Assembly: GCF_004010195.1 (NCBI RefSeq)
Contig: NC_057711.1
Location: 53,557,222 to 53,621,221 of the forward strand
Length of the DNA stretch: 64,000 nt
Direction: 5' to 3'
DNA from: Chiloscyllium plagiosum
Lineage: Eukaryota
Of this stretch, positions 1-64,000 are shown one piece after another (positions within the stretch are counted from its first letter, which is position 1; each line of letters opens with the position of its first letter). The translations under genes were made by a program, and so were the position numbers. The notes under the pieces were generated by a model. The model ran no database searches. It was not told the origin of the DNA and saw only the letters and a program-made list of their open reading frames with translations.

Positions 1-1215
1 TCATACTGAAATATCAGAACTATATGATTAATGTTTTCTTTCTCTTGTTATTTCTTATCTCCCCCTCATAAGGCTTTTACATCATCAATCCAAGATCATT
101 TCTTGCTATTATACACCTTGCACCTTGCACCACCAAAGCAGTTCCCACCACCCTGACCTTCCTGACTGTTATTTCAAAAGGTCATATACCAAGTTCCCAG
201 TTTTAATCTCTTTTTAACTGGACCTCCATAATGGCTGTAAGATCATACCCATTTATCTCCATACCAATAACTCACTTTTTTAATGAATGCTACATGTATT
301 TAAGTATTTTGTGTTTTTTGTTAATTTTGTGTTTTTACAATTTTGCTCTCCCTTTGACCCTGTTTGCATCTTTAAAAATACTGGCACACTCTATCCCTTC
401 CTGTACCACTCTGCATTTTATTATTAAATTAGTTGAATGCCACCATATCATTTTGCTTTGTAAGCGTTTGTATCACCCTTCCCAAAGTCTTCCTCCTTCT
501 TGGAAAAATATCAGCGTCATTGGGTCAAAATCCTGAAATTCTTTTCCTAATAGCATTGTGGGTCCATTAACACCAAATGGACAGCAGCAGATTAAGAAGG
601 CAGCTTCTCAAAGGCAATTAGGAAAAGGCAATGAATCCAGTCAATGAAGCTCACTTTCTCAGAATGAATTTTTTTAAATGTTGTTCGATCTCCTAGCCCT
701 AGGGACACCCTGACATGAAACATTTTGATCATTTGTCGCAGGTCCCTTCTCATTTTTCATCTATTTGTAATTGAGGGAAATTAGCAGAGACAAAAAAACT
801 GCAGATACTGGAATCCAAAGTAGACAAACATGAGGTTGGAAGCACTCAGTAAGCAGCCAGCGTCAGAAGGTAGAAAAGTCAATGTTTCAGGTTATTAATC
901 CCTTTTGGGATTACTTCTAGAGTTGTTAGATTAAAAAGTAGTGAAGATGTTCTAAACCTGTATCAGTTGGTTTCTCCACATATGCAATATCGCAAGCAGT
1001 TCTATTTATTATACAATAACAAGGAACTGAAGAGAATGAAGGAGATTTACAAGGATGATAGCAGTAATGTGTAGGTATACAAATGGAATAGTTAACAGGC
1101 TGGACATGTTTGCTCAGGAAAAAATGTTATAGTGTGATTTAATACATATAAGATAAAATTATGAATTATCTTTCTGGTTGGTGACAAAAAGGATGATTTC
1201 TCTCCTGGGGAAGAG

Positions 1216-1443
1216 TTGATAAAGAGTGGAGCTGGAAAAAGCATAGCAGGTTAAGCAACATCAGAGGAGAAGGGGGGTCAACGTTTCAGATCGGAACCTT
1301 TTATCAGGATCTGACGACATTTTCTGACCTGAAACATTGACTCCCCTTGTCTACTGATGATGCTTGACCTGCTGTGCTTTTTCCAGCGCCACTTTTTACC
1401 CACTCTTATCCTCTAGCTTCTGCAGTTCCCACTATCTCCAAGA
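1216..1443. mobile_element. Older Penelope-like fold-back insertion with two decayed hammerhead cores
   Basis: Imperfect ~75-bp inverted arms (1222-1296 / 1322-1396); decayed CTGAYRA...GAAAC motifs on opposite strands; flanked by TCCTGGGGAAGAG (1203-1215) / TCCTGAGGAAGAG (1444-1456). Confidence 0.7.
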
Positions 1444-1456
1444 TCCTGAGGAAGAG

Positions 1457-1569
1457 GAGAAAGTGAGGTCTGCAGATGCTGGAGATCAGAGCTGAAAATG
1501 TGTTGCTGGATTCCTGAAGAAGGGCTTATGCCCGAAACGTCGATTCTCCTGTTCCCTGGATGCTGCCTG
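1457..1569 (+). mobile_element. 113-bp Penelope-like mini-insertion with hammerhead core
   Basis: Flanked by perfect 13-bp direct repeat TCCTGAGGAAGAG (1444-1456, 1570-1582); contains CTGAAGA-a-GGGC-ttat-GCCC-GAAA-cGTC at 1514-1541. Confidence 0.8.
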
Positions 1570-2219
1570 TCCTGAGGAAGAGCCCAACTAGAGGCCATAG
1601 AGGCTACCAATATAAAATCCAATGGGTAATTCATAAGAAATGTTTTCATCCACAGATTGGTGAGAATGTGAATTCAATAGTATAGAGAGTGGCCAGAAGG
1701 AATAGTCAAGATCTATTTAAGGGAAAAGTAGACAAGTGTATGGAAGAGAAGGGAATAGATATTTGCAACAGTGGATTTAATGGAAGATGGAATAAGGCAC
1801 AGAACATTAAGACCATCTTCCAAAAGTGTTCATTCTACTTCTGAAATATTTACATGAAAATAACCATTTCAGAAAATGACATCTCTTTGAGTGTTGGTTG
1901 TTTGCAAATTACTTAAGATTTTATTGCAAGATCTCTGCACAAGCTGTCTTTCAAAGTAGTTAGCATATTGGCTTCCAATTAATACAATGTTTACATCAGT
2001 TCCTCTGCTTTTAATTTCACGTTTTCCGAGAACAGAAAGATACTCAAATATTCAAAACACCTTCTACTCATCAGGCCAATATTCAAGAATGGTAATGTGA
2101 TGGGAACAGCAAAAAAAAAATCAGCATCCACTTTTCCAACCAATCAGCAGATGTTTCTCATCCAATATAAAAATGCTGTTCTCTTTTACATTGATATTTC
2201 TGAGAGTATGCTTGAGAGT

Positions 2220-2515
2220 GGGCGGCATGGTGGCACAGTGGTTAGCGCTGCTGCCTCACAGGGCCAGAGACCTGGGTTCAGTTCCTGCCTCAGGTGACTG
2301 ACTGTGTGGAGTTTGCACATTCTCCCTGTGTTTGCATGGGTTTGCTCCAGTTTCCTCCCACAATCCAAAGATGAGCAGGTTAGGTGAATTGGCCATGCTA
2401 AATTGCCCGTAGTGTTAGGTGAAGGGGTAAACGTAAGGGAATGGGTGGGTTGCGGGTCGGTGTGGAATGTTGGGCCAAAAGGCCTGTTTCCACGCTGTAA
2501 GTAATCTAAAAAAAA
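2220..2515 (+). mobile_element. HE1-like tRNA-derived SINE, full length
   Basis: A box TGGCACAGTGG, B box GGTTCAGTTCC, central GTGTGGAGTTTGCACATTCTCCC, CR1-like tail GGGCCTGTTTCCAC-type ending TAATCTAAAA. Confidence 0.9.
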
Positions 2516-4720
2516 GTGCAAAATGAAAAGGTTTGATAAAATTGTTCACATTGTTGAGTACATTAAATGTAAACTCAGGCAGATCCAAGGAAGGGCTCAA
2601 GCAGCTGAAGAAACAGTATTGTGTATATTGGGCTCTAAGCTTGATATATAGAAAGTCATAAATACATATACAGCATGTGTTTCCTATTGCTGGTTCTAAA
2701 TTTTAAATTTTAAATGCTCTGCGATTGATGAAATTGGTGCCACACTAGTTTATGGATTTTATCATCACTGGATGACAGGAACATGGTTCAAAAAGGATGG
2801 TAGTTGCTTTTAAAACTACAAATAGCTTTTGTTTCAGAAATATGGGATTCATTCATACAGACTCCTTTGTTAATCTCTATGTGCCACATTGAGAGTTTTT
2901 GGGGAGATCAAATCTAAACAACGTACTGCATTACTTACCTGTATCTTGCCATTCGATCAGTAACCAAATATTATAGATGACAGTAGGATTATAAATCTCA
3001 ACTAACACAATGCTGGTGCTCAAAGGAATTCGTCTGCAATATTAATGCCAGATTTTCAATTAATAGTTGCAAAGGAACCTATATTATGACTACAATGAGT
3101 TCTGTCTTCTGATACACCATATGAAACTAATTATAAAGAAAAAATGGTTCTTGATATTCACCAAGGTGAATCTAATGGGTGTAGCTCTACATAATTCTTA
3201 TGGTACCAGAACTCAATGCTTAGATTGAGTGGAAAATGAAAAATAGAAACATAGGAAACCAAATAACTTCTTCAATTAAATCCTATTAAAGTTTTCTGCA
3301 GTCGGCAAAATGTTTAACTTCTGCTCTGATGTTTGAAGATTACAAAACAGCTTTACACAGTTTGAAAAACAGCTTTTTGAAATTGCTAAGGTTTTTCCTG
3401 TACACAAAAAGTAGGTCAGTTTAAATCAGCCAATTACCACATCATCAGACTACTCTTGATCATCAGTAATGTGATGGAAGGGATCATCAACAATGTTGTC
3501 AAGCAGTGCTTAGCAATACTCTGCTCACTCACAATCAGTTTGGGTTCTGCCAGGGTCACTGAGATCCTGATCTCATTACTTAGATTAAATGTGGTGAAAA
3601 GAACAGGACTCCAGCGATGGGGTGAGAGTGACTGCCTTTGACATCAAAGCTGAAAATGTGTTGCTGGAAAAGCGCAGCAGGTCAGGCAGCATCCAAGGAG
3701 CAGGACCTGCATGCTGTTGTTTTCATTTATCAATATTAACTTATTTGCTAGAAATTAGGTCAGAACTGTTAGATTGTAGTTTATCTAACAAATTTACATG
3801 CATATTATTATCTCATTAAAATAAATGACAATGTACAGTTTAAAATAATACAGGTCTTGTACTGGTCAATTTATTTTTTGCTTTTAAAAATTACTGCAGT
3901 GTTTGTAAATTAAAAGATACGACTATTAATGAAAATGCAGTAATGGAAAATTCTGTCTGCATTCAGTAAATTGCAAATGCATACTTCATCATGTGCACTA
4001 CAAGGATTAGTCACAGAAAAATACCATAAACGTAATTTATGGCATACCCCTAAGTGTTAGCCAAAGTGTGGTCCCAAATAATTATATAACAATTATCCCT
4101 GTGAGTTTTAGAGAGGTACAATATATTAAGTAGGCAGAAGCTGTCATCATAAAATTAACAACCTTCTGTAGCTTCCTTTTATTTGTGTTAAATGTTTTAT
4201 ATTTCATAGTATAATTGGTTTAAAATCAATTTCATTGATTTAACACATTCAGCTCAGGCCACAAGCAGAGCTAACTATACATAAAATAGCATTCAGACTT
4301 CTTTGAAATAAAAGCACTTTTAGTTTCATAACGGCTACTTCTTGCTATCATAGAGCCAGTAAGATCCAGGAGATAAAACAAAACTATAAAATGTTATCTT
4401 TATTGTATGCAAAGCTCCAGTTCAGAATAATTAACTTAGAAAATAGCAGAAGTAAGAACATGATGAAACAAGAAACATAATGATATCTGTTTTTATGTAA
4501 TAATTAAAAATCAATTGTATTTTTGAGTTATTCATTATTTTAAATATTTAATATTATCGTGGTATAAATATACATAATTTACAAAGAGACATGCAAACTT
4601 ACAAAGCATTTCGTGAACCTGTAAACATGCTAAAGTAATTTAAAATTTTGGATTGGTATATGAAAATACAACAATAGATTTATAGAATAATTTTTCAAAT
4701 CCTTTATAAAGATGACTCAC

Positions 4721-4802
4721 AATCTTTAAAGATAAACGTTGGATTTTTGTCAGGTAGCAATGAACAAATTGTATCTTGCAGAGATTTCATTCCATTATCC
4801 AT
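4721..4802 (-). CDS. LIX1: LIX1 (limb expression 1) first coding exon; rest of gene lies left of the window
   Basis: AAG-ATG-G start, MDNGMKSLQDTICSLLPDKNPTFIFKD plus 1 nt, then donor GTGAGT. Aligns without gaps to the 27-aa LIX1 N-terminus as recalled ([27 protein letters not shown]). Same strand as and downstream of RIOK2, as in other vertebrates. Confidence 0.85.
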
Positions 4803-6050
4803 CTTGAGTCTGTCTTCTCCTGGTTACATTCATGCAGTTCCCTGATACATGAATTACTCCAGCTCTGTACAGTGGTGTTGTGGAGGTCTAATAATGCAGC
4901 GTGGACCAGTAAGGTTTGTTTTACACATCTGCCAATCAGACACTGAATATTCTGAAAAGTCAACCAGAGGGGACCTTATCCCTGACTTACTTGCCTTTGA
5001 AATATAGTGAGCTAAATAGCTATATGATTGCCTGACAACTGCAATTTTTACTGTTTTATCCTACTTGATCTACATATTCACTGACAAACATCTAACCTTG
5101 TAAAGAAATGTGTCAGACCCAGTAGTCAAAGATTTTAGTTCTTTCATCATTTGAAGTACAGATATTTGTTTAATTATGGGGAGCTGAACATCTGTCTGAT
5201 TATGGTTGTCAGGAAAGTTAACAACAAACCTTTGTGCCTGCAAGAAAGAAATGGGATGAATTTAACATAAACTAGAAATATAATTGAGTCTCATCTGTAA
5301 CTTTGAGTCAGAAAATGTGCAGTGTATTTTCAGTTACATCAAGGTCAAAACTAGGCAGGGAATTATTTGCCTTTACCAAAGTAAGTCACTTCTCTTTCAT
5401 TGGCTGCCTTCTTGGTGGAAAAGTTGTTGCTAATCGGGATGAAAGTATAAACAGCATGGATCACCTCCATTTCATTCTGCACTCATCAAACCTCCTGAAC
5501 TCAATCCAGAGTGAATTGTTTTTCAAGTCTTTTCACCCATGTCTCAAAGTATAACATGACCTCAACTTTAAAACTTCACATCCTGACTGAGGGCTTAGAA
5601 TTTTCATGATTATCATCCTAAGTTGATTTGACATCAGTAAACTTTTGAACAGTTGAAATTTTTATTCATGTAACCTCTACATTATTTTTGAGGTCGACTA
5701 CTAAGACACAAGTTTAGAGAAATAAAAATAAAGCACCATATTTAGTTCAAAGTTTAATATGAATAGGATTAATTTCTGATTTTATTTCTTTAATTTCCAA
5801 GCAGAAATGTTACTGTGATTAGTCTACATAAACGTCATAAAAGTATTACATTTTATTTTTAAAAGTGCAATGACATTGCTGATGTTGGTAATCAATTATG
5901 AAATAATATTGATTCTTTCAGAGATCATCAACCTAAATGTTAACTCTATTCCTCTCTTCACAGATGCTGAAAGGCATAATGTGTGTTTCTGGCATTTTCT
6001 ATTTTAATTTTCTGTTTGCAGTTACGAACAGCTGCTCTTAAATTCACTAT

Positions 6051-6748
6051 TAGTTACAACACTGGGCACTATAAGTCAACCCACCTCAAAATATATTCAG
6101 AAGATAGTGCAGAGCCTAACATTTTCTTATTTTAAAGATTAGTGGAAGGCATTGAGTTCCAGATGCAATTCAATTGGTCAAACTATTTGTTGTTAAGCAA
6201 AACACACTTTATTTTTTACACTGCAGTTAAAATACCGACAAAATAAAAATAAAAGAGTTGGCTTAACTGTAACTCTATCAAAATGCGTAATAAAATAATA
6301 TATATATTATATATATACATATAAATATAAACTACTACTAATTAACTAAAATTAACTAGTTATAGTTCAAATATAGTAACATCCCATAAACACACCCTTG
6401 GCAAAGACAAATTCAGTAAAATAATACGTCTCACATGCAATTCTAGCAGCAGGAAGAAAACCTCAGCCTTTAGTTGTAACAGAGAGAGGAATAAGAACTT
6501 TCATATCCAGCTTCAAGACCTTAACAACTGTAGAAAGCTAAAACTCTAACTCTGGGTTCTATGGGAGTTTGACCCCACCCATTCAGGCTGCTTCTATTCT
6601 TCCAATTTAAAAGAAAACCTCAAGGCCTTACAAGCTGTTTACTCTATTGAGTAGAGTAGAGTTGGCTGCTCACTCCATCTATCTCAAGCTGCCTTCATAA
6701 AAGGAACAGGCAAAACTTACCTCTTAATGCCATAGTATCATCATAACA
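6051..6748 (-). mobile_element. Possible solo LTR
   Basis: Minus strand begins TGTTATGATGAT like the 25580 LTR and ends GTTGTAAC; similar ~0.7 kb length; no clear TSD. Confidence 0.4.
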
Positions 6749-7012
6749 GATATTGCCGTGGGAATGTAATGATTATTCTCAATAGAGAATGCCTTAGCTG
6801 TTGCACAACATAACAAGATTATAATCCAGTCTTTCAGAATGCCGAAGTAAGTAAAAAAAAGGTCTAAAATAATGTGTGTTTAGAATATGTATGTTGGTTC
6901 TATCAATTAGAATTAACCTTTGATTTAAAACTGAACCTCAAGTTTAAACTAAAGTTTAGGTATTCATGATGTAAAAGACCTTTTCAGTACTGATGTTGCA
7001 AGTAGAGTTTAA

Positions 7013-7288
7013 TTGATTACTTACAGTGAGAAAACAGGCCCTTTGGCCCAACAAGCCCACACCGGCCCTCCGAAGAGCAACCCACCCAGACCCTTTCACC
7101 TAACTCTACGGGCAATTTAGCATGGCCAATTCACCTAACCTGCACATCTTTGGACTGTGGGAGGAAACCAGAGCACCCGGAGGAGAATGTGCAAACTCCA
7201 CACAGACAGTTGCCTGAGGTGGAAATTGAACCCTGGTCTCTGGAGCTGTGAGGCAGCAGTGCTAACGACTGTGCCACCGTACCGCCCC
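7013..7288 (-). mobile_element. HE1-like SINE
   Basis: Reverse complement of the 2220 family, with a short internal deletion. Confidence 0.9.
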
Positions 7289-7770
7289 GTGCCTTCCCAT
7301 TAAAGGGAAGTGCAAGGTACAATGGGATGAGGTCCTTTAAGGATCATTAATTGCATCTTCAGAGCATCAACTGGCAGCCTCACTGGAGATTTGTCCAAGT
7401 CCTCCCTCTTTTTAACTTCAGTAGGAGGCAGGAAGGTAGTGGGTTTCAGGCACATGGGATGACAATAAATTCCAGCCTCAAAATACTTAAGGACATATTG
7501 AACTTTTAACTACAAGTTATTCTGTTTTCTAAAAAAATGGCTGTATGTAGAATCATAGAATCCATACAGTTGGGAAGCAGGCCATTCAGCCCATTGAGTC
7601 CACGCTGTCTCTCAGAGATCTCTGAATGTCTCACCTAGAAGTCCACAAAGGAATTTCAGAGAAGCACTTCAAAGGAAAAGATACAATGCAAAACCCTAAA
7701 CCACGTCCTATGAATTACATCCCCAGACTATGAACATAATGTGAGGTAAATAAATGCAGTCTGTATACAT

Positions 7771-9420
7771 CCAGGGAAGTTATTTGGGTGGAACTGAGAA
7801 ATAAGAAAGGGATGATCACCTTATTGGGATTGTATTATAGATCCTCTAATAGTCAGAGGGAAATTGAGAAACAAACTTGTAAGAGGATCTCAGCTATCTG
7901 TAAGAATAATAGGGTAGTTATGATAGGGAATTTTAACTTACCAAACATCAATTGGGACTGCCATAGTGTTAAAGGTTTAGATGGAGAGGAATTTCTTAAG
8001 TACGTGCAAGACAATTTTCTGATTCAGTATGTGGATGTACCTACTAGAGAAGGTGCAAAACGTGGCCTACTCTTGGGAAATAAGGCAGGGCAGGTGACTG
8101 AGGTGTCAGTGGGGGAGCACTTTGGGGCCAGCGACCATAATTCTATTCGTTCTAAAATCGTGATGGAAAGGATAGACCAGATCCAGAAGTTGAAGTTCTA
8201 AATAGGAAAAAGGCCAATTTTGACTGTATTAGGCAAGAACTTTCGAAAGCTGACTGGGGGCAGATGTTCGCAGATAAAGGTACAGCTGGAAAATGGGAAG
8301 CCTTCAGAAATGAGATAACAAGAATCCAGAGAAAGTATATTCTTGTCAGGGTGAAAGGGAAGGCTGGTTGGTATAGGGAATGCTGGATGACTAAAGAAAT
8401 TGAGGGTTTGGTTAAGAAAAAGAAGGAAGCATATGTCAGGTATAGACAGGATAGATCGAGTGAATCCTTAGAAGAGTATAAAGAAAGTAGGAGTATACTT
8501 AAGAGGGAAATCAGGAAGACAAAAACGGGACATGAGATAGTTTTGGCAAATAGAGTTAAGGAGAATCCAAAGGGTTTTACAAATATATTAAGGATAAAAG
8601 GTTAACTATGGAGTGAATAGGGCCCCCCAAAGATCAGCAAGGCGGCCTTTGTGTGGAGCCACAGAAAATGGGGGAGATACTAAATGAATATTTTGCATCA
8701 GTATTTACTGTGGAAAAGGATATGGAAGATATAGACTGTAGGGAAATAGATGGTGACATCTTGCAAAATGTCTAGGTTACAGAGGAGGAAGTGCTGGATG
8801 TCTTGAAATGGTTAAAGGTGGATTAATCCCCAGGACATGATCAGGTATACCCGAGAATTCTGTGGGAAGCTAGAGAAGTGATTGCTGGGCCTCTTGCTGA
8901 AGTATTTGTATCATTGATAGTCACAGGTGAGGTGCCGGAAGACTGGAGGTTGGCAAACGTGGTGCCACTGTTTAAGAAGGGCAGTAAAGACAAGCCAGGG
9001 AACTACAGACCAGTGAGCCTGACCTCAGTAGTGGGTACGTTGTTGGAGGGAATCCTGAGTGACAGGATGTATATGTATTTGGAAAGGCATGGACTGATTA
9101 GGAATAGTCAACATGGCTTTGTGCGTGGGAAATCATGTCTCACAAACTTGATTGAGCTTTTTGAAGAAGTAACAAAGAAGATTGATGAGCTCAGAGCAGT
9201 AGATGTGATCTATATGGATTTCAGTAAGGCATTCGACAAGGTTCCCCATGGGAGACTGGTTAGCAAGGTTAGATCTCATGGAATACAGGGAGAACTAGCC
9301 ATTTGGATACAGAACTGGCTCAAAGGTAGAAGACAGAGGGTTTTTTTCAGACTGGAGGCCTGTGACGTGCCACAAGGATCGATGCTGGGTTCTCTACTTT
9401 TTGTCATTTACATAAATGAT
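7771..9420 (+). mobile_element. CR1-clade (HER1-like) LINE ORF2 fragment: AP endonuclease, linker and RT, running into an assembly gap
   Basis: ORFs 7788..8201 (GNFNLPNINW, SDHNSI), 8264..8605 and 8878.. (PGNYRPVSLTS, QHGF, YMDFSKAFDKVPH, VPQGS); frameshifted. Confidence 0.93.
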
Positions 9421-11182
9421 NNNNNNNNNNNNNNNNNNNNNNNNNNNNNNNNNNNNNNNNNNNNNNNNNNNNNNNNNNNNNNNNNNNNNNNNNNNNNNNN
9501 NNNNNNNNNNNNNNNNNNNNNNNNNNNNNNNNNNNNNNNNNNNNNNNNNNNNNNNNNNNNNNNNNNNNNNNNNNNNNNNNNNNNNNNNNNNNNNNNNNNN
9601 NNNNNNNNNNNNNNNNNNNNNNNNNNNNNNNNNNNNNNNNNNNNNNNNNNNNNNNNNNNNNNNNNNNNNNNNNNNNNNNNNNNNNNNNNNNNNNNNNNNN
9701 NNNNNNNNNNNNNNNNNNNNNNNNNNNNNNNNNNNNNNNNNNNNNNNNNNNNNNNNNNNNNNNNNNNNNNNNNNNNNNNNNNNNNNNNNNNNNNNNNNNN
9801 NNNNNNNNNNNNNNNNNNNNNNNNNNNNNNNNNNNNNNNNNNNNNNNNNNNNNNNNNNNNNNNNNNNNNNNNNNNNNNNNNNNNNNNNNNNNNNNNNNNN
9901 NNNNNNNNNNNNNNNNNNNNACATACACATGTTACCATCTCACCTCTTCAAATGCCTTACCCATCTTCAAACAGGCAATGAGAGAAGCCATGAAGTTCTA
10001 GAGAGAGATACAAATCTTTGAAGGTGTCATGATAGGTTAACACAAAGCAGTTAATAAAGTATGAAATCTGGGACTCTATAAATAGAGGCTTACAGGCACA
10101 ATTTGAACTGAATTGTCCTCACCCAGGAAGTGGGTCAGTCTAATGGTAAGAAGTAGCACCCACATATTGTAGACTTTAACTTCAACAAGTGTCACTGATG
10201 TCACTAGATTCTTCCCTGTTCAGACACCAGCTGAGCCTTCACTCAGAGGGGAAACCAGCCAATGATGGCCATAGCAGCATTTAGTCTCTGCTGTGGAAAG
10301 AGTGCTGATGGGGTGGCCCAACAAGCATGAGTATCTTGGCTGATTAGTGAAGGGGATGGGGGTCAATGGTATAATGTCTGACAGTGTTTGAACTTAAGAA
10401 ATTACTAGAGAGATAAATGAGCAGAGGTATTGATTGGAGGAGGGGGTGGGCCTGATCCAGTCCAGGACAGGGATGGTTGATCTGAGTAGGTGAAAGAGGG
10501 AGTCTTGGTTGGGTAAACTATTGGTCCCAAATACAGGTTGGAGGCCTCATATTGGGACAACTAGAGGACTTGGGGCCATGTGGAAATTTGGAGACATCAG
10601 AAGACATTAGGATATTTAGGGTGAAAAAGATTGGTGAATGGATTGGAATCTGAGGGAAGAGGTCAGATGTTTCTCTGTGTGGGCCTGGTATTAGAAGTCT
10701 AGGAATAAAAATTGGAGGCTGGAGAATGTATAACTGGAGATTTTGAGAGATGTAAGGCTGGGTTTAGAGAACAGGTAGAAGGGAAGGGATTGGGCCCTGA
10801 GAATGGAGGAGGGTAGAGGTCTCTTGGTGAGGATGGGGTTTTAGAGGACTTGGGGGTGTGGAGTTTTCAAAGTTCTGGCAGAGTTTGGTGTCTTAGAATT
10901 GGGGAAGTCAAGGGTCTGGTTGGGTGTGTTGAATCAGAGGCCTGGCAATGAAATTCGAAGGTCACTGTGGGATTACTGTGGGTGCGTGTGAGGCTGTACA
11001 AGGGGCTGCTAGAGACAGGTCACTTCACAGAAGCAGCAATCAGGCCCCACAGATCAAGGATCTCCTGATTCCACCAAATCCCTATCTTGAGGAAGCTGCT
11101 GGGATTATCTGACATTCAGGAAACCAGCTGACAGTGCTGAAAGCTTCAAACGTGAATTAAAATTGGGACCACAATCTCACAG

Positions 11183-11323
11183 AGAGAAAGTGAGGACGGT
11201 AGATGCTGGAGATCAGAGTCCTCTACAGACTCATTCCTGATGAAGGGCTTGTGCCCGAAACATCGATTCTCCTACTCCTCAGGTGCTGCCTGCCCTGCTG
11301 TGCTTTTCCAGCACCATACTCCC
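11183..11323 (+). mobile_element. 141-bp Penelope-like mini-insertion with hammerhead core
   Basis: Perfect 16-bp direct repeat GACCACAATCTCACAG (11167-11182, 11324-11339); core CTGATGA-a-GGGC-ttgt-GCCC-GAAA-cATC at 11237-11264; shares its first ~37 nt with the 1457 element. Confidence 0.8.
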
Positions 11324-11580
11324 GACCACAATCTCACAGTTATACTTCCAAGCTCCAAGCTTGGAAGCTCTGAATTCTTGCTTTAAGTTCCAAGCTCTCT
11401 CTTTAGAAATGCCATCCAGTTAATTACCTTTTGACCTCCTGGAATTGGAATCAGATTTGGTTGGGAAATGGAAATTTGAGGCTATCCTTTTACTCAACTC
11501 AAACCAACTCTTTTTTGTTTAACCTGAAAATCAACTCATGGAAGGCAAAAGCCAGGGAGTTATGGTAAACCTATAGTAAC

Positions 11581-11872
11581 TGTGGTATGGTTACTCAGTG
11601 GTATGCACTACTGCATCACAGTGGTAGGAATCCAGGTTTGATTCTTGCTTTGGTTGACTGTCTGGTGGAGCTTACATGTTCTCCCTGTGTCTATGTGGTT
11701 TTCCTTCGGGTGCTCTGCAGGCTAGGTGGATGGGCCATGGTAAGTTCTCCTTAATGTGCAGGTGGATTAGGCTTGGCAAATGCAGGATTATGGGGTTGGG
11801 TCGACACTCTATGAAGTGTCAGTACACACTTGATGGACCACAATGCCTTTTTCCACACTGTAGAGATTCTAT
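11581..11872 (+). mobile_element. Diverged HE1-like SINE
   Basis: Same layout as the 2220 copy with many substitutions. Confidence 0.75.
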
Positions 11873-12796
11873 AACATTACTTTGGCACAAGCTGATGTAT
11901 TGTGTCCAATTCTAGCCACTACATTTTATGAAAGATGTGCTAGTTTTGGAGAAGGTACACAGGAGATTTACAATTACGATCCTAGGGATGTGGGATTATA
12001 TTTATGTTGGCAGAAGTTTTCTTTCTTACGGTTATAACAGAGAGAATATTTGATAGAGATATTTAAAACCATGGGGCATTTAGAGTAAATAAAGTGAAAA
12101 TTGCTGAAGGTGAACGGTCAGTTATCACAGCACACAGACTATATTGTATAGTAACCATGCCAATTGAAAATTACACCCTATTACTGTCAATTTCATTTTT
12201 AGAAAGATATTATCCAGCTCTTTTTAAACTAAAGATCATTAATGTATTACTAATTACCTTTCGTAAAAGTCTGTTCCATATATCTACTCCTCCACATAGA
12301 ACATTAATTTCTAGAGACTGGAATTCTGCTGGGAGGTTGAAAAGTTGGTACAAATCAATCTCTACATGACTGGCAAACCCTGAACAGATGTTCCAGCTGT
12401 CAGTCTGTCAATTGTTCAGGTCATGACATCCACTGTCATCTAGGGGGGGGTAGCTCCACTTCTGAGAGCTGCTGGTCAATCAGACAGCTGGCAGCTCTCC
12501 AGTCCCTGCAGCACTTTCTGGAGGGGAGGCATCTACAGGCACTGCAGACAGTCTGCCAGGAGGAATGATCACTGGAGGCTGGATACAGAAGGTAAGTGGA
12601 GCAGTTTCACCACAGTCAGTTAGATCTTGGTGAGGATGACAGGGCATGTAGCGGCATGGCCAGATTATAGAGAATGAGAGGGGAGGACTACAGTGGGCAC
12701 ACTTCATCTGAATTGGAATTCACTGGTCCCTGGCCCCTGACCACCCACTGTGGGCCTGCAGAGAATAGCAAGAGCACTGTGAGGAGGCCCTTATGT

Positions 12797-13760
12797 TTTG
12801 TTTTTTTTTATTTCAAAATATACTTTATTCATAGAAATAGATCTTTGGTACTTGTACAATTTGTCATGTCGTTCATAGATATATACATTGCATGTCTTAA
12901 CATTACAAAGAACAGATTGAAATTAATCGAATTTACAGTTATCCTATTTACAGTTCCCTTTATTAACCATCCAGTCCCTTATTATTTAGCTGTGGCTTCA
13001 GCGGAGCCCACCTACTGAGTGGGCCCCCTGTTATACGATAGCAAAGGAACCTTCTTTAACCCCCAGTTTATGGGGTTACCANNNNNNNNNNNNNNNNNNN
13101 NNNNNNNNNNNNNNNNNNNNNNNNNNNNNNNNNNNNNNNNNNNNNNNNNNNNNNNNNNNNNNNNNNNNNNNNNNNNNNNNNNNNNNNNNNNNNNNNNNNN
13201 NNNNNNNNNNNNNNNNNNNNNNNNNNNNNNNNNNNNNNNNNNNNNNNNNNNNNNNNNNNNNNNNNNNNNNNNNNNNNNNNNNNNNNNNNNNNNNNNNNNN
13301 NNNNNNNNNNNNNNNNNNNNNNNNNNNNNNNNNNNNNNNNNNNNNNNNNNNNNNNNNNNNNNNNNNNNNNNNNNNNNNNNNNNNNNNNNNNNNNNNNNNN
13401 NNNNNNNNNNNNNNNNNNNNNNNNNNNNNNNNNNNNNNNNNNNNNNNNNNNNNNNNNNNNNNNNNNNNNNNNNNNNNNNNNNNNNNNNNNNNNNNNNNNN
13501 NNNNNNNNNNNNNNNNNNNNNNNNNNNNNNNNGCACCGTCCAGTTCTGTGTCTGACAATGGGACTGTCAGAGGATCGCAGCTCTCAGTTACCTGTAGTTG
13601 TGGGGCAGTGGGTACCCCCTGGTTCTTACTGGGTGGAGGGTGGACTTCGGGGGGTCCGTTGTTTCCTGGTTGGGAGGAAATGCCCTCCTCTTTACCTACG
13701 GCGCTCTGTCTCTTCTTCTGGTGGTGATGACCTTCTTTGCGCCCGTCTTCCCCTTATGTA
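12797..13760 (-). mobile_element. Probable L1/Tx1-clade element 3' end spanning a gap
   Basis: Minus strand ends AATAAAGTATATTTTGAAATAAAAAAAAA (poly-A signal plus A tail); GC-richer sequence on both sides of the gap; no protein motif readable. Confidence 0.4.
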
Positions 13761-13999
13761 GTCAATAATTGGTTACTTAAGAGTCTCCATTGGCCCCTTG
13801 ATCCTTCTCTTGTTGCTAGTAAACCTCTAGCTGACACAGGTAGGTTACAGTCATGGTACCCCTGTCACACCACTCAATTTTATTCCTTCCCCTATCTAGC
13901 CCAATTGCTCAGGTGGGGATGGGACTGTATAAAATTTTGGCCATGATTTTTATTGCTACTTGATTACTCCTGTCCTTTGCCACTGCACTCCCTTAAACT

Positions 14000-14610
14000 G
14001 AAACATAGAAATATTGAATATAGGAACATGTGTAGGCCATTTGGCCCTTCAAGTCTGCTCTGTCATCAATATGATCATGGCAAATCATCTAACTCAGTAA
14101 TCTGAAGCCACTTTAATCCTAAGGACAATATCAACACCTTTCTTGAAAGTCTGCGATGTTTTGGCCTCAACAGTTTTCTGTGGCAGAGAATTCCACAGGA
14201 TCGCCACTCTCTTGGTGTGGAAATTTATCCTATCCCAGTCTTAAAATTCCTACCCCTTATCTTCAGACCATAACCACTGGTTCTGGATCCTCCTCCCCAG
14301 TCACTGACTCTAGAACACTTTAACAGAATCTACCCATCAGTATCTATCCCTGTCTAATCCTGTCAGTTGTTTTAGGTTTGTATGAGATTCCCTCCTCATT
14401 CTTCTAATCTCCAGTGAATACAGTCCAAATGTACAGTATACAGACTCTCTCTTTATGTTAGTCCCAGCATACCAGTCTGATAACACCTGTTGCACTCTCA
14501 CTATAATCCTTGCTCAGATAAGGAGAGTAAAATTGCATGCGATACTCAGATGTGGTCTTACCAATGCCCTGTACAACTGCAGCAAGATAACCCTGCTCCT
14601 GTACTCAATA
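14000..14610 (-). mobile_element. Decayed CR1-type LINE 3' end
   Basis: IEYRSRVILLQLYRALVRPHL in ORF 14514..14705; tail AACATAGAAA at ~14002. Confidence 0.78.
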
Positions 14611-15169
14611 ATAAAAATGAATAAATATATGTAAACATTGGCCACAATACTTTGCATAAATAGCTTGTGTATATCTATATAATTTACACATTTCAACAGA
14701 ATCAATTAGCTAACCTGACTGACTACCTCATGGTAGCATGCATTTGACAAGTCCTTGGAAAACTATGCGAAAATACTTTTGAAAAGTATGTATTCAAAGT
14801 AAGGTAGCAAACTATCTATGGGTAGAGCAGCTTAGTGAATAACTTCTATACAAATGGGAACAGCTTTAAGTGAGCATTACACTGCAATAAAAATTGCTTG
14901 ATAATTATTTTAGTAACCAAACTGCAATGTTGGTACATATTTTGTCATCAAATGCTTTTATAATCTAACAGTACATGCAGAAGTAAATTAATTTTTAGCC
15001 ATCGAATTCTTGCAAAAAAATTCATTACAATTTTGCCAAAAATGTATGCAATTTGATAAATAAATTAACAAAATTTGAAAACAAGTAAGGCATTTTGTTT
15101 GGGGATGTTGAGAGCCTTCTTAACATAAACTTTCAAGTAACTTAAGGATAGATTTTGTTAAAGTGTTAT

Positions 15170-15632
15170 AGAGTCAGAAAGTCAGATGTATGGCATGCAA
15201 ACAAGCCCTTCAGTCCAACTTGTCCATGCTGGCCAGATATCCGAAATTAATCTCATCCCATTTGCCAGCATTTGGCCAATCTCCTTCTAAACGCTTCCTA
15301 TTGTACCATTCAATATTGTACTTTACCAGCCTCCACCACTTCCTCTGGCAACTTGTTCTATACACACACCACCCTCTGCGTGAAAACGTTGCCCCTCAGG
15401 TCCATGTTAAATCTTTCCCCTCTCACCTATGCCTTCTAGTTTTGGATTTCCCTACACTGGGGATAAGACCTTGGATGTACAACCTACCCATGATTTTATA
15501 AATTTCTGTAAGGTCATCCCTCAGCCTTTGATGCTCTAAGGAAAATATCCCCAGCCAAATCAGCCTCTTCCTGTAGCTCAAATCCTCTAATGCTGGGAAC
15601 ATTCTTGTAAATCTTTTCTGAACTCTTCCAAG
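15170..15632 (-). mobile_element. CR1 LINE 3' end
   Basis: Reverse-complement similarity to the 42500-42950 tail. Confidence 0.82.
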
Positions 15633-16019
15633 TTAGATTATTTGAAAGACTACACTTGAAATAGAAGTTTGAAATTGCCAATGTGGTTGTTCCATAAACC
15701 CATCAATAACCTCTAGTGACACATGATATTATTGGAATCCTGTTGGTGATGTATTTTGAGAATAAAATGGTCACTGTCGTTGCCTGTATTGCAAAAGTTA
15801 TCGCTTGGAAATAACTATTTTATTGTTGTGCTGAGATTATAGAGCTGAAAAAATGAGCAAAGGTTTACCTTTGAACCACAACATGAGATTTTATTTCATT
15901 TAGACAAACTCTTTCAATCAGCTTTTTTTTTAATTTATAATTGTAGTTATATGGAAAGTGTTGCTCACTATGAAAAAAAAGACAATTATGAACTTTGCAT
16001 TAAGGCGTACCAATTTTCT

Positions 16020-17650
16020 GTATATTTGATCTTATTTTGAGGACATAACCAAAAAGATTGATGAAGGCAGAGCAGTAGACATTGTCTACATGGACTTCAG
16101 CAAAGCCTTTGATGAGGTTCCACATAGTAGACTGATTCATAAGTTCATAAGATATCGGAGCAGAATTAGGCCATTCACCCAATTGAGTCTGATCTGCCAT
16201 TCAATCATGGCTGATATGCTCCTCACTCCCATTTTCCTGCCATCTCTCCATGTCCCTTCAACCCTTTACCAATTAAAGATCTGTCTGACTCCTCCTTAAA
16301 TGTACTCACTGTCCCAGCATCCACCGCACTTTGGGGTAGTGAATTCTAGTAAAATTAGATCACATGGGATTCAGGAAGAGCATGCCAATTGGATACAAAA
16401 GTGGCTTGATGATAGGAGACTAGAAGACAGAGGGAAATGGTGGAGGATTATTTTTCAGACTGGAGGCCTGTGACAGTGGTGTTCTGCAGGGATCAGTACT
16501 GGGTCCACTTTTGTTTGTAATTTACACAAATGATTTAGATGAGAATTTAACAGGCATGGTTAGTAAGTTTGCAGATGACACCAAAATTCATAGTATAGTT
16601 CACAGTGAATAAGACTATCTAAGAGTACAAAGGGATCTGATCAATTGGGCCAATGGGCTGAGGAGTGGCAGATGGAGTTTAATATGGATAAATGCGAGTT
16701 ATTGAAAAGAAAGCACTCTTGGTTATATAGGCCTGGAAGTCCAGTTTAGATTAAATACTCCATTTCATGCCTCTTATACAAACCAATGGTCTCATTGTTA
16801 TATGCAAAAGAATTAACATAAATACTTCATTGGGTAAAATTATTTTGTCTTCCTCCAATAAGATTTGCATAGAGTCATAGAGAGGTATGCATTTTGGTAA
16901 AACAAATAAAGGCAGGACTTATACAGTTAATAGTAGAGCCTTGGTTGTTGAGGAGAGAGACCTAGAAGTTCAGGTACATAGTTCTTTGAAAGTTGCATCA
17001 CATGTAGGCAGGATGGTTAAGAAGACTTTTAGCATGCTTGCCTTCGTTGCACAGAGCATTGAGTACAGGAGTTGGGATGTCATCTTGAGGTGATGTTGGT
17101 GAGGCTATTTTTGGAGTTCTGTGTGCTATTCTGGTCACCCTGCTATGGGAAGGATATCATTAAATTGGAGAGTGCTCATAAAAGATTTATCAGGATGTTG
17201 CCAGGTTTGGAGAGTTGGGTTATGAGGAGGGAGTGGATAGGCTGGGACCTTTTTCACTGGAGCACAGGAGATTGAGGTGTGACCTTACAGAGTATTATAA
17301 AATAATAAGGGACATAGATAAGGTGAATAGCAAAGGTCTTTCCATAGGGTTGGTGAGTTTACAGCTTGGGGGCATATTTTTAAGGTGAGAGAAGAAAGAT
17401 TTAAAAGGGATCTAAGGGACAGGTTTTTCACACAGGGGGTTGTTCCTGTGTGGAATGAGGAAGTGGTAGATGCAGGTACAGTTTCAACTCTTACAAGAGT
17501 TTGACAGGTACATGAATAGGAAAGGTATAGAGAGATATAGGCCCAAGTGCAGACAAGCAGGACTAGTTTAGCTTGGGAAACTCGATTGGCATGGAAAAGT
17601 TGGACTGAAGAGTCTGTTTCTGTGCTGTATGATTCTGTAACTCTGTATGA
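16020..17650 (+). mobile_element. Decayed CR1 LINE (RT to 3' tail) with two internal insertions
   Basis: MDFSKAFDEVPH, FADDT-coding DNA near 16570, MHFGKTN, CR1 3' tail ending in GATTCTGTAACTCT; interrupted near 16138-16346 and 16704-16880. Confidence 0.88.
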
Positions 17651-18039
17651 CCCTTTGCAAATCTCATTGGAAGAAGACAAAATAATTTTACCCGATGAAG
17701 CATTTATGCTAATTCTTTTGCAAATAGCAATGAGACCATTGGTTTCTATAAGAGAGACTAAATGGAGTATTTAATCTAAACTGCACTTCTAAGCCTATAT
17801 AACCGAGAGTACTTTCTTTTCAAAACTGTGTACCAGTTTCTTGCTTTAAGTGATCCCTATGCTGCATAGGTGGGTCGAGGTGGGATGTTCTTGAGAAGGT
17901 CGGTGTGGGCTTGATGGGCCAAATGGCCTGCTTCCACACTGCAGAGATCCTATGATTCTATGGAGACTTCTGTAGAAGTCAGCATGTCATTTATTTTCTG
18001 AAAAACCTTTCATGAGATCTGTCCAAACAACATACTTCA

Positions 18040-18351
18040 GACATTACATATTAGATTCTCTACAGTGTGGAAACAGGCCCTTTGGCCCAACAAGTCCACA
18101 CCACCCCTCCAAAGAGAAACCCACCCTCCTACCCTATATTTACCCCTGACTAATGTATCTAACACTGTGGGCAATTTAGCATGGCAAATTTATCTGATCT
18201 GCACATCTTTGGATTGTGGGAGGAAACCGAAGCACCCAGAGGTAACCCATGCAGACACGGGGAGAATGTGCAAACTCCACACAGACAGGCGGGAATTGAA
18301 CCCAGGTCCCTGGTGCTGCGAGGCAGCAGTGCTAACCACTGAGCCACTGTA
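18040..18351 (-). mobile_element. HE1-like SINE, tail-to-tail with a + strand 3' fragment at 17866-17962
   Basis: Reverse complement of the 2220 family. Confidence 0.88.
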
Positions 18352-20737
18352 CTGCCTCAAATTATTACGAATAATTGCCTCAAAGGTTCGTGATGGGTGC
18401 CAAGTGGGTTAAGGATTTTGCTGACTGGTTTACCACTTCCCTGAAATCTCAGTCATGTACTGCTTTGGAGCAGGAAACTCTTTAACTGTCCTTGTTTTCT
18501 GGAGATCTGGCTTTATGCCATTTTTGTCAACGATATATCCCAGAAATCAGAGAGTCCTTGAAGAACTCACGTTTCTCATTTGTGAGTAGACTTTGCTGTC
18601 TGCTGTCATTTCAAGACTGCATTTACTCTTTGGTAATGAATTTTTGTGCTTTCTGCTTGGATCAGAATATTATCTATACGATATTTAATGACCTCCAATC
18701 CCTGTACAATGCCTGACATTGGAAAATCATAGGAGCTGTGGCTTCATCACCTGTGGAATAATGTACATGTTGATAATTGCTTTCTTACTTACTGCATTAA
18801 TAAATGAGAAATCTCTCTAGTTATGTACAAACACAATAGTTTGGCATTTTTTGTGAATGTGATGCTGATTCTGTGTTAAGTTTATCTAAATCTGTGAATA
18901 ATTTGACATACTCTTTCTTGACGCTACTCTTCCAGTAGTTTATGGTTTTGACTTGGTGGATGCCAATAAGGGATTGTCCTGACTAAGCAGATGATGCATT
19001 CCTTTTCTGAACAGCACAATCTTCATGCCACAAAGATATTGATAATATTCTTTCCATTTTGGGCGTCTTTTCACCCATAAGGTATTACCTATGAAGGTTG
19101 CAATTCTATTTTCTTTAAACAAGGGTTTTTTTTGTTAGAATAATGGAGTAACGCTCATCCTATTGTGAACTTTGACATGAATTAGATGACTGTTAACCTG
19201 TATGATCTGTATCATGTCTGCTTCAGATGTGACATCTATTATCCCTAAGAAAATTGATTCATATCTTCTAGAGGTGGTATTTCATCATATCGTGACATAT
19301 TCCTATGAAAGAATGTCTTGGTAGTCTGAATTTTCTTTCAAATATGCTTACTGTAAGATAGCAACATTTAAACCTACTAGCTCTGTGACTCAATGGTTGT
19401 TTTTGACTCTTGTACATTCTCTGGAAATGTACCACCTTTTTACAAAAGTTACATTTTTTAAAAACAAGTTAGGTTAGTGTAATAAAGCTGGCCACTGTCA
19501 CTTTTTATGTAATTTTTAACTCTATGTCTAGAACAATAACCTCCAGCATCAAACTATTTAAAGACATTTTGTGTTGTGCTCTAACATGATTTTTTTTAAT
19601 TGATGTTTTTGCATTTTGCAAAGTTGACCAAGCTGAGGAGCTTCTTGAGCTAAGTTAACCTTCTATTTTCATTTTCCTAGCTGTTCCGAGGAGAAGTCCT
19701 TTATATCTGGATGGGTGGAGCTTATTTCACGGTTTTAATTAACTCTTTCAAGTACTAATCACCTACTGCAAAATTCCACATACCCAGCAACCAAGAACAA
19801 ACTCACTAAACCCTGTATGGTGAGGCCCTGCCCACCCTTGGGTTAATGCTAGTTGTGTCTCTCAAATAGGAATTAATTGCCTATTTAAGGCCTCAATTGC
19901 TTGCAGTGACTGAAGGCTATCAAAGAACCTTCCAACCAATGACTTAACCACAGTGGAGGCTTGAAGCTGACAGGGTCACTACCTGCCAATCTCCTGCCTG
20001 ATTAAATGCCCCCATTTCTCTCTCTCTCTTTCTGCTCCTTGCAGGTTGAATGAAGATTTTTCCCATAGATTTAGCATCACAGAGAAAGTCCATTGTATTC
20101 ATCCAAGATCTCCTTTCTCTATATAACTTTAACATTTTTTCAGTCAGTTCTTCACATTCCTTTTTAAAAGTTATGATTGATTTTGCTTCCTCTATTGCTT
20201 CTATTTGGGCAGTCTCATACCCTAACAATTGCTGCTCAATCCCACCCTCCTTTTTTTGGTTATGATCTTAAAATTATGTCGTCTAGTTTCTGACTCTATA
20301 ATAAGTGGAAATAGTTCATGGTGATTCCTGTTACTAAAATTCCTTGTTATTTTAAACACCGTTGTCAGACTGCCTCTCAACCATTTTAAAAGTGGTTCTG
20401 ATGAAACTGGTCTCATTTTCTCTCATCAGTCTTTACAACTAAAGCTTGTCATTCCTTGTGTCATCAACGGTATCTTCTGGTTTTGATGTTCTGCACTATT
20501 GGGTTGCTCAAACTAAATTATAAATTTGACCTAAATAATGGATAAAAGCCTCTGCTTTTATGCCCTAAAATCCATACAAATGTCCAAATCCAATGAGCAT
20601 TTCAAATAATATCTTTATGAACTTCTTCCAATATCTGTAATATCATGTTTGTTTGCATAAACACTGCAAACTTTGAAGTTTTCTCATGTACTCTCAAATA
20701 TTCTAGGAGGATTAGGTGATGTTTCCAAACAGTGACT

Positions 20738-20900
20738 CACTTGGTTAGCTCACCAGCTGGATAGCTGGCTTGCAATACAGGGTGATAATGACAGTGTGGA
20801 TTCAATTCCCACAATGGCTGAGGTAACCAAGAAGGATTCAACTTCACAACCTCTACTCTCGCCTGAGTTCTGGCCACCCTTTGTTTAAAGCACCAGCAGC
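20738..20900 (+). mobile_element. Short tRNA-derived SINE of a third family (inverted copy at ~28665-28815)
   Basis: GGTTAGCTCA A-box-like start and GGATTCAATTCC B box; the 28665-28815 copy is its diverged reverse complement and lies between CCTAAGCAGT repeats (28609, 28825). Confidence 0.55.
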
Positions 20901-22057
20901 CAGGATTTGGCAGGAGTGGTGATTTTGCCTCTACCTTTAGTAGAAGGTGCCCTCAAATTGATCCACCACCCCCCCAACCAACAACCGGAAATACCTCCTC
21001 CAAAGCCATTGCTTCTCCTTGATTAAATTTCATAACTCACTAGAATCTCCCTTCTGCTACCCCATTACATAACTCTCCTGAAGTAAATGTATTTATGAAT
21101 GGAAGAATTAGCTGTGGGGTTGAAATCAGTTATTGAATTCTATTACATCTTTGTCTCTTGGTCATTATAAAAGCTCAAGAAGAAGCTACTTTTTATTCAC
21201 TTGTGGGATGTTGGCATTGTTGGCTGGGACAGCATTTATTGTCTTTGAGAAGGTGGTGATGAACTGCCTTCTTGAACTGCTGCAGTCCATATTTTTCATT
21301 GCTGACAATAAATCAGACATTGAAACAAAGTTTACAAGGCAAGATATTTTGTGTTCTGCTGGAGTAAGAAGGAGAAAATCTTAAGGTACTGAATGCAGAG
21401 ATAAAACATTAAAAATGAAGAATGGTATTATTTGTGACATTCGGGAAGGTCCTTACCTTCTGTTCCTGCACAGCCACTATCTCAAGATTCTTCAGTGTGT
21501 TCTGTTCAAGGAGTCATTGATCTTTAAAGTGTCTGCTACTGATGAAGATGAAACCAAAAGGTTGAAACAAGCATTAGGGGATTTAGTTTTGAACAGGCAA
21601 CCACATATTGCCTGTGTGTTTAGCTTTTGGTGTTTGCTACACTAAATGAGCATTAATATAATCCTGTAAAGTAGAATGGCAGAATTATTCTTCTGTCCAT
21701 GTTAAAACTAATGAGTAAGTCACTCCTTGAATCATGTCCTGTCATTTACTTTAAAATCAGGATTATGTAAGCACGTTTCAAAGTTAGGAAAGACAACAAT
21801 ATTTCTTAAGCTCCTGAAAATATCAGCCACAGAACCTTGCTTATTTCCTTATTCATTTCCTTGACGATCCTGAAATTAAGTTACTCCGTCAGCCTTTAAT
21901 GCTTTGAACTTTTATATAGAACATGCTTTATTGAATTGTGCATTTGGTATAGGTTCCCAAGTAATTTTGATTGGGTTTGGAACTTTCTAGTCTTCTCTTC
22001 TACAGATTGATATGAAGGGTTAATTTAGCATATCATTTATTTTCTAATTCTCTATGA

Positions 22058-22376
22058 TTTAGATTTAAATTACATTACAGTGTGGAAATAGGCCCTTTGG
22101 CCAACAAATCCACACTGACCCGCCGAAGCGCAACCCACCCATACCCCTACATTTACCCCTTACTTACCTAACACTACGGGCAATTTAGCATGGCCAATTC
22201 ACCTGACCTGCACATCTTTGGACTGTGGGAGAAAACCGGAGCACCCGGAGGAAACCCACACAGACACGGGGAGAACGTGCAAACTCCACACAGTTAGTCG
22301 CCTGAGGCGGGAATTGAACCCGGGTCTCTGGCGCTGTGAGACAGCAGTGCTAACCACTGTGCCACCGTGTTGCCCA
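22058..22376 (-). mobile_element. Young HE1-like SINE (CpGs retained); inverted 3' fragment at 22490-22592
   Basis: Full A/B boxes and tail in reverse complement. Confidence 0.92.
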
Positions 22377-23349
22377 CGTGCAACATAATTTATCCCTTAA
22401 TTACCCTTGTGTTTGTGCTTTATATACATATGTAAATTATTTGTAATCTAACATTGCCCTTTAGATGATAAGGGGACCAACAATCGTAATGTTAGATGTA
22501 GGGGAATGGGTCTGGGTGGGTGCGCTTTGGTGGGTCGGTGTGGACTTGTTGGGCCGAAGGGCCTGTTTCCACACTAAATAATCTAATCTAATCATTATTT
22601 TCTGAATTCCAGGGTTTTTTTTCTGATTCCTTGTGCTTTTAGAAAATGTTTGTTTGTACAATATAAAACAGTAAAATTTTAAAAATGACATGGTATTTCA
22701 GTTAATTTAAGTAATCCTAGCATGATTTAACTTTATTTGAAATAATTATTACACTGTAAGTAATGGATACAACCTAGATCTAAAATAAGTTGTGTGTGAA
22801 AGACAGAATATAGAATCACATGTTATGATTCAAAGTTTGATTATTATGATGTGTTTAGATGCAATAACTAAAGTCTTAAAAATAATTTGTTGATAGTATG
22901 TGTGTGCAAGGTGTGGGTGTGAGATTTCTTCTGTGCGAGTAAAGTGTATAGCCCAGGAAATGTTGTTTGTGTACACTTCAGTAGATAGATGTAAAGATGT
23001 AATAATTATGAACCAGATTGACTAGTGAATGTTCCATATTGTCCAACTATCATATCTGAAGAAAATTGATCACTTTTATCAATACTTCTACACTAGAATT
23101 CAGCCCCTGAGGCATATCTCTATTATCATTAGTGATGCACCATGACTGATATGAGTGACCCAGTTTTGCAGATTTGTTTGGTGTCACACATCTCCTGCTT
23201 TTACTAGTCTCCCTCTGCTAAGTAATAACAATTTGTATTTGCCTTTAATGTAGGGAACATCAAACAAAGTAACAGATGTTGAACAGTTAGGATACAGTTT
23301 TGATTTGAGCAACAAAATCATTTCCAGAAGGTTGACGTTAGATTTCTTT

Positions 23350-23570
23350 TTAGATTAGATTATTTACAGTGTGGAAATAATCCTTCGGCCCAACAAGTCC
23401 ACACCGACCCTCCGAAGAGCAACCCACCCAGACCCATTCCTCTACATTTACACCTTCACCTAACACTACGGGCAATTTAGTATGGCCAATTCACCTAACC
23501 TACACATTTTTGGACTGTTGGAGGAAACCGGAGCACCCGGAGGAAACCCACGCAGACACGGGGAGAATGC
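23350..23570 (-). mobile_element. 5'-truncated HE1-like SINE
   Basis: Matches 22058-22280 and stops at GGGAGAATG. Confidence 0.88.
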
Positions 23571-24083
23571 GTTTTAAGGCCAAATACAAAAAGGCCAAAA
23601 CTGCAGGAATTAAGTCTCATGTAGAGGATATGGGATGGAGGAAAGTAACAGAAATAAATGGGTCAAAGCCATAGAAGGATTTGAGGATAAACATGAAGCT
23701 TTTAAATACAGGTTGATGGAAGGTGATTATAGATGAACGAGACATAATCCAGAATACAGTGGCAATATAGGCTATAGCTGGGTGTATTTGAGATCAGTTG
23801 GTATTCGTCAAAACTAGGACACCAGTGAAGAGAGTATTTAAGGAATGACGTATAGGTTTGCCAAAACAATTTTGTTTCTTAATACTTACTTAGCAAAGAC
23901 AGCAATATAGTGTCTGGACAGCCAGGAAGCTGTTGTAATGGGAGTATGGTTAATCATCAGTCAATGCCTTATGAGTTGGTTAATTGTCTTCCTCAAGTAT
24001 GGGAGGGGAGATGCTGGTGTCATGGTATTATCAGTGGACTAGTAATCCAGAAGCCCAGACTAATGCTATTGGGGCAAGGGTTC

Positions 24084-27000
24084 TATAATGAGACAGAGTA
24101 CAGGAAAGATAGCTTAGTGGCATGGTGTAAAGTCAACAATCTCTTCCCAGAGGTCCGAACATCCTTGACCATTACTGTACGATGATCAGAGATGCCTACA
24201 ACTCCATTCCCCACTCGCATTTTGGAAAATCAGATCACAACGCTGTGCTCCTCCTCCAGGTTTATAGCCAGAAACTGAAGCAGGAGGACCTAATACAGGA
24301 AGTAGCGCAGTATTGATTTGAGGCTTCTATGGGACTGATTAGAACATTCCACTAACTCTAATTTCAAGAAATCAGTAGGTCATCTAAATCAGTATGCCAT
24401 TACTATTAAAGACTTCAGAGACATTAATCCAGAAACCTTTGATGAACCAGGAGATCGACTCCCTACTGAAGTCCAAGTCTGAGGCATTCAAGTTGGGCAA
24501 TCCTGACCTATACAGAAAATCTAGGTATGAATTTCGCAAGGCCACCAGAGCACCAAAGTGAGGACGAGAACCCAGGCTAACCACAAGGATACCTGTCATT
24601 TGGTGCAAGGCTTACGCAACATAATGGGCTACAAAGTGAACTCAAACAGATACACAGTCAATAAAACATCCCTACCTGATGGGTTCAATGTATTTTATGC
24701 TCACTTCTGAACAGAAGATCAGTGAAACAATACCACCTGTCCCAACAGCCTTGGAGACACCAACACCCAAGGTCACCCATGGAAAGTGACTGGTCTGGAT
24801 GGAGTCCCAGCTGCACACTCAGACCCTGTGTAGACCAGATGGTGGGAGTATTCACTGACATCTTTAACATCTCCTTACTATAATCTGAAGTCCCCACCTG
24901 CCTCAAGAAGACCACCATCATCCTAGTGGCAAAAAATATCAGGCAGCATGCCTTAATGACTACTGCCTGGCTCTGACCTCCGACCCCCATAATTATGAAA
25001 TGCTTCCAGAGGCTAGTCATGGCTCACACCAACTCCCAGCCTACCAAATCGCCATGATTCTTTGCAATTCCTGTGCTGTCACATCGAGGTCCACCGTAGA
25101 ACCCATCTTCCTGGCCCTACGTTCATCCTTGAAATATCTAGATAACAAGGATATCCATGTCAGGCTCCTACTTATTGACTACAGCTCCGCCTTCAACATC
25201 ATAGTTCCAAACTCATCTCCAAACTCAGACCTAGATTTTGGCTCCTCTCTCTGTAACTGGATCCTCAATTTCCTAACCATAGAACACAATCAGTAAGAAT
25301 AAACAACACCTCCTCCACAATAATCCTGAACACCAATGCTCCTCAAGACTGTGTACTCAAACCCCTACTATACTTACTCCTTACACACTCACGACTCTCT
25401 GGCCAAATTCTGCCCCAACTCCATTTACATGTTTGCTGACATCATGGTTGTAGGTCAGATCTCAAACAACAATGAGACAGAGTACAGGAAAGATATTAAG
25501 TACTTAGCAGCATGGTGCAAAGACAATCTCACCATCAACATCAGCAAAATGAAGAATCTAGTCATTGACTTCAGCAAGCTGTTATGAAGATGGGGGTATA
25601 ATGTATCTTTAAGAGACTTAGAAGCTAGCAGAACCATGTGACAGCACCAAGCGTTTCCAATAAGGTAACAATTTAACACTTGGTCAAAAGCTAGATTAAC
25701 TGGTTTGCATGGAAACAAAACAGATTTGAATTAGGCCATGCAGTTTAAATTATACCCTGAAAAATACCAAATTGTAATCAAATTTGTCAATATACTAAAT
25801 TCAATCTTAAAAGCCAAATGACACAATCCAATGTTTTGGGGGTATAAAACAATGGAAAATTGAACAGTTGGGAGGAGAACTTCCAAGCCACCAGCCTGTA
25901 AAGGCTGCCCAAAAATAGCTCTCTTAAAAAGGTACCTTTATCGATCTGTAACAGGTGAAGCAGAATCCCCAAGACGACAGGAATATAGACATGGTTTGGA
26001 GAGAAGTAGTTTTGTTTTGTAAATCTAAATTTGGATTTTTATCCGACCAGTATTGTAGAGGGGAAAGTAAAAGATAGGTTAGAGGAAGAAGTTGTAGTAT
26101 TCTCGGTTATACTTTAAGAAATGAAGTGGTTAAATTTTTACTTTAAGTAGTTCTTGGCTTCTTGAACTTTCACATATTACTGTATAGGACAAATCCTTTC
26201 TCTGTTGCTGGTTTAAATTAAGCGGGGGGGGGGGGTTACCCCATGTCGTAACAGTTTGGGGGCTCATCGCCAGGATTTGAACTGATTTAGACAGATTTGA
26301 ATAGATTTGGGGGTATGAAAAATCCCAGCAAATTTAAACGCTTGCAGGTTAGTGTCCCAGATCTTTAAATAAAACATAGGTGAGGCAATTTGTTTAATTT
26401 CAGTGACTGGTGGTTGAGTAAATTAAAAGCAATAGAAATTTCATGGCCTCTTGAATTTTCACAGATTACTGCATGGGATAAATCTTTTGTGTTGCTGGTT
26501 TAAATTAAGCAGGAAGATTTAACTAATGTTGTAACAAAGCAGATTGGAGTACATGCCTGTCTTCATCAATGTTGTAGAGATGTAGAGATGGTCAAGAGCA
26601 TCAAATTCCTAGGACCAAATATCACCAATAATCTGTCCAAGTCCATCCATGTTGACCAACACCTACAAAGACTCTTTCCAATTTTTATTGATGCACATTG
26701 AAAGCATCTTGTCTGGATACTTTTATAGCTTGATACGGAAACTGCTCTGCCCAAGAAATTACTAAGAGTTGTGAATGCAGCCCAATCCATCATGCAAACC
26801 AACCTTCTATCTATTGACTCCATCTATACTTCCCGCTGCCTTGGGAAAACACCGAACAGTTTCAAAGACCCCTCCCACCCCCAGATATACTCTCTTCCAT
26901 TGGGCAGAAGATATAAAAATTTGAAAATACATACCAACTATTTCAAGAACAGCTTCTTCCCTGCTGTTAACAGAATTTTGAACAGACCATTCATATAGGA

Positions 27001-27163
27001 AAGTTCATCTTTCTCTGCACCTTCTCTGTAGCTGTAATACTACATTCTGCATTTTGTTCTACTGCCCTGAAGTACTTATGTAAGGTATTATATGCTTGGT
27101 TAGCATGCAAAACAATAATTTACACTGTATAAATCGGTGCATGTGACAAATAAATCAAATCAA
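24084..27163 (+). mobile_element. Decayed Rex1/Babar-like non-LTR retrotransposon, interrupted by an LTR element
   Basis: MKCFxRLV-coding DNA near 24995, LLIDYSSAFNIIVP, LCNWILNFLT, YMFAD, NISKMKNLVIDFSK, YFKNSFFPAV; tail AATAAATCAAATCAAA. Confidence 0.82.
25580..26536 (+). mobile_element. Internally deleted LTR element (5' LTR, PBS, short internal part, 3' LTR end)
   Basis: TGTTA...TAACA termini, 4-bp TSD AAGC (25576-25579, 26537-26540). First LTR ends TAACA at 26253. PBS-like TGGGGGCTCATCGCCAGGAT at 26257-26276. Last ~95 bp of the LTR repeated at 26441-26536. Confidence 0.82.
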
Positions 27164-27996
27164 AAATCTCACCATGGTATTTGGTGAAATTTAAATTCAA
27201 TTGATAAAAATCTGGTTAATCTTAATATTCGTAACCACAAAATCATCATTAATTGCCGTAAAAATCCATTAATATTCCTTATGGGGTGAAATCTGCCAAA
27301 CTTAACTGACCTACTTGTAACTCTTAGCTGAGCTCCGAATGAACCAGTAACCAACTCAGTTCAAGGGCAAATAGATTTTGGCCTTGTCACATCCTGACTC
27401 CTGAAAAGCTGTTCATGATCTACAAGGCAAGTCAGTAGTGTGATGGGATACTCTCTAATTGACTGGATGAGCACTGCTTGAAGCACATTCAAAAGCTCAA
27501 TACCAGCCAGTACAAAGCAACTGACTTGATCAGCACCATTCCACTACTAATGCACCCTGGCGGTAAGATGTAGTAGAATACAAGATACACTGTGGCAAGG
27601 CTCCTTTAACAGTACTTTCCAAACCTGTGACCTCTACAACCTAGAAAGACAAGAAAGTACTTTTATGGGACTACCAGCTGTAAGACCCCCTCCAAGACAT
27701 ACACCTTTCTGACTTGGCACCATGTCAGAATACCTTCAATGTTGGCGAGAATTATCTCCCTAACAGCACCATAGGTGTACCTACACCAGATTAATATGAT
27801 CAGGTGAGAAAGCACAGTTACCTTCTCTCTTTTTAAGTTCCTTTTGGACAGTTGAAACAAATACTTTTATTATTCTATTTAGTACGCAGCTAATTCAATT
27901 GAAACGATTAGATGAATCAGAATGAACCGGCCGAATTACAGTTTTCTTGAGTGAAAAGCGGAAATTTTGTTTTAAACCCGAGGCAAAAAAAAATCA

Positions 27997-28014
27997 AACA
28001 CACACACACACACA
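27997..28014. repeat. (CA)n microsatellite
   Basis: ACACACACACACACAC seen directly. Confidence 0.9.
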
Positions 28015-29679
28015 GTATTACGTTTTAATGTAGAGGGAGGAAAAACAAAGTGCAGAACGATGTCTACTATAAATAGTAAAGTAAGATCAATTGCAGTTTA
28101 AAGTTCTAAGAGCCCTTGAGATGTAAGAAAAAGCTGAGTCCTTGTTATTTGGTTGTTAACTTGTTTCTTCAGCAGTGACAAAGTTTGCTGACATCCTTGT
28201 GTTTGTGAATGGCTGTTGTCTCAATTTACTTTTTATAAATGGATGAAGCACATCTGCAGTGTTTCACTAGTATCAATCCAGATTTCAGATACCTTTAAAT
28301 CAACCTGCTATGATGTATCATGACATACTTCTAGAACAGCTGGGACTTGAACCTGGGCCTTCTAGCTCAGATGTAGGGACACTACCACTGTCCCAAAGCA
28401 ATACTTGTTCATTATTATTACACAATCTTATTTCTCTCTAGTCAAGTGATTATGCAAACCCTTTCAGGTTAAACTTCTGTCTGTTTTTTTTCCCAAAAGT
28501 CACTTGTAGTCCATGAAAGGCATCTGTTCTGTATTGCTAATTGCCCTTGAGAAGCAGACTCACCAGCAGCTGCTCAAGAGCAATTAGCAATACAGAACAG
28601 ATTCTGTCCCTAAGCAGTTAAAAGATAAAACCAGCATAAGCCCGTTAGAACATAGAACAAAATAACCAATGGTGGTTTAACCGGAGGGTCACCACACCTC
28701 ATGAGGTTAGGAGAATCCTTCATGGTAACTCAGCTGATGCAAAAATTGAACCTATGCAGCTGATGTTACGCTTGATCAAAACCAGCTGTTCAACCAACTG
28801 AGCTAACCAACTCCCAATCCATAGCCTAAGCAGTAACCCCTAACAAAAAAAACCTTAAGCCAAACTTTTGCTCAGTCAATTACAGAATTGTAATGACTGC
28901 CATTATAGTAAAACTTCTCAACTCTGCAAATGCATGTTTATGAGTGGTTAGTAAAAAGACAAAGCACAAGAACGACGCATTTAAAGTTCCTTCTCATCAT
29001 ACAGATGTGTGCATAATTAGAAACATGGAAATGGACAGTCATTTACATTCAAAATATGGAAAGATATGGAGAGAGACACAACTGTTTATGGGAAAAATAT
29101 GGCTTTAAAATTTCACACAGTTAAGTTGTACTCGTGTACACAAAACAGAAATTCAGAAAAAGACAAGAATGTTCTTGGCAGTACTTTTTTTTATTATAGT
29201 TGAGGTGTGTACTGGTAAAATACAAATTACTCCATACAGAATGTAAAGGTGAAGTGGAAGAATAACTTCAATGTGACAGAACATTATTAAAATAGTATTA
29301 CACCAAGTTGGTGCAGCGAGCGGAGTACAATAGAATATGGCCCAACTATAAAGACTTGTTAACCATGACATTACTTAACCAACCAAACATTCTGAAACAG
29401 ACAGTTATGGAAGATCCAATTCAGATCTACGTGTGTTCCAACTTTTGTACAAGTCCTAATGTCATTACTGGCATTTGGCTGTTGTCCTTATATTTTGCTG
29501 TACTCCATCTTCAAAATTGATCAGGGTTATAATGAAGTGGCAAATGGTAATCATTTAGCTTAGAATATTGAGTGCTTGAAACTGAAACAGCAGAACAATA
29601 ACAGTAGTGTATTATGGAGAAGTTAAAATATATTTGTTTTAACATGCTGATCAACATGAAATAGAAGTCACAGTTTTAC

Positions 29680-30405
29680 AGCCAATTAAATAATTTTTGA
29701 GTGTAGTCACTGTTGTAATATAATGCAAAGTAAGTAGTATGGCAGCCAAATTACACACATCAAACTCCCATGGCATCAACGTGATAATGATTAGATAGCT
29801 GTTTCTGTGATGTTCATTGAAGGGTAAATATTAGTCGAAGCATTGATAAAACTCCTCTGCTCTGCTCCAAGGTAGCGACAAAGCAATTTAAAATAAAACA
29901 TTCTTAAAATGTTGAGTGTAGATGTCTGGGATATTAATTGCCCATCCTTAATTAACTGCCCTCTGAATCCGCCAAAGGTAAGAGTTAACATATTGCTGCG
30001 GGCCTGGAGTCACATATAGGGCAGACAGGTATTGGAAGTCAGATTTCTTTCCATAGCAAATATTAGTCAACATGTTTGGATACTGTACCAATGCCAATTG
30101 ACAAAGGTTATTTGGTTGACAGTAGATTATCTTTTAAATTTGATATAAACTGAAATTAAATTTCACAACCTGCCATGGTGGGGGTTTAAGTATCTGTCCC
30201 TCGAATACGAGTCTGTATCTCTTTACTTACATTCATCCAGGACAGATTGGCCTTAGTTTAAAGCTCCATCTGAAAGTATTCTCTGACAGCATGCCGCACT
30301 ATTGCCAGCCTTGATTTTGTTTTGTGTGCTGATATTTCGGAGTGGCATATGAACCCAGAACCTTGTAACTCAAGTGACAGTTACACCTGAGCCATGGCTG
30401 ACACT
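29680..30405 (-). mobile_element. DeuSINE-like (SacSINE1/AmnSINE1-related) relic, split by another SINE at ~29915-30220
   Basis: GTGTAGTCACTGTTGTAAT...GGCAGCCAA...GTGATGTT...TAAATATT and GGCCTTAGTTTAA...CATCTGAAAG...TGAACCCAGAACCTT resemble the Deu domain and tRNA head as recalled; not database-verified. Confidence 0.6.
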
Positions 30406-31959
30406 TAAGAAATATGAAAAGGATGCAAAAGAAGAAGTGAAATATAACGTTGGCTAAGATTTGCAGCTGATGATAAATGAAGAGTGTTGAAGAATAAAGG
30501 GTGCAGGTACTGTTGCCAAAATTTGCTATCCGATTTAATGAAACTAGTGTGTGCTGGTAGCCACGAGGTAATTAACCTTAAGTAAGTAACAAAGACCATT
30601 ACCATGTTATGTTTAACAGACACAGTACACACTGTAGAAACTCAGCAGGTCTGGCAGCATCAGTAGATAGAGAAATGGAAAATGTTGACTCTGATATGAC
30701 GACTTCAGAAGATTTTGAGAGTCAGATGGTGAATTTTACATTCCACAACTGCAAACCTGCAAAAGGAAATTATAACAAAGGAGGAAGAGAAAAAAAAAGG
30801 AGCAAATGGAGGGAGATGTGCACCCTGGGAGATTAACGCAACAATCAATGAACAACATAATTTTCAAATTTGGGCCTAATGCAAACCTAACATAAATAAA
30901 CCTATGTATCTCAAAGCAACATGCTGTGCATTCAACAACCTCAGCCTAAATTGTTTACTTAATCTGGCCCTTTTCAGCTATGTACACTAAAGATGACAAT
31001 GCTTATTAACTTACTTACAGTGTGAAACGCTTCAAGTGCCTTTCCCTTTGCTTTCCAATGGATAGGCACTAAAATGTACCCTGTCTAATTCCTAAGCTAG
31101 CATTATTATCTGATTATTTTCAAGCCCCATCTTAGCTCTGTTGAGAGAGGAGTTACAGTTTATGGAACTAGATTGGCATTCAGCAATAAAATGAAAGCCA
31201 TATACTTTGGATGCTTAACTCACCATCACTTTAAGGACAACTAGGGATAGGCAATAAATGGAACTTGGGTGGTATTCAATGTATTGACATTTGAATTAAA
31301 AGGCAATGCAATTCCCCAAAGTGCTATCTGCAGATATGTTAAACATGTGAACTGAAGCAGATTTAAAAAACCATCCATTCACATCTGGAACCTGGTCTCA
31401 AATCAGCCTAGACTAGACTAATGGGATAACTGTCTCTAGTCTCTTGACTGCGAAGATCAGCCTGAAAAATATCACCCCAGTTTATACGACATGTAGACCT
31501 ACTGCTCAGAACTTACTTAATTCAGTAATTGTTACATTTTCACAAACAAAAAACATTGTTCTGTTGGAAATGAAAACACAAGTTTGTAACTGTGAGTAGT
31601 GGCAAAGAATTTTCATATCAGAAATATTACACTAATCGGACTTTCACTCTGCAGTTAAACATGAGATTAAACGAGCTGCAAAATATCTGTGGGATTGACA
31701 TTTGTGATAATGGATATACAAGATCAGAAATGGATATGAATGCCAATCTTTAAAATTAGTCTCAAATTCTAAATTTAGATGTTCTCTTTAACAGTTGTTT
31801 TAAAAATTGAATAAAAACACTTTGAGATGATAATGTGCTTTTATATAGGAAATGTTAACAATTGAAATATACAGAAATCACCACAAATTAATTTTTACAT
31901 TTACACTGTATTCACTTGATTGGAACTTCTTGCAATTTTTGAATTTTAATAAGCTCCTT

Positions 31960-32121
31960 TTAACCCCAAAAGCTTGCTGCTTCAGCACTCCATTTAATAG
32001 TCTGCATGTTTTCTCGTCGCTGTTTGGTGTAGATGTTGGCCTCTCCCTTCTGTAAACGTCTTCTGATTACTGTCTTCTGCTGTTTGGATAATTGTTGTTT
32101 AACTTTCCGTTTGATGACATC
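31960..32121 (-). CDS. RIOK2: RIOK2 terminal coding exon 10
   Basis: 162 nt, TTTTAG acceptor, DVIKRKVKQQLSKQQKTVIRRRLQKGEANIYTKQRRENMQTIKWSAEAASFWG-stop (TAA); matches the conserved RIOK2 C-terminus. Confidence 0.96.
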   Translation of the reverse strand, partial: DVIKRKVKQQLSKQQKTVIRRRLQKGEANIYTKQRRENMQTIKWSAEAASFWG

Positions 32122-33037
32122 CTAAAATAGCAAGCAATCTCAAATTAAATTGAAAGCAAATCAATGCAGCAGGATTTTTAAACACCTTGACAGCTTCTCT
32201 TCGACTTACTCTTGACACATTTGACAGTTCAAATGGGTTTCATAGTTCCATGGCCTTATACACCTTTCGGAAAAACTAATGCCTCCACTTAGTGATTCCA
32301 AAGCAAACCTGACCTCCCCAAACCTGTCTCAGGATCATATCCAAAGGAATATCTTGTCTCTCCAAAAAAGGTATCCTGGTTATTCATATAACTCCATGAG
32401 GTTCAGACCTGCTCCTACTACATCTGCTTTGTATACTCTTTGTTTCAGACACTCAGGCCACCAAAATTACACAGGAGCGGATACAGTTGCTATTTATGGA
32501 CAGTTGACAGAAATGTTAATAAAACTTGCTCACAAATACAGTAATTGTACAAGCTGTACACACTGGAATACACCCCCCCCCCCTGTTAATGATGACACTG
32601 CAGTGTTAGCACAGCAATAGCAAGACAAACCTAATATCCTTCAATATTCAACCAATTTAGGAAGTTATAATGGAAAAATATATAAGCAAACATCAGATTA
32701 AAAAAGCTTAAAACTATACATTATGCCCATTTCTATTTAGTAGGATTCAGTCAATAGGCAACTTCTAAACGGTATGCAATATGGAGCTCATATACAAAAC
32801 GTTTTGGAGTGATCTACCCATTTAAGAAACAAGTAGCAAAGGGCACTAGTGATAAGTGGTAGCCAAGTCATCAGGTTCCTCTCAAAGATGGTGAGTACAG
32901 AATGGAAGTTAGTAAGTCAGGTATAATCTACTGACCAAGCTGGAAAATGTTGTGCTTTGAAACCTGAAAGGCAATATCATTGTGTGCTACTAAGGCAAAA
33001 GAAAACTCAAAGAGACATTATAGAGTATAAAACGTAC

Positions 33038-33134
33038 CGGCGGGATTGTTGAAGTACTCATCAGACTTCCCACAGAACTTAAGCTGGTTGTCCTCTGTCT
33101 GTGCTCATTGACGTGCATCAAGCTGAGTTCATTT
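33038..33134 (-). CDS. RIOK2: RIOK2 coding exon 9
   Basis: 97 nt, AG/GT borders, NELSLMHVNEHRQRTTSLSSVGSLMSTSTIPP. Confidence 0.93.
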
Positions 33135-33908
33135 CTATGGAATGGAATAAGCATTTACAACTCAGTGAAACTGGCAATAAATTTACTACATTTTATGACA
33201 GATATACTAATATACCAGAAGAACCTATTATGGGATCTGTTGATAAATCTCCGACAGATATACTAGAACATAGTAACAGGTCATGGCAAGACTTTCAGTT
33301 CATTAATTCAACATTCCCTCCATGCATTTCTAATAACTTTGAATGCTTTACTGACAATAAACTGACAAAATGATCCTTTATTTCTTATTTCATCACCTTT
33401 GATTGTTTTAGTAAAAATAAAGTGCATTCTGATATTCTTTTGCTGTTTCTGCATTTATAATTCCTTTGCATTGAAATTCTGTTTAGCTTAAAATTTTAAA
33501 AAGTCCAAATCTTTCTAACACTTTTATCCTATCCTCTCATTTCAACAGAGACAGGTCATTCAGGATGAGCTGTATCCTTCCCCCATCTTCTCCAGGAATT
33601 AAATAACTCTGAAACAGTGAGAAAGTGGTTTCAGTACTCCAAATGTCATCTAACCAGGTAGGGATAACCTGGTACAAATAGTTTAAAACAACCTGTATTT
33701 ATTTTGCTATGGATTCAAACACATCATTTGTGCATTGTACTGTAAGATTTTAGTGAATCTCAAGACCTTCATCTCACTCAATATTTCAAAATATATTCCT
33801 ATTTAACATGCAATGCATGTTAACATTCTAACAAAATCTTGCATTTTCCTGTATTAAACCGTTCACCATTTCTCCACCTTCTAAGAGAGACAAGATTCCT
33901 TGTAAATA

Positions 33909-34260
33909 GAGGCGGCAGGTTGGCGCAGTGGTTAGCACTGCTGCTTCACAGCACCAGGGACACTGGTTCTATTCCCATCTTGGGCAAATGTCTGCATGGA
34001 GTTTGCACATTCTCCACATGTCTGTGTGGGTTTCCTGCAGGTACTCAGTTTTCCTCCCCCAATTCAAAGATATGAAGGTTAAGTGAATTTGCCATGATAA
34101 TTTACCCACAGTGTTCAGTGATGTGTAGGCTAGGTGCATTAGTCAGGGGTAAATGTACAGTAATACGGTAGGGAAATGGGTCTGGGTGGGTTACTCTTCA
34201 GAGGGTTGGTGTAGACTTGTTGGGCCTAATCGTCTGTTTCCTCACTGTAGGGATTCTATG
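33909..34260 (+). mobile_element. HE1-like SINE in RIOK2 intron 8
   Basis: A/B boxes, GGAGTTTGCACATTCTCC core, tail GGGATTCTATG. Confidence 0.88.
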
Positions 34261-36681
34261 AAATATTTATCATTTGTCATTGGTTTCAGTTTGATACTTG
34301 GATCAGAATTCTTTCTCAAAGTCATGTTTTCAAAATAGCACTTTCAATCTTGTGGCACTCCATTGGTAATTGGCAACCAAACAAATGGATGTTCATTTGC
34401 TACTACTTGTTCCTGACTATTACCCAACTAATTTAGTACATTCTTAACTATCCCACTGCCTTGGACTTTAGGCAGTCACCAATTATTTGTTGTTTCACAT
34501 GTCTTCCTTAAATCCAGGCAGATAACATTTATGATTTTCCTGGAAAGCAATCCAATAAACTAATTAGAGACACAATCTCTCATAATTAAAAGCTTGCTAA
34601 TGGTATCAGATTATCCCTTAAAATTATCAGCTAGAATATCTTGAAATATGAAGAGCAAATACAGATTTCACGGGTCTATAAATTGGTGTCTCATGCCTCA
34701 TCCATTTTTTGAAGATGGGGACAATTTGCTATAAAGATTGGGCCCAAGCCCACTTCTATATTTTCAAGCATATCTTCACTTTTAGTGAGTCAACTCCTCC
34801 TTGCATTCTTTATGTTCTTTTTCATTCTTTAGCGTTCCACTTTATGCTTGTGTTGGCATTCCCAATTAATCCTCTTTGCAGCCTTCCGTTTGGTCACTAC
34901 TTAGCCTTTGTTGATCTTGTTACCCTCAAATGTTATTTTCTATTACATTCTACCTCATGCCTTTCAAGTATCTAGTCTAGTCTCCTTATAATTTTTATTG
35001 GAAGAATCAAGTTCCTCCTAATTGGAATACATTCCTGTATGTGGTACTCATCCACTTTATAGTTTTCCGTAAAACTGCATTGAAAACTGCAAGATTGACT
35101 TTGCAATGTAATTAAGTTTGTCAACTCTATAGTTGGAATAGCCTACACAGCAAATACACGGTCTTCAGAATTTTATCATTCATTACTTTTGCTCTGTAGG
35201 TTAGTCTACAACGATGTTGTTATTACACTTTTTGCAACTGCACCAACTCAAAATATTGAAGCAATCTTTCAGGAATAAACTCCACCAGAGCACATCAATA
35301 CTCTATCTATTCATGCATTCCTCACACAGAAATCTAAATATTAACTATGTTGATATGAAAACAGCAATAATAATAACTGTACATCAACAGTACAGAGGAG
35401 AACTAACTGGCACAGGAAGCTATTATTCATTATTAATCTATTCAAAAAGGGGAAACCTACCCAGATGACCTTCTAGTGAACTCACTAGTCATGATCACAA
35501 TATTCCAAAGTTAAATGACAGACTTCAGTCATAGGAATGGAATACCTGATTTTTAGTCAGTACAGTGGAAATATTAATAAAACAAGTTTCTGCTTGCTAT
35601 CAATATCCACTGACCTCTACACACAAATGGTACAAGAACAAAGCTGGGCTCAAACTAAGCCATAGGCAAGGATAAAAATTCTACTTTAAAAAAATATGGG
35701 ATGTAGAAACAATATGGATGTAAAAGTATGTCTTTACTCCTCCTTCCCAAACTAAATGACCTACTATTTCAAAGAATATCTTGGAAAATAGAACATATTG
35801 GATACAATAATCTGTACAGAAATGACTTAGCATGCTAGAGATTTCATGAACTACAGGACCACTAACTTTTTAATATATTAATTCAGGAGATATGGACTAT
35901 TGCTCATCCCTCTATGCTCTTGTGAAGGTGCCTTCTTTAACTACTGCAGTCCATTTAGTGTAGGAACAATGCTGTTAAGGAGAGAGTTTCAGTATTTTGA
36001 TACTGAAGGAGTGCGTGGATAAGGGCGATGAGTGGTTTGGTTGGGAACATGCCAGTAGAGATGTTTCTACGTATTGACTGTCTGTGTCTTCGTTGATGGT
36101 AATGGCTGAGAGTTTGAAAGGTGCTGAATGGAGGAGAGTTTGTGAATTTCCGGCAGACAGTACATGCTGCTGCTACTGTGCATCGGTGGGAGTGGATGTT
36201 TGTAGAAATAGTCCCTATAGTCACTTTGCTTTGTCCTGAATGGTGTCAAGCATAAGAGTTGTTGGATTTCAGGCAAGTGGAGAGTATTCCATCATACTCT
36301 TGACTTGTGCTTCAGAATGCAGAAAAGAATGCCTTGCAGATAGTCGACAAGCTTTGCGCACAAGTTACCTGCTACAATTTCCCAGCCACTAACTTGCTCT
36401 TGTAGCTACAGTACATACTTAATACATTCAATTTCTGGTCAATAGTAACCCCTAGGATGTTGAAAGTGCAGCTTTTAGCAATAGTGATGGTATAGCTTAC
36501 AAGTGCATTGCATAACTTTTTAATAGATTGATCTGCAAATTGGTCTGCAGATCACTGAACACCAGAGAGGAAAAGGAAAACTTCAGCGAAACCATATGGA
36601 CAAAACATATCCAATATAAATAATGCGCTAAAGAAAGACATAAAGATGATACAAATCACAAAACCGCTGAATTAGTAGTAC

Positions 36682-37185
36682 CTGAAAGGTCTAAATTCCT
36701 TGTTTTGAGCTGATATATCCACTAAGTCTGGGCATTTGTCTTCAGCTCCTAGATCCTCATCACTCTGGCCCGAATGATGCACAGCTTCAGAGGCATGTTC
36801 AAGATTATACCCTGTATCGACTCCAGAGAGTTCAACAGTATCAACAACTTCACTATTTTGCTCTTCAGTTTTGCGTACATTTATTTTAAGATTTTGCAGA
36901 TCAATATTTCCAATTTCATTGGTTTCCGAAACATCCTTACATGTTCTTTCCAAAATTTTCAAATTAGTAGGAAACTTCTCAGAATCTGCATCATCTTCAG
37001 AAACCAAATCAACATTTTCAGATGTTTTATTTGAGAATGTACTTTCATCATCTAAATCATCTTCTGAAAATCCAGTTTCAACATCATCTGTTTCAGGGCC
37101 TGAAGCATATAGCAGTTCAGAATCTTCTTGGAGCTCTTTAGTGTAGCCACTAACTTCAATCTCCACATCCAGTGAAGCCACCTTA
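36682..37185 (-). CDS. RIOK2: RIOK2 coding exon 8 (long acidic linker)
   Basis: 504 nt within supplied ORF 36672..37232; starts KVASLDVEIEVSGYTKE and ends CPDLVDISAQNKEFRPFR; AG/GT borders keep phase 2. Confidence 0.94.
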
Positions 37186-37739
37186 CTGATGTAAATATTT
37201 AAGGAATAGTGGTTACTGAGGGTAAAATACAAGTAACAGCAGTAAACTAGTTCAAAGCAAAATAGGGGTAGGTAGGAAAGAGAAAATGAGAAACAGTGTC
37301 CTCAGCTATACAGAGAAAAATGAATAATCTCAAAACTTAAACATTTTTACATGTGTTACAACTTTGTACACGACTATAGAGACATAAATGATCAGTTTCC
37401 AACAAATACATTAAAAAGGATAGATGACAACAGGAGGAACAATTCCATAAATGTATAATTTACTAGCTTTCCATTGTTTGCTAATGTCAAACCACCAAAT
37501 ATTTTAAATTCTAAGAATATGCTAAAGTTTGAATCTGAATTTCTCTCTGGCTTGAATCATTGATAATAGTCAAAATTTAAAAAGTGAAAAATTGTTTAAT
37601 TATGATGGGTACATCTTTTTGAACTGACAGCAAACTGTCATTGGAAAATATCACTTGCATCTCCACTGCATAGTAGCAATATAAACACCTTGCTTAACCT
37701 ACTCAGATATTGGAGGTACATTTTTGTTTTTGCAACATA

Positions 37740-39226
37740 CTGTATTTACTCACGTACAGGTCAATGTATAAGTTGACCTCTTATTTTGCCCAAAAAATCT
37801 TGTATTTTTCATACATTTCATGTATACGTTGACCATACTACATTGCATTATAAACCTTTTACAAAGGAAACTGCATGTTCCCATTAACTTACTTTGCTGA
37901 AATTTCAGATTTTTTCAAAAATATTTCTTCATTAAGCAGATTTTAAGTCAATGTTCCCATTAACCCACTTAAACAAAGTCACATTCATTTATTCATACTG
38001 GTAACTTTATTCATCACTCTTTACTTACTACCAGTCTATCGCATGCCCATTCATTAATTCATAACTCTACTTACAGCACTTTGAATGAATCAAAATATGC
38101 TGTAGTAAACAAAATGCTGTAAGTAGAATTATGGATGAATAGAGATGCGATATAGTAACCAAAGAGCAATGAGTAGAGTTACCAGTCTGAACAAACGAAC
38201 GAATCATTCAGACTGGTAACTCTACTCATTGCTCTTTGCTTACTATATCGCATCTCTATTCATTCATAACTCTACTTACAGCACTTTGTTTACAGCATGT
38301 TTTGATTCATTCATTCAGATCGGTACTAAGTCGATTGGTACTTATTGCACTTTGTTCACTATACAGCCAAAAGTTAATATTGTTAAAAAGTTAATAATTT
38401 TAATTGAACCATTATATCTGAATAAAAGTGTGAATTATATTAACTACATACCAGTATATCTTTAATTCTTTGACATTTCATTATATTGCTTTGTTCAGTT
38501 CCAAAACAATTAGGAATAAGATTAAATCCACTCATGTAGAGGATTTTACAGGATACCTTGTTCCTCTTAAAATCCAATTTTGTATTAATCAGCATTGATG
38601 TAATTATTCTAAGTTAACTTACAATTAGTACTCTCTTCAGAATAATAGTGTGGGCGTGCAGTCGAAGTTTCATTTATTTAATTCGAGCACAGTTTGTTGA
38701 GCGAGCTGCTTTGTAACAGTGTCCCCTCACCCCCCCCAAATCAGTACTAGGCTACAAACCTCCAGTGCCTTCCATCAGCACAGCCCCACACAGGTACACA
38801 GTGGGCAGGCAGTGCTGGTCACCGGTCTCCAATTATATCACTGCCTGCATGTCTGCCTGCTTGATGGACAGGCTTGCAAGCCAATCAGAGCTGTGGCTTC
38901 TGGACAAGAAACTCACCCATCCAACCATCAGAGAGAGACTGGAACTCCATGTACTGCGTCAGAGAATGTCGCAAATTGAGGAAAGTTTGTGTTCCTGACT
39001 CAGACCCGGCAGGAAGATGGACAGTAGAAAATTAGCATTCAGTAACTATTAAGGATTCTTCTTTATCTGGGATTAGTTGCGCGATCAAATAGACTTCTAC
39101 TAATAATACGGTATTTCGAACTACAGCATGAATGTCAGCCCCTCGAAAACAATACCATGTATATGTCAATTCTCTAATTTCAGCTTTAAAGTCTTCAAAA
39201 TTCGACCTATACACGAGTATATATGG
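37740..39226. mobile_element. Non-autonomous Tc1/mariner (pogo/Tc2-like) DNA transposon relic in RIOK2 intron 7
   Basis: TA on both flanks; degenerate TIRs CTGTATTTACTCACGTACAGGTCAA vs (reverse complement) CCATATATACTCGTGTATAGGTCGA; subterminal ATGTATAAGTTGACC-type repeats; no transposase ORF seen. Confidence 0.6.
38082..38312. repeat. ~110-bp-arm inverted repeat with 15-bp spacer
   Basis: 38082-38191 is the near-perfect reverse complement of 38207-38312; a diverged third copy lies at ~37985-38083. Confidence 0.92.
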
Positions 39227-39396
39227 TATTTCTTTCAGCATATCCAAGTTCTGTACTCCCAAACAATAACCAACACGGCATTGTTGGTTGGTGTTAAATT
39301 ATGCCTTTTGAACATACTACCAATTTACAGCCAAACAATTAGTTTCAAACTACAAAATTAAATTCCACAAGAATATATCAACTCAAATGTTGCTCA

Positions 39397-39504
<108 letters not shown>

Positions 39505-40563
39505 TCACTTTATAATTAATATTTTCAGAATTGGTGTATTAAATATATATTTTTCTGAAAATCTCCGTCGCTTATCTTTTTAAAAAATTGCCAATAAAAA
39601 TCTGCTTTTCCCTTTGTAAGACAAATGATTTTCATTAAAATCTTATGATTTATTGTTTTGGGCACCAATACATTTAAAAAAAAACAATGTTAACATTTAT
39701 GCAAGTTGAACTTCTGCAAAATACACTAAAGACCATTTTCTAATCATCATTAACTTTTAATTTTATATTTTAATGACCACTAAATTCCATCCCCAACAAA
39801 CAACTTCACCTGCTAGGGAAGCCATTTAGATTGCTGGTAAAGTTAGCAGAGCAGTTTACTTTCCCCTGTCTTTCAATTCTAATTCCAGCTTTCTTCTTGA
39901 AGCTTATCTTGCCTCTGTTGAGTACCTTCTCTTGAGTGACATTAACAATTCGTTATCAAAGAAATTGAGAGCTCACAGACCAAATTATAACATTATTTCT
40001 TTCAGTCAGTGAAAAATAACTTTAGAGACCCTGTCTCAGCAGAGAAAAAGAAAGAAATACTACAAATACCACAAGTTCAAAATAAAAGTGGCAAACACTG
40101 AATGGATCCACAGCTTCCTGAAAAAGACCTGAAAAGTTTGAATAGAAACAGTTCAACAGAACTCGAGATAAAAGGATGTCCACCCAAAACCCCTTTTCTT
40201 TTTAGAAATGAGGTTCAAAACATTCTCCATGTTATGTGTATTTTTTGTAAAAATTCTAGTTTTTGTCATAGTCATGGTTTCCATTGGATAAAGATCATAA
40301 TCAATTCATTTACTGAAACGATTAACTTCCTGTGAATCAAACAGTTGGGCACATATGAAAGAAAAGTTGGAAGTAAAGTCTTACTCAGATAATATGCCTT
40401 TGAAGGAGGACAGATGCAATAATAACTTAAGTTGCAGAATGCAAATGAATATTGATTTATTTGTGCAAGAAACAGGATAGCATCCATTCTAAATCAGTGG
40501 TAAATTATTCCATATAAAATGAACAGAAACTGGGAAAAAAAAGTTGTTTTGGTTTTGTATTTA

Positions 40564-40791
<228 letters not shown>

Positions 40792-41295
40792 TTAAAACCC
40801 CACTTGCTTCCTCCCTTTCACCACCCCACTTGGTTCACAGTGAGTGAGGTGGTGAGTTGGGAGAGGCGGTGAGCTTCAGATATTTTCAAACAGTTATTAG
40901 GATACTAAGAGTTAGCAAGTAATTAAGGATTACTAAGAGCACTTTTGTTAATACCAATGATCTACTCAATCCACTACAGTTTGTTTTGTAGAATTGTTGA
41001 AGAAAGCGTGAATCCAAAGTCATTTGACTCAAAAATATAAGGTTATTTATAGGAAGTTTGTGATACCTAGCCCAGATGTCTTAATAGTGTAAAAATTCCT
41101 GTGAGATCATCGCATAGGCATTATCAACTGTGTATACTTCTAAATGCTACCTCCCTCCAATTCACTTTTCTATGCTTTGTAGGAGCTTACCTCAAATGAA
41201 AATAGTTCATTCCTTCACAATAAATAGATTTTTAATCTAACAAAAAAAAACTGTTGGTAAAATAAGTGCCAATATTTCCCCAAAGCTCTCAACAT

Positions 41296-41960
41296 TCAGA
41301 ATCACAGAGCACGGAAACAGACCCTTCAGTCCAACTCATCTACGCTGACCAAATTTCCCAAACTAAACTAGTCCCATTTCCCTGCATTTGGGTCATATCT
41401 CTTTAAAAACCTCTTATTCATGTATCTATCCAAATTCTTTTAAATGTAGTAACTGAATCTGCATCCATCACTTCTTCTGGCAGTTTATTCCATATACGAC
41501 CCACCCTCAAATCCCTTTTAAATCTTTCTCCTCTCACCTTGAAACTATGTCCTCTAGTTTTGAGCTCCCCCACCTTAGGAAAAAGATCTTTACTATTCAC
41601 CTCATCAATGCCCCTCACGATTTTATAAACATCTATAATGTCACTCCTCAACCTCTTATGTTCTAGTGAAAAAAGTCACAGCCTATCCTTATAACCCAAC
41701 CCTCCAGTCCCAGCAAGAGTCTGGTAAATTTTTCTGAACCTTCTCCAATTTAATAATATCCTTCCTATAGGAGGACAACCAGAGCAGTAGACTCTGTTCC
41801 AAAGGTGGCCTCACTAACATCCTGTACAACCTCCTGACGTCCCCACTGCTATACTCAATGGTCTGAGCAATGAAGGCAAGTGTGCTGAACACCTTCTTAA
41901 GCAGCATGTCTGCCTCTGACAACTTTCAAAAGAACTACGTATCTGAATCCCTAGGTCACT
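41296..41960 (-). mobile_element. 5'-truncated CR1 LINE 3' end, inverted relative to its neighbour
   Basis: ORFs 41689..41922 and 41418..41651 give the CR1 ORF2 C-terminus (TRGHSFK, WNKLPEEV). Confidence 0.9.
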
Positions 41961-41989
41961 ACTTGACAACAATCTTACAACTACCTTAA

Positions 41990-42950
41990 TAAATTATTTG
42001 GATGTGAGCATAAAAGAGGTATAGTTAGTAAGTTTGCAGATGACACCAAAATTGGAGAGGAGGTGGACAGCAAAGAACGTTACCTCAGATTACAACAGGA
42101 TCTTGATCATATGGGCCAATAGATTGAAAAGTGGCAGATGGAGTTTAATTTAGATAAATGTGAAATGTTGCATTTTGGGAAAGCAAATCTTAGCAGGACT
42201 TATACACTTAATGGTAAGATCCTAGGGAGTGTTGCTGAACAAAGAGATCTTGGACAGCAGGTTCATAGTTCCTTGAAAGTAGAGTTCCAGGTAGATAGGA
42301 TAGTGAAGGTGTTTGGTATGCTTTCCTTTATTGGTCAGAGTATTAAGTACAGGAGTTGGGAGGTCATGTTGCGGCTGTACAGGACATTGGTTAGGCCACT
42401 GTTGGAATATTGTGTGCAATTCTGGTCTCCTTCCTATCGGAAAGATGTTGTGAAACTTGAAAGGGTTGAGAAAAGATTTACAAAGATGTTGCTAGGGATG
42501 GACGATCTGAGCTATAGGGAGAGGTTGAATAGGCTAGGGCTATTTTCCCTGGAGCGTCGAAGGTTGAGTGGTGACCTTATTAGGAGTTTATAAAATCATG
42601 AGGGGGATGGATAGAGTAAATAGACAAAGTCTTTTCCCTAGGATGGGGGAAGTCCAGAATTAGAGGGCATAGGTTTAGGGTGAGAAGGGAAAGATATAAA
42701 ACAGACCCAAGGGGCAACTTTTTTTACAGATAGGGTGATACGTGTATGGAATGAGCTGCCACAGGAGGTGGTGGAGGCTGGTACAATTGCAACATTTAAA
42801 AGGCATCTGGATGGGTATATCAATAGGAAGGGTTTGGAGGGATATGGGCCATGTGCTGGTAGATGGGACTAGATTGGGTTGGGATATCTGCTCGGCATGG
42901 ACAAGTTGGACTGAAGGGTCTGTTTTTATGCTGTACATCTCTATGACTCT
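41990..42950 (+). mobile_element. 5'-truncated CR1 LINE 3' end
   Basis: FADDTK-coding start, ORF 42138..42593 (LVRPLLEYCVQFWSP, FSLERRRL), tail CTATGACTCT. Confidence 0.93.
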
Positions 42951-43585
42951 CTTCTCCAGGGACCTCCCATTAACTGTATAAGTCTGTCATTCTCCCTTCT
43001 TGGATTCCATTCTCTTTTTACAATGCTCTCCACCCCAGTTCCCAGTTCCCCCCCCATAACATTCACTTAAATGACAGGGCATTTGTCTTTGAGCCTACAG
43101 TTCACAGGAGTCAACCACACTCCAAATTCCAGGACAGACTTTACCTCTACCTGATATTGTTTGTTAACGCAAAGCATTTACTCACTTACTCTCATTTATA
43201 GTAGTTTCAAGCAGCAAAACCATTTTATACATCAAAAAGTTGCCTTTTTCACATTTTCTACCTATCAAAAAGCAGGCTTTGTTAGCTCTTAGAGTTTGAA
43301 TTTGCCAAATCTAAAAAAAAATGCTGGTTTTGAACTGTAAATATCAGTTCAATTTTTCCCATGTCAAATGACAAAAATGAAAGTTACAAAATAAAAGTTA
43401 AGATGGGAATTCTGGGTAATCCAAGATGGAGGATGGGAAAAACGTCTGGCTGTAACAGGCTGTTCCTTTGAGATATTTTGGGTGTTGCAAGTGATTTCCT
43501 CAAATTCCAGGAGTAGCAATTACTGCTTTATATGCTGTTGCATTGTTTTGGACCTTTGGAGAAAAAAAAAGTCAAAACAACGATA

Positions 43586-43815
43586 CTTTTCAGAGGGTGG
43601 TGCATGTATGGAATAAGTTGCCTGAGAAAGTGGTGGAGGCTGGTACAATTGCAACAGTTAAAAGGCATAGGTATGCGTATATGAATAGGAAGGGTTTGGA
43701 GGAATATAGGCCGGGTGGTGGCAAGTGGGACTAGATTAGGTTAGGATATCCGGTCGTCATGGATGAGTTGGACTGAAGTGTCTGTTTCTGTGTTATACAT
43801 CTCTATGACTCTATA
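43586..43815 (+). mobile_element. CR1 3' tail fragment
   Basis: QRVVHVWNKLPEKVVEAGT in ORF 43543..43734; ends CTATGACTCTAT. Confidence 0.82.
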
Positions 43816-43954
43816 AATGCTTCTCTCATATGGTAGTATAAAGGTTATGGTACTGAATTTAAAACTTAGAGATCATATGTTCAAATTCTGCCACAGCAAA
43901 TGTGAAATAAAAAAAAGAGTTAAGACATGGAAAATACCCAGGCTAGGGCTAAAA

Positions 43955-44722
43955 TATGGCAAATAACATCTGCGCTACACAAATGCCACGCAGTGACCAT
44001 CTCCAACAAGAGATTATCTAACCATCATCCCTTGACATTCAAATGGTGTTATCACCACCAAATCCTTCATTACCAATATTCTTGGGGACACCATTGACCA
44101 AAAGCAAAACTGAACTAGCAGTATAAACAGTGTCTGTAAGAGCAGGTCAGAAGCTAGGAATCCTGCTGTGACTAACTCACCTTCTGTGCATCACCTACAA
44201 GGCACAAGTCAAGAATGTGACGCGAAACTCCTCATTTGCCTGGATGACTGCAACTCAATCAACAGTCATGAATCCTGACATAACCCAGGTCAAAGTATCC
44301 CACTTGACTGGTACCACATCCACAAATATTCTCTTTCTCCACCAAAGCTCAGTAGCAGCAGTGTGTACCATTTACACAAGATGCATTGCAGAAATTCACA
44401 AAGGCTCTTTAAACAACATCTTCGAAACCTACAACCGCTTTTAACTAGAGGCAAGACCAGCAGATACATAGGAATACTGCCACCTGCAAGTTACTCTCAA
44501 AACCATTCACCATTCTGACTTGGAAATCTATCACCATTCCTTCAGTGTTGTTGAGGCAAAATCCTGGAAATTTCTCCCTGACAGCATCGTGAATCTACTG
44601 ATAGCACATGGACTGCAATAGTTCAAGGTGACAGCTCACCACCACTTTCTCAAGGGAAAACAGGGATTGGCAATAAATACTGGTCCAGCCAGCAATACTC
44701 AGATCCCATGAGTGAAGAAAAA
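43955..44722 (+). mobile_element. 3' end of the same LINE family
   Basis: Matches the reverse complement of 60440-60910, then a tail CAGCTCACCACCAC...GGCAATAAATACTGG...GAAAAA. Related pieces at 3380-3640 (+), 27390-27800 (+), 35900-36490 (-) and ~510-660. Confidence 0.82.
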
Positions 44723-44920
44723 TAGATGTTTGAGTTATAAATATAAAGAAAGAGTTTTCTTTCTTTCTACTGGTGGTAAAAAAAGTGAGGCACTTTCCAG
44801 AATTTATTCTGTATGTGGATGGAAAAAAAAAGGGAACACTGGTTTTGGCCCCAGAATTTGAGTAGTCTTTCTCTCTCTATTTAACTGTTTAGCACAGTTC
44901 TTTGATTTGAGCATTGTAGG

Positions 44921-45420
44921 NNNNNNNNNNNNNNNNNNNNNNNNNNNNNNNNNNNNNNNNNNNNNNNNNNNNNNNNNNNNNNNNNNNNNNNNNNNNNNNN
45001 NNNNNNNNNNNNNNNNNNNNNNNNNNNNNNNNNNNNNNNNNNNNNNNNNNNNNNNNNNNNNNNNNNNNNNNNNNNNNNNNNNNNNNNNNNNNNNNNNNNN
45101 NNNNNNNNNNNNNNNNNNNNNNNNNNNNNNNNNNNNNNNNNNNNNNNNNNNNNNNNNNNNNNNNNNNNNNNNNNNNNNNNNNNNNNNNNNNNNNNNNNNN
45201 NNNNNNNNNNNNNNNNNNNNNNNNNNNNNNNNNNNNNNNNNNNNNNNNNNNNNNNNNNNNNNNNNNNNNNNNNNNNNNNNNNNNNNNNNNNNNNNNNNNN
45301 NNNNNNNNNNNNNNNNNNNNNNNNNNNNNNNNNNNNNNNNNNNNNNNNNNNNNNNNNNNNNNNNNNNNNNNNNNNNNNNNNNNNNNNNNNNNNNNNNNNN
45401 NNNNNNNNNNNNNNNNNNNN
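44921..45420. other. Assembly gap (500 N); other gaps at 9421-9920 and 13082-13532
   Basis: Runs of N, each abutting a retroelement. Confidence 0.99.
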
Positions 45421-45980
45421 CATAGGTATAGGGTGAGAGGAGAAAAAGGGACCTAAGGGACAACTTTTTCACACAGGTGGTGAGTGTATGGAATGCGCTG
45501 CCAGAGGAATTCGTGGACGCTGGTATAACTATAAACATTTAAAAGGCATCTGAATGTGCATATGAATAGGAAGGGTTTAGAGGGATCTGGGCCAAGTGCT
45601 GGCACATGGGACTAGATTAGGTTAGGATACCTAGTCGACATGGACAGGTTAGACGGAAGGAAAGGGTATATTTCCGTACTGTACATTTCTATGACTGGGG
45701 GCACACTTTTAAAGGTGAGAGGAGAGAAAGTTAAACACGAAGGGATTTTTTGTTTTACACACAGAGGCTGGTTCACATGTGGAATGAACTTCCTGAGGAA
45801 GTGATGGATGTGGATACAATCACAATGTTTAAAAGACATTTGGATAAGTACATGAATAGCAAGACTCACAGGGACATGGACCAGGAGCAGGCAGATGGGA
45901 CTAAATTTAGTTTGGGATTATGTTCAGCATAGACTGGTCGTACCGGAGGATTGTATGATTCGTGCTGTATGATTCCATGA
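45421..45980 (+). mobile_element. Two consecutive CR1 3' tails after the gap
   Basis: 45421-45696 and 45697-45980 each repeat the GGAATG...GAGGAA...TTTAAAAG tail and end in ATGACT-type repeats. Confidence 0.82.
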
Positions 45981-46715
45981 CTACTACTACTACTGGCACA
46001 TTGGTCTTCACACTGATGTCTATGAGAAAGATTTAACAATCCTTGTGCTGACATCCAGTGGTTTTTCAATGGAACTTCTCAATGCATGCTCACATTTGTT
46101 CTGTCAGTTAAGTGACCAGAATTTGGACATTATAAAGGCCTATCATACGGTCACCTAAAAATCTAACCCAACTACAGATTCACATAGTGAGTGGTACCTT
46201 TTTCTCGGAGTTAGAGCAAATAGCAATTTCTGTTTTGAAATGGAACTTTGCAGCAGAATTTCACATGTAATTAATGAACTAATGGATCTTAGACAATGGA
46301 CATCTGGACCAATACTGGTCTTCAAACAAGAGTGGTGTTAGTTAGTGAAGAATAAGGATGACAACATTCCTTTAAAATGGATTTGTAGTTTCTATTTTAG
46401 AATAGGAAAAAGATTTCTGAAGACACACCACGAGTGGACAGTAGTCTCGTATCAGTCTTTCCCAACTACCTTTCCTTCTTTCTCTCCCCTCACTTCATGC
46501 TTGCTTTATTTTCTCTCATCTTAACAGATTTCTGTTCAATACAAGATGACAGATGATCCAACAGGGAAAGAACCCATTTCAGAAATGAGTTGAAACATTA
46601 TATAATGATAGCACTAGTGAACAACCTCTTGCTTCCCTTTCAGTATTGGAGCACATCATTTTAAAGTACATTAAAAATGTTCCACTTTATTCATAAGGTA
46701 AATCTTGGAAAATTA

Positions 46716-46931
<216 letters not shown>

Positions 46932-48744
46932 TCAATGCAAATTAAGATATCATTGGTCAAAAGAAGAATTATTGGATTTAAAACATTAACACTGTTTCCT
47001 CAGCTACAGCACTTTGTTTTTAGTTCAGATCGCCAACATCTGCAGTGTTTATTTCTAATTATGATATTGGTGGAACTGGTCAGATCATAATTTTTAGGAC
47101 CTCAACAGTAAATATGCACAAATGGACCAGCTTCCGCTGTAATAAATAACCACCATGATCTGAGGAGTTCTTAGTCTGAAAATGGTAATAGGAAACAAAG
47201 TATATCCCAGCTGGTGGTTGCTCAGACAAGTTAGATCCCGAAAGGAAACCTGGCTTGATAATTTGTGTGTTTAATTTTTCCTATTTTTGAGAAGAGGTTA
47301 GTTACTGAAACATATTCACACAAGGCAGATGCGCTTTAACATGTTTGTTTGTCTCCTATTAAGAAATAAAACAAACTATAAATGACAGAATGATTGTAAC
47401 ATGAACAGCAGAAAAAAGTTTCAGCCTGTCTTCCAACATTATCCTTTTACAGCTACTCGGATCCAGAGAAATTTCATTTGCATCGTAACTCTTAAGATTT
47501 TACTGAACTGATTTCTCCTAGTTTCTCTTCTTTGGCCTGTACAGACAACTTTTGGATTTGTTTGAATCTACTGGTACGGCCTGTATGTTTTCAGTTCTAA
47601 CAACATGAATATCTTATCCAAACTCTCCTAGCTTGGAACCTCCACAAAACTAAAACACTTAAGCTATGGTGACTGGTTTTCCCTGCACTAAAACTTGAAT
47701 TGCCTTCGAGGAATTTTTCTCCTTTCTGTACTGAACTCCTGGAGAACTTGAACCTTCTGTTCTAAAGTCAAAATAAACTACTAATTTTATGGTACACTCA
47801 ATTGCATAAACATTCCATTCCTTAACACACATTCTTCAAGGAACGTGACTGCAACCACACACTGTTCCAAAAAAAAAACATTTTTACCAGTTACCTTCAC
47901 AGAACTGAACCAGATCAATTTGCCTTTATTTTACATCCAGACTCCAAAGTATAATCCTTATTACATATTTTTCATCATAATTATGTAGAACAATACCATT
48001 ATATCCTTTTTCCTTCTTGAGCAATGTAAAGCCAAATAGGCATCAAAAGTCCATAATGACAAATTAATAATGTAAACTGACAAAATATTACAAAGCATAT
48101 GATTTACACTAAAGCTTACTTTGCTTGTAAATACAATTTTAAAATTTCCCAAAATATTTCCCAAAATATTTCAGTTTAAGAAGATAATCAGTGAATGTTG
48201 AAAACAAATATCAGAGTATAACACAAGGCTGCAACAAACATGGAAGTATTTGGATGGCAAGAGAGCACAAGTGCCATCTGAATATGTAAGGTGAATATAC
48301 TTCTAGACATATTCCCAGATACCTTTTCTAACAAAGAACTGCAGATGCTGGAGATTTGACACAAGCAGAAACAGAAGAAACACAAGTCTCCTTAAATGTG
48401 TGAACAGACTAAGATACAAAGGACAGACCCCGAGAGGTTCACTGAAAAGTCAGTGTAGGCAGCCATAGATTCGTTGATCTGTTTACAGTCTAAATCAGTA
48501 CTAACCAGACCCATGATTCTCCAAATAAAGACACATAAAACATTTTACTCTGATATAAAATATTGTTTCAGTTTCCAATATGCTCAGTACATGCATTTGG
48601 GCACTTTGTATTAATGCCTTCCTACCTCAGTTGCCCAATGAGATGTTAATGGGCCTTTTCCTTTAGCTACTTCAGTCTTGCAATTTACCATTCACAAAAT
48701 GATTTCTTAATTTCAAATATTGTGCAAGCTGCATATTTTTGTTA

Positions 48745-48969
<225 letters not shown>

Positions 48970-50354
48970 CTAATTTTATTTTGCTAAATATCCTTGTTCA
49001 GTTGAGTTTCTGGTCACTTCCAATTCTCCATCCTACAATGTTCCAAATAAATTTAAAGAACAGCATCCATGAGATATTTTACTGCCCTCTGCCTTTAAAA
49101 TTAAATTTAACACCTAATCCACCACTTTCATTTTCTCTTGGACAGCAAGGGAATGGAAGAACACTGCTTCTGGTATAACCTATACATAAGCAAACATTGG
49201 GCTGTTCTGAGGCTCAACTTACCTTACCGTCTTCACAGTATGGGCCACTGGAGCCTTTCCCCTTTAATACTTTGTTGTAATCTTCTAACCCTCCATTGGA
49301 CTTTAATTTTGTTTTTACACTTCTCTCAATATCAAATAATTTCTTTGCAGACACACATTTGATTACTGCAATCCTCTACCCTACACAGATCCCTTTTGAC
49401 TATTTCCATCCCCACCTTCCTCCATTTTTTTCAGCTCTGTGCCTGCGACACAGCAGTTCATTCCGAAATTAATTCACCTGCCAAAATACTAACACTAATT
49501 TCTTCTGTACAAATACTGCGTGGCTGGCTGACGGTTTTCAGAATTTTCTGTAATGATCTTATCTCAACACTTTTGTACGGTGATGTAAAATGTACAACTT
49601 CAAGTTTTATAGTGTGAAGCTAATTTAAGCAATTTCTACAGTAGTAATATGATGCAACATTGCACATGATTTTGACAATTTTGATTGTTCTGCCTTGGTG
49701 TTATTTTTAGTTATGGTAAAATAAAGGATTCACTTGTTTTAAGGCCTGGGTGAGAGGGCTGCATACTCTCAGTTACTGAGTCAAAATCCTGGAAATCCTT
49801 TATTGACAGCCATGGAATGCAGTGATTCAACACAGTTGTTCATCATCACATTCTCAAATGAACTTAGGGTTAGGCAATATAGTGTTGGACGAGCCAGTGA
49901 AATAATACTAAAAAATGCAAAGACGGGAATGGAAACAAGGTGCTTACAGTGGTTAGACCTCACATCTCCAAATTTCCAAGATATTGTCAATTTCAATCTG
50001 TCAACAATTATACTTTAAACTATTTAACTTCCTCGCAAGGTAGAAGTACTGGTGTCTAAAGAAAAACAAATTTGCTTTTCCAACTGTATACAACGCACAT
50101 GCAATTGTTACTGCCCTGGACTTTTAGAGGGGAGAGTTGGGGCTCTTGTAGTATAGTGGTAGTGACCCTACCTCAAATACAGACTCAAAATTCCATCTAC
50201 TCCAAACGTGTGACATAAGTCAATCTGTTAAAGAATGTTAAATAAAAGGGGAAAGATAGGGTTCGTGTGGTGCATGGTAAAGTCCCTACCACTGAACTAG
50301 GGGACACAGGAAGTAGTTGCCCTTGCTCCAGATTGCATGATGCCATCACTGAAT

Positions 50355-51135
50355 GGTCATAGAGTCATATAGGGTCATAGAGTCATAGAGATGTACAGCA
50401 TGGTCTCTTTTATATCTTTCCCCTCTCATCCTGAACCTATGCCCTCTAATTCTGGACTCCCCAACCCCAGGGAAAAGACTTTGTCTATTTATCCTATCCA
50501 TGCCCCTCAATTTTGTAAACTCCTCAGCTGCCGACGCTCCAGGGAAAACAGCCCCAGCCTGTTCTACCTCTCCCTGTAGCTCAGATCCTCCAAACCTGGC
50601 AACATCCTTGTAGATCTTTTCTCAACCCTTTCAAGTTTCACAACATCTTTCCGATGGGAAGGAGACCAGAAATGCACGCAATATTCCAACAGTGGCCTAA
50701 TAAATGTCCTGTACAGCCGCAACATGACCTCCCAACTACTGTACCTGTCCACTACACCTCCAATTTTGGTGTCATCTGCAAACTTACTAACTGTACCTCT
50801 TATGCTCGCATCCAAATCATTTATGTAAATGACAAAAATTAGAGGACCGAGCATCGATCATTGTGGCACTCCACTGGTCACAGGCCTCCAGTCTGAAAAA
50901 CAACCCTCCACCATCACCCTCTGTCTTCTACCTTTGAGCCAGTTCTGTATCCAAATGGCTAGTTCTCCCTGTATTCCATGAGATCTAACCTTGCTAATCA
51001 GTCTCCCATTGGGAACCTTGTCGAACACCTTACTGAAGTCTGTATAGATCACATCTACTGCTCTGACCTCATCAATCTTCTTTGTTATCTCTTCAGAAAA
51101 CTCAATCAAGTTTGTGAGACATGATTTCCCACGCA
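50355..51135 (-). mobile_element. CR1 LINE RT fragment with internal deletions
   Basis: ORFs 50858..51136 and 50564..50854 (KSCLTNL, DFSKVFDKVP, SGVPQ, FADDTK); tail (CATAGAGT)n at 50359-50390. Confidence 0.92.
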
Positions 51136-53040
51136 TCTATAGGGTTAAAGGTTTCTAAGATACCTCAGAGCTCTGACTCTCAGATCCAGGAGTGAGGGAG
51201 CAAGCACAGGCCAATCATCTCCAGGCAACAGCGTTAGTGGAAAATCACAGTTGGATCAAAACACCAAATTTGTAAGAATTTGAAACTGTGCTGAAAGATA
51301 TGTCCAGCTTGCCTGGAGGCAGACACACCTAGAAAAAAACCTTAATTGTGACAGTTACTTCTGGGATTAAGGTTACCAGGCTCGGAAAAGAACAGAATAG
51401 AAGTAAATGCTTTGGAGTCCAGGATAATTTTGGGCTGGCTGTCTGAGAAAATCAAACGGCCACTTTGGGACAGTGTACCTATGGAGTAGATATTTGGTTG
51501 TGTTGAAAATAAAATGGGAAAATACTGTTTTGGAGTTTAAAGTATAAATTACATAGAAAAGCAATGTTTAGTCAAAGCACTTTGATCTGATAGAGTCTAA
51601 AGGTCTAAAAACAGGAATTCTTCTTGTGTCATCCTTCTAGTTGATTAACTAAAAGTTTGAATTTTTAAACTTTTGATGGTTTCTATAGAGATTGTGATGC
51701 AATGCACTAGGTCCAGCAGTCTCTCTGTATTCAAACTATATGCCTCTCCAGAATCGTACCACTTCTATAGACAAGGTGATCCTCAAATCGAGGTGGCGTC
51801 CCAATGTATCTACTGCCCAGGTCTTTCAATGTGGTAAATGCTGAATATTTGTTAAAAGTCAATAAAGATGCAACAAATAACTGAGGCTATGAACAGAGTA
51901 AATATTTAAAGATAGTGTAAGGAATATCAAATGAGCAGACTACTTTGTCCTGGAAGGATGCGGAGCTTCAAATGTTATTAGATCTGGACTCCGAGCAAAT
52001 GGTGCACACACCATCACATTATATGTTACTCATCCCCACATTCCCAGACCAATGATACGACCTTGTGCCAAGGCCAATTTTCCTGGCATAGAACCCCACA
52101 TTGATAGACCAGGCCTGGTTATTAACACAACATGATCTCATCACCAGTGTAAACCTAGCAAAGAGTGCATTTTGTCAGTAATTGGAGGCAAACAGGAGAA
52201 AGCTTGCTCCTGGCCTCTGGTTTGACAGTTGCAGAACAGCACTATTCAACACAAAAGGCCAAAATCTTTTATGCATCTTCCAAATACCAAAAAGAGGTTG
52301 AAGCAAAGTTCAAGCACCTAACATTCATTCACTCATTCAACATGCCATTAGGTATCAATAAATGCATAGTATAATTCTAGGAAATGGAAGTTGGGGGGGG
52401 GGGGGGGGAAGAGAAATGGCACATCAGTCGGCCCCCTGTACTTTACAGATAGTGATCCTGCTTCTGCCGTTCAAGAAATATTTGGAAATTTTACAGCAAC
52501 ATATGAAGAGACAAAACAATTGCATCATTGCTACTTTTGACCTGATCTGTATGCTGGTTTCACTAGATGAAGAAAAAAAGCCTCTGACGCTCGTTAAACC
52601 TGAACAAAATTGTGAATTGTGCAGTCACAGTTCAACAATCAAATTGTAAAGCTTTAAAAAAAATCTGAAGATCCATCAGTGTACAAACATTACTAATGTA
52701 AATAGAATATCATATTTTGGTCCTTAACTTCAGTGCCTTACTACAACACAAAATACTAAACATGATTTATTAAGAAATTTAAATGTTGAAGGTTGAGGTA
52801 ATGCAAGCATATTTTACTTCATATGCTGAAACATTTAGCTTCTGTACAGCTCAGTGAAATTGTTACATTATAGACAACTAGATACAATAAGGCATAAACT
52901 GAAGCACCACAGACAAAAATAAACAAGATCAACCAATATAAAACGATTGCTGTTACTGAAAAATAAGAGAAACTGAAGTTCCAAAATATCACTAAGACAA
53001 AATAATGTAAGACAAGTGGTTTGATCTGTTAATTTTACTA

Positions 53041-53226
<186 letters not shown>

Positions 53227-53699
53227 TTAGGAGACTTGGAATAGAAGAAACAGAATTTACTGTATTATAAACAACAAAACAAATCAAGGTAATTATGTGA
53301 CCAGCCTAGTACAACCCCTTCCCCAATAAGAAAAAAAGAGGTAAAAAAGCAAACATCATAGGAAATACTCTAGGAAATCTCCTTTTACCCTAATCAGATG
53401 AGTTGCTAGGACCCCCAATTATTACCATTCACAGGAACCTACAAGTTATATCTTATAACTTTAAATGTTATTAAGAATATATCCTGGCCGCTTTTAAAAA
53501 GGTTGTTAAGGGATTTTTCGGTAATTTGTACCAGAGGCTAAAATCGGAACTCCCTCCGTAATGGCACTGGAGTCTTACCTACAGCACATGGATTTCAGTG
53601 GTTCAAGTAGGCAGCTCACCACCACCTTTTCAAGGGCTAATTGGGATGGGCAATAAATGCATTCCACGAATGAATTTTAAGAAATACTTCTTACCAACC

Positions 53700-54245
53700 T
53701 ATTTTTCTTTATTCTTTTATGGTATATGAGCTTAGCTAGCAACAACATTTGTTTTTTGGCCCTAGTTGCCCTTGACTCTGAGTGGCTTACTGCGCACATT
53801 TTAGGGGCCAGCTATGAGTCAAACACATTGCTGTGGGCCTGGAGTCACACGGAGGCTAGATCTGGCAAGGACAGCAGACATAATTTTCTAAAGGATGTCA
53901 GTGAATCAGATCTGTTTTTACAACACTCAGTAATAGTCTCACGGTCACCATCACTGGCAATGGGTATCAATTCCTGATATATTCATTTTTCAGTTTAAAT
54001 CGATAGCCATTTAGCTATTATAGATTTTTAAAAAATCAACCCCTAGAGACACATGCCTGGGGCAGGGAGTATTTGAACCGGAATCTTCTGGCTCAGAGGT
54101 AGAGAAACTACTACTGCAGCACAAGGTCCTAATTCCAGATTTATTAACCGATGTTAAATACCGCCAGCTGCTATGGTAGAATTTGAACCCATGTTCCACA
54201 GTATTAGCTTGGGCCTTTGGATTATTAATCTCGTGACATTATCAT
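53700..54245 (-). mobile_element. tRNA-derived SINE of a second family (also ~29915-30220, ~63060-63240, and split copy 24017-24083 / 27164-27380)
   Basis: Shared CACATTGCTGTGGGCCTGGAGTCACA...AAGGATGTCAGTGAA body and GAATTTGAACCC B-box complement. Confidence 0.7.
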
Positions 54246-56049
54246 TATGCCTCTTCAACCTCCCTTAAATATCCAATACAGATTTTAAAGGATAAACATT
54301 ATATTAAAGATGACCTTTTCTCCCTACACCTTAAGTGGACGTAGTTTGAAAGTTCATGCACCTCTATACTTCATTGAAATCATATTGAAAAGTCACTCAT
54401 GAGTTGGCACAAAAGCTAGCATCATAATGTTCTACTCAATAATATTATAAAATTTATAAAAATGACCACTTGGCAAGGCAGGAATCTGGCTGCTGGCTCA
54501 GTTAGGACCTATTGAGTATTTAAAATTTTAGATTTCCAGCATCTGCAGTATTTGGCTTTTGTAATTATATTTAATTCAGTCCCAGTTCTCTTCCAGGAAT
54601 TTGCTGAAATTTGTATTTGTCTTTTTTGCCTTCTACAGTATACTATTATTGCTTCTTTTAGCAATCTTTATTTCTGATATACACTCCATGAATTCCAACT
54701 GAAATTTCTTCTGCTGTGTTTCAGATTCAATAATGATTATAGATATCCATAGTTTTTTGTTGAGTCACTGCTCTCACTGTATTCCAAATGTCATACACTG
54801 CCACATTCACCCTCTCACTTCAACTATCAAAAAACTGTCCTGATCCACAGTTTCATTTCATTCGTCATCTTATAATGCTTTTGAGAAAAAAAGCTTTCCT
54901 TTAGGTGTCAGGGATTGTAGGCTTCAATAACTCTAAGTTACTAATGCCCCCACACAGATCTCTTTCCTTTTCTCTTTCCTCATATCGCTTACCTTCTTCC
55001 AATGTCAGCCTTCAGCAAAGGCCTTAGCTTCATTTCCTACTTCGATTAATTGCAGAATTAGGCATAAGACAGTTTTTCTTTTGTGCATTTGCCTTCACGT
55101 TCACTTTTTTGGCTAACAGCATTCCTACACACAGTCGGTCTTTTCTTTCATCTTTAAAAAGTTCCATTCTATCCGGATGCCTCCTTCAGGTCACATAGCC
55201 TCTCACTGAATCCCTAGAATCACAGAGTGCAGATAGAGGCAATTCAGCCCATACAGACTGCACCAACCCTCTGAAGAGCATTCCACACTATCCAGGTCTT
55301 TTTTATTGATAACCATTAAGTGTGACATCAAGTGTCTCATTTTTGGTGCTCTGATCACACATTTCAACTTCTCTAATTTTATGAAATAGGAACAGGAGTA
55401 GGCTGCTGGACCCTTCCAGCCCGTTCCACCATTCAATAGGATCATGGCTGGTCTGACATTCGTCACAACCACTTTCCTGTCTTTTAATTTGCCGCTCTCT
55501 TCTGTCAGATCTAGCTTTAACGTCTTTAAATCTGAGAAGCTCTTTTGGTGGTGAATTAAACTCTACCCCTCATCTTCCGCCTCGGAACACTTCAACTCCA
55601 GGGCATCAATGTGGACTTCAACATTTTCTTTGCTCCTCGGATGCTGCCTGAACTGCTGTGCTCTTCCAGCATCACTAATCCAGAATCTGGTTTCCAGCAT
55701 CTGCAATCATTGTTTTTACCTAATCTCTACCCTAGTCAAGCATCAACTGTCCAATACCACTTTCCAGCTCTCCCAAACAATGGCCACATCACCGAAAGTC
55801 AAGCCTTCAACTGCCAAGTTGTTACTAATCTCAGTTAAAATCTCTGAAGTCCTGCCAGGAAATGCCTCCAACTTGTTTCCAATACTTTAATGCCAATATC
55901 AGTACCATTTCCAGCTCTCAATACAAACTGGGAAATTTTGCAAACTGCACCTCCCTTTTTGTTTCCCTTCCATTATCGCCATTTCTGGGATAAGCTACTG
56001 ACCAATAATTATTTTACACTTATTGATTCCCTGAGTTTCTAGACTATGC

Positions 56050-56990
56050 TTTTCCCCCCCATCTGCTTACTTCAGAAGATCCTTCCAGTTATTCAATTTT
56101 ATCTGTTCCAATGATGCTACCTACGTAATCAGTGCTTCTGATACATCATACTTTTTCAACTAAGGATTCCATTTTTTCAGTTGACAGGATCCCAGACCAT
56201 GTTCATGACATTTCCTGCACTTCCAAGCTCACCCTTTTAGCTCTCTCCCAGAATTGCTCACCTCATCTTCATCTTCCACCCCAAGGGCTCCAAGTTCAAC
56301 GGATCATCCATCATTTCCACAATCTTGATGCCACCAAACACATCAACCTCCCCTCCCCTTTCAGCATTCAGATGGACCATTTCCCTGCAGCACTTTGACC
56401 TGTCACCACAACATCCCCAAGCCATCCCATCATACCTTGTGATACCTTTTTAACCTTCTTTCCTAGTGTCCAGGGACCGAAACACTCCTCCTAGAATGAA
56501 GCAGCAATTTACTTGTCCTCCTTTTAAGACAACAATGCAATTCTCTCTACATGAAGGAGACCAAACATAGATGGGCAACTGCTTTGTGGAGCAGTTTAAA
56601 ATGGCAAGATTGAACTTCCAGTGAGCCATCATTCTAATTCTTACCAGACTCCCATCTGGCCTCTGTCCTCAGCCAGCTACATCTCCGCTAAATCACAGCA
56701 TAAGCTTAAGGATTAGTACCTCATCTTTAAATTATGTACTTATTGAGTTTTTGGACTCATTGACTTCCGCTTATTTCAGATAGCCATTAACCTTATATTT
56801 CAGTCAGCAATTGTTGGCAATGATGCATCCCTTTAGGTATTTGCGCTTTCCATGCTTCCTTTTTCTTTCCTTCCTCTGTTTTAATAACTTCCTTAAAAGC
56901 CGTTTTAGCTCTTAGCTGTTTCCAGTTCTGACAAAAAAAAGTTAACATTTTTTCTTTCTTCGCCGATACAGTCTGAGAGTTCCACATTCA
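56050..56990 (+). mobile_element. Decayed Penelope-like element 3' part (GIY-YIG endonuclease relic) in RIOK2 intron 1
   Basis: Frameshifted motif string near 56500-56730 resembling FTC...LYIGETKRRLGDRFxEH...PVAxHFN...EQHLIF of Penelope-like GIY-YIG domains; read by eye. Confidence 0.6.
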
Positions 56991-57380
56991 CTGAGACATG
57001 AAGTACTAAAAAATGATTAACATGACGAAAATATTCGTCGGAAAAAGTCAGCGTTATATTTTAACGATTGTCTGTAACATAAAACGTATCAAGAATATGT
57101 TCGCTTCCTCCCCTCCTAGAAAAGTGGCAGACATAGAATCAACAGATAGGGCAAGTGATTCATTATTCAGCAATTTTTAATAAACTCCATTTATAACAAA
57201 AGGCGAAATTATGCTGATAGGGTAGTATATCCCAGCGTCTTTACAAAACAGAAGGATTTGACACAGGGATACCTCCTCGTGATAAGTCACGCAGCCCCTT
57301 CTGTAATCATATGCGAACTTCAATCAAGTACAAGCGGGACTCTGGAGTGAAATAACAACAGGCCCGGACCGGCAACTTAC

Positions 57381-57446
57381 CCCAACCAGCACTCTGAAAT
57401 CATCTCTCTGCAGGTACCTCAGCAACACTACATTCAGCTTTCCCAT
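57381..57446 (-). CDS. RIOK2: RIOK2 (RIO kinase 2) coding exon 1
   Basis: Manual translation MGKLNVVLLRYLQRDDFRVLVG (66 nt) followed by donor GTAAGT; closely resembles the vertebrate RIOK2 N-terminus ([22 protein letters not shown]). Confidence 0.96.
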
Positions 57447-57605
57447 CGCTGCGACCGGGATGAGAAAACTGGAATTTCAATCCGTTTATGCTAGAGTATG
57501 GAGAGACAGAAAACCCAAGGCCTTCCGGAACTACCAGAAGTACCGGGCCGACTCGACTGCACATGCGCACTCACTACCAGGTCCTCGAAGATACTTAATA
57601 AAATT

Positions 57606-57790
57606 CAAAGTTAAAAATCACACAACACCGGGTTATAGTCCAACAGGTTTAATTGGAAGCACACTAGCTTTCGGAGCGACGCTCCTTCATCAGGTGATTG
57701 TGCTTCCAATTAAACCTGTTGGACTATAACCCGGTGTTGTGTGATTTTTAACTTTGTACACCCCAGTCCAACACCGGCATCTCCAAATCA
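57606..57790. mobile_element. Penelope-like mini-insertion: perfect 58-bp inverted repeat with hammerhead core in the loop
   Basis: Arms 57606-57663 and 57699-57756 are exact reverse complements. Near-TSD TAATAAAATTC (57596-57606) / TAATAACATTC (57791-57801). Confidence 0.8.
57660..57702 (-). ncRNA. Minimal type I hammerhead ribozyme motif
   Basis: Minus strand reads cac-CTGATGA-a-GGAGC-gtc-GCTCC-GAAA-gc-TA-gtg: intact core, 5-bp stem II, palindromic AGCT in place of stem III, CUA cleavage triplet. Confidence 0.72.
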
Positions 57791-58109
57791 TAATAACATT
57801 CACAATTCGGTCGAAACAACAAGCACGATCTCTAAAGACTTGTACAGCATATGATTTTAATGTTATGATTTGAAACAATGACATTATGATTTAAGTACGG
57901 GTCCAATAGGCATGTTTCGCTGTGTTAGGTTTGTGTTTTATGTGCTGCCAGGGCCTGGGGACGGTTGGTGTGTTTGAAGGCAGTTGGGCTCGCGCACTCG
58001 GATCGCTGATCTTCGGAGTTTATCCCGGTCACAGGTTACACTCATGTCCTCCTTCAGAAACAATAGGGGCCAAGGTCTGCAGCCGAAGATCCCGGTGCGT
58101 ACTTATCCG

Positions 58110-58555
58110 TTATTAGTACACAATCCCTTGGACTGAAGATGACTTTCCTCCACTCCGCTGTTGTAAAGTTGTTGGATCCGCAAAACCCTGCCACAGGTGG
58201 GGCAGGCGGTGTTTGCTGGGACACTTGGGCTTTTGCATTCTACATTCCACTTGGTCTTCATCGATAGCTTTCGCAGACAGTTGGCCTTTTCATGGGGATG
58301 CTTTTCCAATTTGGGCTTACAATTCCCGATAGTCAGTGGATGGGGAAATTGCATTTCTTTTAAGGAAGGCTTTGAAGATGCTTTCGAAACGTTTCTTCTG
58401 CCCTCCTGCTAATGCCTTGTAGAGGAAGTGGTTCAAGGCAGCTCCGAAAAATTTGCAGTATCGCCACGGCCTGAAACCCAAGACTTTCCAATTTGGAGTA
58501 GAAGCACCTGCGATTTGCCAGTACAATGTTATTAACGTAATTATAGTGGGCACTG
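58110..58555 (-). mobile_element. RTE (BovB-like) LINE 3' fragment
   Basis: GGQKKRFESIFKAFLKR (ORF 58317..58562) and CPTCGR (ORF 58103..58354) are typical of RTE C-termini. Confidence 0.7.
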
Positions 58556-58814
58556 AAAACAATAAGTCAGGCAGAAAAAAAATAGTAATTGCTGGAGAAA
58601 CTCACCAGGTTTGGTAGTATCTGTGGAGAGAAAGCAGAGTCAACATTTCGAGCAGAATAGGCAAACGCAGGTGTATTGAGTTCGGTCACAGATCAATCAA
58701 GAAATCAGTGGTGAGTTTCTTGTGGTGCAGTGGTATTGTTCCCTATAGGTGAGCTAAAAGGCCCTGGTCAAATCCCACTTGCTCTAAAGCTGTGTATCTC
58801 TGAAGAGGTTGGTT

Positions 58815-59970
58815 AGACCATAAGAATTAGGAACAGGAGTAGGCCATTCAATCCCTCATATTTGCTCCACATTCATTTGAATCATGGCTGATCTAACATT
58901 CCTCAATCCACATTTTTCCATTGCCCTTGGTTCCTTACTAATCAAGAATCAATCTGACTTGGCCTTAAATGTACACAAGGACTCTGACCCCACAGCTCTA
59001 TGTGTAACAAGATGTTTCAAAGACTCCCAACCTTCCGAAGAAAGAGATTCCTCCTTACCTCAGTTTTAAATTGGTGCTCCTTTATTCTGAGATTCTGTCC
59101 TCTGGTCCTAGATTCTCCCATGAGGGGAAACATCCTCTCAACATTTACCTTGTCAAGCCCTTTAAGAATCCTGTATGTTTCAAAGAGATCACCTTTCATT
59201 GCTCTAAACTACAGTGAATAGAGTCCCAACGACAATCCCTCCATACCAGGGATCATTCTAGTGAGCCTTCTCCAATGAAATATGTTTTCTTAAATAAAGG
59301 GGCCAAAATTATTCACAGTACTCTGGATATGGTCTCACCAACACTTTGTATAGTTGCAGTCAGACTTGCCTACACTAATGTTCCAATCCTCTCAAATTCA
59401 GTGCCAAATTTCATTAACCTTCCTGTGTGCTAGCTTTCTGCGTTTCATGCATAAGTACTCCCAAGTCTGGCCATTTATATAATACTGTTCTCTTGTTCTG
59501 CCTTCTCATGGTTTCTCATGTTACACTCTATTTGGCAACCTTTTGACCATTTACTTAACCTATCAATATATTTCTGCAAACTGCTTGTATTCTCTTTGCA
59601 ATTTGCCTTTCCACCAGTTTTGTTTCATCTACAAATTTGGCTACAATACCTTAGTTTCCTTCCTCCAAGTAATTATTATACATTGTAAACGATTGCGGTC
59701 CCACTGCTCACAGATTGTAAGCCTCACTGCTTACAGATTGCCAGTTGTAAAAGAAGCCCTTATCCCCATTTGCTGTTTCTAGCTATTAGCCAATGCTCTA
59801 TCCACACCAATATACAACCTCCAACACTATGGGCTATTATCTTATAACTTAACCTACTGTGAGGTACCTTGTTGAACACCTTCGGGAAGTCAAAAATACA
59901 ACACACCTACTGGTTTTCCACCATCCATTCTGGTTGGGTCTTCCTTGAAAAACTCTTTAAAACGTTAGTC
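58815..59970 (-). mobile_element. Older CR1-type LINE 3' portion
   Basis: ORF 59017..59199 (GDLFETYRILKGLDKV...TRGQNLRI) and decayed RT sequence to ~59970. Confidence 0.8.
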
Positions 59971-60229
59971 AGATGTTAATGATGAGGCTTTTACCTGTGT
60001 TATCTCTGTAGATGCTGCCTGACCTGCTTAGTGTTGTCAATATCTTCTATTTTATGATATATGACTTTGAAACTGTGGTATATTTTCTGCTGCTCTGACA
60101 CTCATTGTTTGGAGTTGCACATGGGGTCCATGTGGAATCCTTATCACAGCACACTCAGAAGGATTTGACTGAATTGAATTTTCCTCCTGGAAATTTCACT
60201 ATGCCTGGAACAATCCAAAAGTCTCCCTA

Positions 60230-60430
60230 AAACTTGGAGACTTTGGATGAAATTCAGTGAAACAGCCCCAACTGAGCCTACACTTTACACTCACCTGGAC
60301 CTTGATCTGATATCCCTGACCTACTGTCGGGATCTGACAGCACTGGCCTGGACTGAACCTGATCTGGGGGCACAACACATAGGCATAGTTGGGTCTGTTT
60401 TACTGAATTTCATCCAAAGTTTCCAACTTT
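60230..60430. repeat. 200-bp element with 51-bp imperfect terminal inverted repeats (MITE-like)
   Basis: 60230-60280 vs reverse complement of 60380-60430 match at 45/51 positions by manual alignment. Confidence 0.75.
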
Positions 60431-60439
60431 CATGCTGTC

Positions 60440-63050
60440 CGAGGATCTTTGGTGAATTTCTGCCGTGCATCTTGTAGGTAGTACACACTGCTGCTACTGA
60501 GTGTCGGTGGTGGAGGGAGTGGATGCTTGTGGATGCAATGCCAATTAAGTGAACTATTTTGTCCTGGATGGTGTCAAGCTTCTTGAATATTGTTGGGGCT
60601 GCACTCATCCAGGCAGTTGGGGGATATTTCATCACACTCCTGACTTGTGCCTTGTAGATAGTGGACAAGCTTTGGAGAGTCAGGAAGTGAGTTGCTCGCT
60701 GCAGTATTCCTAGCCTCTGATGTCCTGTTGTGGCCACTGTTTATGTGGTGAGTCCAATTGAGTTTTTGATCAATGATAACTCCCAGGATGTTGATAGTTG
60801 AGGGGATTCAGTGATGGTAACACCATTTAATGTCAAGGGATGGTGGTTAGATTGTCTCGTATTGGTAATGGTCATAGCCTGGCATTTGTGTGGCGCAAAT
60901 GATAGTTGCCACTTGTCAGCCCAAACCTGGACATAGTCCAGATCTTGGTGCATTTGAACACGGAATTCTTCAGTGTCTAAGGAGTCACGAATGGTGCTGA
61001 ACATTGTGCCATCATTGGTAACATCCCCACTTCTGACCTTATGATAAAGAGAAGGTCATTAATGAAACAGCTGATGATGGTTGGGCCTCGGACACTATTC
61101 TAAGGAACCTCTGAAGAGATGTCCTGGAGCAGAAATGACTGACCTCCAGCAACTACAACCATCTTCCTATGTGTCAGGTATGACTCTAACCATTGAAGGG
61201 TTTGCCCTCTGATCCCCATTGATTGCTGGTTTTGCGAGGGCTCCTTGATGCCACACTCAGTCGAATGTAGCTTTGATGCCAAGGGCTGTCACTCTCACCT
61301 CACCTCTGGAATTTGGCTCTTTTATCCATAGCTGAACCAAGGCTGTAATGAGATCAAGAGCTGAGTGGCCCTGGCAGAACCCAAACTGGGCATCACTGAG
61401 CAGGTCATTGCTTAGCACGTGTTGCTTGATAGCACTGTTGATTACCCCTTCCATCACTTTACTGATGATTGAGAGTAGACTGATTTGGCGGTAATTGGTC
61501 GGGTTGGATTTGTCCTGCTTTTTATGTAGTGGATATACTTGGGCAATTTTCCAAATTTTTGGGTAGATGCCAGTATTGTGACTGTACTGGAAGAGCTTGG
61601 CGAGGGAGTGGCAAGTTCTTGAGCACAAATCTTCAGTACTATTCCCAGGATGTTGTCAGGGCCTGTAACCTTCGTAGTATCCAGTGCCTCCAACTATTTC
61701 TTGATATCACGTGGAGTGAATCGAATTGGCTGAAGACTGGTTTCTGTGATGATGGGGACCACTAGAGGAGCCGAGGTGGATCATCCACTTGGCAGTTATG
61801 GCTGAAGTTTGCTGAGAAAGCTTCAGCCTTATGTTTTGTGCTGGGCTTTTCCATCATTGAGGATGAGGATATTTGGGGAGCTGCCTCCTCCATTCACGAC
61901 TGGATGTGGCAGGACTGCAGAGCTTAGTTCTGACCCATTGGGTTGTGGGATTGCTTAGCTCTGTCTATCACTTGCTGCTTATACTGTTTGGTATGCAAGT
62001 AGTCCTGTTTGGTGGCTTCACCAGGTTGACACCTCATTTTCAGATATGCACGGTGCTGCTCCTGACATACCCTTCTACACTCTCCATTGAACCAGGGTTG
62101 CTGTCCTGGCTTGATCGTAATGGTTGAGTGGGGGACATGCCGGGTCATGAGGTTACAGATTGTGCTGGAGTCCAGTTCTGCTGCTGCTGATGGCCCACAA
62201 AGCCTCATTGATGTTCAGTTGTGAGTTGCTAGATCTGTTTGAAGCCTGTCCCAATAAGCACGGTGATAGTGCCACATAATATGATGGTTATTATCAATGT
62301 GAAGGCAGCACTTCGTCTCCACAGGGACTGTGCAGTAGTCATCTTACCAATGCTTTCATGGACAGATGCATCTGCAGCTGTCAGATTAGTAAGGATGAGG
62401 TTAAGTGTGTTTTGCCCTCTTGTTAGTTCCCTCACTACCTGCTGCAGACCCAGGCTAGCAGCTATGTCCTTTAGGACCTGACCATCCTGATCAGTAGTAC
62501 TGCTTCCGAGCCACTCTTGGTGGCGAATGTTGAAATCCCTCACCCAGAGTACATTTTATGTCCTTGCCACGGTCAGTACTTCCTCTAAGTGTTGTTCAAC
62601 ATGGAGGAGCACTGACTTATCATCTGAGGGAAGACAGTATGTGGTAATCAGCAGGAGATTTTCTTTCCCTTGTTTAACCTGAAGCCATGAGACTTCATGG
62701 GGTTTGTAGTCAATGTTGAGAACTCCCAGAGCAACACCCTCCTGACTATATATCACTGTGCCACCATCTCTGCTGGGTCTGTCCTGCCAGTAAGACAAGA
62801 CATATCCAGGGATGGTGATGGTGGTGTCTGAGACATTGTAAGTTATGATTCTGTGAGTATAACTACGTCAGGCTATTGCATGACTAGTCTGTGAGTTAGC
62901 TCTCTCAGTTTTGGCACTACCCTCCCAGGTGTTATTGAGGAGGACTTTGCAGGGTTGACAGGTTTGTTTCTGCCATTGTCTATTCTGGTGCCTAGGTCAA
63001 TGTCAAGTGATCTGTCCAGTTTCATTTCTTTGAGACTTTGTAGCAGTTGA
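60440..63050 (-). mobile_element. Near-complete decayed ORF2 of a second LINE family (CR1/L2, jockey superclade): AP endonuclease plus RT
   Basis: Collinear ORF pieces 62556..62798 (QDRPSRDGGTVIY), 62229..62543 (DFNIRHQEWL, LNLILTN), 61454..61693 (GPDNI), 61257..61628 (NYRQISLLSIISKVME, QFGF), 60741..61004 and 60321..60737. Confidence 0.9.
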
Positions 63051-63399
63051 TACAACAGAATGGCTTGCTAGCCCATTTCAGAGGACAATAAGAGTCAACC
63101 ACATTGCTGTGAGTGTGAAGTCACATTTAGGCCAGACCACAGGAGGATGGCAGATTGCCTTCCCTGAAGGACATTAGTGAATTAGATTTTCTGACAATCG
63201 ACAATTATTTCATGGTCATCAGTAGATTTATAATTCCAGATGTTATTTTATCAATCATGGTGGACAATCAACAACTCCATGGAGGAGGAGACTACAGCAC
63301 GTGGATTGCAGCTCACCATCATCTTCTCAAATGCAATCAGGAACAGGCAATTCAGTAAAATACTGGCCAGCTTGAGATGCACACGACCCATGAGTAAAT

Positions 63400-63975
63400 A
63401 AAAAAAAGCCATCCTTTATGCAAAAGATAAAGCCAAAGTATTCACCACAAACTTCAGCCAAAAATGCCAATTGGGTGATGCTCAGCATCACAGATACTAG
63501 TCTTTAGCCAACTTGATTCATACCATGGGACATCATGAAAAAGTTAGAGGCATTGGAAATTGCATAGGCTATGGGCCCTGACAATATTCATTAATAGTAC
63601 TGAAGGCTTATGTTCCAGAACTGCACCCTAGCCAAGCTGTTCCAGTATGGCTACAACACTGTCATATATCAAACAATGTAGTAAATTGCCCAGGTGTGTT
63701 CTGTACTCACAAAGTAGGACAGTCAAAACCAAATCTAATTACCACCCTATCAGTCTACTACTCTAGATCTTCAGTAAAATGATGGAAGGTGTCATCAACA
63801 GTGATATCAAGCTGCAGCTGCTCAGTAATAACTTGCTCACTGATGTTCAGCTTGGGTTCCACCAGGGCACAGTCAGCTCCTGACCTCATTACAACTTTGG
63901 TTCAAACATGGATGAAAAATTCCAGAGGTGAGGTGAGAATGACAGCCCTTGACATCAGGGTTGCATTTGACATCA
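63400..63975 (+). mobile_element. Fragment of the same LINE family, opposite orientation
   Basis: Reverse-complement similarity to 61260-61830 (GGCCCTGACAA, CAGTAAAATGATGGAAGGTGTCATCAACAG, ACAGCCCTTGACATC). Confidence 0.82.
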
Positions 63976-64000
63976 AGGAAGTCAATTCATCAAGGATCCT

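Follow-up and report, generated by a model that had tools for sequence, protein, structure and literature searches.

Two stumps of Penelope-like elements of different age share a 13-bp target in Chiloscyllium plagiosum, probably by chance

How do two mobile inserts come to be framed by three copies of one and the same short target sequence? This question is raised by a locus within a window of 64,000 nucleotides from the shark Chiloscyllium plagiosum (NC_057711.1, forward strand, positions 53,557,222 to 53,621,221; all coordinates given here refer to this window), where three 13-mers separate two inserts, A and B (Table 1). An earlier note had described this arrangement correctly as to the presence and position of the three 13-mers and had read it as the work of two distinct families of ribozyme-bearing mini-elements, which cut the same site twice with the same stagger and might even cooperate as a dimeric hammerhead.

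Table 1. Features of the double-insertion locus (PLE, Penelope-like element).
Feature	Position	Strand	Remarks
Left half of decayed dispersed repeat, the pre-existing target	1006-1202	+	Colinear with right flank in relatives, clearest in L088
First target copy	1203-1215	+	TCCTGGGGAAGAG; base 6 is G, ancestral; A's inverted end shares the terminal AGAG
Insert A, old PLE 3' stump, 228 bp	1216-1443	+	Inverted arm (to 1307) and sense arm ending in tail CACTATCTCC on the right
Decayed hammerhead core, A's inverted arm	1280-1307	-	CTGATAA
Decayed hammerhead core, A's sense arm	1311-1338	+	Stem II broken, GTC changed to ATT; predicted to be paired inside the A hairpin
Second target copy	1444-1456	+	TCCTGAGGAAGAG; base 6 is A, derived; B's tail shares the terminal GAG
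Insert B, young PLE 3' stump, 113 bp	1457-1569	-	Tail on the left
Insert B, tail part	1457-1510		Element's tail read antisense
Insert B, sense arm	1510-1569		From hammerhead onwards
Intact minimal hammerhead core of B	1514-1541	+	CTGAAGA, extra A, 4-bp stem II, GAAAC-GTC, no helix III loop
Third target copy	1570-1582	+	TCCTGAGGAAGAG; identical to second copy
Right half of decayed repeat	1583-1790	+	19 genome matches, 18 besides the window, 70-84%

The expectation that removal of both inserts restores a continuous old CR1 tail holds for the continuity, as the two flank halves meet with an offset of 0 in three of the 14 related repeat copies examined (L086, L088 and L090), convincingly so in L088, the left-flank score of which (92) lies far above the maximum of 33 reached by shuffled controls; the left-flank scores of L086 and L090 are not above these controls. 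Using a LINE reverse transcriptase frame from L155 in tblastn, relatives of the flanks were matched weakly (E 0.003-2.1) and the window's own flanks not at all; the flanking repeat likely represents the 3' terminus of a CR1-type LINE. Like the first copy in the window, L086, L088 and L090 have a G at base 6 of the 13-mer. At the right edge of the 13-mer, up to 3-4 nt can be assigned either to the target or to an insert, since (A)GAG is found here both at the inverted end of A and in the tail of B. Further downstream, positions 2219-2510 presumably represent a tRNA-derived SINE-like repeat.

The inserts do not belong to two distinct mini-element families. A and B are truncated, folded-back 3' ends of subfamilies of a Penelope-like element (PLE) of probable Neptune type, one of them old and the other young. 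When the flanks of stumps were inspected, one end proved constant and the other variable, the former being the tail of a longer element. In locus L161, a 365-aa frame with YIDD that matches Pfam RVT_1 (E 4.6e-8) lies upstream of a B-type tail, and the longer copy L155 runs back into an endonuclease-like C-terminus with the motifs IIYCIRC...GLLY and RLLAERFREH, spread across frame breaks. We read these motifs as a putative GIY-YIG endonuclease; Pfam did not report GIY-YIG in two frame-broken fragments from L155. The same copy contains a zinc-finger-like C-NPR..C-KT-C, split over two frames, which is to be compared with CX2-5CxxC between reverse transcriptase and endonuclease in Neptune, and this putative finger points to the Neptune clade. 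The stumps show the anatomy of an endonuclease-positive PLE, i.e., an inverted truncated copy with a 30-40-bp tail on one arm, and a minimal hammerhead resides in the terminal repeat. Exact tail 13-mers occur 112,706 times in the genome compared to 272 times for a control.

For endonuclease-positive PLEs (Penelope/Poseidon, Neptune), the available text of PMC8557442 and PMC3846280 describes insertion units with 5' truncation, an inverted pLTR, a one-sided 30-40-bp tail and a hammerhead in the pLTR. The stumps studied here resemble these units in their head-to-head arms, the tail on one arm, the hammerhead in the repeat and the flanking duplication, and longer copies carry reverse transcriptase and endonuclease-like sequence upstream; they differ in being only 110-270 bp long and extremely numerous, and their duplications of 13-17 nt contrast with 8-10 nt reported in the same sources for the PLE units of Adineta. 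In most stumps of the series L094-L153 the second arm extends only to TTTTCAG(CT), a point some 35 nt before the end of the tail, in agreement with the two reverse-transcription start sites described for PLEs. For Poseidon of Anolis carolinensis, the accessible part of PMC11167929 reports that in vitro both strands are cut and extended, that reverse transcription starts from two sites a tail-length apart and that hammerhead cleavage is dispensable for insertion. Cutting and extension of two strands and the two start sites fit the stump anatomy seen here, whereas Poseidon belongs to another clade and prefers ATT/AT-rich cuts, a preference without counterpart in the shark stumps. Further remnants of the same PLE end lie in the window at 3640-3705, 11184-11316, 55631-55705, 30632-30661, 48339-48355 and 60011-60028. 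Elsewhere in the genome, insertions at L092 (G000:C4:74963780) and L074 duplicated at least 60 bases of flank, far above the usual duplication length, and at L008 and L020 stumps lie within what we take to be coding regions of other Penelope-like copies.

Insert A is the 228-bp fold-back with two decayed hammerhead cores that had been described (cores at +1311 and -1307). Its arms, each of 97 nt (1211-1307 and 1311-1407), are 80% complementary, and its second arm terminates where most others do, some 35 nt inside the tail. Its closest other genome copy is 82% identical (best of 40 scored among 2,890 candidates), and it shares 74% identity with the young PLE end. In two of 20 loci (L202 and L207), A-type cores come after the same PLE endonuclease-like C-terminus as that in L155. 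Insert B, the 113-bp unit with its CTGAAGA / stem II / GAAAC-GTC core at 1514-1541, is likewise as had been reported. It is 99% identical to other stumps (best of 40 scored among 577 candidates), and both of its arms are 98% identical to the end of the longer copy L157. Its second arm ends earlier than usual, at CCTG, which matches the target. As the tail of A lies on the right and that of B on the left, the two inserts are arranged tail to tail.

The ends of B-like copies range from 112 to 161 nt from the tail and show no constant length, which rules out B as a mini-element or retrozyme unit of fixed length. The very same inner joint as in B is present in 14 of 30 loci, which comprise five sequence types, suggesting repeated independent formation. 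Retrozymes, as characterized in the available text of PMC4918200 and PMC6155905, share with the stumps that they are short non-coding elements with hammerheads; there, however, the hammerheads sit in direct repeats and the elements spread as units via circular RNA, whereas A and B arose through truncation and have ends that vary.

The order of events can be read from related species. In organism B, the sequence proceeds from window positions 1364-1443 directly to 1570 and onwards on single contigs from two studies (X5 record 22 and X6 record 30), and therefore the single-insert allele, which the earlier note had proposed to look for in related sharks, does exist: it consists of A and one 13-mer, without B. 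In organism C, the start of A is present and the right-hand contig starts at 1570; these data, which comprise no piece spanning the joint, fit an absence of B there. Insert A is thus older than the split from organisms B and C. In three other samples of the window's species, contigs extend 19-25 letters into B, which is under our 31-letter bridging rule, and B looks fixed in this species. Base 6 is a derived A in the second and in the third 13-mer and the ancestral G in the first. Taken together with the allele of organism B, this means that A inserted first, that the right-hand 13-mer then mutated and that B finally duplicated it, so that two successive insertions, as originally proposed, are confirmed. 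An allele lacking both inserts was not seen among the matches listed from seven runs, whose contigs drop rare variants, such that absence is not implied. Organisms B and C both carry 14 extra bases after 1614 (1614-1615) and about 13 extra bases after 908-910 that are missing in the window's species.

The same evidence speaks against a composite insertion. That 1216-1569 constitutes one unit, or the product of one event, has virtually no probability in our view: single complex events with internal spacers do exist in the PLE family (L183, L184 and L188), but the allele of organism B, with A and without B, refutes a one-unit reading, and identities to the best relatives differ greatly (82% for A compared to 99% for B). 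The composite was not found as a dispersed unit at other loci. A script found a tail upstream in none of 24 B-like loci, none was present in the flanks of all 29 shown, and a partner tail was detected by script at neither the 24 B-like nor the 24 A-like loci. Among the three exact-motif pairs of A-type and B-type tails, the middle 13-mer occurs only in the window.

Given two insertions, does the shared target reflect a choice? Target duplications were recognized in 55 copies, namely at 31 of 62 successive ends on contig C1 and at 24 of 28 B-like ends; 51 of the 55 duplications measure 13-17 nt, the mode being 15, and therefore the width of the cut is a constant of the family. The phrase "same stagger twice" remains correct insofar as both duplications measure 13 nt, and it loses its meaning as a sign of targeting, since the width is family-specific. 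A length of 13 nt lies at the short end of the range (9 of 55), yet it is common to A and B. Duplications of A-type copies span about 12-17 nt where visible, a range obtained by reading flanks by eye; automatic calling at 20 further A-type loci yielded one call at a score of at least 10, because the tails are too decayed. The 55 duplications do not reveal a target consensus beyond overlaps with the element ends: bases are skewed only at the borders, where the last base is G in 34 and the first base C in 25 of the 55, and both positions overlap element ends. The suggested target-site preference thus finds no base consensus behind it. The idea that the 13-mer resembles a preferred cut site, similar to the hammerhead core TCCTGAAGAAGGG, and was chosen independently by two families, can draw on a match to B's own core (1512-1524) at 11 of 13 bases and is nonetheless very improbable in view of duplications that lack a consensus and are skewed only where they overlap the element's ends.

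Re-targeting beside a prior copy should manifest itself as an excess of adjacent double insertions, and adjacent pairs turned out to be no more common than expected by chance. With a uniform expectation, 17 tail-to-tail pairs were observed at distances of 8-30 nt compared to 20.5 expected, and 28 at 31-60 nt compared to 26.8. A-type and B-type tails form three pairs, including the one in the window (expected 1.8), and arm-to-tail pairs number 18 compared to 36, an expectation that is an overestimate because many motif copies can pair in one order only. All pair counts are based on exact motifs and hence concern mostly young copies, old-young pairs being covered by the three matches only. In simulations, 6.8% of adjacent pairs have both borders matching to within 1 nt, corresponding to 2.5 expected among the 37 other pairs, a denominator that includes pairs with assembly gaps; two clear three-copy sites were found. 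At these two, L176 (G000:C4:13173402) and L177 (G000:C5:16768919), three copies of a 14-16-nt duplication frame stumps of different subfamilies. The clear cases do not include L189, where the subfamily is the same and one border deviates by 3, L191, a tandem copy of a single element, L185, which is displaced by 5-6 nt, or L062/L074, which lie within the extension of the element itself. Our chance model predicts 0.8 exact three-copy sites per genome, 5.6 at +/-1 nt and 12 at +/-2 nt, and 1.5e-5 to 2.2e-4 per 64-kb window. An exact coincidence of both borders is consequently rare in any one window and needs some luck, and is expected per genome. A younger stump within about 45 nt in two of 24 A-like loci (L045 and L058) counts against a chance reading. 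On balance, the old A and the young B, both PLE stumps, probably came to share the same 13 bases by chance.

We also considered that the endonuclease recognizes an existing PLE tail or fold-back hairpin and cuts just beyond it, so that B would have been drawn to A. This weak self-targeting is rather unlikely. It is suggested by L062 (G000:C2:122224392) and L074 (G000:C24:20953806), where copies of one young subfamily share a single insertion point, 12 nt inside the post-tail extension of the element, a sequence with 121 sites in the genome and about 0.002 insertions expected per base position; the position of the second nick coincides with, or is close to, the end of an older tail at both loci and in the window alike. 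The accessible part of PMC11167929 reports in vitro cleavage of the ORF-pLTR junction of a PLE by its own protein; the endonuclease of D. virilis, as cited there, needed the tail region. On the other hand, tail-to-tail spacers of 13-17 nt are found in five of 17 cases (about 4.5 expected), the target in the window is a host repeat and not the element's extension, and the lead from L062 and L074 was found after the fact with n=2. Among 100 extension sites read, none except L062 and L074 has an insertion at that base, and in two others (L239 and L170) a tail follows after a further 12-15 nt. That shark Neptune-type elements in general home weakly to their own ends, with one nick at a tail already present and another about 14 nt past it, across subfamilies and ages, we regard as unlikely.

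A further alternative assigns a role to the ribozymes, with adjacent cores of A and B forming a dimeric hammerhead able to cut a transcript of the host. The core of B is intact and of the minimal type; cleavage is predicted after position 1541, and stem II is predicted to form with a probability of 0.98-1.0, stem I of the monomer being weak (at most 0.17). At the gathering threshold, Rfam gave no match in the window. The CTGATAA core of A's inverted arm has lost the conserved G8, and it lies antisense; the plus-strand core of A lacks stem II and GTC, and helix III of the dimer would contain a C-A mismatch. Dimer cleavage has been described for type I motifs (available text of PMC6155905). The bases of A's plus-strand core are, however, paired within its own hairpin with a probability of about 1, and pairs of a hetero-dimer were computed at less than 1e-42. 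As the cores of A are defective and, according to the prediction, held within a hairpin, the dimer that had been envisaged appears unlikely, and cleavage of a host transcript by it is scarcely credible.

For the preferred reading, a chance double insertion, a simple course of events can be proposed from the stump anatomy together with the available text of PMC11167929. The PLE endonuclease would make a staggered cut about 15 nt wide, and both DNA ends would prime reverse transcription on the end of the element's RNA, one at the tail and one further in. Two short cDNAs may then be joined head to head, and fill-in would create the target duplication. If B landed just a few bases away from the tail of A, coinciding borders could result from the constant width of the cut together with the overlaps of GAG and CCTG with the ends of the element. 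The hammerheads would be passive cargo.

Double insertions at one target with a duplication between the elements have been noted for R1, the P element and hobo and attributed to insertion-site preference (available text of PMC5932611). Three target copies framing two elements are common to these cases and ours; here, in contrast, subfamilies of different age lie tail to tail without a genome-wide excess, and neither a target consensus nor an excess of same-site dimers was found. A literature search of openly accessible articles gave no match for target sites of shark Neptune-type PLEs. The locus is most likely a chance double insertion of a known kind of element, i.e., ordinary repeat debris. 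As a dated two-step insertion with a recovered single-insert allele, it is usable as a lineage marker. The statistics of the family, with duplications of 13-17 nt, no consensus and two priming points separated by one tail length, agree with in vitro work on PLE insertion. If self-targeting were true, B in the window and the insertions at L062 and L074 would be its products and it could seed stacked PLE arrays; self-targeting to tails, if real, would link the in vitro cutting of the element's own junction to landing sites in genomes.

Follow-up and report, generated by a model that had tools for sequence, protein, structure and literature searches.

We propose that the short hammerhead-bearing inserts in a 64-kb stretch of Chiloscyllium plagiosum DNA (hereafter the window, meaning the whole stretch that was analysed) are dead-on-arrival stubs of the terminal module of a Neptune-type, EN-bearing Penelope-like element (PLE), laid down by dual priming. 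This is the best explanation of the data as a whole, and we assign it a probability of roughly 0.8. The terminal module is a pLTR with a minimal hammerhead followed by a tail of about 36 nt, and its parent PLE is extremely abundant in bamboo sharks. That the inserts, which are about 110-190 bases long, represent PLE-end insertions of some kind is highly probable in its own right. Stubs of this sort with minimal hammerheads are an ordinary class; the abutting arms and the cluster of arm starts described below are modest mechanistic leads.

Structure of the insert at 11167-11339

The insert proper occupies 141 bp (11183-11323) between perfect 16-nt direct repeats, which constitute the left (11167..11182, + strand) and right (11324..11339, +) copies of a target-site duplication (TSD). 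The two copies are 100% identical (16/16 in our TSD finder), and pairs of 16-mers within 300 nt were found in 0/50 block-shuffled windows, which bears out the description of this insert in the first-pass annotation. The TSD is read from this direct repeat rather than from comparison with an unoccupied allele, and the insert is also present in organism C. Among the 15 joints listed (91 further joints exist), none represents an empty site. The left junction is bridged in run X1 (to 11213) and in organism C (run X18, to 11216, with 26 differences plus 23 gap letters in 517), and organism B comes close to bridging it (29 letters). It follows that the insertion is old and common to these organisms.

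Positions within the family A unit are numbered from the hammerhead C3 as 0, which places cleavage after +27. The inverted arm (11183..11220, -) consists only of the PLE tail of about 36 nt (unit +87 to +123), with 11183 as a single unmatched base. It is delimited by joints between opposite strands, from 11217-11221 to 11311-11326, and by a peak of loose ends before 11184. Such joints were seen in contigs from three organisms and in RNA reads. They show that, in the family unit, the right arm runs straight on into sequence of which the left arm is the reverse complement. The opposite-strand joint 11217/11326 has exactly 3 letters in common. Other joints from the region (e.g., to 11278-11298), taken as hammerhead-less junctions, were dropped as ambiguous because their strand was not given.

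The sense arm (11221..11326, +; unit -16 to +89) carries about 14-16 nt of upstream family sequence, the hammerhead, and the pLTR body up to the start of the tail, and its final 3 nt (GAC) are common to the arm and the TSD. The bases just above the core can be assigned to the family because two X18 contig records from other loci match from 11223 and 11225. The tail-primed arm halts exactly at the second start site, with the arms overlapping by 3 nt.

Related inserts in the window

A second insert proper of 113 bp (1457-1569) lies between perfect 13-nt repeats at 1444..1456 and 1570..1582 (both +; 13/13 in the TSD finder), as had also been noted in the first pass. Pairs of 13-mers within 300 nt occur in 14/50 block-shuffled windows; the 1444/1570 pair, however, bounds homologous sequence exactly. 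Its inverted arm (1457..1510, -; unit +70 to +122) comprises the tail plus about 17 nt of pLTR body, and its sense arm (1510..1574, +; unit -4 to about +55/+60) ends at an internal site that overlaps the TSD. The second arm ends about 30 nt short of the tail start, and a gap of 9-14 nt separates the tail-primed arm from the second priming site. The start that this insert has in common with the one at 11167 is indeed the reverse complement of the family tail.

The left TSD copy of the 1457 insert doubles as the right TSD copy of an older fold-back insert of a related subfamily (1203..1456; TSD 1203-1215/1444-1456, 12/13). The tail-less arm (1211-1309, -) and the tail-bearing arm (1310-1439, +) of this older insert both hold decayed cores, and across 1211-1439 they overlap as inverted arms of 97 nt with 80% identity. 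A further fold-back at 57596..57802, with a TSD at 57596-57607/57791-57802 (11/12), is a PLE end of unrelated sequence. It is composed of a core-bearing, tail-less arm (57606-57698, -) and a core-less arm (57699-57791, +) with a 35-nt tail (57757-57791), and within 57606-57791 the inverted arms overlap over 58 nt at 100%. Its core arm has only the hammerhead core in common with family A, in keeping with the earlier proposal that this insert repeats the inverted layout with unrelated sequence. Family A is also represented by a single hammerhead-less arm (3637..3706, -; unit +33 to about the tail start), for which no TSD was found.

Several properties recur among these inserts. An inverted, 5'-truncated copy is adjacent head to head in all four two-armed inserts (4/4), and both outer ends of each are RNA-3'-side ends that abut a TSD copy. 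An extension of 35-37 nt is found on one arm only at 11167, 1211, and 57606 (30-37 nt as a wider range for 1211 and 57606). The arms abut in two of the four inverted inserts (11167 and 1457) and overlap widely in the other two (1211 and 57606). The arm geometry is different in every copy, and therefore the mini-element of the first-pass annotation is not an inverted unit that is copied as such. For the five bounded inserts, the TSD finder gave 16/16, 13/13, 12/13, 11/12, and 11/12 matches (TSDs of 12-16 bp, 5/5); among 149 random control sites, 12 matches were reached at 1 and 11 matches at 4. A profile built from 12 of 13 aligned arms gave 17 matches at E<0.03 in the 64-kb window (13 from the alignment itself, 12 of them used to build the profile) and 0 in the reversed window. 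Most of these matches are older single-arm relics without a TSD.

EN+ PLE insertions are known to carry an inverted, 5'-truncated pLTR, an optional tail of 30-40 bp on one arm, and a TSD of 8-10 bp (PMC3846280; PMC8557442). The head-to-head arms, one-sided tail, and TSDs of the shark inserts match this published signature, and the suggestion that they were made by Penelope-type RT/GIY-YIG machinery is well founded.

Hammerhead cores and arm starts

A scan of the window for CTGAnGA-stem-GAAA with a stem of at least 3 bp gave four matches, at 1514 (+), 11237 (+), 57693 (-), and 21539, the last being a loose match with a stem of only 3 bp. The scan thereby recovered the minimal hammerhead cores that had been noticed in both the 1457 and 11167 inserts. 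In all three cores (3/3), the core boxes are accompanied by a bulged base, a G10.1-C11.1 pair, and the absence of loop 3, as in the minimal hammerheads (min-HHRs) of metazoan PLEs. Helix I has 2-3 contiguous pairs and helix III lacks a loop, and these are not canonical type I hammerheads with contacts between loops 1 and 2. Rfam gave 0 matches at the gathering threshold over the window and no hammerhead up to E=10 over 11100-11400, and single-strand folding was unexceptional (z of -0.6 to -1.7).

The sense arm of the 1457 insert has an intact minimal core (1514-1541, +), and the hammerhead of the 57606 insert lies at 57693-57665 (-). The palindromic 15.2/16.2 pair is kept in these two and lost at 11237 (2/3 cores). 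The minimal type I core in the latter insert (11237..11264, +) has a bulged A and a helix II of 4 bp, and cleavage would follow 11264. Its 15.2/16.2 positions are C.A and do not pair; the core is predicted to be inactive, and this copy is therefore probably dead.

The five core-bearing arms of the four inverted inserts start at -14/-16, -4, -2, -1, and -5 relative to the core. The first-pass annotation had placed the inversion junction a few nucleotides 5' of the catalytic core each time. This statement applies to four of the five arms, namely those of 1457, 1211 (both arms), and 57606, which begin 1-5 nt above the core. The exception is the 11167 insert, whose arm begins about 14-16 nt 5' of it. 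Random 5' truncation would not be expected to concentrate arm starts directly above the core. Moreover, all five core-bearing arms (5/5) reach 28-44 nt 5' of the cleavage site, and they were therefore copied from uncleaved RNA. The only hint of a cleaved template is the core-less arm at 57699, whose start lies 1-5 nt beyond a cleavage site. We take the ribozyme to be carried along rather than to cut out the unit: in these arms the core is retained whole on the 5' side of the cleavage site, and the outer ends coincide with the tail edges or with an internal site. The earlier idea of a ribozyme-defined RNA consequently does not hold.

A possible link to an autonomous element

An insert at 55557..55732 (+), flanked by a TSD (11/12), joins a 20-codon, Neptune-like GIY-YIG C-terminus to a pLTR and tail. 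The peptide is encoded at 55569-55628 and is followed by a hammerhead-less, family-A-like pLTR and tail at about 55627-55721 (+). Over 70 nt this module, which belongs to a sister subfamily, has 81% identity with the 11167 unit. By eye, the peptide is identical at 8/14 positions to each of the EN ends of Neptune-1_Ac and Neptune1_Nv and unlike the Penelope/Poseidon ends (Fig. S2 of PMC8557442). Searches with the peptide gave no match in Pfam (0), among homologues, or in the Atlas. There were three phmmer matches, and both of the two inspected were bacterial Ig/cadherin repeats and were rejected. Exact words of the peptide and four shark genus names are absent from the supplement of PMC8557442, and no RT fragment was recognised among ORFs of at least 120 aa in the window. 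The link to an ORF through one 20-codon peptide of a sister subfamily, matched by eye without database confirmation, is suggestive only. Penelope elements have been listed for the whale shark (PMC8455134).

Family-wide ends and transcripts

The region 10700-11570 is matched at 82% likeness by 35,410, 38,738, and 38,753 contigs in runs X1, X12, and X18, which represent three organisms. The summed depth is 2-6 million over the insert versus 5-46 in the flanks, a figure that does not translate into a number of copies. Loose ends whose flanks are AT-rich and unlike one another accumulate before 11184 (1224/1315/1414 contigs, agreement 0.36-0.37) and behind 11316/11321 (288 contigs in X1 and 252 in X12). 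These peaks are the two edges of the PLE tail, family-wide.

A third group of loose ends lies before 11230-11233 in the three shark runs, with 237-461 contigs for each entry among those listed (720 further entries exist). At 11233, where 431-461 contigs end per DNA run, the flanks are long, AT-rich, and unlike (agreement 0.30-0.31). The flanks at 11230 and 11232 (DNA) and at 11233 (RNA) share a consensus that resembles the upstream body of other subfamilies and is C-rich at 11230/11232. Such upstream body sequence is joined to the terminal module in many other copies. Real truncation therefore makes up one part of the peak and an alignment edge the other.

About 2% of a polyA single-cell RNA run (X21) yielded 2,486 matching reads on both strands, with a bias of about 2:1. 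None was 99% alike and none lay on the flanks, and the reads therefore come from other copies. No place had many molecule starts or ends in this run, a polyA library being unsuited to short cleaved or circular RNA. No RNA data set was listed for 10000-12900, a result that argues neither way. 

A dual-priming model

The following mechanism is rather probable, with less assurance than the classification of the inserts as PLE ends. The spacing of the TSD copies suggests that a GIY-YIG nuclease would nick the two strands at points 12-16 nt apart, so that two 3' overhangs remain. Both 3'-OH ends would then prime reverse transcription on uncleaved element RNA, one cDNA starting at the outer edge of the tail and the other at its inner edge or at a nearby internal site. 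RNA-3'-side ends at both TSD copies would be expected because each of the two overhangs is proposed to prime a cDNA. Joining of the two short cDNAs head to head would make the inversion anew at each insertion.

Biochemical precedent comes from PAc, a PLE of the anole. In vitro, both target strands are cut and extended, and two internal RT start sites delimit the tail (PMC11167929). In the same system, hammerhead cleavage is dispensable, unprocessed RNA is the substrate, and initiation proceeds without target homology (PMC11167929). Carrying over the both-strand extension and the two tail-bounding starts from the anole to the shark element is plausible by analogy. In the shark, the second priming site may be aided by microhomology of 2-5 nt. 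Overlaps between target and element at the tail-less end measure 3 nt (11167), 5 nt (1211), and 2 nt (57606), and that at 1457 measures 4 nt behind one mismatch. A product of the odds of these microhomologies (6e-7) was not used as a test; it was calculated after the fact and scores the overlap at 1457 as a full 4 nt although the last base of the primer is mismatched.

At 11167 and 1457, the tail-primed cDNA would have stopped at the second priming site or with 9-14 nt still to go, the arrangement known from L1 twin priming. By this analogy, and on the basis of two of the four inserts, the abutting arms look like twin priming on one RNA. The overlapping arms of 1211 and 57606 might reflect two templates or strand displacement. 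That both cDNAs were primed on the same RNA falls slightly short of an even chance. The other cDNA, which usually ends 1-5 nt above the core, may most simply have run off at the 5' end of the RNA, Penelope being known to have an internal promoter (PMC2377424), or may have stalled there.

A more specific version is speculative and, in our judgement, unlikely. In this version, the dominant template of the Neptune PLE in sharks would be a short RNA that extends from 4-5 nt above the core to past the tail, and a protein dimer would prime both target ends on the same RNA at the tail edges. The short RNA might derive from a solo-pLTR, SINE-like parasite or from a 5' run-off of the mRNA. If true, the abutting inserts would document same-template twin priming in PLEs from genomic sequence for the first time, and the tail signature would be accounted for in vivo.

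Alternative explanations

The same dual priming might act mainly on a dedicated short non-autonomous RNA of about 130 nt, running from just above the core to the tail and made by solo pLTR master loci, such that the family would be a SINE-like parasite of PLEs. Starts at -1 to -5 in 4/5 core-bearing arms of the four inverted inserts are what such an RNA would give, as are the 431-461 contigs per DNA run that end at 11233 with flanks looking like those of the true tail end, and the very high abundance. Non-autonomous pLTR derivatives have also been reported (PMC8557442; bioRxiv 10.64898/2026.07.22.740005). However, the 11230-11233 peak is partly an alignment edge where other subfamilies run on into different body sequence, the 11167 insert starts at -14 to -16, and the insert at 55569 carries ORF sequence. 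Furthermore, the same starts are predicted if reverse transcription simply runs off a normal full-length mRNA in its 5' pLTR. We therefore regard a dedicated short RNA as the main template as quite unlikely.

A different origin of the inversion is fold-back or self-priming on an antisense transcript, as proposed in PMC3846280, or repair after a single TPRT event. Head-to-head palindromic junctions are read in this manner in PMC3846280; 1211 and 57606 are true inverted duplications, and family RNA reads occur on both strands. Against this, the inserts at 11167 and 1457 duplicate no sequence beyond 3 nt, and there is therefore no stem on which to fold back. Both outer ends are also RNA-3'-side ends that abut TSD copies, and priming on both strands has been demonstrated in vitro (PMC11167929). 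Taken together, these points make fold-back or repair a very unlikely source of the inverted layout. Still more improbable, to the point of being nearly negligible, is the retrozyme-like system envisaged in the first-pass annotation, in which hammerhead self-cleavage would free a short linear or circular RNA that is then reverse-transcribed and inserted. In its favour, the cores are real and two of three have the palindromic 15.2/16.2 pair; a start 1-5 nt past the cleavage site is seen in the core-less arm of 57606, and an arm at 55633 may likewise begin close behind one. Monomers and long TSDs have been reported for vertebrate retrozymes (PMC7229834; bioRxiv 10.64898/2026.07.22.740005). However, in 5/5 core-bearing arms the copied sequence goes on for 28-44 nt to the 5' side of the cleavage site, and the boundaries of the unit are the edges of the PLE tail (or an internal site) rather than the point of cleavage. 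No tandem hammerhead repeat was present among four TRF rows or in a self-comparison of the window. The hammerheads are minimal rather than canonical, with a broken 15.2/16.2 pair at 11237, and X21, a weak test with 2,486 reads from about 2% of a polyA run, gave no peak of starts or ends.

Comparison with known systems

The shark inserts resemble canonical EN+ PLEs (Penelope/Poseidon and Neptune; Arkhipova 2013, PMC3846280; Craig 2021, PMC8557442) in their head-to-head arms, a tail of 35-37 nt on one arm only, the TSD, the hammerhead in the pLTR, and strong 5' truncation. They differ in that the arms are cut to 36-130 nt without an ORF and abut rather than duplicate in 2/4 inserts. The TSDs of 12-16 bp are also longer than the 8-10 bp of the rotifer EN+ examples (PMC3846280). 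With PAc, the Poseidon element of Anolis carolinensis (Frangieh 2024, PMC11167929), they have in common AT-rich flanks and an uncleaved template, and would share two RT starts that bound the tail and the extension of both target strands. They differ in clade, their EN end looking Neptune-like, and in target overlaps of 2-5 nt at the second site where PAc initiates without homology; no start of the ORF was located in the shark pLTR.

The min-HHRs of metazoan PLEs are mostly single motifs from truncated elements, with some close pairs on opposite strands (PMC4209133). Shark cores match them in the core boxes, a bulged base between 9 and 10.1, G10.1-C11.1, the absence of loop 3, the palindromic 15.2/16.2 pair (at 1514 and 57693), and a weak helix I (Cervera & de la Pena 2014, PMC4209133). 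Helix II, in contrast, has 4-5 bp rather than 7-8, and the 11237 copy is without the 15.2/16.2 pair.

The retrozymes of animals are built of tandem units that carry canonical hammerheads, and circular RNA is their expressed form (PMC7229834); a 2026 preprint describes retrozymes derived from pLTRs, one chondrichthyan among them (bioRxiv 10.64898/2026.07.22.740005). Non-LTR retrozymes (Cervera & de la Pena 2020, PMC7229834; Li, Clavereau & Pollet, bioRxiv 10.64898/2026.07.22.740005) are, like the shark inserts, short, non-coding, hammerhead-bearing, and pLTR-related, with long TSDs and hosts that include vertebrates and one chondrichthyan. The shark inserts nevertheless lack head-to-tail units and a canonical type I hammerhead, their ends lie away from the cleavage site, and their two arms are inverted. 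L1 twin or dual priming (Meyer 2010, PMC2837659) offers another parallel, namely a TSD around two inverted, non-overlapping fragments with a small internal deletion and target microhomology, as at 11167 and 1457. The shark inserts differ from it in having no poly(A) and in being primed at the edges of the PLE tail.

The possibility raised in the first pass that these inserts form an undescribed class has not stood up, as PLEs with this layout are already in the literature (PMC3846280, PMC8557442, PMC11167929), as are retrozymes of vertebrates that derive from pLTRs (PMC7229834; bioRxiv 10.64898/2026.07.22.740005). In listings of the open-access literature, nothing came up on this shark family or on twin priming by PLEs. 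The family may already be listed in the GenBank file of PMC11167929 or in the retrozyme consensus tables of bioRxiv 10.64898/2026.07.22.740005.

Pattern scans for other copies gave 0 matches in metagenome contigs, 0 in viral contigs, and 0 in a first scan of genome contigs. A 19-mer produced 75 prokaryotic matches in genome contigs; at 8 of these 75 loci the window was matched over only 21-34 nt, and the matches were set aside as chance.

Much about PLE integration has yet to be understood, and so abundant a shark family makes many independent two-ended insertions available. These could reveal whether priming of both cDNAs occurs on one RNA, whether the second site makes use of short stretches of homology to the target, and at which point the template RNA begins. 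The family is also relevant to the annotation of shark repeats. The 64-kb window itself is repeat-rich and has three N gaps, and it holds an exon (36681-37181, -) whose identity with RIOK2 is 99% in Chiloscyllium plagiosum and 92-94% in other bamboo sharks.

Target reuse and insert junctions

One 13-nt target has been duplicated two times, leaving copies at 1203-1215, 1444-1456 and 1570-1582. The first duplication was made by the older fold-back at 1211, which consists of two inverted arms, and the second by the younger 113-bp two-armed insert at 1457. The younger insert lies in the opposite orientation, 4 nt beyond the tail of the older fold-back, and it apparently reused the nick positions of its predecessor.

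The fold-back at 57606 derives from a Penelope-like element (PLE) end of unrelated sequence. At its arm junction (57694-57703), the core-less arm begins 1-5 nt past the predicted cleavage site and adjoins the helix I side of the opposite arm. This starting point might reflect either a cleaved template or joining guided by helix I, and both are possible.

At the left edge of the 141-bp insert at 11167 (11180-11184), the consensus of the loose contig ends closes with CTAG ahead of the tail end in all three DNA runs. Either the unit is 4 nt longer in some copies or the CTAG reflects a target preference. Immediately to the right of the target site duplication (TSD) of this insert is a perfect 10-nt inverted repeat (11345-11367). 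Among the contigs listed, those of organisms B and C restart only from 11381, which suggests a lineage-specific change around 11345-11367.

Other repeats and genes in the window

A further TSD-flanked insert (55557-55732) carries a PLE endonuclease-like C-terminus fused straight to the pLTR, omitting the 3′ UTR and the hammerhead. Older single-arm relics of related PLE-end subfamilies, which have no recognisable TSDs, are located at 791-903, 5933-6011, 30620-30715, 47005-47053, 48334-48355, 48905-48987, 54531-54552, 58572-58659 and 60003-60047.

Nested inverted and direct repeats at 37984-38313 (236 nt at 89% and 93 nt at 80%) are unrelated to the hammerhead families. An 81-nt palindrome akin to 583-624 (28522-28602) and an inverted repeat with 51-nt arms at 88% (60230-60430) each lie within another repeat family. 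Broken frames, putatively LINE ORF2-like (CR1-like and others), occur at 7740-9420, 42123-42593, 61257-61655 and 24889-25296, and a RIOK2 coding exon with 99% identity to Chiloscyllium plagiosum occupies 36681-37181 on the minus strand.

Follow-up and report, generated by a model that had tools for sequence, protein, structure and literature searches.

A minimal hammerhead in a perfect 58-bp fold-back upstream of bamboo shark RIOK2 as a probable truncated Penelope-like insertion

Upstream of RIOK2 in Chiloscyllium plagiosum, a perfect inverted repeat encloses a hammerhead ribozyme core, raising the question of whether the gene has recruited a regulatory device or merely carries the residue of a mobile element. 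In the window (the whole 64,000-nucleotide stretch of DNA analysed here), the structure is very probably what a Penelope-like retroelement (PLE) of the endonuclease type left behind: a short insertion, truncated at its 5' end and with an inverted-pLTR build, in which the hammerhead is passive cargo.

The ATG at 57446 (minus strand) begins a coding exon of 22 codons, with matches to RIO2 kinases of solved structure, and the remaining RIOK2 exons extend leftward to about 31960; a variable RIOK2 exon matches the RIO2 of Chiloscyllium plagiosum at 100% over 165 aa and that of C. punctatum at 94–95%. The C. plagiosum protein (P0001) and the C. punctatum protein (P0002) differ at about residues 168–195, a part for which the window contains no exon; an N gap (44921–45420) lies between the RIOK2 exons, and one exon is probably lost in it. 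The arms of the hairpin are situated 160–310 bp upstream of the ATG, the distance already given in an earlier note on this DNA, and the total insertion spans 160–345 bp upstream. The ETS and NRF1-like motifs described there are likewise present, with the ETS core at 57525/57528 and the NRF1-like site, the sole one in the window, at 57559–57568, both between the insertion and the ATG. Furthermore, the insertion sits mid-way in a CpG-rich stretch (about 56900–58500), in agreement with the proposed location in the RIOK2 promoter. The features of the locus are as follows:

56900..58500, CpG-rich stretch, the richest in the window (o/e about 0.55–1.3 against 0.24 overall)
57381..57446, minus strand, first coding exon of RIOK2, with a GT donor at 57380
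57525..57568, unstranded, ETS-core and NRF1-like motifs, consensus matches only
57596..57607, plus strand, left copy of the target-site duplication (TSD), AT-rich; its last 2 nt overlap the left arm
57606..57663, minus strand, left arm, the 3' portion of the pLTR copy that carries the hammerhead, with the boundary that lacks a tail at its end
57665..57693, minus strand, minimal type I hammerhead core, with the predicted scissile bond between 57665 and 57664
57694..57698, minus strand, 5 nt upstream of the core, with the 5' truncation point of the sense copy and the native 3-bp stem I strand
57698/57699, head-to-head junction
57699..57756, plus strand, right arm, a second, inverted, 5'-truncated pLTR copy without the core
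57757..57791, plus strand, tail of 34–35 nt, in the plus-strand copy only, outside the hairpin and inside the TSD
57791..57802, plus strand, right copy of the TSD

The two inverted arms (57606–57663 and 57699–57756) are 58 nt each and 100% complementary around a 35-nt spacer; coordinates and complementarity, when recomputed, came out the same as first described, and the chance expectation for such arms is about 7e-27 per window. On the minus strand, the loop reads CTGATGA-a-GGAGC-gtc-GCTCC-GAAA-gc-TA, as previously stated, with the core running from 57693 to 57665. Positions C3–A9 start at 57693 and are followed by a single additional A, a stem II of 5 bp closed by a 3-nt loop, and GAAA, while the 3' part of the core is constituted by a palindromic tetramer and then H17, the A at 57665. 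All published traits of the minimal hammerhead (min-HHR) are present, namely the core, the extra nucleotide after A9, G10.1–C11.1, the palindromic 15.2–16.2 and the short stem I, which upholds the earlier reading of a PLE-type minimal type I hammerhead. When a strict descriptor of the minimal hammerhead was applied, 3 sites were returned from the window versus 0 from 200 simulated windows. The Rfam search that the earlier note put forward as a check returns no hammerhead family in the window at E up to 10, and no family of any kind at gathering score; no hammerhead match would be expected there, because the motif is devoid of stem III. A match to the MIR860 microRNA precursor (64.1 bits versus a gathering threshold of 89) was rejected as a match of shape, and one to the snoRNA sR14 at E 1.2 as a match of shape or chance.

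The hairpin is predicted to be very stable as RNA, at −127 kcal/mol (z −19.7), and reaches about −72 kcal/mol as single-stranded DNA. Each arm contains an ATTAAA polyadenylation-like hexamer (57653 on the minus strand and 57709 on the plus strand), approximately 12 nt past the cut site. In addition, the minus-strand tail opens a 33-codon upstream ORF (57791–57693).

The boundaries of the unit reveal how it is built. The flanking repeat, originally described as an 11-bp near-TSD, is real, with only 9 of 20000 random position pairs matching as well, and its length is 12 bp with 1 mismatch (57596–57607 and 57791–57802), so that the transposon-like TSD is borne out. The hairpin is not placed symmetrically in the TSD, in that 35 nt (57757–57791) separate the right arm from the right TSD; this tail, which the earlier note had overlooked, possesses no partner sequence on the left side. 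By orientation, the unit comprises two copies of the same 3' end, arranged head-to-head with their 3' ends outward. The minus-strand copy starts 5 nt before the core and runs to 57606, and the plus-strand copy starts at 57699 and runs through the right arm and the extra 35 nt. The total insertion is 186 bp without an ORF remnant, and the two longest frames across it contain no Pfam match and no ORF with reverse transcriptase (RT) and GIY-YIG. The unit is very probably a 5'-truncated PLE insertion, and it is not an autonomous PLE.

Perfect palindromes can also be generated by chimeric reads, and with 3 N gaps in the window an assembly or library fold-back artefact has to be considered; however, the nearest N gap is 12 kb away, and neither the tail at one end only, nor the 35 nt of unshared core, nor the 12-bp TSD would be created by an artefact. 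A sibling at 1211–1443, whose arms have diverged to 80%, is also built in this way, and an artefact is barely credible as the origin of the structure.

The window contains three more insertions of the same build, derived from another family, each with a hammerhead core or its decayed form, an outward one-sided tail and a TSD of 13–16 bp:

1216–1443, two decayed cores facing away, head-to-head; 97-nt arms matching at 80%; the plus copy bears the tail
1457–1569, inverted tail preceding the core-bearing copy
11183–11323, inverted tail preceding the core-bearing copy; core at 11237

The hairpin within this older sibling (1216–1443) spans 1211–1407, with its arms decayed to 80%. The sibling TSDs are 13 bp with one mismatch (1216–1443), 13 bp perfect (1457–1569) and 16 bp perfect (11183–11323; bracket 11167–11339). 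The three sibling tails are mutually related (for every one of the 3 pairs, 0 of 500 shuffles reached the observed score), and the RIOK2-side tail shows no significant relation to them in the same shuffle test (97, 209 and 25 of 500 as high). The junctions differ among the three siblings, and stem II lengths differ between copies. One 13-mer occurs three times (1203–1215 with one mismatch, 1444–1456 and 1570–1582) and brackets two adjacent PLE-like insertions, as if one target site had been used on two occasions with an identical stagger. The truncation point of the core-bearing copy lies only approximately 3–16 nt upstream of the core in each of the four insertions (57698, 1308–1310, 1510–1513 and about 11222), which suggests a preferred stop or a transcript start ahead of the ribozyme. 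Two other hairpins were searched for a hammerhead core and yielded none: a large AT-rich one at 37984–38313, whose 87-nt arms match at 95% around a spacer of 15 nt (89% over 236 nt) and which has another decayed copy on its left side, and a short one at 28522–28602 (85% over 82 nt).

Among the five matches to a query with a 33-codon antisense frame, one, the record P0049, is a translation through a related copy. It is identical to the element at 24 of 33 residues over the tail and the arm and at 10 of 12 residues over the antisense core, after which it continues with unrelated residues and not with a mirror arm. P0049 carries tail, arm and core in one line; therefore, the family has these parts in collinear order, and the fold-back is a peculiarity of the RIOK2 insertion. 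From this one record, known via its translation, the tail appears to belong to the element. The other four matches (P0046–48 and P0050) are multi-stretch, low-identity alignments to repetitive proteins and were set aside. A blastn search of the 64-kb window for a second copy of the RIOK2-side family yielded only short AT-rich chance matches, antisense translations of the element gave no match in word-indexed searches of proteins, and an exact 20-mer scan of bacterial and archaeal genomes yielded 0 matches, a result that is uninformative for a shark repeat. Repeats like the RIOK2-side insertion are probably common in bamboo shark assemblies.

These relatives also bear on the idea that the palindrome moves as a unit in its own right, as a non-autonomous element of MITE-like or retrozyme-like type that is multiplied with its structure unchanged. 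Long perfect inverted repeats with a TSD would suit such a unit, and PLE-derived non-autonomous elements are reported, including one chondrichthyan case in the available part of bioRxiv 10.64898/2026.07.22.740005. However, on the side of the tail the inverted repeat does not reach the terminus as it would in a MITE, with 35 nt lying between the right arm and the TSD, and the unit forms no tandem array, as a retrozyme would. P0049 has the same parts without the fold-back, and the sibling family shows three different junctions, as expected from independent truncations. A fixed non-autonomous unit is therefore extremely improbable.

The favoured reading of a truncated inverted-pLTR insertion would operate in the following manner. 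The endonuclease of the element would cut both strands, approximately 9–12 bp apart, at an AT-rich site upstream of RIOK2, and the pLTR RNA would be reverse-transcribed from both sides of the cut, with a distal start site giving the tailed copy and a proximal start site giving the tail-less copy. Both cDNAs would end early and then be joined head-to-head; we propose that the perfect inverted repeat surrounds an unshared core because the truncated cDNAs joined in this way share 58 nt. The two-sided order of priming is inferred by analogy with the Anolis biochemistry, in which, according to the sections of Frangieh et al. that were available (PMC11167929), the PLE protein carries out cutting and extension on each of the two strands, at AT-rich ATT sites, and the tail corresponds to the segment that separates two RT start sites. 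Similar structures have been described in other PLEs. PLE insertions whose 5' end adjoins an inverted copy, itself 5'-truncated, and which often have a 30–40-bp tail at one end only, are reported in the accessible text of Craig et al. (PMC8557442), and inverted pLTRs with 8–10-bp TSDs, an optional 31-bp tail and head-to-head as the most frequent arrangement in that of Arkhipova et al. (PMC3846280). In the parts available of Cervera and de la Pena (PMC4209133), the minimal hammerhead is defined and counted in coelacanth and Xenopus, where a genome contains thousands of them; most are truncated copies that stand singly, and some lie close together on opposite strands. In the published literature covered, which lies mostly outside subscription papers, Repbase and Dfam, no description of these shark PLE families was found, and they may be undescribed; Penelope is reported in the whale shark in one passing mention in the available text of PMC8455134. 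The same literature yielded no hammerhead at RIOK2, and supplementary lists may still hold shark hammerheads.

Whether the ribozyme could work in this setting can be approached by fold prediction. In the monomer, stem II forms (p 0.98–0.99), stem III has p 0, as its loop would have only 2 nt, and in stem I the three pairs nearest the core reach p 0.13, 0.09 and 0.04, these low values arising because the best register of the arm leaves a 4-nt bulge beside the core. In a double hammerhead, stem I joins the upstream strand of one molecule to the downstream strand of the other; therefore, both 58-bp hairpins must be exchanged, and the fold-back competes with the active form. On energies that cover secondary structure only, without tertiary contacts or protein help (which the Anolis PLE hammerhead needs in order to cut, according to the accessible text of Frangieh et al., PMC11167929), two hairpins are favoured over the active double hammerhead by 6.5 kcal/mol, and the best duplex, whose two molecules pair with each other through their stem II sequences, is favoured over it by 16.8 kcal/mol; the arm lowers the cost of the double hammerhead to about +5 from about +20 kcal/mol for an arm-less copy. 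The earlier notion that the arms extend stem I into a long clamp is thus not supported, given a monomer without stem III, stem I pairs at p 0.13–0.04 and a dimer hindered by the fold-back. By analogy with known inverted-pLTR insertions, the arms would be a by-product of insertion, and on these models the ribozyme is more likely silenced by the hairpin than reinforced by it. Hammerhead activity at the RIOK2 locus is accordingly predicted to be unlikely, yet possible.

The locus could nevertheless have been exapted, with the same insertion now regulating RIOK2 by cleavage of read-through RNA, by small RNAs or by a promoter cruciform. The insertion lies inside the CpG-rich promoter region, approximately 40 bp from the NRF1-like site, its arms and core are intact, and the hairpin is very stable both as RNA and as single-stranded DNA. 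Several observations speak against it. In the modelled folds, the monomer cannot form stem III and the dimer is hindered by the hairpin. A 35-nt spacer disfavours cruciform extrusion. Divergent transcripts of CpG promoters run opposite to the gene, which here would place them on the plus strand, without the core. A Pfam scan of 13 frames, 10 of them upstream of the element, gave a single match, a LINE RT; therefore, no read-through source is evident within 6 kb, and no upstream protein gene was found that could act as one. A hairpin as stable as −108 kcal/mol combined with an upstream AUG would be poorly tolerated in a housekeeping 5' UTR, and for this reason the RIOK2 transcription start site (TSS) probably lies between the insertion and the ATG, with the hairpin outside the mRNA. 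At shark mutation rates, the intactness of the unit requires no selection. According to the available sections of PMC4209133, single min-HHR motifs show no cleavage in vitro and dimers only low cleavage. Exaptation is very unlikely. Under the reading of a truncated PLE insertion, the models predict that the hammerhead is most likely silent at this locus, and the insertion, which we assume to be neutral, would be tolerated upstream of the TSS.

The CpG-rich stretch continues for approximately 700 bp past the insertion, away from RIOK2 (57800–58500), with a CCAAT box at 57903; 8 frames in this interval have no Pfam match, and a divergent promoter or lncRNA is possible there. A sigma-70 promoter scan was discarded as not applicable to a vertebrate.

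The age of the insertion had been judged from the zero mismatches between the arms, taken to imply a young or homogenised repeat. The 0 of 58 mismatches give a 95% upper bound of 5.0% divergence, which, at the rate of 7e-10 per base per generation reported for the related epaulette shark in the available part of PMC10587355, corresponds to up to 36 million generations. The TSD carries 1 mismatch in 12, and the sibling arms have decayed to 80%; therefore, arms of this kind are not generally homogenised here, and the original conclusion does not follow. The RIOK2-side insertion is younger than the 80% sibling, and recency is not required.

The position of the junction raises a further possibility. 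At its 5' end, the tail-bearing arm corresponds to the mirror image of position 1.2 of the hammerhead, which lies one base beyond the predicted cut, as though this arm had been copied from hammerhead-cleaved PLE RNA, with the reverse transcriptase running off the 5' end of the cleavage product. Such a template is doubtful: of the four insertions in the window, the three siblings start elsewhere and only the RIOK2-side one starts near the cut site, the fit is off by one base, and it was noticed after the fact. The complementarity of stem I would also offer microhomology at the same spot, as an alternative source of the junction. For the Anolis PLE, Frangieh et al. (PMC11167929) report that hammerhead cleavage is dispensable for insertion in vitro and that no RNA-seq read ends fall at the cut site. 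If the cleaved template were real, hammerhead-cut RNA would serve as the template of PLE insertion, and a junction common to many copies of the family would constitute a genomic fossil record of PLE hammerheads cutting in vivo. The single scar matters little: 64 kb contain at least four PLE scars that bear hammerheads, this one included. It carries a warning that, in DNA of fish, sharks or reptiles, a perfect hairpin enclosing a minimal hammerhead is usually a product of PLE insertion. Shark PLE scars are short and numerous enough for junction statistics to provide a DNA-only test of the use of cleaved RNA in PLE insertion.

Among known systems, the domesticated genomic hammerheads HH9/RECK, HH10 and those of rodent Clec2 possess a full stem III, are active as monomers and are conserved. 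The RIOK2-side motif resembles these examples (named, with the rodent Clec2 motif in the 3' UTR, in the available part of PMC6155905) in its position near a host gene, but has no stem III and no Rfam match. Non-LTR retrozymes share with it a type I hammerhead of likely PLE origin; unlike these tandem repeats, the RIOK2-side unit is single and inverted, with a TSD and a tail, and none of the 4 short arrays detected in a tandem-array scan of the window coincides with it. Metazoan PLE min-HHRs, as presented in the accessible text of PMC4209133, have the same intact core, extra nucleotide between 9 and 10.1, G10.1–C11.1 pair, palindrome at 15.2–16.2 and short native stem I (3 bp), and likewise no stem III; what sets the RIOK2-side core apart from the typical forms described there is its enclosure in a 58-bp fold-back, a 5-bp stem II at the short end, and its occurrence as a single copy at the locus without an in-cis partner. 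The closest likeness is to the inverted-pLTR insertions of EN+ PLEs (Penelope/Poseidon and Neptune, as in Adineta vaga Pen2a and Anolis Poseidon), with which the unit shares head-to-head 5'-truncated pLTRs, a 30–40-nt tail at one end, a TSD of approximately 10 bp, an AT-rich target and a hammerhead in the pLTR. Unlike them, it is extremely short (186 bp) with no ORF remnant, has the core in one copy only, and has an inverted copy that starts one base past the cut site. The anatomical features of the RIOK2-side insertion are all already published for PLEs.
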